Assembly (NCBI GenBank): GCA_010093815.1 | Contig: ML996587.1 | Source: Pseudovirgaria hyperparasitica | Taxonomy: Eukaryota | Length of the DNA stretch: 64,000 bases | Direction: 5' to 3' (one strand) | In this document: piece after piece, positions 1-64,000 of the stretch | How positions within the stretch are numbered: the first letter of the stretch is position 1 | Layout: every line of letters starts with the position of its first letter | Position numbers and translations under genes: made by a program | Notes under the pieces: model-generated | Database searches by the model: none | The model's input: only the letters and a program-made list of their open reading frames with translations | What the model was told of the DNA's origin: nothing

Positions 1-3000
1 GATAGTATACTAGTTAGTTTATATAAAGTTATTATAGTCTTATCTTATATACTATTAGAGTTATTATCTAGAAAAACTAGCCTTATAATCTTTTAGTATA
101 TCTTATAATATAATAGTCTATTTAGTAGTAGTTTAGTAAGGTAAGATTTATACTACTTATAACTATAAGTAGCTATAGTAGTATTCTTAAGTCTAAAGCT
201 ATAATAGTAGTAGATATTCTAGTAGTATTTAACTATTTACTTTAGTATTAACTCCTTAGTATAGAGCTTATATTTAGTATTATAGACTAGATTTAGATAT
301 TTCTATATATACTTACTAATTTTATTATTAAATAATCTTATAGTATACTTACCGTATTTATAAATTAACTTTATAGACTTAAGAAGATTAACTACCTTCT
401 CTAGAGGCCCTAGTTACTTAATTAGCTTATCTATCTAGTATAAGTACTATTCTAGTTCCCTATGGTTAGCTAGAGAATAAGCTAACTTACTTAGGCTAGG
501 TAGAAGACCTAGACGGTTAACTAAATTAGACTACTTAGACTTTTATTAAAATAACTAAGATAATATTTTTAAGATAGTTAAGGTTATCTTAAGAACTAGA
601 TAGAGCTATACTATAGTAGAATTACTATTAATTTCTTCCTTATCTAATAAGATAATGAGTTATTTCTTTATAAGCTTAGATTAGATAATAGAAGGCTCCT
701 TCTTAATAGATGGTTTTTTAAAAACTAGACTTTCTATAACTACTCTATTAAGACTCTATATCTTTTTAGTAGTACTTACTTTCTACTAAAAATCCTAGAA
801 TAATATAATATATATATCTAGGTTGCTCTTAACTTTAAAGAAGTCTTTAGTTATTAAAAGAGTATACTTAAATATAGGTTACTTATATCTATTTTTAACT
901 AGGTTAATACCTTTATTACTAATAAGTTTATAGAGAGTTTTAGTTTACTTAAGAAGTATTATATATAGATTATTTCTAGTAGCTATTAGTACTAACGTTG
1001 AAAATTATACCTAGATAGCTACTATAGTTCTCTAATTAACTATATTTACCCTAATTAATAAGGTTATATTATATAGCTATTAGTAGATATTAGTAAGATA
1101 GATGTTAGTCTAGATTAATTAGTTAATAATTCTTTTAACTATATTAAGGTTATATATATAGATATCTAATATAGTCGCTTTCTTATTATCTAGCTAATCT
1201 TTCTATAGAATTATAATTAGATTAAGTCTTTATATACTAGTTTTAAAATTAATTATATAACTTAATTTAGATATAAAAAGTAATAGATTACTAATATTTA
1301 GTACTAAGCTACCCGAGTTTGTTTACTATCTACTTAACTAACTATATAGTAAGCTAAAGTCTAAATTATTAGTAGTAGTTAGTAATATAAGTAACGTAGT
1401 ATATATATAACCTAATTATTAAGATTATACTATAATTAGATTATCTACTAGACTCTTTATAGTTAGTTATATAGCGCTTATAATCTTTAATAGTTACTTA
1501 GCTAAGATACTACTATCGTTATCTTCGTACCTATATACTAGATTAATATCTAAGGGTACTATCTAAGTATAATAGTCGGTTTTATTTACTATAAGTAGCT
1601 TATCTTTAATTATCTAGGGCTTAGAATAAGTCTTCTCTAGTATCTACTAATAATATAGTAGTAATATTACTACTCTACTAAGTATAAATTAATTAAAGAT
1701 AATTATAACCTTATTATTTAAAACGCTAGGGGCTCTATATAGAAGATATCTATTCTAAAACTATCCTTCTTTTAAGAATATAGCTAGCTAGTAGATACTA
1801 ACCTCGCCCTTTCTTATAATTTATTACTCTATTATTATTATAATAATTAGTAACTTTACTTAGTTAGATAGTTAGATATTTATAGATAGCTAAGTTATAT
1901 AGTTCTCTATAATATTAATAGAATAATCTATATAAAATAGCTATAAATTATATTTTAATAGGTACCGTTATTTAGTTATAGAGAAATTATCTACTACTAG
2001 TCTATTACTAGAGATCTATATAGATAGAGCTAACGATAAAGAGTATTCTATTACTATATATTCTAGAAGAATTAGTAGAAAAGCTTTTAATAAGCTAGAA
2101 AAATTCTTAGAATCTAACTAGTCTACTATTACGTTATATAGATCTATATAGAATAGTTAGTTAGCTAGTTTAATATTTACTTATATCTAAATCTTTTCTA
2201 TAGACTAATAGTAGTACTTTTTACCTACCTTTAGACGTAGATATAGAAGAATATTAGTTAGTTTAGATTAAGTATAACTATTATAAGTCTACTAAATTAA
2301 TATACTAGGTCTTATAAGAATAAAGCTAGTTATATATAGTAATTAGTTAATATTATAGAGTATTTATAGATTAGTAATTATAAATAGTAGACTATATAGT
2401 TAGCTTAACTATAGTACTCGTTTTTAGTTAATAGATCTAGATCTAGTACTAATCTTCAAGTAAATAATATAAGGAAGTACTTAATAGTTATATATCTATA
2501 AAATACTTTAGTAAATATATATATTATAATACTACTTATTATAATAGATATTAATAGCTCTCTATCTACGACGGCTAGAGACGGATAGATATTATAACTT
2601 TAAGTAGTTATTAATCTAGCTAGGCTCCTAGTAGACTATTTCTATAAACTTATCTAAGGTTATATTCCTTAACTAAGTCTAATAGAAGTATACTTTACCG
2701 GATCTACTAACCGAATTCTAGACTATTACTATATACTATTATCTAGTATTTAATAGTTAGTTTATAATTATACCTAATCTAAATATAGCGCTAATTATAG
2801 ATAGCTATTACTATCTACTTATTTATAATAGTAAGTAGATGTATATCTTCTCTATAGTTAAAGTAGTTAAGTTCCTTTAGAAATAGTTCTAACTATTTAA
2901 TAGATATTACTAGATATATTTTCTATATCTCTAGTAGCTCTAGTTTATATATCTAATAGTCTACTATATATTTAATTGGTACTAGTCTAACTCGCTATTA

Positions 3001-6000
3001 GCTAAGCTTATAATAAGTATCTAGAATCTTATACCCTTTATATAGTTAAATATAGATCTAGTTACTAGAAGTAAGGTCTAGTAGAGACGTATAGCGTCTA
3101 TTAAAACGCTCCTTTATATATATCTAGATGAATATTAGTATATCTAACGTCTCTTTTTAGTTTATATTATACTTTTACATATAATTATTTACTTCTATTA
3201 AACTAGTCTTCTTAAATAGAGTACCTTTAGATAGTTAGAAGCTATATACTATCTTATTTAGAGATTTTTATATTAAGGCGTTTATTAAATTATTTATAAG
3301 CCGGTAGACTAATAGAATATCGATTATCTAATCTATGGCTAGTAATATTAAAATAAGAAAACATAGGGTAATCTCTACTATTTAGTTCGTATATTTACTT
3401 TAACTATTACTCTATTTATAATAAGTAGTTAATACTAGGAATTTAGTACTAATACCCTCGAAAATTCCTTTCTAAAATAATAATGGGAATTTTTAGTCTC
3501 TATTATAAATAATTATAGCTAGAACTCTCTATTCTAGTAGTATACTTCTTCTAAATATAGTTATCTATTATATAGTAGTCTAGTTATTCCGGCCTAGAAT
3601 AAGGTAGATTCGCTTAGTAAACTTATCTATTATAGTAAGTAGTATATTAAGTCTATTCTATATTAGTAGTCTAAGAATAAAGTCTATTATAATTATATAA
3701 AATGGTATTAGTAGTAACTAGACTAGCTTTAATTTACTATATAGTATATATCTTTATATTTAGTAAGTTTTATAGATAGAATAGTACTAAATATAGTACT
3801 TTAGACGCTTTATAAGCTAATAAATAAAGTAGTCTACACGAATTTAATTATATACTTAGAAAAAACCTATATAAGCGCTTTTATTATAGAATTAAGCGAA
3901 AATATCTCTATTAAGTAATTTTAGTATATAGATCTAATATCATCTATTAAGTTAATTAATAAAATAAATTATACTATTAGTAAATTAAAAAGGAATTAGT
4001 TAGATAATATTATTATTCTAGTCTAGTACTATAGCTTTTATACTTATCTAGTACTTATTATTATTATATATATTAGCTAGTTACCTTATAAATTTAGAGT
4101 TAATTTTAACTATTATAATATTAAATATTAAGAGCTCCTTAAGAATATCTAAGTCTCTTAGCTAGACTCTATTATAGATCTAATAGAGCTAAGAAAGAGC
4201 GTTAGATACTACGTACTCTTTATCTAGTCTATATTTAAGCTCTAGGTTAAACTATAATAGATACTATAAGGTCTATACTAGTTAGAGATTTAGCTTATTA
4301 ACTAATAAGCTTATAAGTACTATCTACTAAATAATACTTAAAGTAGCTACATAGTTAGTAATAATAATTATTAGTTAGTCTAAACTATTAACTATATAGT
4401 ATATTTAGTATATAGTCTATACGACCGCTACTACTTTAAGCTCTATTAGCTAGTACTATAACTTAGCTATAGAGAGTTCTTTACTAAGGTATAGAATAGA
4501 CTTAATATCTAATTATCTAATCTTTATAATATCGCCCGCTTCTTCTTTAATATAGTAAGTAAAGACTCTAAAGCTATACTTTAATATATTATTATCTATA
4601 TAGAGCTATTATTTTAGATTATAGTAGATAAGCTTAGTCTTATCTATAAAGACGGCCTAAATACTCTTCTAGAATACTAGTAGCTAGTCTATTTAAGTAA
4701 TCTTTATTTATTTATAGTATACTATATATATATATATATTCCGCTAAAGATACTTCTTTAAGAAGACGTGTTTTCTCTATCTATAGATTCTAGGTAAGTT
4801 AAGTATAATATAGTATATATTACTATAACTAACTAGTTAGTCTAAGGTAGTATTTAAGCTTATTAAGCGTATTAGAATACTAAAGATTATATATAGCTAC
4901 TAATTTCTTAGCTATAGTAGAGAGTCTATAAGTATTAACCTTCTAACTAAGTAGGGTAATAGATAGGTATTCTAAGTAATACTTTTTATCTTTAAGTATT
5001 AAGTTTCTTACTTATAGTATAGTAAATACTTACTAAAGGTAGTTAAGATACTTATTAAGTTCCTTACTAAATATAGAAATATTATTAATATATACTATAG
5101 TAAATACCTTATATCTAGCTTCGTATAAGATCTTATTAATCTACCTCTATATATATAGTAGAGAGTTATAGAAACCTATTAGAATAATATTTAACTACTT
5201 CTAGCCTTAGTATAATATAAATATTAGTTTATAATAGTCTTTCTTAGTAACCGGCTACTAGTAGAAGAAGCTAGCTATATTAATAATAGATATAAACTTC
5301 TTTCTAGCCGTATATTAGATAATATTACCCTTAAGTGATAATAGATAGAAGTTCTTAATACTAATTTTATTTAGGTCTCTTATATCTCTAACTACCTAAC
5401 TAGTGTCTTTGCGTAATATCTAGGTAAGTAATTTTACTATAGAGTATATAATAAATTCTAGAAAACTAAATAGTATTAAGTATATTAGATATTCTATATA
5501 ACCTTATATATAAAGCTTATTATATATCTTATTAATAATAGTCTTACTACTTACCCCTAATAGATAGATATAGTAGCTTAGCTTTATACTAGCCGTTTTC
5601 TAGTTACTTACTAGAGGAATATATATCTAATTCTTCTCTAGAATATTTATAAGTCTAGTATTATAAAATAAGCTAGTATAACTTCGGATAATATTATTAA
5701 ACTTCTAGATAGCTACTTTATCTTTAGTATAAATTTTTACTCTAAACGCGCCTATCTATTTAACTTTATTAAGCTAAGTAAGCTTTATAGATAATCCCTC
5801 TATACTATCTAAAGAGACTACTTTAGTCTAAAATATATAGAGAGTATCTATTTTATCTATTAATATACTAAGTCTTATATTTTTATTTTTATATACTAAT
5901 CTAAATCCATAGTTTATAATAAATATATATACTATATTTTAGTTAGTAAGATATATATAGACGTCTCTACCTTAACTAAGTCTTATACTTATATATATTA

Positions 6001-8370
6001 GAGTAAATATATAATCTTCTATAGCTAACTTATACTAGTAATAGATTATAATTAGAACTAGTATAAGTATTTATAGCTAGAGAATAGTATACTATAAAAT
6101 GGTTACTCCCTAGTATACTACTAGTTAAATAGTAGTAGTAAAGGTTAGTATAGTAATCCTACTATATATACCGATAGTTATTATATATATACTTATATAG
6201 ATATCTATCTTTTAAGATACTATAAGATCTATTCTAAGAAGGAGATCTATCTATAGATAGTTAAGGATATATACCTTATATATTACTTTTATAGTTATAG
6301 TAGTTAAACTATTAGACGTTTAGCCTAGAAGGAATAGTATAATAACTATAAATTTAGTTAACTTTATAGGCTTAACTCCCTCTACTTCCTAAATAGAAAT
6401 AGCTAGTTAGATAAGTATTTAGGTATTAGAGTTCTACTATTTAAGAAAAGCTTAGTTAATTAGTATTACTACGCTTTCTATATCTAGGTAGATATATTTA
6501 ATAGGGCTATTAAGACTAAGTAAGGCCTTAACTTAGATATAGTATAATTCTTTATATACTTACCTAGTATCTAGTAGACTATTAATTAATAATAGTACTA
6601 TATTACCCTAGAGATTATAATATATAATATCCGATCTTAGAACTATATAATTATATAGAGGAACTTTAGCCTTTACTATTATCTTAAGGTACTTTCTATT
6701 CTTAAGGTACTTAAATAGCTTATTTTATAATAGAAATACCTTATTATAAATATTATATTAGATCTAGTATACTAGGTATATATTAGTTACTTAGTATACT
6801 ATAAATTATAAAGGTAGACTCTTATTAATATTACTAGGTAGTAGATTAAGGCTAGTAAGGCTAGTTTTATTACTAAACTATACTAGTTTAATAGTATCTA
6901 TATTAGTTAGTCTAAGGTAGAAGAAAGCTTCTTTAACCCCTATATAGTAAGTATCTTTAATATCTAGATTATATAATTCTTTCTAAATATTATATACTTA
7001 GTAGAATAGTTATAGTAGTTAGATAAATCGTCTATTATTACTAAGAGACTAAGACTAGCTAGTATAGAGCTTATTAGTTATTCTAGAACTAGTAGAATAA
7101 TCTATAGAAGCGCTAGTTATAGCTAGTAGCTAATATATATTAGCTAATATCTTTTAACTATCTTTATCTAAACCTTCTACTTCTTATTAGAACTACTATA
7201 GAGGGTAGAACTAGTATAAGTTATAATATTAATTAGATTAATTAGTTATAAGATAATAGCTATTAGACTAGCTCTAGTCTTAATAGTTACTAACTAGTTA
7301 AGGTAAGTTATAGTAATAAGAACTATTATATTAACTATCTTCTCTTTCTTATTAAGTAAATTAACTTAAAGTACTATACTATATACTACTAAGATAATAG
7401 TAGATAAGTTAGTACTATTCTTTACGTTTTACTTATAGAGTTTATATAAATTAGACTAGAGATATAGATTCTATTAGTAGAGATAGACCCTAGTAAAGAA
7501 GAATATTAATACTATTCTATATAAATATCTAAGCGTTTTAGCTAGAAGGGTCTAATAGTTATATAGTACTATAGTTATAAGCTATAGTATATATATATAA
7601 AGTAACGTTAGCTTAGAAGCGGGCCTATTAGAGAGTATATCTTTATATTATAAGAGATAATAGAGTATTAGATAATAGCTACTTAAACTACTTAATTAAG
7701 GCCGTAGTCTAGATATCTAAATTAGATAAGTAATAGAGCGCTTTCTTCTTAAGATTAGATAATTCTAATATAAACTACTTAAGGGTATATCCTTATAGAT
7801 ACTAGGAGATTTTTAACTTGATAGTTTTAGTTCCTCTAGCTATAGTAGCGTCTTTAATCCGGTTAAGAAAGATATATATACTATATATATATATATTCTA
7901 ACTAGTAAAAATAATATCTCTATCTCTAAAGCTATAATCTAAATTAGACTAGAAGAATCTAATTTCTTATATTCTAAACTCTTAACCGTCCTTATTATTA
8001 TTAAATAGTAGGTTTTTACTACTATCTATTAGATTTTAATTATTATTCTATAAAATACCTACCTACTAAGTAAGAGTCTACTAGATTATAGCTATAATTA
8101 TAGCTTACTACCTTACTATAAAGTCCCTATTATTAGTTATTAGGGCCCTAGCTAGTATACTACTATTACTAGCGTCTATATCTATCTAATATAGTATAGT
8201 ATATTCTACTAAAGTACTAGTACGTTTAGGGTAGTTAGATATAGTAGCTTCTATACTAGAGCTTACTATATAATTAACTAAGTCTAATAAGCTTAAGAAC
8301 ACCCTAGGGAGTCTAATAGTTAATAGATACTAAGCTTAAATTAATAGATTATTTAGAAATATATTATACA
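1..8370 (-). mobile_element. RIP-degenerate Ty3/Gypsy LTR retrotransposon (family G1); left end probably outside the window
   Basis: De-RIPed minus-strand reading gives protease (Y)ICLDTGSAVTLID at ~6450-6500 and RT VYIDDI at ~5078-5095. RNase H LYVDNDASK..GFG / ILYLSKELS.AE..YWPTELEVAAVVW lies at ~4400-4620, and integrase DKFTKRIHLIPG and DRD at ~3490-3630. The order PR-RT-RH-IN is Gypsy-type. A possible LTR start (TG on minus) is at 8370; both boundaries are uncertain. Confidence 0.75.
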
Positions 8371-11300
8371 CCTCTTATAATACTAGATAATTTATTAACT
8401 ACTATAGTAGAAAAGACTTAGTAGCTAGCCTTCTACTTTATAAAGAACGTTCTAGAGTAGAGAATAGTAGATAGTTAGTAATAAGATAATTAAGTACTAT
8501 CTTAAGTAGTAGTAGATTTCTAAACGTCTATTAATTAACTTATCTATAACTAAATAGTTAATACTCTAGAAGAACTAAGTCCTCTAGTAGTAATATAAGC
8601 TATTATTATAAGCGGCTAGTAAGAGTATAGAAAATATAAAATTACTAGTATCTAGTATATAATAGAAAACTTTTTAAGCTAAATAGTAAAATATAGAAGT
8701 AATAGAGTTATAGATATCTAGTTTAATCTATATATAGTCTTATAATTAGTAAGTAGAGTATTCTTAAGCTCTAGAGAGTTAAGTTTATAGTAATATAATA
8801 AGTATATTCTACTTATACCGTATACTAGGAGGAGAATATTCTACTAGTCTATTATAAAGTAGTTAATATAGATAGTATAGTAGAGAGAAGGTCGCTTAAA
8901 CTAGTAACAATTCTAGTATTACTATATTAATAAAGATAGTCTAGTAAAGAGGACTTAGTATTCGAAGTATATAAACTAGTAGATACTAAGTTTTAGCTAC
9001 TACTTTATTAAGATTATTAATAAGTTAATTTAAATTAGTTATAAAGTATACTATTTTCTATCTATATATTCGGTTAGTTATATTTATATATCTAACCGGT
9101 TCGCTACTACCTATAGTAATTATATATAATATATACTACTACTATAGCTATAATAATATATAAATCTCTTTTTAATCTCTAAGAAGAAAACTATAAAGAT
9201 TAAGTAAGTTAAAATTATATATCTATTAGAGATTAAAGATAATCTTATAGAGTCTAAGAATAAATACTTAGAAAATACTTAATTTCTACTTAGAGCTAGA
9301 AATAGAGAGTAGATTATTTATTAGTAGAAGAAGAGACTAAGTTCTAAAGTATAATAGATAGAAACCTTATATATATAGATATAGTCTTTAAGAAAGCTAT
9401 TAGAACTTTTATATTTATTTATAAAAACTATTAGTACTATATATTATAATCTAAGAAGATCTTATAGAACGTCTTAGACTTTTATATAAATTTTTTAGAG
9501 AATATATAATAAAGAAAATAATATATACTATAATAATAATATTATTATTATTATATAACTAGATAGAGTAATACTCTATAGATCTATATCTTCTCTAGTC
9601 TAAGCTACTATATAAGAAGAAATCTAGTAAGAAAAACTTTCTTATTCTAATAATAATATCTTATTAAACCTTTATTTCTTCTTAAGTATATAGCTATAGA
9701 GTATATCTATTAGTCTATAGTATATATTATTATAATTTTACCCTTAGATAGTATATATAGATATAAAGGTTATTAGTTAAGAGCTACCCTTAACTAATAA
9801 CTAGGGTTTATCTAGAGTTCTTCTAGTATATACTAGATTTCTTCTAATATATACTAGGTCTCTTCTTATATATATTTTTAGATCTATTAGAATTAGAGAA
9901 GTAATAGATATATAAGTATCTACTAGATAATATTTTTAGAATACTTATTAAGTTATTATATAATATTAGAGATTCTTATTATATAGATAAATATTTATCT
10001 TTATATATAAAGATTAGAGTATATTATAAGAAAGTAGTATATTATATCTCTCTAGCTATATATCTTATACTATAGAGATATATTAGAAATATCTCTCTTT
10101 TAGAAGTAGTATAAAAATTATATAATATCTATTTAGACTTAGAGAAGTATAGATATCTAGGTCTCTATAAACCCTTTATATATCTATTTACTTAGCTTCT
10201 TCTATAGTTCTTAGATTTACTCTAGATATCTATACTATTAGAAGATCTACTAGACTTAGAGTATCTCTTTATACTTATCTTAGATCTATAACTATATACT
10301 TTATCTAAGTATTTAAAGATTCTATTAGTTTAAAAGAGTATCTAGATTATTTCTAATCTCTTATACTATAATAGATATAACTAAGATATTACTATAATAG
10401 TAGACTAAAATATATTATAATTTAACTTTAAGAAGTAGAAATAAATCTATATAGACTATAGCTTAAGTATATAGTTTAAGTAAGATTATATAATATCTCT
10501 ATTCTAGTTCTATCTATCTTAGCTTTATTATATAATACTAGAGATAAAATAAAGCTAAAGTCTATAATATATACTACTTAGTTTAAGTCTATTTCTATTA
10601 GATACTTATACTAAAGTAAAATTAAGTCTACATATAGAAGTACTTAGTAGTATATACTACCTTATATATATAGTATAGTAAAGGTATATTCTATATTTTC
10701 TATATGTTTCTATACTTATTATTTAGAAAAGTATACTACTCTCTATATCTAGTAAAAATCTTATATACTTCTTATATTTATCTTACGTTATAGTAGTACT
10801 ATATTAGTAGCTTTATATATACTAGATATAAGATACTAGAGTATATAGTTCTATATAGATTTAAGTTTTATTTATCTAGTCTATATAAGAGCTATATACT
10901 AGTACTTATATCTATATATAAAAGTAGATTATATTATAAAGATATATAGCTAGTATACTTTATTCTAGGTAGTTCTCTATATAGAGACTATAATCTAGTA
11001 TATAGTAGCTTCGGTCTTAAGGGCCCTAGATATAATATATATTATCTATAGTCTCTATTTAAGTTTATTATTAATTATTATACTAAGTATATATATACTC
11101 TATATTAGTAGTTTAGAGAAGATATCTAATATAGAGTATTATTTACTATCTCTAGTAGTCTATCTTCTATAATAGTTAATAAAGTATATAAGTTAGTATT
11201 TTTTAGAGATTAACTTTACTCTATAGTACTTTATCTATTAGATATATCTCTTATAGTCTTATTTAAGATACTTATATATTAGACTAGTATTATTATTAAT

Positions 11301-12796
11301 AGCTAGAAGATACATATTATCTATATATTCTACTATCTCTATATATTATATTCTCTATAGAAGATCTATAGTAAAGAAGAGAAAAAGAATTAGAGAGATA
11401 GTATTTTCTTATAGAATACTATATATTATTTTCTTATACTTACTTTAGTATCTAGGAATATATATCTAGATAATTCTTTTAGTAAGAAAGAACTATATAA
11501 ACTTTATAATCTATTTAGATATATATCTCTTCTATAGATTATAGATAAGTCTTATATAGTTTACTTTATTAAATATATTAGCTATATTAAGAGAGAGTAG
11601 TATTATTATATATCTCTACTTCTATATAGTCTAGATAACTTCTAGAATATATTAGATAATAGTAATTAGTAAGCTTCTAGTCTCTATCTTCTAGTTTACT
11701 AGAAGAAGATTATATTTCTATACTATAATACTTATCTTCTTTATAATTATAGTCTTAAGTATCTTACTAAGATAGAAGAGAAGGGTTATTAGTTTCTATC
11801 CTTTTAGAGAATTAGAATTCTTCTCTAGATTTAGAAGTATAATAATATAGATAGTCTAGAAACTTTAGAGATAGTATCTATTTTTAATATATATCTAGAA
11901 GATAAGACTAATAAGTAGTAGAGTTATCTATATAGTATATTTAAGGTATCTATTTAGTATTCTATCTAGTCTAGATACTTTATTATTTAGAAGTACTTTA
12001 ATAGTATTAAGTATATTCTTCTCTATAACCTTCTTAGAGATATTAATTATATCTAGATATATAGTACTATTAATATCTAATAGGTCTACTAGCTCTAGAG
12101 GGGGAAATATAACTTTATATAGAATTTCTATCTTTTCTAGACTTATAATATATATTTCTCTCTAGTATATTAGAGAAGATATTAGTAGTAGTAGTACTAG
12201 TATATCTATACTCTTAGTCTACTTTACTATATACTATAGTTCTATAGCTTATTATATATATTTAGTAGTAATTATATACTATTATTTATATTATTTATTA
12301 TAGAGAACCCTATTATAGAATTAGATAGTCTCCTTCTATTTCTTCTATACTTTAGTTATTACTATTATTAATATTAAAGAGAAAAAACTTCTTATACCCT
12401 AACGGACTAAACTAGTTAATTCGGGGTAAAACAGCGATTTACATACATCAAATGATAGAGCATACCGAGTATAATAACCTCCGACATACGTGCGTACGTA
12501 TAGCGTATAATACACGACGATACTAACGTATAGAGACACTATATATATACGCTTAAAGACTCTTCGATAACACGAGCATAGACTATATCTAATAAATACC
12601 GACACGCCGACCCCCTTTTATTAGTTAAGGGCTACCCTTAACTAATAATTATAGCGGCCTTAGGCACCGACGTACCTCGGCTTCCACTAGGTATACCCCT
12701 AATACTAGTACGGTAGAAACGGCTATATAGCGGCATATTCTAGGACGATTAAACCCCCGTCTAATAAACGACGAATAACTAAGGGCGTATAATACT

Positions 12797-14132
12797 ATAG
12801 ATAATAGAGACGGAGGGGACCCCGCCCGGGGAGACCCTTCTAGATAAGATTAACTACTAGATAGCACGTATAGAGGGGGAAGTCGAGAAGGGAGAAACGG
12901 CCCTCCTTAGTATCTTCCGGAACCTTATCTAGAATATTAGAGAGCTTACCATAGGAGTAAAACAGGCGCCGGAACTAGACCCGGAATCTAGACTAGATTA
13001 TATAGAGGCTAGCCTATAGAGGATCTAGGAGGGCCTTATCTAGGGAAAACGCCCTAGTACGTGGGCATAGATCGCCGCACCTATAAGCGGAACAGCCATA
13101 TTAGCTAAAATACTAAGGGCACCTACGGACGGGGCATATAGTATACGAGTTACTATCTAGAATAAAGAAGTACTCATATAAGTCTAGTAAGCGTCCCTAA
13201 AGGACATTATAAATAAGATTAACGAATAGAAAGGGATATAGTTAAATATAGTGGCCGCCAAACTCACCCTAGAAGGTATAGTACTAACTACTACTACTAA
13301 CACGGCCTAGTAGACTATCTTGCGCGACCCGAACGCGATTAACGACATCTTCCCTAGCGTGTCCGTCCACGTAACCACGTACCCGATATAGATATATACT
13401 ATCTCTATCTAAGGACACGTTATTAGAGAAGACGATATCGAGCGAATAGAGTAATCTAATAAACCGAAGTACCCTAGGATTAAGATCGCGAAGGCGTAGT
13501 AGAAGAACGTCTAGGGGATTAAGATAAAATTAAAAAAGTACTCTACTATAATAGTAGAGCTTAGGGACCCCGCTCTCGCCTATAGAATAACGTAGGAGGG
13601 CTTCCTAGCCGAAGGAGAGCTACTTACGGCGGAACCATAGAATAGGGCATAGGTAATGACGCAATGCTTCAACTATTAAGAATATAGACATACTAGGCAG
13701 AGGTGCTCTTAGAAGACCGCCTATAGGTAGTATAAATAGGGCTATAATACTAAGGAATGCCCTTATAAGACGCAGAGCGACGAGACGCGAGATAGGGACA
13801 TCGCTAAGTACTCTAACTACGACGGGAAACATCTATCCTAGTCGGTAACGTACACGAAACGTAAGTAGGTCGTAGAATATATTAACGCGATAAAGACAAG
13901 AGGAGTAAGATAGATATACTAAGCCATAAGGCCCTCGCTACCCTCGCCGCTATCCCTAACTTTACTTATAAATCTAGTAACTACCCCCCGAAGAGGAGAG
14001 GATAACACGTAATAGTATACTATATAGAGAAAGATAGGCCGACCCCGGGGTATACTCAAAGCTGCTACCGCGCGAGAATAATCACGCCTTAGCGCTACTA
14101 ATATATAGACTTAAACTTTCTCTAGCACCTAA
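12797..14132 (+). pseudogene. LINE ORF1 (gag-like, 3 zinc knuckles), RIP-disrupted
   Basis: De-RIPed QCFNCQEYGH....C, CGWCKQGH....C and CLNCDGKH.SW...C at ~13660-13855. The many TAA/TAG stops are consistent with CAA/CAG/TGG mutation. Start is approximate. Confidence 0.85.
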
Positions 14133-17100
14133 TGAGGGCATAACATATACTTATTATTATATAGGCGAACGTATAATATAAACGAGAAAACCAAGCGACG
14201 CTCCTAGAAGAGATAGAAGCCATAATAATAGCTATCTAGGAACCATATAAACACTACTAAACCAATAAGCTAATAACACACCTAGAATACTATACCATCC
14301 ACCCTACGGGCCCGGATAGGAGAGTTATGTTTTATATATATAAGTCGATCCCGCTCTTAGAATGGTCTTATACCGAACGTGATAACCTCCGGATAATACT
14401 ATATCTCTAGATAAGTATAGGGCCTCTCTATATCTATAATATCTATAATTAATAGCGATCGCTTACGCTAGATAATATACTCGAGGGCACCACGACGCCG
14501 GGATAACACATCCTCCTAGGCGACTTTAATCTCTACTATAGATGGTAGGGAGGCCTAGCCGTCGCGAGAGAAGAACTTAGAGTAAGGGAACTATACACAC
14601 GGTACCACGACTTCCTATACCTCCTTATACCCGTAGGGTAGATCACCTAGAGGAAACATAAATAGGACGAGAACGGGTCTACGCTCGACCTTACCCTCGC
14701 CACCGAGTACATTAGCCATAGAGTATAGTACTACCGCCCAAGCCGGATATAGACGGACTCCGACCACGAATATATAGAAACCGTAATAGACGTCTCTACT
14801 CTTAATAAATAATATAGAAAATAGCTATAGAAGGATACTAATTAGGATAAATACCTAGAGGACCTAGAATTAGTAATTCTAGACCCCTCTATAGTCGACG
14901 TATCCAACGGCCTAGCCATAGATAAGGCCGTGTAAGTCCTCCTTTAAGTATACTAAGCCATGAGAGATAAACACGTACTATACTAAATATATAGATCCCT
15001 AGAAGCGAGGGGTATACCTTAAATACGAGAGTATAGAAGAGACGCCCGTAGACTATATATATATATATACTATATCTAGACGACCGAGGCCTAGGAAGAG
15101 TAGAAGGAAGTAGTATAATATCGTAATAGGGCCCTCCGTAATAAATAATAAAAATAATAGCGTATGATTACTAATAAACACACACGGTAAGCCGTAGGGC
15201 TATAGTGTATAGTAAAGTAGGCTAAGGGTATAGACGCGCCGACACCGCCGCTACTAATACCTCCCCTAATATACTAAGAGAGAATATACTCTATAAGCCC
15301 GGAGAAGACGGAGATCTTATATAAAGTTATGTTCCCCCTCCCGGAGCTAGTAGACCTATTAGATATTAATAATACTAAATATCTAGATATAATCGATATC
15401 CCCTAAGAGGTTACCGAGGAGAATATACTCGACGCTATTAAAGTACTCCCGAATAATAAGGCACCCGGACTAGATAGGATACTAAATAGATGCCTTAAAC
15501 GCACTATACTAGCTACCCTACCGCTTATTAGTTATATATTTTAAGTATATATTAAGAACGGATACCACCCCTAAAGCTTCCGGGCCGCCTATACTATTAT
15601 ACTTCTAAAACTAGGGAAGAACCCTAGCTCCCCAAAAGGATAGAGGCTAATCGCCCTCCTCTTCTATCTTAGGAAGATACTAGAGGCTACGATTACAAAG
15701 AAGATAAGCGCCGTAGTATAGGAATATAACCTCCTCCTAGTAAACTAGAAGGCGAAGACTAGAAGCTCTCTAATTACCGCTATCTAATATATCCTCGAAG
15801 TCGTCTAGACCGTATAGAAGTAGGGACGTATAGTAACGCTACTCTCCCTTAACATGGCCGGCGCATTTAATAAAGTAAACCACACGAGACTTATCTATAA
15901 CTTACGGAAGAGGCGTATACCCGTGTAGATTACGCGGTTTATATAGTCCTTCCTCGCTAAAAGAGTTACCTAGATATACATCTCTAGATATCGAAGTAAG
16001 TACGAGAAGACGGCTTACGGCATCCTATAAGGAAGTACTATCTCTCTAATCCTCTTCCTCTTCTTTACTATAGACCTTCTCTAGAGAATATAATATATAG
16101 AGGTAGTAGGATACGTAGACGATACATACCTTCTAGCCATTAATAATAATACTAGCCAAATATATAGACGACTCGAATAAGACCATAGAAGATATATCTA
16201 ATAGGCAAAGCGCTACGGAGCAAAGTTCGCCCCTAAAAAGTACTAACTTATATACTTTATTAACCGCCGTAGGAAATGGGCTACTAGGGAAGGTAAGCGA
16301 CGCCCTAGAATAGACGCCTTCGACGAACCGCCGACATAAAGTATACGCGTACTTAGCGTTATAATCGATAATAAGCTTAAATAGGGACCATAGGTAGTAT
16401 ATACCGTTTCTAGGGCCCTCTAGATAGAAGCTACTATATAACGGATTATAGCCTCCACGTAGAGAACCGCCCGGGATAAGGTACGCTAGCTATATATATC
16501 TATAGTACGACCCGCCTTCACGTACGGACACGAGTGCTAGTATACGGCCCTTATATAGACTAGGCGAATAAAGCTCGAATCTATATAGAACCGTATACTC
16601 CGTCTTATATTAGGCGTATATAAAGCTACTAATATAGTACTACTACGACGCGAGATAGACGTTATAAGTATATATAACTTCTACTAGATATAGAGGGTAG
16701 TATACTTTACTAAATAATAAGCATAGGAACGTATAGAAAATATAGAATATACCTTCGCCGCGCTACGCGTGCGAGTTAGCGTATACTACTAAGTACTCTT
16801 ATATATAGGCCGGACTCGACTATGGTATAAGTGCCCGATAGAAATAGACTTAAACTAAGTAGTATAAGAGATTAAGAATAACCTAGATACCCTTCTAGAC
16901 TAATAGAGTCTTTAAGAGCTCGGATAAAGTATACGGTTATAGATCTAAGATAAGTAGAAAGAGACACTCCGGGCCTAGTGGGCCTCCTAGTAGAATAGAT
17001 ACCTAGAGTAGATCCGAGGACCATAGAAGGAGCTAAGTAAATAGATATATAAAGGGCTTATAAAGGCCTAGATATCTATACTTCTCTAAGCCCGAACGGG

Positions 17101-17455
17101 CGCTATAGAACTTCTATACTACCTCTATAAGAGAGGTATCCCTAACGTGTCTCTATAGTATAAGGCGTGCGGCCGGAGAGGTATAATACGCTACTATCTT
17201 ATAATATACCCCGATCTTCACACGTAAAGGCAGAAGCTTATCCACACGATAAGAACCTCTAATATTATATGATAGCTTAATAAGTACCCTAAGGATATCT
17301 CCTAATAGATACTTATATATCTACTACTCCTCTAGTACTAGTAGACCTAGAAATATATACTAGAAGAGACCCGGTATACGCTAGTAGTAACCTAATATAT
17401 ACTGGAAGAACCCCGGGAGAACCCTAATTATTAGTTAAGGGTAGCCCTTAACTAA
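14132..17455 (+). pseudogene. LINE ORF2 (AP endonuclease + reverse transcriptase), RIP-disrupted
   Basis: ATG at 14132. APE motifs QANV, AIQEP, LLGDFNLHH, STLDLT, DSDH. RT motifs KAPGPDG, WRPIALL, AFDKV, GIPQGS.ISPILF, GY(A/V)DD (~16109-16123). C-terminal CxxC..H...C at ~17160-17210. End is approximate. Confidence 0.9.
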
Positions 17456-19961
17456 TAACCTCCGTACCTATACGTACTACCTAAGGGTAAAATAATAGTA
17501 ATATAGGCTATAGGCTAATAGGCGTACTCTATAGCTATATACTTAAGACGAAATAGAGGTTTAACGAGATATAGTTATAGATATAAGGAAGTTTTTCCCT
17601 ATAGGGTTTCTTCTTATATAGTGGCTTAGACTAGAGGAGGCATAGGCCTATAGAGTACTACTCTATCTAGTTATATAATATTATTATTATTATTATTATA
17701 CTTTAGTTATCTAGATATAATATATATATATATATATATATAGTCTCTAGGCTTCTTATCTATATTCTTATATTTAAGGTATACCCTTTATATCTAGAGA
17801 CTTATATATTTAATATAGTATATATTTATCTCTAGTATTCTAGTAGACTTAAAGAAGAACTTATATAGCTCTATCTATAGCTAGACTATTAGATATATTA
17901 ACTATAGAGAGATCTAGAATTACTAATTCTAGATTCTCTATATACTTTTTCTAGTTAGTATTCTTTTAGAGCTATCTCCCTTATTATTTATTAGATATAG
18001 ATATATCTTCTATAGTTTCTATATACTTATAGTTAGAGTCTATCTATATCTTACTTAGATAGTAGTATTATACTCTATAGCTTATATATTTAGTAGTAAG
18101 GGTAAGGTTAAGTATAGATCCTTTCTTATTCTATTTATATTTCTTCTATATAACTTTTCTAATAGATATAAGAAGGTATAGAAGGTCTTAGTATTATATA
18201 TATTATTCTTTTACTCTAAGTTCTTTTCTTATAACTATTAGATCTCTCTACTATCTATAGTAAAGATTAAAGTTATCTAGTAGAATATATTATTCTAATA
18301 TTATAATACTTTCTAGTATAGTATCTAGTATAAGTAATTCTTTCTAGTTATAAATATTATAGATATAGAGAGACTCTAAATTTATCTAGAGATATAATAT
18401 TATTTAGAGATTATCTTATTTTATATAGAACTACTCTAAGAGTAGAATTAATTTATATATATAGAATAGAACTCTTCTATCTAGGCCTAGAAGATAGATA
18501 GTATAGTACTCTAGATATATTATTAGTTTATTAGTTTAGTTATATTTATATAGTTTCTAGATAGCTATTATTATAGTATCTATCTCTTCTAAGAGTATTA
18601 TCTAGTTTTCTTATTTATATTATATATTTATCTATATAATAATAAGTATATCTTAGCTTCTTATTAGATACTAGAAAATACTTAGATCTATATACTAGTA
18701 GTATTAAGGTATAATTATCTCTATATAGAAGCTATTTTAAGGATATCCCTAGATTAGTCTATCTTTCTCTACTTACTACTCTAAAGAGTTTTTAAGTATA
18801 TATATATAATATCTCTATATATTAGTACTATTATATATTATATACTAGGTATATATATATTAGAAGTTATTATACCTAGTATACTCTATTAATTAATATA
18901 TATAGATTACTATATTACTCTAAATTAACTAGTTTTAGTCTCTTAGAGTATAGAAAGTTTTTCTATCTAATTAAAATTATAAGAAAATAAGTCTTTAAGT
19001 TAAAAAAAAGTATATAGCTATACTAGAGATAACTATACCCTATATAATAGATATACTCTTTATTAGTATTAAGGTATAGAATATAAGTAAATCGTTAGTT
19101 AATTAGATTATAAGAACTAGATAGTATAGTAGTAAAGATTCTAAACTACTATTTACTTATAACTCTATATCTATATATTATCTCTATATATATAGAAAGA
19201 CTAGAGTTATTATATACTAGTATATATCTATTCTATAACTACTAAGTAGAGTTATAAGTATATAGAATAAATAGTTATAGAGTAAGAGACTAGATAAAAG
19301 ATTATATAGATATATTTTTAATATTTAATAGAAGAATCCTTCTATTACTAAATCTATATTATAAGTATATAATTTATAGTTTTAGATTAATAGATCAAAT
19401 AATAGAAAATATAGATATATTTCTAATATTTAATAGAATAATAACTCTAGAAGTACTAGAAATACTTAATAAGAAGTAGAAGAACTCTAGAATCTATTTA
19501 GAATAATACTAGAAGTACTAGAAAGTCTAAAAGTATTAGAAGTATTATTTAGTCTCTAATATAGATTATATATTATATAGAAATTATAATAGAAGATTAT
19601 ATAAGAGTTTCTATATCTATAGCTTTATCTTATATATTATAGCTTTAATAAGAGAAGATAAAGTTATTAGAGTACTACTCTATTCTATATAATATAGATT
19701 TTTATTATACTTAATATTATCTACTATAAGTAATTAGTTAGAATTTATCTAATAGTATAATTAACTATTTTATTTATATAATTTAACTTAATCTATTATA
19801 TATAATCTCTATACTAATTTCTCTATTCTATATATATATCTATGAATATCTTATCTTATCTACTATATATTACTATAAGTACACGTGTTTTGTCTTATCG
19901 TGTTGCTTGGTATATCACCTACCTTCAGTTTTCTCTTCACCACCTGACCACCTATCTGCCA

Positions 19962-21590
19962 ATGGCATCTCCTCCAAGTTCTCCACCACTGGCTATATTA
20001 CCGCAGCGGCCCTCTAACAAACGTCAACGCTCCGGTGAAGTTACCGACTTCTTCTCTAGTGATCCTGCGCCCGTCTTCTCCTCAGATGACTGGCAAGATG
20101 CGTCGATAGAGCAGTATGAAGCACCGCGGAGGAAGAGAACATTCAGGGGCCCATGGTGGAAAAGCTGCAAGAGATGGGAGCCTGCAACTATGCTGACATC
20201 AGAATCCCATGTGATGTCCCTAGCAAGGAACCTTGACAGCGGTGTATGGATAGACAACGATGATAGCATTGCGTTATCGTCCTCTTTATCGACTCTACTT
20301 AACGGCCCTACTACTACCGATACCTCCTATCAATTGACATTTTGTCCTGATTGGCAGCAAAAATACCCAGCGCCATTACTTTCACAGGCTGAGCTGCAGG
20401 CTCAAGGATTAGTCGAAAGTTGCCTCGAGCAAGGCACGCAATATGTCGACATGAGGTATGTATGGTCTTCAAACCATGGTCATAGGATTCTGATTTCAAG
20501 CAGCAACTTGGGCTTGGAAAAATTAGATGGGAGCATAATCCAGCCGATTAGGGCTTTCAGTACTGTTCCCATGGCATGCGACCGCGACTTCCGACCACAA
20601 CTTAAGATCCTATTGTCAATGAACTCTCTTCAAACTTTGCCGAAAGAAATCTGGGAGCTAAATCATATCGTTCACCTCGGTTTACGTCAAAACAGATTAG
20701 AGACCTTATCCCCCAACATAGCAAAGCTCGTAGATCTACAGTCCCTCGACATCACTGGAAATAAAATCCGCTGGCTTCCATGGGAGCTTCTATCATTGAT
20801 CACCCCGTCGAGGAGCCTGGCGATGTTTCACGTGGAGCACGGAAATCCCCTACTCATGCCATTCGAAGGCTTGCCCGAGTTCCCATCATGTATACGTGAA
20901 CTAGCCATAGGCCACCATCAAGATTTTGTACAAACCAAGCCCGAGACCAATTCCGGCCACGCAACTGAGATGCAGAGGTGGCTTTGCAGAATCGGTGAGA
21001 CAATCCATGCAGGCAAATTATATGGTGAGGGTTTATCTAACAGCCACTGTATACCCTCAAAGCCGTGGCTCGTAGGATGCTCGGAAATGGCCCGCTTTAG
21101 TAGCGATGGTACACTCGCTAACGGTTCACCAATTGCTCCTTCACTCGTACCTCTAGAACAGAGATCATTAAAGGCGTATTTGGTGGACGATCTGCCCCAG
21201 CCACAACGAATATCTTGTAGTCGTGTGGGCTCTCTTTTTGAGCTCTCACTTCGAAGAGTAACAGCGTTAATATCTACAGAGCAACTTCGGAAATATGTAC
21301 CAGATCTCCCAGAAGGGCCCTTCCAGCGTGCTCTTACAGAGGCTGAACACGTTCAAGCTGACGGAGGTCGTACTTGTTCTGTTTGTGGCCAATTGTACAT
21401 CCTTCCTCGAGCAGAATGGATGGAATTTTGGCATGTTCATCGCTCTGGAGCTACGGCTGGCATCAACGGCCATCTTCTCCCATTTCTCCGAAGAGCTTGT
21501 AGTTGGCGCTGCGGATACACCGCCTTCTGTAATATAAGGAGTGCATATGGTAGATACGCCGCTAAGTGTACTATAAATTCATTTCCATAA
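19962..21590 (+). CDS. Leucine-rich repeat protein with C-terminal BC/SOCS-box-like and Cys-rich (CxxC...CSWxC) region, LRRC58-like architecture; exons 19962-20455 and 20504-21590, ~526 aa
   Basis: Unmutated GC-balanced island. LRRs LSMNSLQTLPKEI, LGLRQNRLETLSPNI, LDITGNKIRWLPWEL. Intron GTATGT..CTGAT..CAG at 20456-20503, whose removal restores VDMSNLGL. The upstream ATG at 19842 lies in RIP-like AT-rich DNA, so 19962 is preferred. Confidence 0.85.
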   Translation: MASPPSSPPLAILPQRPSNKRQRSGEVTDFFSSDPAPVFSSDDWQDASIEQYEAPRRKRTFRGPWWKSCKRWEPATMLTSESHVMSLARNLDSGVWIDNDDSIALSSSLSTLLNGPTTTDTSYQLTFCPDWQQKYPAPLLSQAELQAQGLVESCLEQGTQYVDMRYVWSSNHGHRILISSSNLGLEKLDGSIIQPIRAFSTVPMACDRDFRPQLKILLSMNSLQTLPKEIWELNHIVHLGLRQNRLETLSPNIAKLVDLQSLDITGNKIRWLPWELLSLITPSRSLAMFHVEHGNPLLMPFEGLPEFPSCIRELAIGHHQDFVQTKPETNSGHATEMQRWLCRIGETIHAGKLYGEGLSNSHCIPSKPWLVGCSEMARFSSDGTLANGSPIAPSLVPLEQRSLKAYLVDDLPQPQRISCSRVGSLFELSLRRVTALISTEQLRKYVPDLPEGPFQRALTEAEHVQADGGRTCSVCGQLYILPRAEWMEFWHVHRSGATAGINGHLLPFLRRACSWRCGYTAFCNIRSAYGRYAAKCTINSFP

Positions 21591-21987
21591 CAAGAGGATT
21601 AAGATAGAGACATAGTATATTAGGAATTAGCTATGAACGGAGCCCTTAGGCACGTGTGTAGGACGTGTCCTTCCATATGTGTTTTCGACTTTATAAGTAA
21701 TGTTCTCTACCCTTAAAGTAGTTTAACATATCTACTAATAAGCTAACCTACTAATAAATATTATAATTTAAGTATAACTCTAAATATCTATAATAATAAT
21801 ATTATTATTATATAACTAGGTAGAGTAGTTTACTCTATAGATATATACCTTCTCTAGTCTAAGCTATTATATAAAGAGAAACCCTTTTTTTAAAAGAAAA
21901 AACTCTCTTCTCTTTATAACTATATCTTATTAAGTCTATATATCTTCTTAAGTATATAGCTATTAGATATATCTATAGATCTATAAT

Positions 21988-22938
21988 TAGCTAGATAGTA
22001 TAGTAGTAGTATACTATATTACTAGAAGCGTTTATTATCTAATATTATAGGTTTAAATTCTATAATAGCTACCTTTTTATATACTAGTTTTTATATACTC
22101 TACTAAAGATATATAGAGTTAAGTAAGTATATAATATAAAGATTACTATTATATAATTACTTAGTTCTAAGTAATAGTTAGATAATATAGTAGTATTATA
22201 TAATAAAATTATCTAACTTAGCTATCTATCTATACTACCTTAAGTAGTAGAGCTAAGTCTAGAGTAGCTAGATCTAAAAAATCCTACTTAGCTTAAATTA
22301 TAGAATATATATATAGAGCCTTATCTATCTCTATAGAGTCTTATCTACTCTAATCTAGCTTAGCTTATACTTACTCTAGCTTAGTAACTATAAAATAGAT
22401 AGTAGTATCTAATTAAGTATTCTATCTACTAATAGATAATTATATAGTTCTAAAGAATAATTTCTAAATTTAGTCTAGCTAGGGTTAGTACTAAGGCACG
22501 GACCTATTAGATATATACCCTCTCTAGTATTAGTTATCTTAATTAATAACTAATATCTAGCGTAAAGCTATATTTCTATAGATAGAAAAAACCCGGTAGT
22601 ATAGAAATAATAGACTAGGCCTAGCCTAGTAATCTATCTAATTATAGAAGAGATAATACTTACTATAGTTAGTTAGGGTATTATTAAGAGCTAATACTAA
22701 TATAGTAATAAAAAAGTCTAATTTTAAAAAGAATAAGAAGTAAGTTTATTATCTAATAGAATTTAAGAACTTAGACTAGACTAGGTTAGATTAGTAATAG
22801 GGTCTAGTTAGAGAGCTAATTATAGAAGGTTTTCTTATATATATAGTAGCTTAGACTAGAGAAGGTCTATACCTATAGAATATATATATAGCTATATATA
22901 TAGTTCTTCCTAGTTAAATACTAATATTATTATATTAT
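21988..22938 (+). mobile_element. Second non-LTR family (family B): ~950-bp insertion sharing only the 3'-terminal motif and tail with the main LINE
   Basis: 14-bp TSD TATAGATCTATAAT at 21974-21987 and 22939-22952; 3' motif TAGTAGCTTAGACTAGAGAAGG as in the LINE 3' end; (ATT)n-like tail; second copy at 63401-64000 (minus). Confidence 0.75.
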
Positions 22939-23851
22939 TATAGATCTATAATCTATATTACTATTATTTTATTCTTAGATAATATATATAGAGTATAGAG
23001 ATTATTAGCTAAGGGTTACCCTTAGCTAATAATTAGAGTTCTTCTAGAGTTCTTCTAGTATATACTAGAGTCTATCTAGTATATATCTAGTTTCTTCTAG
23101 TATATATATTAAGATCTACTAGTACTAAGAGAGTAGAAGATATATAAGTATTTACTAGATAATTTTCTTAAAGTACTTATTTAGCTAATATATAATATTA
23201 GAGGTTCTTATTATAGAATAAGTATTTATCTTTATATATAGAGATCTAGATATATTATAAGATAGTATTATATTATATATCTCTAATTATATACTTTATA
23301 CTATAGAGATATATCTAGAATATCTCTCTAGTATAGAAAGTATAAAAGTTCTATAGCTTCTATTTAGGCTTAGAGAAGAATAGATATTTAGACTTTTATA
23401 AGCTCTTTATATATCTATTTACTTAGTTTCTTCTATAGTTCTTAAATCTACTCTAAATATCTATTCTATTAGAATATCTAATAGACTTAAAGAGCTTCTT
23501 TCTACTTATTCTAGATCTATAATTATATAGTCTATATAAGTTTTTAAGGGTTCTACTAGTATAAGAAGGTATCTAGATTATCTTTAATCTCTTATATAAT
23601 CTAACTTAAGTATATCTCTATTAGATACTTATATTATATTTAAATCTAGTCTATATATAGAAGTACTTAATAGTAGATACTAACTTATATATATAGTATA
23701 GTAAAAGTATATTCTATATATTCTATATATTTCTATACTTATTATTTAATAAAGTATATTACCCTCTATATCTAGTAGAAGTTCTATATATTTATTATAT
23801 TTATCTTATATTATAGTAGTACTATATTAGTAGCTTTATATATACTAGATA

Positions 23852-23926
23852 GGCTACGAAGCCTTATAAACCGCGTCCACGTTATCGTAGCTAGGCAATG
23901 CCTCTATAGAGGTAGTAAGAGATTCG
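23852..23926 (+). ncRNA. HDV/CPEB3-like self-cleaving ribozyme (RIP-mutated copy A)
   Basis: P1 GGCTACG/CGTAGCT with G1-U wobble; P2 (C)GAACC/GGTTCG (intact in copy B); P3-L3 GCG-TCCACGT-TAT; J1/4 (G>A)G; P4 CCTC-loop-GAGG; J4/2 GTAAGA, inferred GCAAGA/GCGAGA before RIP. G1 is the first base after the TSD. Confidence 0.8.
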
Positions 23927-25038
23927 GAGCGGCGTTAATAGTAACCTAGTCGTCGCTAGATAGATGGTTAAAGAGTTTTCGCGGAGCGTCTACCTTACTA
24001 AACCACGCTAATATAACCTAGCTAGGGAAGTATATACTTCTATTCTATCCCTAATAAACGCGTTAAGAGAAGTTCACGAGAATAAAGGGATAAGAAAACC
24101 ATCTAACGCGCTACTACTATGTCGAAAGTAGGCCTAAATCTATTTTACTAACTAGGTAGAGGAAGCGGAGATTCTAGTAGCGTGATAGGATACCTTAAGG
24201 CTTAAACGGCTCTAGGAACGTAAGGAACACGTCGAGGGTAACTAAGAAACTACTACTAGAAGAACTTATTAAAGCTAACTCTTCTATAGTATTAAACTAC
24301 GTTTATTAAGCTATCTAGTACGACTACTAGTAGTATAACTCTATTAAGACCTTTCGCTCGATACGAGATACTACTTTACTACTAATAGGTAGAGTAGCTC
24401 CCGCGTACGAGAGATGTTATAGTCTACTATAGAAGGTGGGATACTAGAGTATATAGATAATAGTATATAGATATAGATAGGAGGCAGCTATAGGGACCCT
24501 TTAAGAGTAGTAGAAATAAGTCGGGTTAGTAGGAAGAGAATACCTAAGTCGCCTAGGCGTATATACGTAAGGGATTTAGAGGATACTCTCCTATAAGATA
24601 TAGTTAGCCTATTATAGAGAGATCCTTATAGGTAACACGAAACTAAAAAGTAGTAATACTTAAAGGCGGGGCGTGGTATATAGTAGTAACTACTAGCTCT
24701 AAGGACCTTACCTCTTTAATAGGCTCTAACCCTTAATATATCTAGAAGTAGATAGAATTATATTCTAGCTAGAGAGACTACTATATAGCCTAAGAGAACG
24801 GATATATATATTAATTTATAAAGAGATAGAACGTATCGCCTATAAGGCATATACGCTAGTATTATAAGTTTAAGGAGTAAACCTTATAGTTACCTAGCTA
24901 GGAGAGGCTTCGGTTACCTCTCCTAGTAGAGCCGGAGGTATAAGCCTAGAGGGAATAAGATAAGGCGAAAACAGGAGTAGGGCCTAATGGTATAGGGCAC
25001 GTCGAACCTATAGGAGTTATCTAACTCCGAACTAGAGG
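23852..25038 (+). ncRNA. ~1.19-kb non-coding structured RNA 'head', copy A
   Basis: Colinear with 60558-61762 (minus) with identical termini. Differences include non-RIP substitutions and frame-breaking indels clustered in hairpin loops. No protein motif is recognisable. Confidence 0.7.
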
Positions 25039-28000
25039 CCTAACGGACCAAACTGGTTAATTCGGGGTAAAACAGCGATTTACATACATTAAACAATAGA
25101 GTACACCGAGTATAACAACCTCTAACACACGTGCGTACATGTAGCGTATAATACACGATAATACCGACGTATAGAGATACTATATATATACGCTCGAAGA
25201 CTCTTTAATAATATAAGTATAGACTATATCTAATAAACGCTAATACGCTAACCCCCTTTTATTAGTTAAGGGCTACCCTTAACTAATAACTATAGCGGCC
25301 TTAGGTATCGTAATACCCCGGTATACGCCGGATATACCCCTACTAGTATAGTAGAAACAGCTATATAGCGATATTAATATAGATAGCTAGATATCTATCT
25401 AAAATATAGGAACTAACTAAGGGTGCGAAGCGCTATAGATAACCTAGACTAAGGGGACCCTAAGAGAGAAGACCCTCCTAGATAAAATTAAATACTAGAT
25501 AATATATATAGAGAGGGACGCCGAGGAGGGAAAGAAGACCCTCCTTTATATATTCTGAGACCTTATCCGGAATCTAAGAGAAATTATAGAGGAAGAAAGG
25601 AAGTCGTTACGAGAGGAACCTAGTAGTAGACTTAACTAAATAGAAGCTAGTCTACGGAGAATCTAGAAAGAGCTATTCTAAGGTAAGCGCCCTAACACGT
25701 AGGCTTAGATTATAGTAACACCTAGAGCTACTATACTAAGGACTACTAGGACTATAGATAGAGTATATAGTATATATATCGTAATCTAGGATAAGGACAC
25801 GCTAGCGTAGGTCTAATAGGTATCCCTAAAGGAAATTATAAATAAGATTAATAAATAGAAAGGAATATAGTCGAGTATTATAGCTACTAAAGTTACGCTA
25901 GGTAGGGTAGTACTTACTACTATAACGAATACTACGTAGTAAAACATCTCGCGAGATCTAAACGTGATAGGTAGTATCTTCCCCGGCGCGTCTATTAGGG
26001 TAGCTATATATCTAATTATAGTATATATAGTACCCGTATAGGGATAGGCTATTAGAGTAGAGAATATTACGTGTATAGAATAATCTAACACGCGAAAATA
26101 TCTAGGGATTAAGATTATAAAAGCGTAGTAGAAGAATCTATAGACGATTAAGACGACGGCGAAAAAACACTCTACTATAATTATAGAGCTCTAAGACCCC
26201 GCCCTTATATAATATATTATATAGAAGGGATTCCTAATAGAAGGAGAGCTCCTTATAGCCGAGCTATAGGATAGAGTATAGATAATAATATAGTGCTTTA
26301 ACTATTAAGGGTATAGATATACTATATAAAGGTACTTATAGAAGACTAAGTACGGATAGTACCGTAGGGACTATACTATCTAGAAGTGCCCTCACGAACC
26401 GCAAGGAGATAGACTAAGAAATAGAGATATAGTATAGTATTTAAACTACGACGGGAAATACCCGTTATAGTCATTAATATATATAAAATATAAATAGGTT
26501 ATAGAATATATTCGCACGATAAAAGCGAGAGGCGTAAGATAGTTATAGAATATAATACCTACCACGAGCCCTTCCTTTATAATACCCCTAACCTCCTCTC
26601 TAGAAGGTAGTTAGGTAGGATAGTAGACTATTCTAAAGATAATAGAATAACTAAAAGGCATAGTTAAAGCCGCTACCGCGCGAGGATAGTCGCCCCTCTA
26701 AGGAATAAGTATATAGGTATATATACTCTCTAGTACCTAATAAGGGACTAGAATATACTCCGAATTATATAGATAAATATATAATATAAAAGAGAGAACT
26801 AGGCGACGCTTCTCAAAGAGACTAGGGCTATAATACTTACTATCTAGGAACCCTATAAATACTACTAGACGAGTAAACTAACTATACACCCCGGATACTA
26901 TACTATACACCCTCTAGGACTAGAAAGACGAGTCCTCTTCTATATTTATAGGTTAATACTACTCTTATTATAGTTATATACTAAGCGCGATAACCTTAGA
27001 ATAATACTATACCTATAAATAGATATAGGCCCTCTATATATATATAATATATATAACTAATAACGTGTACTTATACTAGACGAGATGCTCGAGGGTACTA
27101 CGGAACTAGGGTAACATATCCTCCTAGAAGACTTTAACCTCTACTACTAATAGTAGGGAGGCCTAGCCGTAGTTAGAGAAGAACTTAGAGTAAGGGAACT
27201 ACGTACCCGCTACCACGACTTTCTATACCTACTTATACCTATAGAATAAGTTATATAGAAAAAACATAAATAGGACGAAGACGGGTCTACGCTTAACCTT
27301 ACCTTCGCTACGAAGTATATTAGTTACCGGATCTAATACTACCGCCTAGGCTAGGTATAGACGGATTCCGACTATAAATATATAGAAACTATAATAAACG
27401 TGTATACCCTAAATAAATAACGGGGACGATAGATATAGAAGGACACCGACTAGGAAAAGTACCTAAAGGACCTAGAATCGGCGATTCTAGATCCCTCTAT
27501 AGTCGATATATCTAACGACCTAGCCATAGACTAGGCCGTATAGACACTCCTATAAATATACTAGAATATAAGAAATAAATATATACTATACCGAATATAC
27601 CGGCCCCCGGAAGTAAAGGGGATTCCTTAAGTATAGGAAAGTAGATAAGACGTCCGAAGGCTATATAGACGCGTATACTATATAAGAATACCCGAGTCAT
27701 AGAAAGAATAGAAGGAAGTAATATAATAACGTAATAAAGTCCTCTATAATAAAAGGCGTAAATAGTAGCGTATAATTACTAGTTAATAGATATAATATAT
27801 AATAGGGCTATGGTATATAGCGAAATAGGCTAAGGGCGTAGATACTCCGATACCCCTACTACTTATACCTCCCCTAATATATTAGGGGAGAATATACTCC
27901 ACGGGCCTTAAGAAAACTAAGGCCCTATAGAAGGCCATGTTCCCTCTCCTAGAACTAGTAGACCTATTAGATGTTTACGGCGCTAAATACCTATACGTAG

Positions 28001-30286
28001 TAGATATCCCCAAAGAAGTTACGGAGGAGGACATACTTAATATTATTAAGACACTCCTAAATGATAAAGCACCCGGACTAGATGGAATTCTAAATTAATA
28101 CCTAAAAAGTACTATAAAAGCGACCCTACCGCTTATTACTTATATATTCTAAGTATACGTCACGTAGGGGTACCACCCCTAGAGCTTCTAAGTCGCCTAT
28201 ACTATTATACTCCCGAAACTAGAAAAGAGCCCTAACTCTCTAAAGGGATAGAGACTAATCGCTCTTCTCTTCTACCTAGGTAAGATACTAGAGACTATAA
28301 TAGTAAAGAAGATAAGTACCGCGGTATAGGAATATAATCTCCTCCCTCTAAACTAGAAGATAAAGGTAGATAGCTCTCTAATAATAGCTATCTAATATAT
28401 TATTAAAGTCGTCTAGGCCGCATAGAAATAGGGACGGGTAGTATCGCTTCTCTCCCTCGATATGGCCGGAGCGTTTAATAAGGTAAACTATATAAGACTT
28501 ATTCATAACCTCCGGATAAGACGAATACTAGAATAGATTATATACTTTATATAGTTATTCCTTATAGGAAGAATAACTTAGATATATATCTTTAGATACT
28601 AGAGCGAATATAAAGAGACGGTATATAGTATCCTATAAGGGAGCACCATCTCTCTAATTCTATTCCTCTTCTTTACGGTAGACCTTCTTTAAGAAATAAA
28701 GTATATAGAGGTAGTTGGATACGCTAATAATATATACCTTCTAGCTATCGATAATAATACTAACCGAACGTATAGACGACTAGAATAGGACTATAAGAGG
28801 TGTCTCTAGTGGGTAAAACGCTACGGAGCAAAGTTCGCCCTAGAGAAATACTAGCTTATATACTTTATTAATCGTTAAGGGAAATAGATAACTAGGGAAG
28901 GCGAACGACGCCTCTAAATTAACGCATTTAACGAACTACTAGTATAAAGCATGTACACGCTTAGAGTTATACTAGATAGTAAGCTTAAATAGGGACTATA
29001 AGTAGTATACGCCGTCTCTAGGGCTCTCCGGGTAGAAGCCGCTATATAATAGATTATAGTCTCTATATAGGGAACCGCCCGGGATAAGGCACGCTAGCTA
29101 TATATATCTATAGTACGACCCGCCTTTACGTATAGACACGAGTACTAGTATACGGCCCTTATATAGACTAGGTAAATAAAGCTTAAATCTATATAGAACC
29201 GTATACTCCGTCTTATATTAGGTGTATATAAAGCTACTAATACGGTGCTACTACGACACGAGATAGACGTTATAAGTATATATAACTTCTACTAGATATA
29301 GAGGGTAGTATACTTTACTAAATAATAAGTATAGGAATATATAGGAAACGTAGAATATACTTTCGCCGTACTACGTGTATAAATTAGTATATATTACCAC
29401 GCACTTCTATATATAGACTAGAATCGAATACGGTATAGGTACTTAATAGAAGCCGACTCTAGCTAAGTAGTATAAGAAGTCCGAGATAACCCGGACGCTC
29501 TTCTAGACTAGTAGAGCCTTTAAGAACTTATAAAAAATATACGGTTATAGACTTAAGATAAGTAGAAAGAGGTACTCTATACCTACTAGACCTCCTAGTA
29601 GAATAGGTACCTAGAGTAGATTTAAGGGCTATAGAAGAAACTAAGTAAATAGATATATAAAGGGCTAACGAAAGCCTAAGTATCTATACTCATCTAAGCC
29701 CGAACGGGCGCTATAGAACTTCTATACTATATCTATAAGAGAGGCGTTCCTAATACCTCCCTATAGTATAAGGTATACGGCCGGAGAGATATAATATACT
29801 ACTATCTAGCTATATACCCTAACCTCTATATATAACGGTAATAGCTTATCTATATTATAAAGACTTTAGATATTATATAATAGCTTAATAAGTACCCTAA
29901 GGACGTCTCCTAATAGATACTTATATATCTACTACTCCTCTAGTACTAGTAGACCTAGAAATATATACTAGAAGAGACCCGGTATACGCTAGTAGTAACC
30001 CGATATATACCGGAAGAACCCCGGGAGAACCCCGATTATTAGTTAAGGGTAGCCCTTAACTAATAACCTCCGCATCTACACGTACTACCTAAGGGTAAAA
30101 TAATAGTAATATAGGCTATAGGCTAATAGGCGTACCCTATAGCTATATACTTAAGACGAAATAGAGGTTTAATAAGATGTAGTTATAGATATAAGGAAGT
30201 TTTTCTCTATAGGGTTTCTTCTTATATAGTAGCTTAGACTAGAGGAGGCATAGGCCTATAGAGTACTACTCTACCTAGTTATATAA

Positions 30287-30321
<35 letters not shown>
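25039..30321 (+). mobile_element. Near-full-length Tad1-like LINE (copy L2, related subfamily; lacks ~17 nt of the family 5' end)
   Basis: Colinear with 12398-17696; zinc knuckles ~26290-26480, GDFN ~27127, SDH ~27365, KAPG ~28067, GYADD ~28717; (ATT)n tail. Confidence 0.95.
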
Positions 30322-30330
<9 letters not shown>

Positions 30331-31059
30331 CTAGATATAAGATAGAGTATATGGTTCTATATAGATTTAAGCTTTATTGGCTAGCTTATATAAGAGCTAT
30401 ATACTAGTACTTATATCTATATATAAAGGCGAGTTATACTATAGAGATATATAGCTAGTATATCTTATTCTAGATAGTTCTTTATATAGAGACTATAATC
30501 TAATATATAGTAGCTTCTATCTTAAGGGCTCTAGATATAATATATATAATCTATAGTCTCTATTTAAGTTTATTATTAATTATTATACTAAGTATATATA
30601 TACTCTATATTAGTAGTTTAGAGAAGATATCTAATCTAGAGTATTATTTATTTTCTCTAGTAGTCTATCTTCTATAATAGTTAATAAAGTATATAAGTTA
30701 GTATTTTTTAGAGATAAACTTTACTCTATAGTATTTTATCTACTAGATATATATCTTATAGTTATATTTAAGATATTTATATATTAGACTAGTATAGAAG
30801 GCTATATCTATAGCTCTATATATAAATATCTCTAGCTTAATTATATAGTATATTTATATACTTAAAAAGAATATTTCTCTACTTATTTTAATATATATAT
30901 ATACTCTCTATTACTAATATTTAACTATATTAGCTTTTCTTTACGTTTATAGGCTTCCATAGACATTAATTAATAGACTTAGTTATTAAAGAATCGATTA
31001 TAAGTATTATATAGACCCGTTCTATTATATAAGAGAACTAATAAGTAGTTATAAGGTTA

Positions 31060-31420
31060 AAGAGTACTTATAGTCTATAGAAGAGATAGATATAACTTTA
31101 TTATATCTACCTTAAGAAAGAGTAAATCTCTTTCTTTAGAGAGACACGTCTAAGAATAGCTTACTATAATTTTAGAGATTATACCCGGACTTTAAACTTA
31201 TAGAGAGAGATTAAGACTTCTAAACTAATATAGAGGAGATACGTTAAGTAGCTACTAAGATAATCTAGATCTACTAGGTTAAAGCTATAAGTCTAGAAGC
31301 CGAAAACTCTAGAATTACTAGAGGCTAGCCTCTTAGAAATTCCTATAGAATTATCAAAAGATATAATGTTTTATCTAGCGCCCGCTAGCGCCCTTACTAA
31401 AACCACGATAAAAAAACTAC
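31060..31420 (+). pseudogene. Possible RIP-eroded F-box gene remnant
   Basis: 31324-31400 reads ASLLEIP(I/V)ELSKDIMF(Y/H)LAPASAL, matching the F-box pattern LLxLPxEIxxxIxxxL. The surrounding frame has RIP-type stops. Boundaries are approximate. Confidence 0.4.
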
Positions 31421-31817
31421 CTTTTACTATATATTAAATTAACTAGGCCCTAATTTAAAAATCTAGTCCCTAGTTTTATAGCTCTACCTATAATAAGTAT
31501 TTTTATATACTTTTTATTCTCTATAGGGCTATACTTATAGATAAGATAGGTTTATAAGCCTCTAGTATTGCGTTTAGTAGTAGCTTGAAAATTCACATGT
31601 CTTAGCCGTGGATTTTCCAGCGTGCCTTAGTACCTTAGTACCTTAAATTAAGACTACACGTAGTCTACTAGCTATAGACTACCCTAGTTATAACTAAAAG
31701 TATATATATAATAGTCTATATAATAATATAACTTAAAAGAACCTTATAGAAATAGAAGATAAAAAGAGACTAAATAGAGTAATAAGAATAATAATAATAG
31801 AGCCCTTAGAAATCAAC

Positions 31818-32346
31818 TATAATAAATTAGTAGCTACGACTATAAAAGAATATATAGACTCTAGTATAAGTAATATAAGGGATAGTATAATATATAGAAG
31901 AGGTACTTATAATACTATAGATAGCCTTAGATAATAATCTAAGACTAAGATAGATATCTATAGAGAGAGCTAATTATAGATACTTAGAATAGATATTCTA
32001 AGTAGTCTACTAAGTAATTAGAAATAGAATACTAATATTCTAAGTAATATACTAGATACTTAGAATAAGTATTCTAATTAAAGAATCTTAGTAGAACTAT
32101 ATAGACCCTTTAAACCTAACCTCTAGAGATAGTTCTATAGTAATTAATTTAAACTTATACTAATATAATTACTACTTTACTTACCTACTAGCTAATTACT
32201 ATTTATACTCTATTAATACTTACTATAAATCTACTTATACTCTTCTAAGCCTTCTAAGTATCTTTATCTTTAGAAAAACTAGAATACTTTATATAATAGA
32301 CTACTTTAGAGATAAGCTATATCCTTACTAGAGAAGGTTTATTATA
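31818..32346 (+). repeat. 5' LTR of G2 (529 bp)
   Basis: Direct repeat of 38320-38826 and 55303-55831; termini TA..TA consistent with RIPed TG..CA. Confidence 0.9.
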
Positions 32347-35300
32347 GTTTAATTACTACCTTAGACTCTAAAGTAAGTATTTATACTATCTATTTAAATA
32401 TAAAAAATAGTAAATAATAGATAGTTCTTATCTTTATAAACTACTCTATAAGTTCTAACTATAGAATAAGTTAGATATCTTATTATAGAATTAGAGAAGT
32501 AAGTTATAGAGCTCTAGAGAGAAAATATTAAACTTAGAAAAGCTAAAGAGGGCTTTAAAAGAAAAATCCTAGAATCTTTTAAAGATAAGTAAAGCGAACT
32601 CTAAGGATTTCTAATATAGATTAGAATATATCTCTAGATCTACTAAGTCTAGAACCTAGAAGAATAAGTTATATTTACTACTAGATTACTAAAGAAAGAT
32701 ATACTTATTTAGTTTAAACTCTACTTAAGAGACTTTATAGAAAATAATCTATAGAATTAATAGAATAATACTACTAAGATCTTTAAATATTTTAAAGAAT
32801 TTAAGAAATATATTAAGATAATCTTTAGAGATATAGATAAATAAAGAATAGCTAAGAGATAGATCTAGTAAATAGTCTAAATAAAATCTATATCTAACTA
32901 CGCCTCTAAATTCTAATAAATCTTAAGTTAGTTAGACTAGAATAATAAACCTCTAATTCTCTAGTTCTATATAGAACTCTATAATAATATTAAGGATAAA
33001 ATCTCTAGAGAGAGAGACTATTCTACTAATCTCTAAGAATATATTAAGCTTATAGTCTAGATTAATAACTAATTATATAAGAGACGCTATAAGAAAAGAG
33101 AGAAAAAGATCTTTTAATCTATACTTAAATAAGATACTAGAAAGGGCTATATTAATAAGGCTCTAAACTATTTATATAAGAGATTCTATAATAGACCTAT
33201 ACTAATAGAACTTAGTATCTTATAGATAAAATATCTATCTAATAAAGAAAAGAAGTAACTAAAGAAGAAAGATAAGTATCTCTACTATAAGGAAAAGAGA
33301 TACTATATCTATAAATACCCGAAAAATAAAAATATAAAAAATTAGATTAAGAATCTAGTACTAAGATAAGAAAACTTTACTATAGAAAAAGAAGAAGTAC
33401 CTTATATAGCTATATTATAGACTAGTTATACTAATAACCTCTACTTTATATATAAGTTAGAAAAGAATAGTATAGATTAGTATCTAAAGAAAAGAAATAT
33501 TTTAATAGCTAGTAAATAACTTCTATTACTCTATAAAAAAACGGAACTATAGAAATACTTAGATATAATAAGAAGATCTAAACTAACTAAAGAAATAGTA
33601 TCTAAAGAAGTAACTATAGAAGGAAGTACTATAGAGGAAGATAGTAAGAAAGAAACCCTTACTATAGAAGAACTATATAATAAGTTAATAATAGACTAAG
33701 ATTCTAGTACTTACTATACTATCTATTATTATAGAAAATATATAAGTAAGAATAATAGAGACCTACTTTTAGAAGATATAGAGATTTAACTAGAAGATAA
33801 CTAACTTATCTTACTCTACTATAAGAGATATAATAAGACCTTCTAGATTATCTATCTCTATAATAATTATCTTTAATATCTCTATAAAAAGCGAATCTAG
33901 AAATAGTTTCTATAATAGTACTAGAATTAAGTAATTCTAAAAGCCTTTAAAGATAAAGATATATAATAGTATAAAATAATAACTAAGAAAACTAATGGAA
34001 AACTACTTTATATTAAAGTAGATAAAAAATAAGATTTATCTAGAGAACTAATATATCTAATACCCGGATATTATATCTAGATCTATCTAATATCTAAGAC
34101 TATTATATAATATAACCTTTAAATAGACTTAGGCGAAATTAAGAAATAAGTTTAATCTATAATCTAACTTATATAGAAAATAGAATAGAAACTTAGTAAG
34201 CTATAAAAAAACTAGAAAGGCTAGATATACTAAGAGAAATAGCTAAGCTAAAAAGAAAATCTCTTATATCTATTAGTAGCTTAGATAACGAAATATAGAT
34301 ATCTCTTAAAATTTAGCTCTATTAAAAATACTCTATTAAAGTATTAATTAATAGTAGAGTATAGTCTAACTTTATCTCTCTAACTATAGTAGATAAACTA
34401 AAAATACTCTATAATAGTAAAGAAGAACTATATAAGCTATCTATAATTAAAGGACTTAATATAGAATATATTAATAGAATAGTATACTTAGAAATAGAAC
34501 CTTTAGATTTAGTCTTAATAATAGAATACTAATAACTATAATTAGATATAGTAGAGCTAGAATAATATAACTTAATTCTAGAAATACTATAGCTTAAAGA
34601 AGTTAACTCTATAATTAACTAGAAAACTAAGGAAATTATACCCTAGGAAACGTTAAGACCCTTAGAAACTATTAAAGAAGAATTAGAGATTAATAAATCT
34701 ATAAAGGCGCTAATAACTAGAAAGTCTATCTACTATATTTAGAAGCTTAATAATAAGTAAGATAATATTAAGAGTAGACCCTTATATAAGAAATATATAG
34801 TATAATAAAGTACGTCTATAGATAAATAGATTTAAAAAATAAATAACATACTTATACTAAAGGACTATTACTAATATTATATTATCTTTAAAGAAGAACT
34901 TAAGATAAGACTACTAAAGTATAGTCTATATAACTATATAATAATACTCTAACTAGGAATATTATCTATATTTAAAAGTATATATTAACTTACTAAAAAA
35001 TAACTAGAAATAATACGATAATATATTAAGAAAATAGAAGTAAAAGAATATATCTAACTATCTAAATTACCTATAGAATATCTAATACTCTTTATACTAA
35101 AGAAAGATAGAAGTAAATAACTCTATATAGACTATTAATATCTAAATAATATTACTATTAAAAACTAATACCCTTTACCCTAAATTAATAAGTTATAGAA
35201 CTAACTTATAGAAGCTTAGTACTTTACTATAATAGATTTATAAGAAGTCTATAACCTTATATATATAGTAGAAGAAGATAAATAGAAAATAGCCTTTTAG

Positions 35301-38300
35301 ACTTATTATAGCTACTATAAATATCTAGTAATACTATTTAGACTAACTAATATACTAGCTATATTTTAGATACTAATTAATAATATATTAAGAAAATACC
35401 TTAACTACTTTATAATAGTCTACCTAGATAATATATTAATTTATTTAAAGAATCTATTAGAGTATAGAGAATATATATATAAGATACTTTAGAAACTATA
35501 AATAGTAAATCTACTAATAAAATTAAAGAAGAGTATCTTCTATATATAGAAAGTTATATTTCTAGAATTTAAGATTATACCTAGAGAAATATAAATAGAC
35601 CTAAAGAAAATTAAGACTATTAAAAAATAGAAATAACCTAAGATAGTTAAGAAAATCTAAGGATTTACTAGATTTACAAACTTTTAAAGAAAATTTATAT
35701 ATAACTATTCTATAAAAATAGCCCTACTATATAAGCTTATAAAGAAGAATATAATATTTAAATAGAAACTAAGATAGAAATAAGTATTTTAGTAGTTAAA
35801 AGAATCTATTATAACTAAACTAGTATTAAAGATATATTAAATAGAGAAACTTAGAGATAGATATATTAGAATTTACTATTAAAGGGTAGTTAACCTAGAT
35901 AGATAAATAAGAGAAAAGATCTTCTATAGTATTTTACTTCTAAAAATTCTAAGGATTAGAAATAAACTAGCTAATCTATAAAAAAGAACTCTATACTATT
36001 ATTAAATACCTTAAGGAATAGAGAAGCTATCTTTATAGATTAGACTATATAATAAAAATATATACTAACTATAAGAATCTTATAACCTTTACTATAATAA
36101 AGGAACTATAAAAGAAGTAAATTAGTTAATATAAGCTTCTTATAGAATTTAATATTTAGATTATATACTATAAGAAATCTAAAAGTAGAAGAGCTAACGC
36201 CCTTAGCTAATAAGCGGAATATAAGTAAAAAGAACCTACTATAGAATAGACTATATTAGAAGTTACTAAAGATAGAAACCTTAGACTAATATAATATATT
36301 ATAGTAATATAAAAAGAATTTATACTTAAAGACTCTAAGGGAAGAAGTATAATTCCTAGAGATAAGATCTATTACTTTATTAAAGAATTCTATAAAGGTC
36401 TAATATATAGATACTAAGAAGAAATAAAAACTTATAAATAATTTAAGAGATACTATATAATCTATAAGAAAAGATAAGTTATTAAAGAAGTTATATAGAA
36501 CTATATTCTATATAGTAAAAGCTAATCTAATAGATATAAACTATATAGAGAATTCTAACTAATTCCCCTACTATTATATACTTAGAAAATAATCTCTATA
36601 GATTTTATAATAGATCTACTACTCTTAAGAGAACTAGTTTTATAAGTATAGTATAATATTATACTAGTAGTAGTTAATAAACTTATAAAGTATATCTACT
36701 TTATACTATATTAAAAGAATATAGATATAGAAGAAATAGTCTATATATTTCTATAAGTAGTTATAGTAAACTATAGATTATCTAATAGTATTATATCTAA
36801 TAGAGATAAGCTCTTTATATTAAACTTTTAGAAAAGCCTAGTATAATAGCTTAGAATAAGTTACTAACTATTAATAGTCTATTATCTATAGATAGATAGA
36901 TAAATAGAGATTCTAAATAGAATACTAGAATAATACTTATAATACTATATTAATAAATAATAAAATAATTAGATAGAACTACTACTACTAGCTTAATTCG
37001 TCTATAATAGTACAATAACCTTAATAACTAAAACTTTACTATTCTATATAAACTATAGATTTAACTCTATAGCTAGCTATAATTATAAACTAGAAGAATC
37101 TATACTAAAAGTAAAGATTAAGGTAGAATAACTATATAAGCTATACTTAGAACGATAAACTAAACTTTCCTTTATAAATAAAAGAATAGTAAAATATATA
37201 AATTAGAAAAGAATAAAGAGACTATCTCTAAAGGGGGAAGACCTAGTATTCCTTATATAAAAAAACGTTAAGATATAATAACTAAATAGTAAACTAGACT
37301 TTAAGAAGATTAGACCTTTTAGAATAAAATAAAAAATTTTAGAAGTTAATTATAAACTATCTTTATCTTAGAATATAAGGATATACCTAGTATTTTATAT
37401 CTTATTACTAGAACTAGTACTATATAATATAAAAGTTAAAACTAATATTAAAACTATAGATAAAGAATTTAAAGTTAAAAAGATTCTAGAATCTAGAATT
37501 AGTAATAGAATACTAGAGTATCTAATTAAGTAGAAGGGCTATAGATACGAATTAAATACTTAGAAATCTAGGGAATATTTAATAAACTACTAGTAACTAT
37601 TATAGAAGTTCTATTAAATAAACCTAGATTCGCCTAGTTCTCTATACTAAGCTAAGAATTATTAAAATCTAAGGAAGAATTTAGAACCTCCTCGGCGATA
37701 ACTCTCTATTATTATTTAAGTTACTTCTTCTTCTTCTTAAGGTCTATTACTAATAGATTCTAATAAAGTATATTATTTTAATAATACTCTAATAACTTCT
37801 ACTATTTCTCTAAACGCTCTAGATATATAAAAGTAGTCTAAGCGTTCTACTAAGCTTTTTACTAGATAGTAGCTATATATTCTTTCTCTAGCTTAAGGCG
37901 AGCCTTCTTAGAATAGATCTTCTTATCTAGAAATATTACTAATCTACCCTAATAAAAAGAAAGAAGACTTATAAGATAACTTACTTAAAGCTTTAATTCT
38001 ATACTTACTTACTAAATAACTCTAATAAATATACTCTAAATACTTATTAGACTTTATAAATACTACTCTATAAGTTAAACTATATTTCTTATAAAATAAG
38101 TAAGAGAAAGGTATTTTATTACTCTTATAATTAATTAAGATAGATAAAGTAACTCTCTATTTTACTAGATTAGACTTAGAAGGCTTAACTAATTTTATAA
38201 CTCTAGATATAATAGAAGAAAAGAGAAAGAAGCTCCTTACTAGAGGAAGTTAGAATAACTATCTACTTATAAGTAGTAATAGAAGTACTTTAGAACGAAG

Positions 38301-38319
38301 TACCTTAGAAGAGGTATTA

Positions 38320-38826
38320 TATAATAAATTACTAGCTATAACTATAGAAGAATATATAGACTCTAGTATAAATAGTATAAGAGATAGTATAATACTATAG
38401 ATAGCCTTAGATAATAATCTAAGGCTAAGATAGATATCTATAGAGAGAGCTAATTATAGATACTTAGAATAGGTATTCTAAGTAGTCTACTAAGTAATTA
38501 GAAATAGAATACTAATATTCTAAGTAATATACTAGATACTTAGAATAAGTATTCTAATTAAAGGACCTTAGTAGAACTATATAGACCCTTTAAATCTAAC
38601 CTCTAGAGATAGTTCTATAGTAATTAATTTAAACTTATACTAATATAATTACTACTTTACTCGCCTACTAGCTAGTTACTATTTATACTCTATTAATACT
38701 TACTATAAATCTACTTATACTCTTCTAAGCCTTCTAAGTATCTTTACCTTTAGAAAAGCTAGAATACTCTATATAATAGACTACTTTAGGGATAAGCTAT
38801 ATTCTTACTAGAGAAGGTTTATTATA
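38320..38826 (+). repeat. 3' LTR of G2 (507 bp, ~22-bp internal deletion)
   Basis: Direct repeat of 31818-32346, preceded by a short purine tract (AGAAGAGG). Confidence 0.9.
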
Positions 38827-40208
38827 AATAAGAGGTTAGAAGATTAGCTTCTTATAGAATAGAATAAGATAGAAAGTACTAATATTATAGAAATATTTAA
38901 ACCTCTTAAGTCTAAAATAACTATACTTAATAAAAGTATTCTTAAACTTAGTAGACTAGAGTTTAAGATATATAAGTACTACTAGTAGAGATATAATAAT
39001 AAGTTAAACTATAGATAGCTATATACTATCTACTACTTCTATATCTAGTAGCTACTCTACTAATATTCTATATACTAGCTTATCTATATAGTCTATAGAT
39101 CTAATTATAACTATTATCTAATTTTATATCTATATTATATAAGGTTCTAGGGACTAGAAGATAAAACTATATTCTAGTATCTAGATAACTTAATTAACTA
39201 GATACTAGACTCTAATAACTACTATAGTACTAATATAATTTAAAGTAGTATTAGTTTTAATAATAAGTAAAAAGATAACTATACTATTATTATTCTATAA
39301 TTATATAAATTTTTAGAAGAATAGTAGATCTAGATAAAGCTCTATCTAGAAGTTAATAGATATAGTATAATTACTACTATTAATAATAAGATCTATAATA
39401 TAGAGAATAAGAAGAGATTTAGTCTATTTATATCTATATCTTATAAGACCCTTAAGGTCTATATATCTAGCCCTCTAATAATATATAGTACTCTAGAACT
39501 AGTAAAGAGAGTAAGATATATAATACTTCTATAGTATATCTCTATTAGTTCTAACTATATAATAATAGAGATACTAGAAATAGATACCTAGAAGTAGCTT
39601 ATAGTAGTATATAGAAATCTAATACTAGAGTCTATATCTCTATCTAGTTTCTTAAATAAGTATAGCGCTATTCTATATACCTTTTCTACTACTATCTAGC
39701 TCTTAAGTTCTAATATAGTAAGTAAGACTCTTATTAGCTAGAAAAGATAGAATAGCTAGAAAGTATATAAGAAGACTATTATATAGCTTAATACTAGACT
39801 CTAGAAGTTAAAATAAAAGACTAACGCGTGGTTTAAAGACGCTACTAAGGTATTTATAGAAACTTTAATAAAGATAGTAGAACTAGAGAGAGAGATCTAT
39901 AAGAATAGATTATTCTAGAAGGAATTTAATAAGGCTAGAGGTAAGAAGTAGTCTATTAACTTTAAGAAATATCTATCTAATACTAGACTATCTAATAATA
40001 TAAAGAACTTCTATAGATAGAAGAAGTCTAAGAGAATCTCTAATAATAATAATTCTATTCTATCTAAACTAAGTAATATAATTCTTAAAGAGCTAGCTTA
40101 GAATCTTAAAGACTAAGAATAGATATCTAAATCTATCTAATTATTAGTTAAGGGCTACCCTTAACTAATAATCTAGACTAATATTTATCTATAATAACTA
40201 CTTATTAT

Positions 40209-41118
40209 NNNNNNNNNNNNNNNNNNNNNNNNNNNNNNNNNNNNNNNNNNNNNNNNNNNNNNNNNNNNNNNNNNNNNNNNNNNNNNNNNNNNNNNNNNNN
40301 NNNNNNNNNNNNNNNNNNNNNNNNNNNNNNNNNNNNNNNNNNNNNNNNNNNNNNNNNNNNNNNNNNNNNNNNNNNNNNNNNNNNNNNNNNNNNNNNNNNN
40401 NNNNNNNNNNNNNNNNNNNNNNNNNNNNNNNNNNNNNNNNNNNNNNNNNNNNNNNNNNNNNNNNNNNNNNNNNNNNNNNNNNNNNNNNNNNNNNNNNNNN
40501 NNNNNNNNNNNNNNNNNNNNNNNNNNNNNNNNNNNNNNNNNNNNNNNNNNNNNNNNNNNNNNNNNNNNNNNNNNNNNNNNNNNNNNNNNNNNNNNNNNNN
40601 NNNNNNNNNNNNNNNNNNNNNNNNNNNNNNNNNNNNNNNNNNNNNNNNNNNNNNNNNNNNNNNNNNNNNNNNNNNNNNNNNNNNNNNNNNNNNNNNNNNN
40701 NNNNNNNNNNNNNNNNNNNNNNNNNNNNNNNNNNNNNNNNNNNNNNNNNNNNNNNNNNNNNNNNNNNNNNNNNNNNNNNNNNNNNNNNNNNNNNNNNNNN
40801 NNNNNNNNNNNNNNNNNNNNNNNNNNNNNNNNNNNNNNNNNNNNNNNNNNNNNNNNNNNNNNNNNNNNNNNNNNNNNNNNNNNNNNNNNNNNNNNNNNNN
40901 NNNNNNNNNNNNNNNNNNNNNNNNNNNNNNNNNNNNNNNNNNNNNNNNNNNNNNNNNNNNNNNNNNNNNNNNNNNNNNNNNNNNNNNNNNNNNNNNNNNN
41001 NNNNNNNNNNNNNNNNNNNNNNNNNNNNNNNNNNNNNNNNNNNNNNNNNNNNNNNNNNNNNNNNNNNNNNNNNNNNNNNNNNNNNNNNNNNNNNNNNNNN
41101 NNNNNNNNNNNNNNNNNN
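40209..41118. other. Assembly gap
   Basis: Run of N; LINE sequence on both sides. Confidence 1.
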
Positions 41119-41340
41119 ATTATTTACTATATATATATATTAAAAGTTATTATACTTAGTATACTCTATTAATTAATATATATAGATTACTATATTACTC
41201 TAAATTAACTAGTTTTAGTTTCTTAGAGTATAAGAGAAGTTTTTTATACTTATTATATTCTATTAATTAAGATATATAAATTATTATATTACTCTAAATT
41301 AATAAACTTAATCTTATAGAGAGTATAAAGAAGTTTTTCT
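41119..41340 (-). mobile_element. LINE 5'-terminal fragments (two tandem degenerate 5' ends)
   Basis: Reverse complement of the family 5' UTR start (..TAAATTAACTAGTTTTAG..AGTATAAGAGAAGTTTTT), repeated in degenerate form at ~41250-41340. Confidence 0.6.
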
Positions 41341-41973
41341 ACTCTTAAGAGAAGTCTATTTAGTATTATATATTTTTAAGATAATATTAGTACTAAGTAC
41401 TTTATTACTCTTAATAAATAATATATTATATTATCATATATACTAAGAGTTATACTAAAATAGGTAAGAAGGGCTCGATTTATAACTTAGACCACGTTTT
41501 TAACTCTATAAGCTTTGCTTTAATCGTGTTATACTCTAAGTATAGAGAGTCTATATAGTTTAGCTATAGTAATTCGTGAAAAGTAAATTAGCTACTAGGA
41601 TATCCGAAACCTGTAGTTTGTTTGTCTCGGCGTACCAAGTACTCTAGTCCGATATATAACTTCGCTAGATACACCTGCTACTCGACTTTCCGAGTCTTGT
41701 AATCTTGGACGTGAACGGCATCTCTGTGTTTATGTGGTGAGCTATATATAACGCTGGCAAACTTGTCGTCATCTTGGGAGCCTATTATAAGAGCTTATTG
41801 CGCTTGACCCACTGAAGAATGAGAGGGGTGCTCGTCTACTAGGGCTATTCGGTCCCTCCGGTCACTGTTGTGAGACGCACTCCTATGGTAGGCGTATAGC
41901 GCATTTTAACATTACTAGAAGCCTATTTGTGTGTCAAACTAGAGCTCTGCCATCATACATAAAGCCGCTGCTG

Positions 41974-43641
41974 TCAAGCCCTCCCGCTACCCTTATCTCG
42001 AGCTCGGTTTGGCAACCGTCTCCTCTCCCAAACCTGCACGTAACTCTCCTTCGTAAATAGCGTCTCCGCCCTCGCATTCTCTACAAATAGATCTTGCACT
42101 TCAATCCATTCGTCCAGAGCTCGATCAAGCAACTGTACGCGCCACACTTTGCGCTCTTGTTCGCCTTCGACACTATCGTCGCGCGTTCTCACAGCCTCGT
42201 GTGTGATATTCGCAATCAAATCGTACAATATGGGTTCCATGGATGGATGTATTGCCGGGTTTGGTTCAACATAGGGCGTCATATTTAGCGAGCGAGGGTT
42301 GAAGGTGACGATGGTAGGATTGCGTTCGTGCACGAATTTATTGACGCTGAAGCGTTTCACATGGAAGAGGAGGTAGGGAGGAAGTGGATGGATCAGGCGG
42401 TAGCGCACACGGGTGTTTAGTCGTTCTTGCGCAGATACGCCGTCATATTTGTTTAGTATGGTCGTGAGCGGAACTTGCGGGATGATGTTCTTGTCCTGAT
42501 CGTCTTGAAAGAGGGGCGTTGCGGGAAGATCTAAAGTCAATATCAGGTAATGTGAGAGTTGAGTTTGGACGTCTGCATCTTCGAATCGAAGACGATCGCC
42601 GGGGGCAGCGCGAGCAGTGATCGCTTGTGATTCAACTTTGAGCTGACCCTGGAAGACACGCTGAACGATGGAGGTCCAAGGTTTGGTCTTTAAGCCACCG
42701 AGCGCAAGATGTAGATGATTCAGGAACCAAGAAAGAAAGTCAACAGGATCAGATTGTGCTGTGAGGGTGTACCGTTTCGAAGATCGAAGAGCTATTTCCT
42801 GGAGGAGTTCGTGGGGCGAGACATGAGACTTGAAGGCGCGTGGATTCCAGATCTTACGTATGAGTATTGAAAATCGTTGAGCGAGCTGTGGCTTCGCGGA
42901 CAGGTCTTCGAGCATGAAGAAATTTCGTAGAGGTGTTACGTGAGCGAGAGCATGGCATACAACGTTGAAGTAATCATTGGCCTTGATGTTGTTCATGCCT
43001 ACGAATCCGGGGGTATATTTGCGGCCCATGAGATCCCACACTGGCTCTCTCTTCATGTCCAATGTTTGCATTTCCATTTTCGTGTACTTTGGGTCAACGA
43101 CGTATTTGATATCGTCCAGACTTTTGCTTTTGACCTCGTACCCTTCGGGTAATATGTAAACCCTTTTCGTCTCCATATTAATGTATGGATGGTGATCCTC
43201 TTCCAGTGCATGAAAATAGGCGAATGACTTTGGTCCCCTTCCTTGGAAATATTTCCCACATGTTAAACAGGCGTATACGTTGATATTCGATAGCGTGACG
43301 GAGCATAGTTTCTCGAAATCAAAATCAAGCACTGATCTGTTTATGGTGTCAAGGTAGAGGTCGTCGTAGCCTTCTTCCGGCGCCATCTGCCGCCTTGTCG
43401 TTGAAATCGCAGACTCGTCATCCTCGTCGTACTTAACCTTCTCGTGAGCTTTAGCGAGTATCTCTGAGTTTGCTGAGGAAGGCGTTGATATGCTTGAAGC
43501 CTGTGATTCGCGATGTCCGATTGTATATTCATGGAAGGGCAGCGCTCGTGTCGTGGTGTCGTTGCCCGTACGATGTTTCTTAAGCAGCGGCGACCGACCA
43601 TCGAGCTCTTCGAGTGGTGTTTCGGCTTGTCGTTTCGACAT
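41974..43641 (-). CDS. SAD1: U4/U6.U5 tri-snRNP-associated protein Sad1/USP39 (ZnF-UBP + inactive USP domain), ~555 aa
   Basis: YLDTINRSVLDFDFEKLCSVTLSNINVYACLTCGKYFQGRG, PGFVGMNNIKANDY (Asp in place of the catalytic Cys), FKSHVSPHELLQ, ERNPTIV. Start at MSKRQAE is preferred over the ATG at 43677. Confidence 0.96.
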   Translation of the reverse strand: MSKRQAETPLEELDGRSPLLKKHRTGNDTTTRALPFHEYTIGHRESQASSISTPSSANSEILAKAHEKVKYDEDDESAISTTRRQMAPEEGYDDLYLDTINRSVLDFDFEKLCSVTLSNINVYACLTCGKYFQGRGPKSFAYFHALEEDHHPYINMETKRVYILPEGYEVKSKSLDDIKYVVDPKYTKMEMQTLDMKREPVWDLMGRKYTPGFVGMNNIKANDYFNVVCHALAHVTPLRNFFMLEDLSAKPQLAQRFSILIRKIWNPRAFKSHVSPHELLQEIALRSSKRYTLTAQSDPVDFLSWFLNHLHLALGGLKTKPWTSIVQRVFQGQLKVESQAITARAAPGDRLRFEDADVQTQLSHYLILTLDLPATPLFQDDQDKNIIPQVPLTTILNKYDGVSAQERLNTRVRYRLIHPLPPYLLFHVKRFSVNKFVHERNPTIVTFNPRSLNMTPYVEPNPAIHPSMEPILYDLIANITHEAVRTRDDSVEGEQERKVWRVQLLDRALDEWIEVQDLFVENARAETLFTKESYVQVWERRRLPNRARDKGSGRA

Positions 43642-44184
43642 TGCCAGGAGTCTACGACAATAGGCGACCAAACTCAACGCGTTGAGTGTCCAGAGGCGCG
43701 ATTTTGTGGTGATGACAAAATGACCACATCCGTCGGTCGTAGCTTCAGTTAATTAGCTGCCGCGAGGTTTCTCCGCTTGCGAGCGTTGATACGAATACGA
43801 AAATATGCACATATGAAAGGTGAGTGGGACAAGAAGAGTTAGATTTGCATGCTCTGTGTTGCCTAGAAAATTACTACATTTATCGGAACATTGCCCTGTT
43901 TATGGAATAATGTAACGATGGCCATGTTTGGCCATTCCCTAGAATGTGCATTCGCCAGGCCCCACTTTTTTCGGTCATGCGTCTGTTGACATCGGAGCGT
44001 ACCAAATATCACAGCAAAACTACATGGCAACGACCACGGTGTCGATTCGTAGTATTCCTGCCACGCCATGCAGATGTCACGTCAAAATATGCCAAACGCC
44101 ATAGCGCCCCTAACATTAAGAGACATGATACACATAATCCTTCTGGAGCATTGTATTAGCCGGCATTCAAACAGCCTCACTCCT

Positions 44185-45357
44185 TCACGCTGCCTGTCTT
44201 CCTGCTACGTACTTGGATATGTCATTCCGTGCGAAGGAGAACGGGCTCTTGGTCATTTCTGGGCTTCTCGGAGATATCGGGACAGCGAAAAGACCGTCTT
44301 CTTTGTCGTCGTCGGCTTTGTCATCTAATGCCGACGAATATTGGAGTATGCCCCGTGACTCCCATGCCGGTGCCACCGCAAATGCATCGAGCGACCCGAT
44401 GCCTATATTATGTTGCTGTTGTTGTTGTGCCAGAATTTCTGCAGGCGGTCCTTGCGTTGAGACTTTACGGCGGAATTGAAGCTTTGTGGTGACTTGGCTA
44501 GGCATGGCACCCTTGAATGTCGAGAATGAGGACACAGCGACATCAGAGGATTCGGGTGATAAAGTGTTAGGCTCGTAGGAGGTAATAGACATGCCTCCCG
44601 GGGAGTGATGTTCTTTATCTGTGGTGCTCAACTTCAAGCCCTTCAGCTTCTCCATCAAACGCCCACCACCAGGACTCTTTGGGCTTCCTGGACTCAACGG
44701 CGCCGCAGAATTGGTGCCGGCTCCAGTCGTGATGGTCAGGCCGCTTGGGCGTGCGCTAACACCAAAGTTCTGCTCGATCCATTCCTTCTCTTGCAGTGCC
44801 ATTGTCAAGCCGATCCCTTCAACATTGTTCTGGCTTTCTGTATCAATCTCACGCTGTAAAGCCTGTAGCCTCTTCTTAGCCCATATTGTGTGCAGAACCC
44901 CCTTCTTTCCAGCTTGTCTCGCACTGGCGCCAAGTTCTGGTGGGAAGATCGCAGGTAATGGGTTTGTGCGCCAATATGTCTCACCCTTGGTTAGTATGAC
45001 CATACCAGGGACTGGAACGCCCGGCGGCAGGAGAAAGTACATCCTATGGAATTCACCTGCGCGTTCTTCAGGGGGAATGAGCGTTGGCGTGTCGTCGACG
45101 GGGAGAACATGTGTCTTGCTCTCCCAGCTAATCTGCCAGGAGCCCAAGATTGTGCGGGTCGAAACATCGTCCTCCCACTCGATCATCAAGATCTTGGTAC
45201 CTTCTTTGGACAGGCCGGGTTCAAACTCAAAGCGTGCTAACGCATTCGCATTTGAGAGACTTGGGGATTTGACTTCATCTTTGCCTGGTGCGAATTGTGC
45301 GGTATCTGCAGCACTGAAAATGGCATTGGAGGACTGACATGAGTTCGTAGCGGCCAT
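44185..45357 (-). CDS. Hypothetical fungal protein, 390 aa (Ser/Pro-rich C-terminal half with SP motifs)
   Basis: Long uninterrupted ORF in the unmutated island; globular-looking N-terminal part (GTKILMIEWED, NPLPAIFPPELG, KKGVLHTIWAKKRL) followed by a coiled segment and a low-complexity tail. Confidence 0.85.
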   Translation of the reverse strand: MAATNSCQSSNAIFSAADTAQFAPGKDEVKSPSLSNANALARFEFEPGLSKEGTKILMIEWEDDVSTRTILGSWQISWESKTHVLPVDDTPTLIPPEERAGEFHRMYFLLPPGVPVPGMVILTKGETYWRTNPLPAIFPPELGASARQAGKKGVLHTIWAKKRLQALQREIDTESQNNVEGIGLTMALQEKEWIEQNFGVSARPSGLTITTGAGTNSAAPLSPGSPKSPGGGRLMEKLKGLKLSTTDKEHHSPGGMSITSYEPNTLSPESSDVAVSSFSTFKGAMPSQVTTKLQFRRKVSTQGPPAEILAQQQQQHNIGIGSLDAFAVAPAWESRGILQYSSALDDKADDDKEDGLFAVPISPRSPEMTKSPFSFARNDISKYVAGRQAA

Positions 45358-45506
45358 AGCTGCTTGATTAAGTCGTGGGTGGCAACGACACCATGGGAAT
45401 TATGGCCACCCAGCACACGATCTTACGGGATTTCTATTAGGTCATCTCAATTACTTAGATCTTATTAAGTACTAGGCTAGTATATAGAGTATATAGATAG
45501 AATAGA

Positions 45507-45877
45507 TAATAATAATAATAATATTATATAACTAGGTAGAGTAGTTTACTCTATAGATATATATCTTCTCTAGTCTAAGCTATTATATAAGAAGAGACCT
45601 TTTAAAAGAAAAAACTCCCTTCTCTCTATAACTATATCTTATTAAGTCTTTATATCTTCTTAAGTATATAACTATAGAGTATATTTATAGATCTATAATC
45701 TATATTATTATTATTTTATTCTTAGATAGTATATATAGAGTATAGAGGTTATTAGTTAAGAGCTATCCTTAACTAATAATTAGAGTTCTTCTAGAGTTCT
45801 TCTAGTATATACTAGAATCTATCTAGTATATATCTAGTTTCTTCTAATATATATATCTAGATCTACTAGTATTAAAT
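45507..45877 (-). mobile_element. 5'-truncated LINE 3' fragment (~370 bp)
   Basis: (AAT)n tail, 3' UTR and palindrome (~45750) in reverse complement. Confidence 0.8.
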
Positions 45878-47737
45878 ATTAGAACTTAGTCTTATATATA
45901 ACTAGATCTATATATATCTTAGCTAACTTAGTTAGAAGATAGTATAATAAATAGTAAATAGTTATATACTAAATAGATTAGTATCTCTTTATATATATAC
46001 TCTTAGATTTCTACTAAAAGAGTTTAGTAGTAATTTATTCTATAATAGAATATACTCTATTAATCTATCTAACTATACTACTATCTAATTACTCTATTCT
46101 TATATTTAAATTACTCTCTATATAGTACTATAGTTAAGATAGTTTAACTAGAATTAAGAAGATTAATATTATCTACTATAGAGATAAGTAATACTATATT
46201 AAATAATAGAAATTCTCTATAATTAGTATTAAATCTAGCTATTTCTAACTAAGAAGTAGAGATATTAGACTAAATTATAGAACTTTCTAATAAGTAAATA
46301 ATAGATATACTAAGTAACTTCTAATAATATAAAGCTAGATAATAAGTTATAGTAGAGCTATATAAGATATTATAATAAACTATTACTAAACTATAGAAGT
46401 ATATTACTAATTAAGTCTAAGAGATTTAGATTCTTAAAGAATAGACTAAATATATAAAACTTCTTATAAAAAGATAAGACCTTAAAGAGTCTCTTAAAGA
46501 ACTATACTAAATAGTAGTAGCTAAATAACTTTCTATACTAATTTAGATAGAACTAGTTTATTCTCTACTAGAGTTATAATAATCTTCTATAATTCTAGCT
46601 ACTTTATTACTAACTTACTCTATTCTATCTCTAGATATACTAAAATCTAAGAATCTAACTATATTTATAGAGAAGAACTAAAAGAAGTAGAAAGACTAGA
46701 AGAGAGACTATAAAAAGTACTTTCTTAATAACTCTCTACTCTTTTCTACTAAAGTATATTATATTTTATTTAGAGAATAATAACTAGATTTATAATTCTA
46801 TAATTAATAGAATAGATAGAAGAAAGTATAGCTACTATCTATAATAACCTAGAAATATTTAGCTATATTTATACTAAATACCCTTAGAATAAATAGAGAA
46901 TATAAAAGAAAGATACTATCTAAGTTAAGAAGTATAGTATAATAACTAAACTAGATATCTACTTAACTACTATAATATCTATAAAACCTATAGAATAATA
47001 TTTCTATACTATAGAAAAATATTTATATATTCTAGTTTTATAAAGTACTACTTCTATTAATCTATAAAAGACTAGAAATAGTATTATTAAGTTTTAATTA
47101 TCTATATAAATTAGAGAAGAAAGCTAATTAATACTACTATATTCTTAAGAAATATAGCTCTCTAAATAAAACTAATAAACTCTATATAGATTAGAAATAA
47201 GATTAATTAAATATATTTAATTAAGAGTAATCTTACTATAATTAATACTAGAAGAGTATAAATTAGAGAAGAAACGTATTAAGAGAATACTAAAATAATT
47301 AAAATAGTAGTTCTTAATATAGAAAAGAATAAGATATAGACTTAAATATAATATCTATTATAAAATAGTAGAATTATAGTATACTTTATTACTATAAGTA
47401 TAGAGAAATAGAATATATTTTATCTAACTATAAGAATCTAAAAAAAGAATAGACTAGTATATAAGATCTAACCACATTCTTAGCTAAATTATATATAATT
47501 AGAAGAAGCTATAGCACCTTCTAGCAAGTAAAGACCTAATATTACTAAAAATATTATTATCTATAGTAAATAGTAATAAAACTATATAGACCCTTATAGA
47601 TACTAGTATAGAAGATAACTATATCTTATTAATTCTTATAAAGAAGTATAGATTATTATATAATCTTAGTAAAGTTAGCTAAACTATTATAGTTAATAGA
47701 TATAAAGTTAGAACTTTAGATAAAGCTATAATAAATT

Positions 47738-50700
47738 ATAATAATAATAATAATAATATTATTATATAGCTAGGTATAGTAGTACTCTATAGATCTATAC
47801 CTTCTCTAGTCTAAGCTACTATATAAGAAGAAACTCTATAGAGAAAAACTTCCTTATATCTATAACTATATCTTATTAAACCTCTATTTTATCTTAAGTA
47901 TATAGCTATAGAGTAGTCTATAGTCTATATTACTATTATTTTATCCTTAGATAGTATATATAGGTATAGAGGTTATTAGTTAAGAGCTACCCTTAACTAA
48001 TAATTAGGGTTCTTCTAGAGTTTTCTAGTATATATTAGGTTACTACTAGTATATACTAGGTCTCTTATAGTATATATTTCTAGGTCTACTAGTACTAGAG
48101 AAGTAGTAGATATATAAGTATCTATTAGAAGATATCCTTAGGGTACTTATTAAGCTATTATATAATATCTAAAGTCTTTATAATATAGATAAGCTATTAC
48201 TATTATATATAGAGATTAGAGTATATAGCTAGATAGTAGTATATTATATCTCTCTAGCTATACGCCTTATACTATAGAGAGATATTAGAAACGTCTCTCT
48301 TATAGAGATAGTATAGAAGTTCTATAGCGCCTCTTTAGACTTAAATAAGTATAGATACTTAGACTTTTATTAGCCCTTTATATATCTATTTACTTAGTTC
48401 CTTCTATAGTCCTTAAATCTACTCTAAATATTAATTCTACTAGAAGATCTAGTAGATATAGAGTATCTCTTTCTATTTATTTTAGGTCTATAACTATATA
48501 TTTTTTATAAGTTCTTAAAGGCTCTACTAGTCTAGAAGAGTATCTAGATTATCTTAGACTTCTTATACTACTTAACTAGAGTCGGCTTCTATTAAGTATC
48601 TATACTATATTTAATTCTAGTCTATATATAGAAGTATATAGTAATATATACTAATTTATATATATAGTATAGCGAAAGTATATTCTATATTTTCTATATA
48701 TTTCTATACTTATTATTTAGTAAAGTATACCACCCTCTATATCTAGTATAGGTTATATATACTTAAAATATCTATCTTATATTATAGTAGTACTATATAA
48801 GTAGCTTTATATATACCTAATATACGATAGAGTATATAGTTCTATATAGATTTAAGCTTTATCCGCCTAGTCTATATCAGAACTATATACTAGTACTTAT
48901 ATCTATATATAAAGGCGGGTTATACTATAGATATATATAGCTAGTATACCTTATTCTAGGCGGTTCCCTATATAGAGGCTATAATCTATTATATAGCGGC
49001 TTCTATCTAGACGGCCCTAGGGATAGTATATACTACTTATAGTTTCTATTTAAGCTTATTATCTAGTATAACCCTAAGTATATATATACTTTATACTAGC
49101 TATTTATTAAATTTATTAATCTAGGGGCGTTATTTACCTTCTCTAGTTATCTATTTCCCTTAATAGTTAATAAAGTATATAAGCTAGTATTTCTCTAGAG
49201 TAAACTTTACTCTATAGTATTTTATCTACTAGAGGTATCTCTTATAGTTCTATTCTAGTTATCTATACGTTTAGTTAGTATTATTATTAATAGCTAGAAG
49301 ATATATATTATTAGTATATCTAACTATCTCTATATACTTTATTTCTTAAAGAAGATCTATTATAAAGAAGAGGAATAGAATTAGAGAGATAGTACTCTCT
49401 TATAGAATACTATATACTATCTCTTTATATTTATTCTAGTATCTAGAAATATATATCTAAGTTATTCTTTCTATAAGGAATAACTATATAAAGTATATAA
49501 TCTATTCTAGTATTTATCTTATCTAGAGATTATAAATAAGTCTTATATAGTTTACCTTATTAAACGCTCTAGCTATATTAAGAGAGAGGAGTAATACTAT
49601 CTATCTCTATTTCTATACGGCCTAGATAACTTTAATAATATATTAGATAGCTATTATTAGAGAGCTATCTATCTTTATCTTCTAGTTTAGAGAGAGAAGA
49701 TTATATTCCTATACTATAGTACTTATCTTCTTTACTATTATAGTCTCTAGTATCTTATCTAGGTAGAAGAGAAGAGTGATTAGTCTCTATCCCTTTAGAG
49801 AGTTAAAGCTCTTTTCTAGTTTTAGAAGTATAATAGTATAGATAACTTAGAAGCTCTAGAGATAGTACTCCTATATAATGTTAGTATTAGATCTAGTAAC
49901 TAATATACTCTATAGTAAAGGTAAGATTAAGTATAGATCTATCTTTATTCTATTTATATTTTTTCTATATAACTTATTCTATAGATATAAGTAGATATAG
50001 AAAGTTATAGTAGCGGGTATATAGTTCCCTTACTCTAAGTTCTTCTCTAACTATAGCTAGGTCTCTCTACTATTACTAGTAGAGATTAAAGTCTTTTAAA
50101 AGAATATATTACTCTAGTTCTATAGTACCCTTAAGTATCTTATCTAGTATAAGTATATATTATTAGTTATATATATTATATATATATAGAGGGCCTATAT
50201 CTATTTATAGGTATAGTATTATTCTAAGGTTATTATACTTAGTATATAACTATAATAAGAGTAGTATTAACCTATAAATATAGAAGAGGACTTATATTTC
50301 TAGTTCTAGAGAGTATATAGTATAGTATCTAGGGTATATAGTTAGTTTACTTATCTAGTAGTATTTATAGAGTTTCTAGATAGTAAGTATTATAGCCCTA
50401 GTCTCTTTAAGAAGTATTATCTAGTTCTCTCTTTTATATTATATATTTATCTATATAATTTAGAGTATATTCTAGTCTCTTATTAGATACTAGGGAGTAT
50501 ATATATCTATATACTTATTTCTTAGAGGCGTGACTATCCTTATATAGTAGCGGCTTTAACTATACCTTTTAGTTATTCTATTATCTTTAGAATAATCTAC
50601 TATTCTATCTAACTATCTTCTAGAAGGAAGATTAGAGATATTATAAAGGAAGGGCCTATAGTAGATATTATATTCTATAACTATCTTATATCTCTTACTT

Positions 50701-52055
50701 TTATTATATAAATATATTCTATAATCTATTTATATTTTATATATATTAATAACTATAATAGATATTTTCAATTATAGTTTAAATACTATACTATATCTCT
50801 ATTTCTTAGTCCGTCTTCTTATAGTTTATAAGAGTACTTCTAGATAGTATAGTCTCTATAGTACTATCTATACTTAGTCTTCTATAAGTATCTTTATATA
50901 GTATATCTATATTCTTAATAGTTAAAGTACTATATTATTATCTATACTCTATTCTATAGCTTAACTATAAGAAGCTCTTCTTCTACTAGAAATTCCTTCT
51001 ATATAATATATTATATAAGAGTAGGGTCTTAGAGCTCTATAATTATAGTAGAGTGTTTTTTTACTATTATCTTAATTATCTATAGGTTCTTCTACCACGC
51101 TTTTATAATCTTAATTCCTAGGTACTTTTATATATTAGATTATTCTATATATATAATATTCTTTACTCTAATAGTCTATCTCTATATAGATACTATATAT
51201 ACTATAATTAGATATATAGCTACTCTAATAAACACGCTAGAGAAGATACTATCTATTATATTTAGATCTCACGAGATATTTTATTATATAGTATTTATTA
51301 TAGTAGTAAGTACTACTCTATCTAGTATAACTTTAGTAGCTATAATACTTAACTATATTTCTTTCTATTTATTAATCTTATCTATAATTTCCTTTAGGGA
51401 TATCTATTAGATCTACGCTAGCGTGTTCTTATTCTAGATTATAATATATATATTATATACTCTATCTATAGTTCTAATAGTTCTTAGTATAGTAGCTCTA
51501 GATATTACTATAATCTAAGTCTATATATTAGGGCGTTTACCTTAGAATAGCTCTTTCTAGATTCTCTATAGACTAGCTTCTTCTTAGTTAAGTCTACTAC
51601 TAGATTTCTCTTATAATAACTTTCTTTCTTTCTCTATAATATCTCTTAGATTCTAGATAAGATTCTAGAATATATAAAGAAGGGTCTTCTTTCTCTTCTT
51701 AGCGTCTCTCTCTATATATATTATCTAGTATTTAATTTTATCTAGAAGGGTCTCCTCTCTTAGGATTCTCTTAGTCTAGATTATCTATAATACTTTATAC
51801 TCTTAGTTAGTTTCTATATTTTAGATAGATATCTAGCTATCTATATTAATATTACTATATAGCCGTTTCTACTATACTAGTAGAGATATATCTAGTATAT
51901 ACTAGAGTATAGTAATACCTAAGACTACTATAGTTATTAGTTAAGAGCTACTCTTAACTAATAAAAGAGAGTTAGTATATTAGTATTTATTAGATATAGT
52001 CTATACTTATATTATTAAAGAGTCTTTAAGCGTATATATATAGTATCTCTATATA
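47738..52055 (-). mobile_element. RIPed LINE (L2-like subfamily), tail to 5' UTR with internal deletions, running into the gap
   Basis: Tail ~47738-47765; palindromes ~47973 and ~51934; reverse complement of RT, APE and ORF1 segments. Confidence 0.88.
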
Positions 52056-52920
52056 NNNNNNNNNNNNNNNNNNNNNNNNNNNNNNNNNNNNNNNNNNNNN
52101 NNNNNNNNNNNNNNNNNNNNNNNNNNNNNNNNNNNNNNNNNNNNNNNNNNNNNNNNNNNNNNNNNNNNNNNNNNNNNNNNNNNNNNNNNNNNNNNNNNNN
52201 NNNNNNNNNNNNNNNNNNNNNNNNNNNNNNNNNNNNNNNNNNNNNNNNNNNNNNNNNNNNNNNNNNNNNNNNNNNNNNNNNNNNNNNNNNNNNNNNNNNN
52301 NNNNNNNNNNNNNNNNNNNNNNNNNNNNNNNNNNNNNNNNNNNNNNNNNNNNNNNNNNNNNNNNNNNNNNNNNNNNNNNNNNNNNNNNNNNNNNNNNNNN
52401 NNNNNNNNNNNNNNNNNNNNNNNNNNNNNNNNNNNNNNNNNNNNNNNNNNNNNNNNNNNNNNNNNNNNNNNNNNNNNNNNNNNNNNNNNNNNNNNNNNNN
52501 NNNNNNNNNNNNNNNNNNNNNNNNNNNNNNNNNNNNNNNNNNNNNNNNNNNNNNNNNNNNNNNNNNNNNNNNNNNNNNNNNNNNNNNNNNNNNNNNNNNN
52601 NNNNNNNNNNNNNNNNNNNNNNNNNNNNNNNNNNNNNNNNNNNNNNNNNNNNNNNNNNNNNNNNNNNNNNNNNNNNNNNNNNNNNNNNNNNNNNNNNNNN
52701 NNNNNNNNNNNNNNNNNNNNNNNNNNNNNNNNNNNNNNNNNNNNNNNNNNNNNNNNNNNNNNNNNNNNNNNNNNNNNNNNNNNNNNNNNNNNNNNNNNNN
52801 NNNNNNNNNNNNNNNNNNNNNNNNNNNNNNNNNNNNNNNNNNNNNNNNNNNNNNNNNNNNNNNNNNNNNNNNNNNNNNNNNNNNNNNNNNNNNNNNNNNN
52901 NNNNNNNNNNNNNNNNNNNN
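52056..52920. other. Assembly gap
   Basis: Run of N. Confidence 1.
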
Positions 52921-55140
52921 TTTCTTAGCTTTATTATAATATATAGTAGTCTAAAAATAGAGCTAGAGCGTATAAAGACTATTATAGAATAGCTAGAACC
53001 TACTACTATATATTAAATTAGAATATTTATAGGTTTTATAAACTATTATTATAAATTTATTATAGGCTTCTTATAAATTATAGCGCCGCTTAATAAACTT
53101 ACTAAGAATAGTAGTAAAATCTCTATAGATAGTTAAGTATAGTATAAAGCTAAGTTAGTTAAGATATAGTTAATACTAGAAGTATAAGATATATTCTAAT
53201 TATTAAAGAATTACTTTATAACTATACTAATCCTTAGGTATTTTAACTCTAAGAAGTATATTTAGATTAAAACTAATATATTAGAATTTATAATTACTAG
53301 AATTATTAGTTAACTATATAAGGATATAAAAGATAAGATATAATAGTACCTAGTTATCTTCTTTTTCTATAAAATAGTAGATATAGAGATATATTATAAT
53401 ACGTATAACTAGAAACTACTTATAATTAGTAAGAGTTTTAAGTAATAGTAATATTATTTAGAAGGTTCTATATATTAGATTAAATTATTATTAGATTATA
53501 TAAATCTATATTACTTTATATTAACTAAGGTTCTTAATTACTAATAAGTATATTAGACTAAGTAGATATTAATATTTAACTTTAAAATCTTATATAAAAC
53601 TAGAAGAGAGAATAAAGCTAATTCTCTATCACAGTATAAAGATTATAAGAAATTATTATAGAATAACATAGATAGTTAGTATAATCTAGACTATACTATA
53701 CTATAGATACTATAAGACTAGTTATCTAATAGAATACTAGAAGCTAGGATACTTTTAGTAATTCTCCATAGAAATTAAAGCAGGTATTAAGTAATCTAAA
53801 TAAATATCTAAGAAACTAAGAAAACCCTTAAAGACTTAATTAAATCTATCTAGAATTCTAATATATTAGTAAAGAAAGTTATAAGTATAAAAGAAAGTAC
53901 TATAGATCCACTATAGTTATTAAGGTAGAAATAATAATTAAATATAATCTACTTCTAAGGCTAACTATATATACTAGAAGGCGGCTTATAAATTAATATT
54001 TTAAGGGAATAATATAATTATATATTAGTAGAATACTTTAGTATTATAAGAATAGTTATTTTAATCTAAAGAATATATAACTAGCTAGGTCTTTATGGAT
54101 ATATAAAGGACTATATAAAAATATATAACGTTTACTAGTATATAAAAGTATATAGATACTTACTATATAGTAAATTAAGGCTATTATCTATACTAAAGAA
54201 GATATAGAAGAAATTATTAATAGATTTTATTATAGATCTACCCCTAAGTAAGTATCTTAGATATATTTATAATAGTTTACTTATAGTTCTAGATAGATTT
54301 ATAAAGATATTATACTATATCTCTATAAGAAAGATAATCTAAGTACTAGATCTTATAGATATACTACTCTATAATATAGTCCAGCTCTATAGTATACTAA
54401 ATAGTATAGTTTTAGATAGAGATCCATAGATAATATCTAAATTTTAGAAGAATTTCTACTATATACTAGGAATTAAGTAGAAACTTAGTACTATATTCTA
54501 TCTATAAATAGATAGATAGATAGAGTAGTAGAATTAGATAGTTAAGGTATATTTATATATATATTATAACTATAAGTAGAATAACTAGATAAGATTAGTC
54601 TATATTATAGAATTTATATATAATAATAGCTAATAAATATTAATCTACGAAAGTTTATTTAAAGTAAACTTTAGTTAGAACTATAATATATAGTTCTTAG
54701 AAATATAGTTTAAAGTAGAATAATCTAATATTAAAGTAATAGAAATTACTATAGAACTATTCTAAATATAAAGAAGTATTATAAAGTTACTATAAGATAC
54801 TATAGATTATAGTAAATTATACTATAATAAGGGTAGAAAACCTATAATCTTTAATATTAGAGATTAAGTTTTACTAAATAGTAAGAATATTTATAGTATT
54901 AGACTAAAGAAGAAGCTTAACTATATAATAAAAGATCTATATAAGATTATTTATATAATTAATAACTAGACGTATAAGTTAATACTTCCTTCTATATTAA
55001 AGATATATAATATATTCTATATTATACTTCTTAAGCTATTTTATATCTTATTATTAATAGATTATTCTAAATAGATATTATATAAAGTAGTTATATAAGA
55101 AGGTATAGATATCTATCAAAGTTAAATAGATACTTAGCTA
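52921..55140 (+). mobile_element. Ty3/Gypsy pol fragment (RT end, RNase H, integrase), family G4
   Basis: De-RIPed FLGFI..WPEP..FIGF.NYYRKFI, ETDASEFAI, YDTHDQELLAI, MDFITDLP, SDRD, FHPQTDGQTE. Confidence 0.85.
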
Positions 55141-55162
55141 ATAATATACTAAAAATAGTAAT

Positions 55163-55302
55163 GAAAAACTTCTTATACTCTAAGGGACTAAAACTAGTTA
55201 ATTTAGCGTAATATAGTAATCTATAGACATTAATTAATAGAGTATACTAAGTATAATAACTTCTAATATGTATATATATATATATAGTATATAATATATA
55301 TA
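55163..55302 (+). mobile_element. LINE 5'-end fragment interrupted by a G2 LTR
   Basis: GAAAAACTTCTTATACTCTAAGGGACTAAAACTAGTTAATT matches the family 5' terminus (12381 onward). Confidence 0.75.
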
Positions 55303-57364
55303 TATAATGAATTACTAGCTACAACTATAGAAGAATACATAGACTCTAGCACGAGTAGCGTAAGAGATAGTATAACACCTAGAAGGAGTACTTATAATAC
55401 TATAGGTAGCCTTAGATAATAATCTAAGGCTAAGATAGGCATCTATAGGGAGAGCTAATTATAGGTACTTAGAATAGATATTCTAAGTAGCCTACTAAGT
55501 AATTAGAAATAGAATACTAGTATTCTAAGTAATATACTAGATACTTAGAATAAGTATTCTAATTAAAGGACCTTAGTAGAACTATATAGACCCTTTAAAC
55601 CTAACCTCTAGAGATAGTTCTATAGTAATTAATTTAAACTTATACTAATATAATTACTACTTTACTCGTCTACTAGCTAGTTACTATTTATACTCTATTA
55701 ATACTTACTATAAACCTACTTATACTCTTCTAAGTCTTCTAAGTATCTTTACCTTTAGAAAAGCTAGAATACTCTATATAATAGACTACTTTAGAAATAA
55801 GCTATATCCTTACTAGAGAAGGTTTATTATAGTTTAATTACTTATCTTAGACTCTAAAGTAAGTATTTATACTATCTATTTAAATATAAAAATAGTAAAT
55901 AATAGATAGTTCTTATCTTTATAAACCACTCTATAAGCTCTAACTATAGAATAAGTTAGATATCTTATTATAGAATTAGAGAAGTAAGTTATAGAGCTCT
56001 AGAGAGAAAATATTAAACTTAGAAAAGCTAAAGAGAGCTTTAAAAGAAAAATCCTAGAATCTTTTCAAGGTAAGTAAAGCGAACTCTAAGGATTTCTAAT
56101 ATAGATTAGAATATATCTCTAGGCCTACTAAATCTAGAATCTAAAAGAATAAGTTATATTTACTACTAGATTACTAAAGAAAGATATACTTATTTAGTTT
56201 AAACCCTACTTAAGAGACTTTATAGAAAATAATCTATAGAATTAATAGAATAATACTATTAAGATCTTTAAATATTTTAAAGAATTTAAGAAATATATTA
56301 AGATAATCTTTAGAGATATAGATAAATAAAGAATAGCTAAGAGATAGATCTAGTAAATAGTCTAAATAAAATCTATATCTAACTACGCCTCTAAATTCTA
56401 ATAAATCTTAAGTTAGTTAGACTAGAATAATAAACCTCTAATTCTCTAGTTCTATATAGAACTCTATAATAATATTAAGGATAAAATCTCTAGAGAGAGA
56501 GACTATTCTACTAACCTCTAAGAATATATTAAGCTTATAGTCTAGATTAATAACTAACTATATAAGAGACGCTATAAGAAAAGAGAGAAAAAGATCTTTT
56601 AACCTATACTTAAATAAGATACTAGAAAGGGCTATATTAATAAGACTCTAAACTATTTATATAAGAAATTCTATAATAGACCCATACTAATAGAACTTAG
56701 TATCTTATAGATAAAACACCTATCTAATAAAGAAAAGAAGTAACTAAAGAAGAAAGATAAGTATCTCTACTATAAGGAAAAGAGATACTACACCTATAAA
56801 TACCCGAAAAATAAAAATATAAAAAATTAGATTAAGAATCTAGTACTAAGATAAGAAAACTTTACTATAGAAAAAGAAGAAGTACCTTATATAGCTATAT
56901 TATAGACTAGTTATACTAATAACCTCTACTTTATATATAAGTTAGAAAAGGATAGTATAGATTAGTATCTAAAGAAAAGAAACGTTTTAATAGCTAGTAA
57001 ATAACCTCTATTACTCTATAAAAAAATAGAACTATAGAAATACTTAGATATAATAAGAAGATCTAAACTAACTAAAGAAATAGTATCTAAAGAAGTAACT
57101 ATAGAAGGAAGTACTATAGAGAAAGATAGTAAGGAAGAAACCCTTACTATAGAAGAACTATATAATAAGTTAATAATAGACTAAGATTCTAGAACTTACT
57201 ATACTATCTATTATTATAAAAAATATAGAGGTAAGAATAATAGAGATCTATCTTTAAAAGATATAGAGATTTAACTAGAAGATAACTAACTTATCTTACT
57301 CTACTACGAGGGACACGATAGAACCTTCTAGATTATCTATCTCTATAATAATTATCTTTAATAT
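55303..57364 (+). mobile_element. Second G2 copy: 5' LTR (55303-55831) plus gag, truncated
   Basis: Colinear with 31818-33879. Confidence 0.9.
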
Positions 57365-59701
57365 TATAGAACTAGAGTCCTCCGCTAGACTTTCTTATAA
57401 ATAATATAGAGGCCGTGACTTCTAATATAGTATACTAAATTAGCCCTTTTACTAGAAGGTCTCTTAGAAGTTTTACTAGTATAAGAAGCTTATCCTTTAC
57501 TATACTAAATAGCCGCCCCTATAGTAAGTCTATTAGTATTCTATCTACTTTCTTATATGTCTTAATTTTATAATTAATATCTAGTTAGTACGGCGTAAGT
57601 TTATCTACTTCCCTTTTAGAAAATAGTAGAGCTATATTCTAGAGTTATAGAGGTAGTATCTTCCGTATCTATTCTAGTAATAGCTCTTTCTTCTTCTCTA
57701 GTACCTTATAGATATTCTCTATAGATACCGCGTTTACTATAAGGGCCCCTTTAGAGTTCTTATATTCTTTTATAGGGTCTATCTACTCTTTAGCGGTCCC
57801 TAGCTTATAGTAGTTAAGACCTTTATCTATCTATTACTTTACTTAGCCGTAGTAGTACTATTACTTATTAGGCGCGGTCTATACCTTATTATATACTTTC
57901 TAAGGGTTTCTAAGAATAAGCGGGAAGGCTAAGTTAGATACTATATAAGCGTAGATATCTTATCTATAATTATCTATCTCTATATAAAACGCGATAACTC
58001 TACGAATTTTAGAGTTATTTATAGTATCTATTACTCCCTTAATTATATACTTTCTATTAGTTATATAGGGGAGTTCTAGACCTTCTATTAGATCTTCTTA
58101 AATTATAGTATAGTACTAGTAGCCTTTATTAATAAGCGTAAAAGTTCTAATAGCTTTTTAGAGAACTATATCTATATATATAAGGTTTCTATCTATTATA
58201 CTTCGGAACTCGGTCTATCTATCTACTAGTATATTCTCTACTCTCTACTCTTAACTTTAAGAGAGAGTTATATATTTTCTAAGTACTTATTACTAGAATC
58301 TATAAGATTATCTTTAATCTCTAATAGAGATATAATTTTAACTTAATTAATCTTTATAATTCTTTTAGAGGTTAAGAAGGGATTAGTATATAGATAGTCT
58401 TTAATCTAGTATCCTAATACCCTATAACGGAAGTAGAGCCCTTCTTTCTAGTATCTATCCCTTTCTACTTAGTTAATCTACTTTACCTTTAGTATCTCCT
58501 CCATCTTATAGTAGAATCTAGATTCTTTCTTCTAGTCTCTACTTATATATATAGGGTCTATAATAGTATCTCTATCCTTATCCTTTTTAGCTATAGTATA
58601 ATACTTATATAATCTTATAGCTACTATGCTTTTTATTATAGTAACTATATTCTTTTTCTACTTCTTATTAGCTACCTTAAACTACTTAGTATCTTCTAAG
58701 TCTATTATAATTCTCTTAATCTCTTCCACGAAGCTTTAGTAGTTTATAATCCTTAGTATAGAGACTATATATATATAAGCGGGGTTTAAGAAGATATTTT
58801 AGAGATAGCTAATTTTTATACTATCTTTCTAGTTATCTCTACTAGCGTTTAGTAGAAGTCTATTAAATTTAAGTTAGTATTTATACTAAGGTTAGCTATT
58901 TATATATTTAAGTAATAAAAGCTTTTCTAAGGCCTTAGCCTTCTTATTACTATATATAAATATATATTTAAGTTATATAAAGAAGGCTTTAGAATTCTTA
59001 TCTTTTATAGAGTCTCTTCTTTTCTAGAAGTATTATATTTAGTTTCTCTTACGCGCTAGTAGAGTCTTATAGATAGTATTCTAGTAGTGTTCTAGAGATA
59101 GCTTTAGCTTAAGTATAGATTATATCTTATAGAAGCTATAAAACTATAATAAATAGTCTTAGAAGGTAGCTACTTTACTATTCTAGAAGGGTAGTTTCTA
59201 GTCCCTAGATTCTAATAGTTTCTAGTTAGTTTATAGAGTTAGAGTTATTTTTTTAAGTAGAGACTTTAGTAGTTTATTTATAGTAGAGTATAATTAATTC
59301 TAGAAGACTTAGTTTCGTATAGTAAGAATCTCTTATTTAAGAGCTTACTAGTATTATAGTAGATTAAAGATAGTCTCTTTAGTACTTTATAACTCTATAT
59401 TTAGATCTAGGTCTTAGTCTAGCTTACCTCTAGTATTACTCTATATATTATCTCTAAAGTCTATAGTAAAGTACTTAGAGAGTAAAATAGAATTAAACTT
59501 AATATTATAGAAATATAATATATATATATATAGATATAAGAGTATTTATAGAATATAGTAAGTTTAATAAGAAAGAAAGTTAGAGTCTACTTAGCTTTCT
59601 TAAGATATAGAATAGAGTACGCTATTAAAAAGAACCTTACTTAGTCTTATTAAGTAAGAAGAGAGTAGTAGTATAGACGTAGTATACTAGCGTTAACTAT
59701 A
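57365..59701 (-). mobile_element. Ty3/Gypsy 5' half (putative LTR ~59506-59701, gag, protease, RT start), family G3
   Basis: Minus-strand de-RIPed GLCFRC...GH..KDC ~58395-58445, TLIDEGCQCYA ~58105-58140, PWGRLFSM...APVLFVRKSGGGLRFC ~57365-57525. Confidence 0.8.
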
Positions 59702-60557
59702 CTTAGAGTCTACCCTTAATAGTATTTTTTTTAATTTTACCTTAATTCTCTATATATTTTTCTACTATACCTTTATAATCTTATTTCTAGGGTACTTCTA
59801 GTTATTAGATTACTCTATTTACTTAATATTATTATTTCTAATAATATAGCTCTAGACGGGGATAGTATATATCTATATTAGATATATATTTATATAGATA
59901 AATATACTAGAGAAGATATTATTTATTATATTTAGATTATTAGAGATAGTCTACTAGACTATATTAGTAGTAGTAGTTAGTACTATACCTTCTAGAGTAA
60001 GTTTAGCTATAACTATATTTAACTATATTTCTCTCTAGTTATTAATTTTATTAACAATATTCTTTAGAGATACTTACTAGACCTATATAAGTATTATCTT
60101 ATTCTAGATAGTAACTTATACGCTATACGCTTCCCCCTTAGATATTCTTAGTATTTAAGTTATTCTAGTTATACTATCTATTAGTATAATAATAATAATA
60201 ATAATATTATATAACTAGGTAGAGTAGTACTCTATAGGCCTATGCCTTCTCTAGTCTAAGCCACTATATAAGAAGAAACCCTATAGGGAAAAACTTCCTT
60301 ATATCTATAACTATATCTCGTTAAACCTCTATTTCGTCTTAAGTATATAGCTATAGGGTACGCCTATTAGCCTATAGCCTATATTACCGTTATTTTACCC
60401 TTAGGTAGCACGTGTAGATACGGAGGTTATTAGTTAAGGGCTGCCCTCGACTAATAATCGGGGTTCTCCCGGGGTTCTTCCGGTATATATCGGGTTGCTA
60501 CCGGCGTATACCGGGTCTCTTCCAATATATATTTCCGGGTCCACTAGTACTAGAGGA

Positions 60558-61762
60558 CCTCTAGTTCGAAGTCGGATGACTCCTATAGGTTCGACGTGCC
60601 CTATACCATTAGGCCCTACTCCTATTTTCGCCTTATCTTATCCCCTTTAGGCTTATACCTCCGGCTCTACTAGAAGAGGGGCACGACGCCTTATCTAGCT
60701 AGGAAACTATAAGGTTTACTCCTTAAACTTATATTACTAGCGTACGTGCCTAGCGACACGTTCTATCTCTTTATAAATTAATACGCGTATCCGTTCTCTC
60801 GGGCTATATAGTAGTCTCCCTAGCTAGGACGTAATCCCGTCTACTTCTAGATATACTAAAGGTTAGAGTCTATTAAAGGGGTAAGGTCCTTAGAGCTAGT
60901 AGTTACTACTATATACTACGCCCCGCCTTTAAGTATAGCTACTATCTGGTTTCGTGTTACCTATAAGGATCTCTCTATAATAGGCCGACCGTGTCTTATA
61001 GACGAGTATTCTTTAAATCCTATACGTGTATACTCGTGTGACGCGCCTAGGCGACTTAAGTATCCTCTATCTACTAACCTAACTTATTTCTACTACTTTT
61101 TAATGGGTCCCTATAGCCGCCTCTTACCTATATCCGTATACTATTATCTATATATACTAGCGCCCTACCTTCTATAGTAGACTATAATATCTCTCGTACG
61201 TAGAAGCTACTCTATCTATCCTAGACCTAAGTAGTATTCTATATTAAGCGAAAGGTCTTAATAGAGTCGCGCTACTAGTGGTCGCGCTAGGCGTCTTAAT
61301 AAACGTAGTTTAATACTATAGAAGAGTTAGCCTTAATAAGTTTATCCGTAGTAGTTTATAGTTACCCTCGACGTGATTTCTCGCTAATCCTTACGTACCT
61401 AGAGCTATTTAAGCCTCGAGGTATCCTATCGCGCTACTAGGACTTCCGCTTTCTCTATCTATATAGTAAGGTAGATTTAGGCCTGCTTTTAATATAGTAG
61501 TAGCGCGTTAGGTGGTTTTCTTATCCCGGTATCCTCATAGACTCCTCTTAACGCGTTAATTAAGAATAGGATAGAAGTATATACTATCCTAGCTGGTTTA
61601 TTACGGTATAGTCCCTATAGAGTAACGCGTTACGAAAACTCTATAACTATCTACCTAGCGACGATAAGGTCGCTATTAACGCCGCTCCGAACCTCTTACT
61701 ACCTCCGAAGAGGCATTACCTAGCTATAATAATATAGACGCGGTTCGTAAGACTTCGTAGCC
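60558..61762 (-). ncRNA. ~1.2-kb non-coding structured RNA 'head', copy B
   Basis: Reverse-complement homolog of 23852-25038 with the same first (GGCTACGAAG) and last (GAACTAGAGG) nucleotides. Confidence 0.7.
61688..61762 (-). ncRNA. HDV/CPEB3-like self-cleaving ribozyme (RIP-mutated copy B)
   Basis: Minus strand GGCTACG-AAGTCTTA-CGAACC-GCG-TCTATAT-TAT-TATAGCT-AG-GTAATG-CCTC-TTCG-GAGG-TAGTAAGA-GGTTCG. P2 CGAACC/GGTTCG is intact and P4 is capped by C(UUCG)G. Confidence 0.8.
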
Positions 61763-62487
61763 TATCTATTAGTATAGTAACTTATATTTATATACTAGAG
61801 TATTTTTTCTAGATAAGGTCTACTTAGATCTTTAATAGACTAGTCTTAATCTAGTCTAGTCTAGATTCTAGATTTAACTCTAGCGTCTACTTTACTTCTA
61901 TAGTAAGTTCTTAGATATTTTAGACTAGACTCTAGAAGATACTAAGAAGAATAGTCTCTCTCTTCTTAACTTCTCTCTCTATATATATTATCTAGTAGTT
62001 AATCTTATTTATAAGATTTTCTTTAAGTAGAGTTCTCTCTATTTTAGTTATCTATAATATTTTATATTTTTAGCTATTTTTTATTTTCTAGATAGATATT
62101 TAGTTATTCTAGAATATACTACTATATAGGTATTTCTATTATATAGATAGTAGAGATATATCTAGTAGAGACTAGAGTATATTAGTATCTAGAGCTACTA
62201 TAATTATTAGTTAAGAACTATTCTTAACTAATAAAAGAAAATTAGTATATTAGTATTTCTTATTAGTAGTCTATACTTGTATCTATAAAGAGCTTTTAAG
62301 TATATATATATATATATAGTATCTCTATATATTAGTATTATTATATAATATATACTATATATATATATTAGAAGTTATTATACTTAGTATACTCTATTAA
62401 TTAATATATATAGATTACTATATTACCCTAAATTAACTAGTTTTAGTCTCTTAGAGTATAAGAAGTTTTTTTAGTTTATTACTTATA

Positions 62488-63400
62488 GATAAAAATATTA
62501 AGATATAATAACTAAATAATAAATTAGACTTTAAGACAATCGGACCCTTTAAAATAAAATAAAAAATTTTAGAAGTTAATTATAAACTATCTTTACCTTA
62601 ATATATAAGAATAAACCTAGTATTTTATATCTTATTACTAGAACTAGTACTATATAATATAAAAATCAAAACTAATATTAAAGCTATAGATAAAGAATTT
62701 AAAGTTATAAAGATTCTAGAATCTAGAATTAGTAATAGATTACTAGAATACCTAAATAAAGTAGAAAGACTATAAATATATAACTAATACTTAGAAACCT
62801 AGAGAATATTTAATAAACTACTAGTAACTAGTATAGAAGTTCTATTAAATAAATCTAGATTTATCTAGTTCTCTATACTAAGCTAAGAATTATTAATATT
62901 TAAAAAAGAATTTAGAATCTCCTTAGTAATAACTCTCTATTATTATTTAAGTTACTCTTTCTTTACTTTAAGATCTATTACTAATAGATTCTAATAAAGT
63001 ATATTCTTATAATAATACTTTAATAGCTTCTACTATCTCTCTAGATACTCTAGATATATAAAGATAGTCTAAGTATTCCACTAAGCTTTTTGCTAAGTAG
63101 CGGCTATTTTTTTTTCCTCTAGTTTAAAATAAGCTTTCTTAGAATAAACCTTCTTATCTAGAAATATTACTTATCTACTCTAATAAGAAGAATAAAGACT
63201 TATAAGATAACTTACTTAAAGCTTTAATTCTATATTTACTTACTAAATAACTCTAATAAATATACTCTAAATACTTATTAGACTTTATAAATACTATCTT
63301 ATAAATTAAGCTATATTTTTTATAAAATTAATAAGTAAAAGGTATTTTATTACTCTTATAATTAATTAAGATAGATAAAGTAACTCTCTATTTTACTAGA
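62488..63400 (+). mobile_element. G2-family 3' internal fragment (integrase end, chromodomain, 3' region)
   Basis: Colinear with ~37258-38170. Confidence 0.85.
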
Positions 63401-64000
63401 ATAATAATAATAATATTAGTGTTTAACTAGGAAGAACTATATATATAGCTATATATACGTTCTATGGGTATAGACCTTCTCTAGTCTAAGCTACTATATA
63501 TATAAGAAAACCTTCTATAATTAGCTCTCTAACTAGACTCTATTACTAATCTAACCTAGTCTAGTCTAAGTCCTTAAATTCTATTAGATAATAAACTTAC
63601 TTCTTATTCTTTAAAATTAAACTTTTTATTATTATATTAGTACTAGCTCTTAATAATACCCTAACTAACTATAGTAAGTATTATCTCTTCTATAATTAGA
63701 TAGTTTACTAGACTAGACCTAGTCTATTATTTCTATACTACTAGGTTTTTTCTATCTATAGAAATATAGCTTTATACTAGATATTAGTTATTAATTAAGA
63801 TAACTAATACTAGAGAGAGTATATATCTAATAGATCCGTGTCTTAGTACTAACCCTAGCTAGACTAAATTTAGAAATTATTCTTTAGGGCTATATAATTA
63901 TCTATTAGTAGATAGAATACTTAATTAGATATTACTATCTATTTTATAATTTACTAAGCTAGAGTAAGTATAAGCTAAGCTAGATTAGAGTAGATAAGGC
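63401..64000 (-). mobile_element. Family B non-LTR element, 3' end, inserted in G2; runs off the window
   Basis: (AAT)n tail then reverse complement of ~22318-22930. Confidence 0.8.

Follow-up and report, generated by a model that had tools for sequence, protein, structure and literature searches.

A 1.2-kb sequence with fixed ends joined to variably truncated LINE copies in Pseudovirgaria hyperparasitica: probable template-switch chimeras

Why should one sequence of about 1.2 kb stand directly upstream of a LINE at two places of the same fungal contig, once on an almost complete element and once on its last 369 nt? The window, by which we mean the whole stretch of 64,000 nucleotides analysed here from contig ML996587.1 of Pseudovirgaria hyperparasitica, holds both arrangements, called here chimeras A and B, and we refer to their common 5′ part as the head. 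We propose that the head is probably the DNA copy of an apparently non-coding RNA of about 1.2 kb, and that the chimeras would arise when the LINE reverse transcriptase jumps from its own template to that RNA.

A BLASTN search of the window with the head returns exactly two copies, head A at 23852-25038 (+; 1187 nt, RIP-mutated) and head B at 61762-60558 (-; 1205 nt), as the sequence-only reading had stated. The two are 82.6% identical over 1218 columns by BLASTN, and a global alignment of 1211 columns contains 994 identities, 145 transitions, 42 transversions and 30 gaps. Heads A and B agree in their first and last bases: each begins with GGCTACGAAG (GGCTACG at the very start), immediately after its TSD, and each terminates in GAACTAGAGG, ending CTAGAGG. 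The dinucleotide CC at 25039-25040 is assignable to either the head or the LINE. A third copy, seen in a backward joint of contigs from sequencing runs X1/X2, begins at the position equivalent to 23852 too, after 29 unrelated letters.

The head apparently lacks coding capacity, as far as two RIP-mutated copies allow this to be judged. In none of the 12 frames (six for each copy) does a Pfam family pass its cut-off, the two weak rows that do fall on the head (E 0.37 and 0.087) both being below the cut-offs, and the longest open frames are of 45 aa in head A, 105 aa in head B (antisense) and 80 aa in the de-RIP consensus. At E<=10, Rfam gives only chance-level rows of bacterial sRNA, CRISPR and snoRNA families for heads A and B. 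ARAGORN finds no tRNA-like gene in the window, and metagenome scans with a 20-nt head stretch and with a RIP-tolerant 28-nt head pattern gave 0 matches each.

In chimera A, the head is followed by a LINE part at 25039-30286 (+) and an (ATT)n microsatellite tail at 30287-30321 (+). The LINE part aligns by BLASTN, from chimera position 1188 on, to positions 12398-17699 of the headless copy described below, and it carries a reverse transcriptase domain at about 28241-28860 (+; RVT_1, E 2.2e-8). Head, LINE and tail are enclosed together by one 16-bp TSD, TTATATATACTAGATA, with its left copy at 23836-23851 (+) and its right copy at 30322-30337 (+). The target was itself an old LINE, and three paralogous “empty” sites are found in the window (10760-10940, 48760-48930 and, in reverse complement, 29150-29320); in all three, the left and right flanks of chimera A overlap by exactly 16 nt. 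This comparison bears on chimera A, the host copies around chimera B and around the headless LINE copy described below being too diverged for it.

Chimera B lies on the other strand, within an older LINE copy whose 5′ part occupies 61934-62443 (-) and which continues upstream into more LINE 5′ sequence, with no head. Here head B is joined to a LINE 3′ part of 369 nt at 60189-60557 (-), including its (ATT)n tail (I12, 93%), and the joint corresponds to position 29936 of chimera A. Again the head, the LINE part and the tail are all inside a single TSD, this time of 14 bp, TATACTAATAGATA, found at 61763-61776 upstream and at 60175-60188 downstream (both -). The LINE joints of the two chimeras are, accordingly, about 4.9 kb apart with identical head ends. 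Ragged ends without enclosing TSDs, which would have told against a discrete unit, are not what the window contains. The idea of two adjacent but separate insertions is rejected, as the TSD spans both parts and the head/LINE joint has no tail.

The partner is a LINE, to judge from its RVT_1 domain, its relatives with APE and RT (and in part RNase H) domains, its microsatellite tail and its 5′ truncation; the relatives are 31 fungal proteins with the APE+RT(+RNase H) arrangement. Its own 5′ end can be read from the headless copy L1, at 12360-17696 (+), which has its own 14-bp TSD, TATACTTTAGTTAT, at 12346-12359 and 17697-17710. Nucleotides 12360-12398 of this copy are the 39 nt of LINE 5′ sequence that are missing in chimera A, so that the description of head A as sitting on an almost complete LINE holds with the refinement that some 39 nt are missing from the 5′ end of this LINE. 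Some of these 39 nt, AAAAAACTTCTTATAC, are found again on the upstream side of the old copy, near 62443. A further LINE copy, at 47728-52053 (-), meets a run of N (52056-52920) at its 5′ end, where a head is not assessable. Of the three LINE 5′ ends of the window that can be judged, one carries the head, the headless copy and the old copy at 62443 being without it. Moreover, the head shows zero BLASTN similarity to the LINE copies, so the 5′ end is not common to both, and two un-RIPed contigs of the LINE 5′ region from runs X3/X4 continue past 25042 on the upstream side, by 107 and 72 nt, in sequence that is not the head. These observations support the earlier claim that the head is separate from the LINE's normal 5′ UTR.

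Contigs from public runs of the same species extend the series of joints (X1 and X2 are DNA runs; the X3/X4 contigs are not read as expression). Seven of the 15 joints listed for the X1/X2 contigs depart from 25038-25043, the 3′ end of the head, and land in the LINE at 28454, 28593, 29722, 29735, 29879, 29940 and 30003, with the proviso that the short sides of the joints measure 22–48 nt at a likeness of at least 80% and lie in low-complexity DNA, so that some LINE-side placements could be wrong. The pair 29722/29735, and likewise 29940 and the 29936 of chimera B, may each be a single event counted twice; we therefore speak of up to seven further joints. One contig joint holds a single extra C between head and LINE. 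The joint 25039→30003 is present in all four runs. Microhomology at the joints averages 1.0 nt against 0.5 nt at random sites, 10% of which have 2 nt or more; this is no different from chance and neither supports nor contradicts a template jump.

The account of LINE template-switch chimeras in PMC2104539 names five features, and we compared the present copies with each. The 5′ part is full-length with fixed ends in chimeras A and B, at the start of the third copy and in the seven joints, the RNA being deduced from DNA copies. The 3′ part is a 5′-truncated LINE that lacks at least 39 nt in A and retains 369 nt in B. The truncation points differ among copies, with 25039 and 29936 in the window and the joints of the run contigs in addition. 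The fusion is direct and in the same orientation, A and B having neither tail nor filler at the joint. Finally, short direct repeats of 16 bp (A) and 14 bp (B) surround the whole chimera. The parallel with MINE and with U6/L1 chimeras that had been drawn from the sequence thus holds for all five features described in that source, and the independence of the fusions, argued earlier from A and B, gains from up to seven joints that share the same head 3′ end.

We infer the following pathway. A head RNA whose two ends are defined, GGCUACG... at the 5′ side and ...CUAGAGG (to which CC may be added) at the 3′ side, would be present in the cell together with the RNA of a Tad1-like (APE+RT) fungal LINE. 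Target-primed reverse transcription would begin on the (AUU)n tail of the LINE RNA, which the reverse transcriptase would copy over a variable length before switching to the 3′ end of the head RNA and copying this RNA all the way to the 5′ terminus. The resulting chimera of cDNA would then insert as a single unit with a TSD of 14–16 bp, giving a full-length head followed by a variably 5′-truncated LINE, as in MINE (WEIRD–MGL) and U6/L1, and RIP would mutate the chimera copies after insertion. A ribozyme at the 5′ end would be unnecessary in this account. On the head side the joints agree to within 5 nt, while in the LINE they are spread over about 5 kb, which fits a jump to the 3′ end of an RNA and does not fit deletions.

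It is tempting to go further and to see in the head a free-standing non-coding RNA that is expressed, has its ends processed precisely and has evolved towards capture by the reverse transcriptase of the LINE, i.e., a dedicated, tailless “retro-hitchhiker” whose likeness to WEIRD, in its size of about 1.1–1.2 kb, its behaviour and the absence of solo copies, would reflect deep homology or convergence. We regard this extension as possible but, on balance, doubtful. Were it true, MINE would represent a class of LINE parasites spread over two classes of Ascomycota, not an oddity of one species.

The foremost competing explanation is that one LINE subfamily, with chimera A as its type, has recently gained the head as a 5′ UTR or promoter, and that the short forms came about from this subfamily's own RNA by intramolecular jumps or internal deletions, always with the head/LINE boundary as their landing point; free head RNA would then not be involved. 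BLASTN finds no solo head in the window, WEIRD is likewise without solo copies in Magnaporthe as far as the description in PMC2104539 goes, a near-full-length head–LINE does exist in chimera A, and the un-RIPed head contig of X3/X4 is fused to LINE sequence, all as this explanation would have it. However, a gained 5′ UTR would be expected to be added to the first nucleotides of the LINE, and at least 39 of these are absent from chimera A. The constancy of the head-side base across joints, set against the spread on the LINE side, also speaks against it. A lighter point on the same side is that head depth is far under LINE 5′ depth: the summed contig depth in X1, which is not copy number, is 12,367-20,749 in five head bins and 108,086-410,229 in the LINE bins from 25217. 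We judge a subfamily 5′ UTR unlikely.

A somewhat poorer case can be made for the short form, the head plus the last ~320–370 nt of the LINE, as a SINE-like master, which would use a promoter in the head and obtain the LINE machinery via the tail common to the two at the 3′ end; all further joints would be rare by-products. The un-RIPed version in X3/X4 is indeed a head joined from 25039 to 30003 in the LINE tail, that joint recurs in all four runs, and chimera B, with its 369 nt of LINE, is built alike. Yet amplification from such a master would repeat one joint, whereas A, B and 30003 differ from one another and up to five more joints differ again; a separate origin for each joint would still be required. 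We give this proposal a small chance of being right. A SINE-like or deleted LINE derivative of the NARTc/RIME type, a separate candidate, does not fit, as the head is unlike the LINE 5′ end.

The sequence-only reading had described the head as a ribozyme-capped hitchhiker. Its discrete, fixed-end head and the repeated fusions to the LINE stand; the HDV-like ribozyme is not supported. According to that proposal, a self-cleaving ribozyme in head nt 1 to about 90 would cut the head's own 5′ end. The 5′ end is the same in all three head copies, GGCTACG (nt 1-7) can pair with CGTAGCT (nt 35-41), with a G·U first pair, and a 6-bp hairpin comes next, with a UUCG loop in head B. A RIP-tolerant descriptor matches head A, head B and the de-RIP consensus (3/3), and it is conceivable that the catalytic C was lost from both copies by CpA>TpA RIP mutation. 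Nevertheless, the same tolerant descriptor fits 486-518 of 4000 random window positions (12–13%), and the strict nested-double-pseudoknot descriptor, which fits 43-61 of 4000, fits none of the three sequences at head nt 1. Pairings of 7 bp that resemble P1 are found at 8,962 of 124,186 positions of the window (7.2%), and P1 with a hairpin at 3.3%. In the candidate fold, L3 would measure 14 nt and J4/2 would read GTAAG in both copies, without the catalytic C. The window has no Rfam match at the gathering threshold, and no Rfam ribozyme matches head A or B at E<=10. MFE z-scores for the head ends, from -0.08 to -1.05, are not significant, those two values being the ones for the first 94 nt. An HDV-like ribozyme at the head start is, on this analysis, not supported, and we consider it quite improbable. 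A 5′ ribozyme or some other processing signal could set the head ends in un-RIPed sequence. The related statement that no ribozyme-headed version was known also has to be corrected, given the precedent of NARTc of Trypanosoma cruzi, a non-autonomous element that shares the HDV-like ribozyme Pr77 with L1Tc (PMC3185411). Pr77 is shown there to be active in vitro, and it sets the RNA 5′ end. NARTc has its first 77 nt in common with its LINE, according to the same source, whereas the head has nothing in common with the LINE 5′ end.

Splicing of a head–LINE transcript, later retrotransposed in the manner of spliced L1 copies, would account for one upstream point with many downstream points as one donor with several acceptors, but it is rejected, as GT..AG is found at none of the seven joints from 25038-25043 (their ends are CC..CT, CC..CT, CT..TT, CT..CG, TA..TT, TA..CT and CG..AT) and a change of GT to CC is not achievable by RIP.

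Judged by architecture, the present chimeras are aptly classed as LINE template-switch chimeras of the MINE and U6/L1 type, the head being set beside WEIRD by description. In the account of MINE given in PMC2104539, which cites the original description of 2005 and names the MINE transcripts EF585235-EF585237, WEIRD measures 1113 nt, close to the 1187–1205 nt of the head, both being full-length and apparently non-coding; the MGL parts range from 230 to 5461 nt, compared with LINE parts here of 369 to ~5283 nt, with direct fusion in the same orientation; and the TSDs are of 10–20 bp, compared with 14 and 16 bp. That account also has a microsatellite-type LINE tail, as in the present chimeras, and reports no solo 5′ part, as in this window. 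In the present RIPed sites, the GCC*A/U motif that it gives for MGL switch sites is not apparent. Two published WEIRD primers, turned into RIP-tolerant patterns and run against the window, matched at chance level, 33 times where 29.9 were expected and 14 times where 12.5 were expected, none in the expected place and orientation.

The U6/L1 chimeras of mammals resemble the present ones in having a full-length RNA upstream, a LINE with variable 5′ truncation downstream and TSDs around the whole, and PMC2104539 explains them by a jump of the reverse transcriptase onto another RNA at its 3′ end. U6, however, is a known Pol III snRNA of 107 nt that has a cellular gene; the head is ten times that length and without a known source gene. 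The same article remarks on the frequency with which WEIRD, rather than other RNAs, is captured. A second system built in this way, and from a distant ascomycete, would allow two heads to be compared in their ends, structure and promoter, would make it possible to ask whether some property of the RNA 3′ end governs capture, and would open a search for the head's source gene. In the literature searched, we found no description of MINE or WEIRD outside Magnaporthe, a later article with WEIRD primers being on Magnaporthe as well. For annotation, there is a risk that in RIP-rich genomes such heads are taken for LINE 5′ UTRs or entered as repeats of unknown kind.

The hosts belong to different classes, Magnaporthe grisea/oryzae being a Sordariomycete and the present species a Dothideomycete, and, unlike MINE, the copies here are heavily RIP-mutated. 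A gene neighbouring the chimeras has 97% identity to a protein of P. hyperparasitica. The earlier suggestion to look for solo or un-RIPed copies was borne out in its second half only, for the X3/X4 contigs contain an un-RIPed head, joined to the LINE, where the window has no solo copy. This contig, fused to LINE position 30003, is the only un-RIPed head contig among those listed, and it points to the existence of an un-RIPed head–LINE copy, possibly an active one. Its differences from the window are nearly all A>G and T>C.

The head, an apparently non-coding sequence of about 1.2 kb, occurs exactly twice in the window, at 23852-25038 (+) and 61762-60558 (-), as determined by BLASTN with head A. 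Both copies start with GGCTACGAAG, immediately after a direct repeat, and end with GAACTAGAGG; BLASTN and alignment thus bear out the sequence-only reading, which had described one head present twice with identical ends. Heads A and B are 82.6% identical over 1218 columns (BLASTN). Aligned globally, they agree in 994 columns and differ by 145 transitions and 42 transversions, with gaps in a further 30 columns, which looks as expected of two copies RIPed independently. In chimera A (+), the head is followed by LINE sequence from 25039 to 30321 with an (ATT)n end, and the whole is flanked by TTATATATACTAGATA at 23836-23851 and 30322-30337. In chimera B (-), all that follows the head is a 3′-terminal LINE piece of 369 nt (60557-60189), with flanks TATACTAATAGATA at 61776-61763 and 60188-60175. 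Since chimera A is inserted in an older LINE copy of reverse orientation, paralogous empty sites for it exist. In 3/3 of these, the sequences flanking A on either side share an overlap of exactly 16 nt, so the head, LINE, and tail of A were inserted as a single piece. The older LINE copies hosting B and L1, a headless LINE copy, are too diverged for such a reading, and the empty-site result concerns A only. The proposal that each chimera has its own TSD therefore holds, with direct repeats around both A and B and the empty sites in agreement for A. All three young insertions (L1, A, and B) lie within older LINE copies. Each of their TSDs (12346-12359, 23836-23851, and 61763-61776) contains TATAC(T), at its start or close to it, beside the (ATT)n tail joint, which may reflect either a target preference or the mere composition of RIPed DNA.

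The partner of the head is a true LINE. The read-through translation of A's LINE matches RVT_1 at E 2.2e-8, and 31 relatives at E<=0.001 were found among 7,999 scored candidates, with APE (PF03372/PF14529) and RT (plus, in some, RNase H) domains; the closest reach about 31% identity, and two named matches are Penicillium “putative reverse transcriptase” proteins. L1 (12360-17696, +; TSD TATACTTTAGTTAT at 12346-12359 and 17697-17710) aligns to the LINE of A from exactly chimera position 1188 (BLASTN), and it has 39 nt more upstream of that point, TACTATT...AAAAAACTTCTTATACC. Part of this extra sequence, AAAAAACTTCTTATAC, recurs upstream of an old LINE copy at 62443. From these 39 nt and their partial recurrence, the LINE's own 5′ sequence is distinct from the head. 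The view that the head is not the normal LINE 5′ UTR is thus upheld, since L1 and the copy at 62443 continue upstream with other LINE sequence. The description of A's LINE as almost complete stands only in part: it is near full length, but it is 5′-truncated by at least 39 nt that are present in L1. The head is found on one of three judgeable LINE 5′ ends in the window (A, L1, and the old copy at 62443), that of a further copy (47728-52053, -) being hidden by an 865-nt N run (52056-52920) that starts 3 nt past its last aligned base. Over the terminal ~375-390 nt of the LINE (29936-30322, 17328-17702, and 60171-60557), A, L1, and B are 93-94% identical, as against 72-87% for the LINE bodies and 82.6% for the heads; most of the RIP damage seems to have spared the LINE 3′ end.

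Further joints come from Logan contigs of four public sequencing runs under the same species label, X1-X4, none of them on record as RNA. X1 and X2 come from a single sample and contain 0.66 and 0.55 of the sampled words; X3 and X4, from another sample and study, contain next to none. Contigs were aligned to window:23600-30500 at >=80% likeness, giving 21,301 and 8,144 records for X1/X2 and 24 and 11 for X3/X4. Among the 15 joints listed, with three more beyond the listing, seven leave from 25038-25043, the last bases of the head, and land in the LINE at 28454, 28593 (with one C between), 29722, 29735, 29879, 29940, and 30003; their short sides are just 22-48 nt. Since 29722 and 29735 each come from one run of a shared sample, and 29940 lies only 4 nt away from 29936 of B, these are possible double counts, and the additional independent joints number about 4 to 7. 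The claim of independent fusions is accordingly strengthened, A, B, and these joints all having the same head 3′ end. In a backward joint, 29 unrelated letters are followed by head position 23852, which is a third head copy with an identical 5′ end. Summed contig depth is 12,367-20,749 in the five head bins and 108,086-410,229 in the LINE bins from 25217 in X1, and 6,830-8,602 and 44,252-165,855 in X2; since contig depth is not copy number, this gap suggests only weakly that heads are far less frequent than LINE 5′ regions.

A>G (245; 249) together with T>C (487; 492) make up nearly all the differences of X3/X4 from the window, C>T numbering 4 and G>A 5, so these runs carry un-RIPed versions. 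Their records include a LINE body contig of 4.0-4.4 kb, LINE 5′ contigs that extend 107 and 72 nt upstream of 25042 in sequence not matching the head, and a contig of 962 nt that joins the un-RIPed 3′ part of the head, 25039->30003, to the LINE tail, a joint found in 4/4 runs. At LINE 29494-29778, 283 nt are swapped for 11 other letters in one contig, again in all four runs. The long LINE contigs that X3/X4 contribute in un-RIPed form include this replacement, and the un-RIPed LINE is therefore a variant differing from A in that interval.

How did head and LINE come together? PMC2104539 gives five criteria for LINE-made chimeras, namely a 5′ part that copies a full-length RNA, a LINE lacking its 5′ end, truncation points that vary, parts joined directly and in the same sense, and direct repeats on either side, and the chimeras described here show all five. 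The best explanation is a template-jump origin, as for MINE, the WEIRD-MGL chimeras of Magnaporthe, although we infer both the jump and a free head RNA. The LINE RT would begin on the LINE tail at the nicked target, copy a variable length of LINE RNA, and then jump to the 3′ end of the head RNA, which it would copy up to the 5′ end. It is established, as PMC2104539 summarises, that non-LTR RTs can jump from one template to another end to end. Junction microhomology is 0-3 nt (mean 1.0 vs 0.5 at random sites, 10% of which have at least 2 nt), no different from chance. An alternative is that the head is the 5′ UTR of a LINE subfamily, the short forms arising by intramolecular jumps. This accounts for the lack of solo heads, but it explains neither A's loss of the LINE's own first 39 nt nor the constant head-side base at every joint. 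Another is that head plus LINE tail is a SINE-like master element, which fits the un-RIPed 30003 form but predicts a single joint, whereas many are observed. Splicing is excluded by GT..AG ends at 0/7 of the joints from 25038-25043, and adjacent independent insertions by a TSD that encloses both parts, with no tail between head and LINE.

At B's head/LINE joint (60540-60580, -), there is a perfect 8-nt palindrome about one base, ACTAGAGG-T-CCTCTAGT, a single case. The last ~60 nt of the head (24980-25040; 60556-60616, -) can form, in copy A, a closing stem GGCCU.../...AGGCC around two hairpins. The MFE z-scores of this fold in the RIPed copies are not significant; a role in 3′-end processing or as an RT-acceptor structure is possible.

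By analogy, the head-LINE chimeras closely parallel MINE. According to PMC2104539, WEIRD (1113 nt) is always full length, like the head; the MGL parts range from 230 to 5461 nt, like the variably truncated LINE here; the TSDs of 10-20 bp resemble ours; and Magnaporthe has 31 MINEs and zero solo WEIRD. Since MINE chimeras have been described, the architecture and mechanism are already known. The literature searched yielded no WEIRD/MINE chimeras outside Magnaporthe (PMC2104539, PMC3978060) and no relevant paper on Pseudovirgaria retrotransposons. What is new is a second chimera family, probably independent of MINE, in an ascomycete that is distant from Magnaporthe and RIP-active; there are signs that this family has an un-RIPed copy. 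Its interest would rise if the head proved related to WEIRD or if processed ends, by ribozyme or otherwise, appeared on un-RIPed sequence.

It had been proposed that an HDV-like ribozyme sets the 5′ end of the head. HDV-like ribozymes cut at their own 5′ end, and such a ribozyme would therefore have to lie in head nt 1 to ~90. At the gathering threshold, Rfam matched nothing in the whole window, and around heads A and B no ribozyme came up at E<=10. Visual inspection shows that nt 1-7 could pair with nt 35-41, starting with a G.U pair, and that a 6-bp hairpin comes next, its loop in B being UUCG. As background, 8,962 of 124,186 window positions (7.2%) allow such a 7-bp pairing; the share is 3.3% when a hairpin must follow and 0.75% when the first pair must be G.U. 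A strict nested double pseudoknot descriptor anchored at nt 1 (P1 7 bp, P3 3 bp beside P1, P1.1, P2 at least 5 bp, P4 at least 4 bp) matches 0/3 sequences (A, B, and the de-RIP consensus) and 43-61 of 4000 random window positions. With C-A accepted as a former C-G, 3/3 match, as do 486-518 of 4000 random positions. The putative L3 loop is 14 nt, the putative J4/2 (GTAAG) contains no cytosine in either head copy, and folding the first 94 nt gives MFE z-scores of -0.08 and -1.05. The proposed ribozyme is thus not supported, yet it keeps a low probability, because both copies are RIP-damaged and the un-RIPed head sequence listed covers the 3′ part. Nor would a non-autonomous LINE partner with a ribozyme be without precedent: according to PMC3185411, NARTc and L1Tc have the active HDV-like Pr77 in common.

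The longest open frames of the head are 45-105 aa, with no Pfam family at the cut-off in 12 read-through frames, and neither a tRNA-like gene nor an Rfam family was found in it. Two metagenome scans with head stretches gave no matches, and RIP-tolerant patterns of two WEIRD primers, taken from PMC3978060, gave chance-level matches only.

The window is largely AT-rich (GC 0.11-0.26 in 2-kb steps), with islands at GC 0.35-0.49. Head and LINE carry a RIP signature: TpA/ApT is 2.1-2.2 in the heads and 1.7 in the LINE, as against 0.8 in the gene at 19842-21590, and (CpA+TpG)/(ApC+GpT) is 0.14-0.15 in head plus LINE, as against 1.3. That gene (+), intact and in a GC-normal island between RIPed repeats, encodes an LRR protein with 97% identity at 100% query cover to a hypothetical LRR protein of Pseudovirgaria hyperparasitica; the next-best matches (31-34% identity) are from other Dothideomycetes. 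From these protein matches, and from an atlas look-up that likewise indicates Ascomycota, the host is a Dothideomycete, distant from Magnaporthe. An intact ubiquitin C-terminal hydrolase gene with zf-UBP (41974-43677, -) lies in another such island; the ORF at 44185-45357 (-) matches no Pfam family, and a 910-nt N run spans 40209-41118. A RIP-mutated Ty3/Gypsy-like LTR retrotransposon at 31818-38687, with a related copy at 55303-56187, has direct repeats of at least 300 nt at 31908-32207 and 38388-38687 (97%, spacing 6480), a third copy of which lies at 55393-55692; its read-through frames match RVT_1, RT_RNaseH, and a Tf2-1-like SH3 domain.

Follow-up and report, generated by a model that had tools for sequence, protein, structure and literature searches.

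HDV-like ribozymes are established in the non-LTR retrotransposons of animals and trypanosomatids, where they serve to cut the element RNA from co-transcripts (PMC6765202, PMC3185411). In trypanosomatids, the L1TcRz ribozyme (Pr77) of the L1Tc/ingi clade makes up the first ~77 nt of an APE-type LINE, also heads internally deleted derivatives, is found in dispersed insertions flanked by target-site duplications (TSDs) and cuts at +1; its P1.1 is down to one pair and its P2 is partly dispensable (PMC3185411, PMC4035085). In animals, HDV-like ribozymes lie at the 5' end of the R2 and baggins/RTE elements, and the R2-type ribozymes, which free the element RNA from a co-transcript, have a P1 of 6-7 bp, a P2 that is often mismatched, a J1/4 of 0-2 nt and a variable P4 (PMC3774820, PMC6765202). 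The CPEB3 and genomic HDV ribozymes, which are intronic or viral and not transposon leaders, have a common helix order with a G1.U pair closing P1, a 3-bp P3, an L3 of 7 nt that supplies a C to P1.1 and has U...G (reverse wobble), and a J4/2 of 4 nt with RA at its end (PMC4836649, PMC4227795, PMC6326823). A published descriptor fixes the G1-Y pair, two P1.1 C-G pairs, the L3 letters U/C/C/C/G and CRRA in J4/2 (PMC6326823), whereas P1.1 is a single pair in CPEB3 and L1Tc. For HDV and CPEB3 mutants at the catalytic C, PMC9901934 reports no high-activity variants, even with second-site changes, and descriptor searches use motifs with A, G or U in place of this C as their inactive decoys (PMC10879173).

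We describe here a leader of 75 nt at the 5' end of an APE-type LINE of Pseudovirgaria hyperparasitica, analysed within a stretch of 64,000 nt of contig ML996587.1 (hereafter, the window). It is like L1TcRz in its position and length, in heading an internally deleted derivative, in its dispersed, TSD-flanked insertions, in its cut site at +1, which is here a predicted one, and in a P1.1 that is down to one pair. L1TcRz, however, was shown to cleave and has the catalytic C, whereas the fungal leader is C-less and RIP-damaged, and is likened to it by architecture. The place of the fold at the 5' end of the element is also that found in R2 and baggins/RTE, but R2, unlike the fungal LINE, is site-specific in rDNA and has a restriction-like endonuclease; R2 also keeps five positions rigidly, the catalytic C among them, and this C is absent from the fungal leader. 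Of the features of CPEB3 and HDV given above, the helix order, the G1.U pair, the L3 letters and the J4/2 ending can be recognised in the leader, P3 reaches 3 bp only with a G that most other copies carry, and C57/C75 and the C-G pair adjoining P1 are found in those ribozymes but not here. Our literature search, of partial coverage, found no HDV-like ribozyme heading a fungal LINE, and an earlier description may exist. The leader would be of the same kind as the R2/L1Tc-type 5' ribozymes, and what would be new is the host group and the RIP decay.

Results

Host element and insertion boundaries

An APE-type non-LTR retrotransposon, degraded by RIP, was delimited in the window as two insertions, copy 1 and copy 2, with the following features.

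23852..~30322, + strand: copy 1, full-length non-LTR retrotransposon (self-BLAST, RVT_1, TSDs, RIP indices); its 3' end is uncertain by ~3 nt (tail versus TSD)
30287..30322, + strand: (ATT)n 3' tail of copy 1
23840..23851, unstranded: 5' TSD of copy 1, single in the paralogous empty sites
30326..30337, unstranded: 3' TSD of copy 1
60186..61762, - strand: copy 2, internally deleted, in which the first 1.2 kb adjoin the final ~370 nt plus tail
61763..61773, unstranded: TSD of copy 2 next to its 5' end
60175..60185, unstranded: TSD of copy 2 next to its 3' end

The TSD of copy 1 has the core atatactagata (12 nt), or up to 15 nt when tail letters are counted, and that of copy 2, which reads actaatagata on the - strand, is 11-14 nt long. 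GGCTACG follows the TSD directly as the start of both copies; the placing of G1 immediately after the TSD, at 23852 and 61762, in the preliminary description of this DNA is thus borne out by the sequence and the TSDs. The target of copy 1 is present once in the uninterrupted host-repeat paralogues at 10805-10871 and 48796-48862, and contigs that continue past 23849 into uninterrupted host sequence set the 5' boundary of copy 1 at 23851/23852. In a contig from a further copy (record 11 of X2, one of the sequencing runs considered below) the match begins exactly at 23852 and is preceded by 32 unlike letters; the predicted cleavage site is probably the 5' end of a third insertion too.

Self-comparison of the window aligned 23839-25038 with 61776-60558 in opposite orientation (82.6%, 1232 columns), 25039-30359 with 12398-17749 (76.1%) and 29936-30307 with 60557-60186 (94.4%). 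An RVT_1 domain was found in copy 1 at ~28240-28860 (E=2.8e-8), in one of three frames of a translation that had stops as X. Seven database homologues showed 20-26% identity, and five of the seven had an APE-type endonuclease (PF03372/PF14529) plus PF00078; the endonuclease domain was not detected in the RIPed copy 1 translation itself. At least five further 3' ends of this LINE family lie in the window, which is what a LINE should leave. By its reverse transcriptase, its TSDs, its 3' repeat tail and these further 3' ends, the copy 1 family is assigned to the APE-type LINEs, the APE part of the assignment coming via the homologues.

The sequence that copy 1 interrupts is an older, inverted copy, either of this LINE or of a related one (22740-23851 and 30338-~30800; 72-76% identity), which the self-comparison also returned as 29222-30121 versus 23845-22946. 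Copy 3 (12360-17699), whose TSD, actttagttat, differs from those of copies 1 and 2, also interrupts a LINE fragment of inverted orientation (10570-12348 and 17737-18696), and nesting of LINE in LINE is the rule here. The internal deletion of copy 2 begins no more than about 3 nt from CCTAACGG, where copy 3 starts matching copy 1 (the stretches concerned are 25033-25036 in copy 1, 60556-60560 in copy 2 and 12360-12400 around copy 3), and 38 unrelated AT-rich letters precede this point in copy 3. This suggests a module boundary, with a 1.2-kb 5' module bearing the ribozyme-like leader and a core of ~5.3 kb; a recurrent breakpoint is the alternative. The TSDs before the two 5' ends are alike (23837-23851 versus 61763-61776), with ...TATAC..TAGATA directly before G1, a likeness of copies 1 and 2 that may stem from preferred targets or simply from AT-rich, RIPed surroundings.

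RIP damage in the window

Over the 5' 1.2 kb of both copies the observed/expected ratio was 0.14 for CpA+TpG and 1.9-2.0 for TpA, and in three gene-island ORFs the corresponding values were 1.0-1.2 and 0.6-0.9. For the first 300 nt of copy 1 the CpA+TpG ratio was 0.22. RIP is near-saturating in both 5' modules, from which ~86% of the expected CpA/TpG are missing. Because of this near-saturation, and of scars shared between copies, a capture-recapture estimate of doubly mutated CpA sites, which relies on independence, was dropped.

Across the window, a few gene islands of normal GC are set among a patchwork of AT-rich repeats, many 2-kb bins having a GC of 0.11-0.26. Intact ORFs are found in these islands between the RIPed repeats, at 41974-43677 (-), 19842-21590 (+) and 44185-45357 (-); one of the three encodes a ubiquitin hydrolase with zf-UBP and UCH domains (E 3.9e-15 and 2.7e-25), another has sub-threshold leucine-rich-repeat matches and one, of 390 aa, is without a Pfam match. 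A further inverted LINE copy (52053-47728) is bordered at its 5' end by a run of N, at ~52054-52150, which is either an assembly gap or withheld sequence.

Architecture of the leader

The nested double pseudoknot order P1-J1/2-P2-P3-L3-P3'-P1'-P1.1-P4-J4/2-P2' can be drawn in nt 1-75, with these parts.

23852..23926, + strand: HDV-like, ribozyme-like leader of copy 1, nt 1-75; P1 7/7, P2 4/6, P3 2/3
61688..61762, - strand: HDV-like, ribozyme-like leader of copy 2, nt 1-75; more heavily RIPed, L3 with 3 transitions
23852..23858, + strand: P1 5' strand, pairing with 23886-23892; G1 is the 5' end of the predicted cleavage product
23867..23872, + strand: P2 5' strand, TAAACC (CGAACC in copy 2), pairing with 23921-23926
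23873..23885, + strand: P3 (GCG / TAT) around L3 TCCACGT (23876-23882)
23886..23892, + strand: P1 3' strand
23893..23894, + strand: J1/4, AG (canonical GG for P1.1); C26-G43 can pair, C27 and A42 cannot
23895..23916, + strand: P4 hairpin of 8 pairs, with an AA bulge and a 4-nt loop; 16/16 cells paired
23917..23920, + strand: J4/2, AAGA (canonical CRRA), its first letter being A in both copies
23921..23926, + strand: P2 3' strand

The structure tested consisted of P1 (nt 1-7/35-41), P2 (16-21/70-75), P3 (22-24/32-34), P1.1 (26-27/42-43) and P4 (44-53/58-65). Copies 1 and 2 differ at 13 of the 75 positions, by 12 transitions and one A/T transversion (nt 55). In copy 1, besides the counts listed above, the P4 core is paired 4/4 and the mismatched P2 positions are nt 16, 17 and 71; copy 2 has 6/7 pairs in P1, 6/6 in P2, 2/3 in P3 and 4/4 in the P4 core. 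P1 and P2 are both intact in neither single copy. The merged sequence proposed earlier was regenerated by keeping C/G wherever either copy has C/G, and in it the helices are P1 7/7, P2 6/6 and P3 2/3. In both window copies a G1.U41 wobble closes P1 and the two pairs of P3 are G.U. Taken over the two natural copies, the HDV-order structure paired 46/52 cells (88.5%), whereas 22.9-48.1% of the cells were paired when the partner strands were slid by 1-3 columns as a control. These cells, together with the G1.U pair closing P1, uphold the HDV/CPEB3-like helix order and spacing that had been claimed for this sequence. Compensatory changes were not found, 0 pairs being changed on both sides in this comparison of two sequences only.

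Core letters

Copy 1 carries 11 of the 13 letters that the descriptor fixes (PMC6326823). They include all five of those in L3, which is TCCACGT, as well as G1.U41, the second J1/4 G and the R-R-A of J4/2; the L3 of copy 2, TCTATAT, shows three RIP-type transitions. For CPEB3, the letters G17, G19, U20, U21, C22, A23, G25 and U26 are named in PMC4836649. The CPEB3 P3/L3 string quoted in the preliminary description agrees with them, and 6 of the 7 letters of the copy 1 L3 are common to CPEB3.

The two descriptor misses of copy 1 are A42 (23893, first J1/4 letter) and A66 (23917, general-acid position). One P1.1 pair is possible, C26-G43, which is not the one adjoining P1, and C27 faces A42 in copy 1. 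Cytosine is absent from nt 62-69 in copy 1 and copy 2. Both missing letters, the J1/4 G and the J4/2 C, sit in TpA, a RIP product. However, the closure of P4 leaves a J4/2 of exactly 4 nt, so that the general-acid position is A66 (23917), and since C>A is not a RIP change, RIP cannot yield this A66 from C in the canonical 4-nt CRRA register. U65 (23916) takes the general-acid position only in a 5-nt J4/2, and there CpA>TpA would fit.

Other positions for the catalytic C were tried and rejected. The register C74-G75-G76-A77 with P2' at nt 78-85 either needs a P2 5' strand that is non-contiguous with P3 or consumes P3, destroying L3, and the choice of C45 or C50-53 leaves no P2. Our search of the literature for an adenine at the general-acid position yielded nothing usable.

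Chance tests, model searches and predicted folds

When the merged 110 nt were dinucleotide-shuffled 20,000 times, 344 of the shuffles contained P1 anchored at nt 1 and 78 contained P1 with a nested-pseudoknot P2 anchored in the same way. The anchored 5' half with a relaxed L3 motif appeared in 14/200,000 Markov sequences when P3 was 3/3 and in 52/200,000 when P3 was at least 2/3. At fixed places the L3 letters have p ~1.1e-3 and P3 ~0.06, and the product of the component probabilities, a rough figure that assumes independence, is ~1e-6 for the 5' half per anchored end.

A strict core, defined as P3 of at least 2/3, L3 UCCNCGN and an abutting 7-bp P1, had a single occurrence in 127,780 window positions, at 23852, which is the first base of the element. 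Of 300 simulated windows, 131 contained the strict core, unanchored, by chance (mean 0.52), so that finding the core somewhere in 64 kb means nothing. Because it is so common by chance, the weight rests on its anchoring at the first base of the insertion and on the 3' half in register, that is, P4, RRA, the second J1/4 G and the 6-bp P2 in copy 2. The improbable part is a P1 that starts, in sense, on the first base of the retrotransposon, with the 3' half following in register.

A purine/pyrimidine-tolerant pattern of nt 1-54 recovered exactly both copies in the window and had 0 matches in 100 shuffles, and metagenome scans with such patterns returned 0 loci. The Rfam search over the 64 kb gave 0 matches at gathering; at E <= 10 there was one unrelated match around copy 1 and three matches around copy 2, with no HDV-type family among them, the Rfam HDV-type models being narrow and the window copies RIP-damaged. 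The MFE folds were not better than those of shuffles (z = -0.50, copy 1, and -1.58); they contained P4 and, in copy 1, a P1 extended into P3'/L3. As the leader is drawn as a pseudoknot, MFE z-scores and nearest-neighbour energies are uninformative for it. A tRNA-derived or Pol III head was also considered and rejected, ARAGORN giving 0 genes at either copy and the likeness to A/B boxes being weak by eye.

Other copies of the leader

Contigs from four runs of one species (X1 to X4) were matched to 23752-24151 at >=80% likeness, a single contig coming from X3 and none from X4. Variation at >=5% of contig depth is confined, in nt 1-75, to three sites, namely 23884 A>G (9456.9/10365.2 of depth in X1, 12 contigs, and 6209.4/6973.1 in X2, 8 contigs; ~90%), 23900 G>A (856.5/16939.9 in X1) and 23906 A>T (8262.8/13226.6 in X1). 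The G carried at 23884 by ~90% of the depth restores the C23-G33 pair, and P3 is therefore 3/3 in most copies, as G.U/C-G/G.U, with two wobbles even in the best of them. This agrees with the earlier proposal of a RIP-mutated P3 3' strand for its middle base, but the flanking U stay U and the strand does not become CGC.

The loss of the J1/4 G and of the J4/2 C had likewise been ascribed to RIP in the preliminary description, which looked to a consensus of many copies for their return and took a consensus without GG in J1/4 or C in J4/2 as speaking against the ribozyme. The consensus lacks both letters: neither a G at 23893 nor a C at 23916/23917 reached 5% of contig depth (~13,000-17,000 in X1). 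The contigs carry the RIP scars of copy 1, so this multi-copy test is weak and the bulk consensus is not a de-RIPed ancestor. Variation at >=5% of depth affects just 9 of 300 sites, none of them a P2 mismatch (nt 16, 17 and 71). The shared scars therefore point to a common RIPed source and/or to selection by the 80% threshold. CpA/TpG at nt 27-28, 45-46 and 48-49 were kept in >=95% of the X1 depth and, as nt 45 and nt 65 share one context, the contrast between them is not accounted for by RIP acting at particular sites. The sole trace of a less-RIPed form of nt 8-17 was the clipped end of a contig, before 23869.

At 23752-23850, in the host repeat, the summed contig depth was 10-100x that of the LINE leader (up to ~355,000 versus 3,500-17,000 in X1); full 5' ends are greatly outnumbered by this part of the older LINE family.

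Discussion

The reading that we prefer, with a rough probability of 0.65, is that nt 1-75 represent the dead relic of an HDV-like 5'-processing ribozyme. We count in its favour how well both halves, anchored as they are, fit letter by letter, the P3 pair regained in other copies, the position of the deviant letters in TpA and the established occurrence of such ribozymes at +1 of LINEs (PMC6765202, PMC3774820, PMC3185411). Counted against it are the lack of the catalytic C in any copy, an A66 that RIP does not explain in the canonical register, a weak P1.1 and P3, and the absence of a model match and of covariation. The ancestral element would have been transcribed within a longer read-through or host transcript; its leader would have folded as a nested double pseudoknot (P1/P2 and P3/P1.1, with P4) and would have cut the bond 5' of G1, leaving a 5'-OH on the element RNA. 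The cut RNA would then have been the template for target-primed reverse transcription, and we propose that full-length insertions begin exactly at G1 for this reason. We infer past cleavage, as well as a former first P1.1 G and a former general-acid C, the last of which would require that U65 was once a C in a 5-nt J4/2. Neither window copy is predicted from its sequence to be active as a canonical ribozyme, since both are without the catalytic C, copy 1 is without two P2 pairs, and copy 2 is also without one P1 pair and three L3 letters.

It is unlikely, in our judgement, that the resemblance is due to chance and that the leader is an ordinary structured 5' UTR, with a P1 hairpin of up to 11 bp and P4, which never was a ribozyme. 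The uniform 5' end at G1 would in that case be set by an internal promoter starting at +1. Internal promoters with the transcription start at +1 are found in many LINEs. Such an origin by chance would be in keeping with the want of a catalytic C and of a J1/4 GG in every copy examined, with the absence of an Rfam HDV-type match, with a copy 1 MFE fold that consists of an extended P1 hairpin plus P4 at a z of only -0.50, and with P1 and P2 not being intact together in either raw copy; the core motif arises readily in simulated windows, and loose descriptors yield many false positives (PMC10879173). The single core match in the window, however, has its start precisely on the element's first base, where the rough product of ~1e-6 per anchored end concerns the 5' half alone, and the 3' half fits as well, with P4 right after J1/4, RRA abutting P2' and a 6-bp P2 in copy 2. 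The P3 repair that the ribozyme fold predicts, moreover, is present in other copies.

We regard as very unlikely that the HDV-like fold functions although the canonical cytosine is missing, whether as a very slow or unconventional cleaver or in a non-cleaving role, for which an internal promoter, a cap-independent translation start and a binding site for the element protein are candidates. Most genomic copies would then derive from a source that was already without the C and the first P1.1 G, and yet gave insertions starting at G1, the fold being kept for another job or for non-cytosine cleavage; this would explain that many copies share the C-less form and nevertheless begin at G1. Most of the contig depth does have A42, U65 and A66 with intact P1, P3 (G33), L3 and RRA, and another flank precedes a start at 23852 in at least one additional copy (X2 record 11), but descent from one RIP-scarred source explains this shared state equally, copy 1 being heavily RIPed. 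The 77 nt of L1Tc serve as promoter and as ribozyme (PMC3185411) and R2 ribozymes have been proposed as IRES and protein-binding sites (PMC6765202), whereas mutants at the catalytic C include no high-activity variants (PMC9901934). A P2 of 4/6 in copy 1, with its three mismatched positions invariant at the 5% level in the contigs, also argues against a fold that is being maintained.

The preferred reading, that of a decayed ribozyme, concerns an inferred ancestor; the extant copies lack the catalytic C and are not to be annotated as active ribozymes. If this reading is true, the strategy of 5'-processing by a ribozyme extends to the LINEs of ascomycetes, and RIP disables the ribozyme along with the ORFs of the element. 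The P3-L3-P1' core and the TSD-anchored 5' ends would then together provide a search seed for intact relatives in less RIP-prone fungi.
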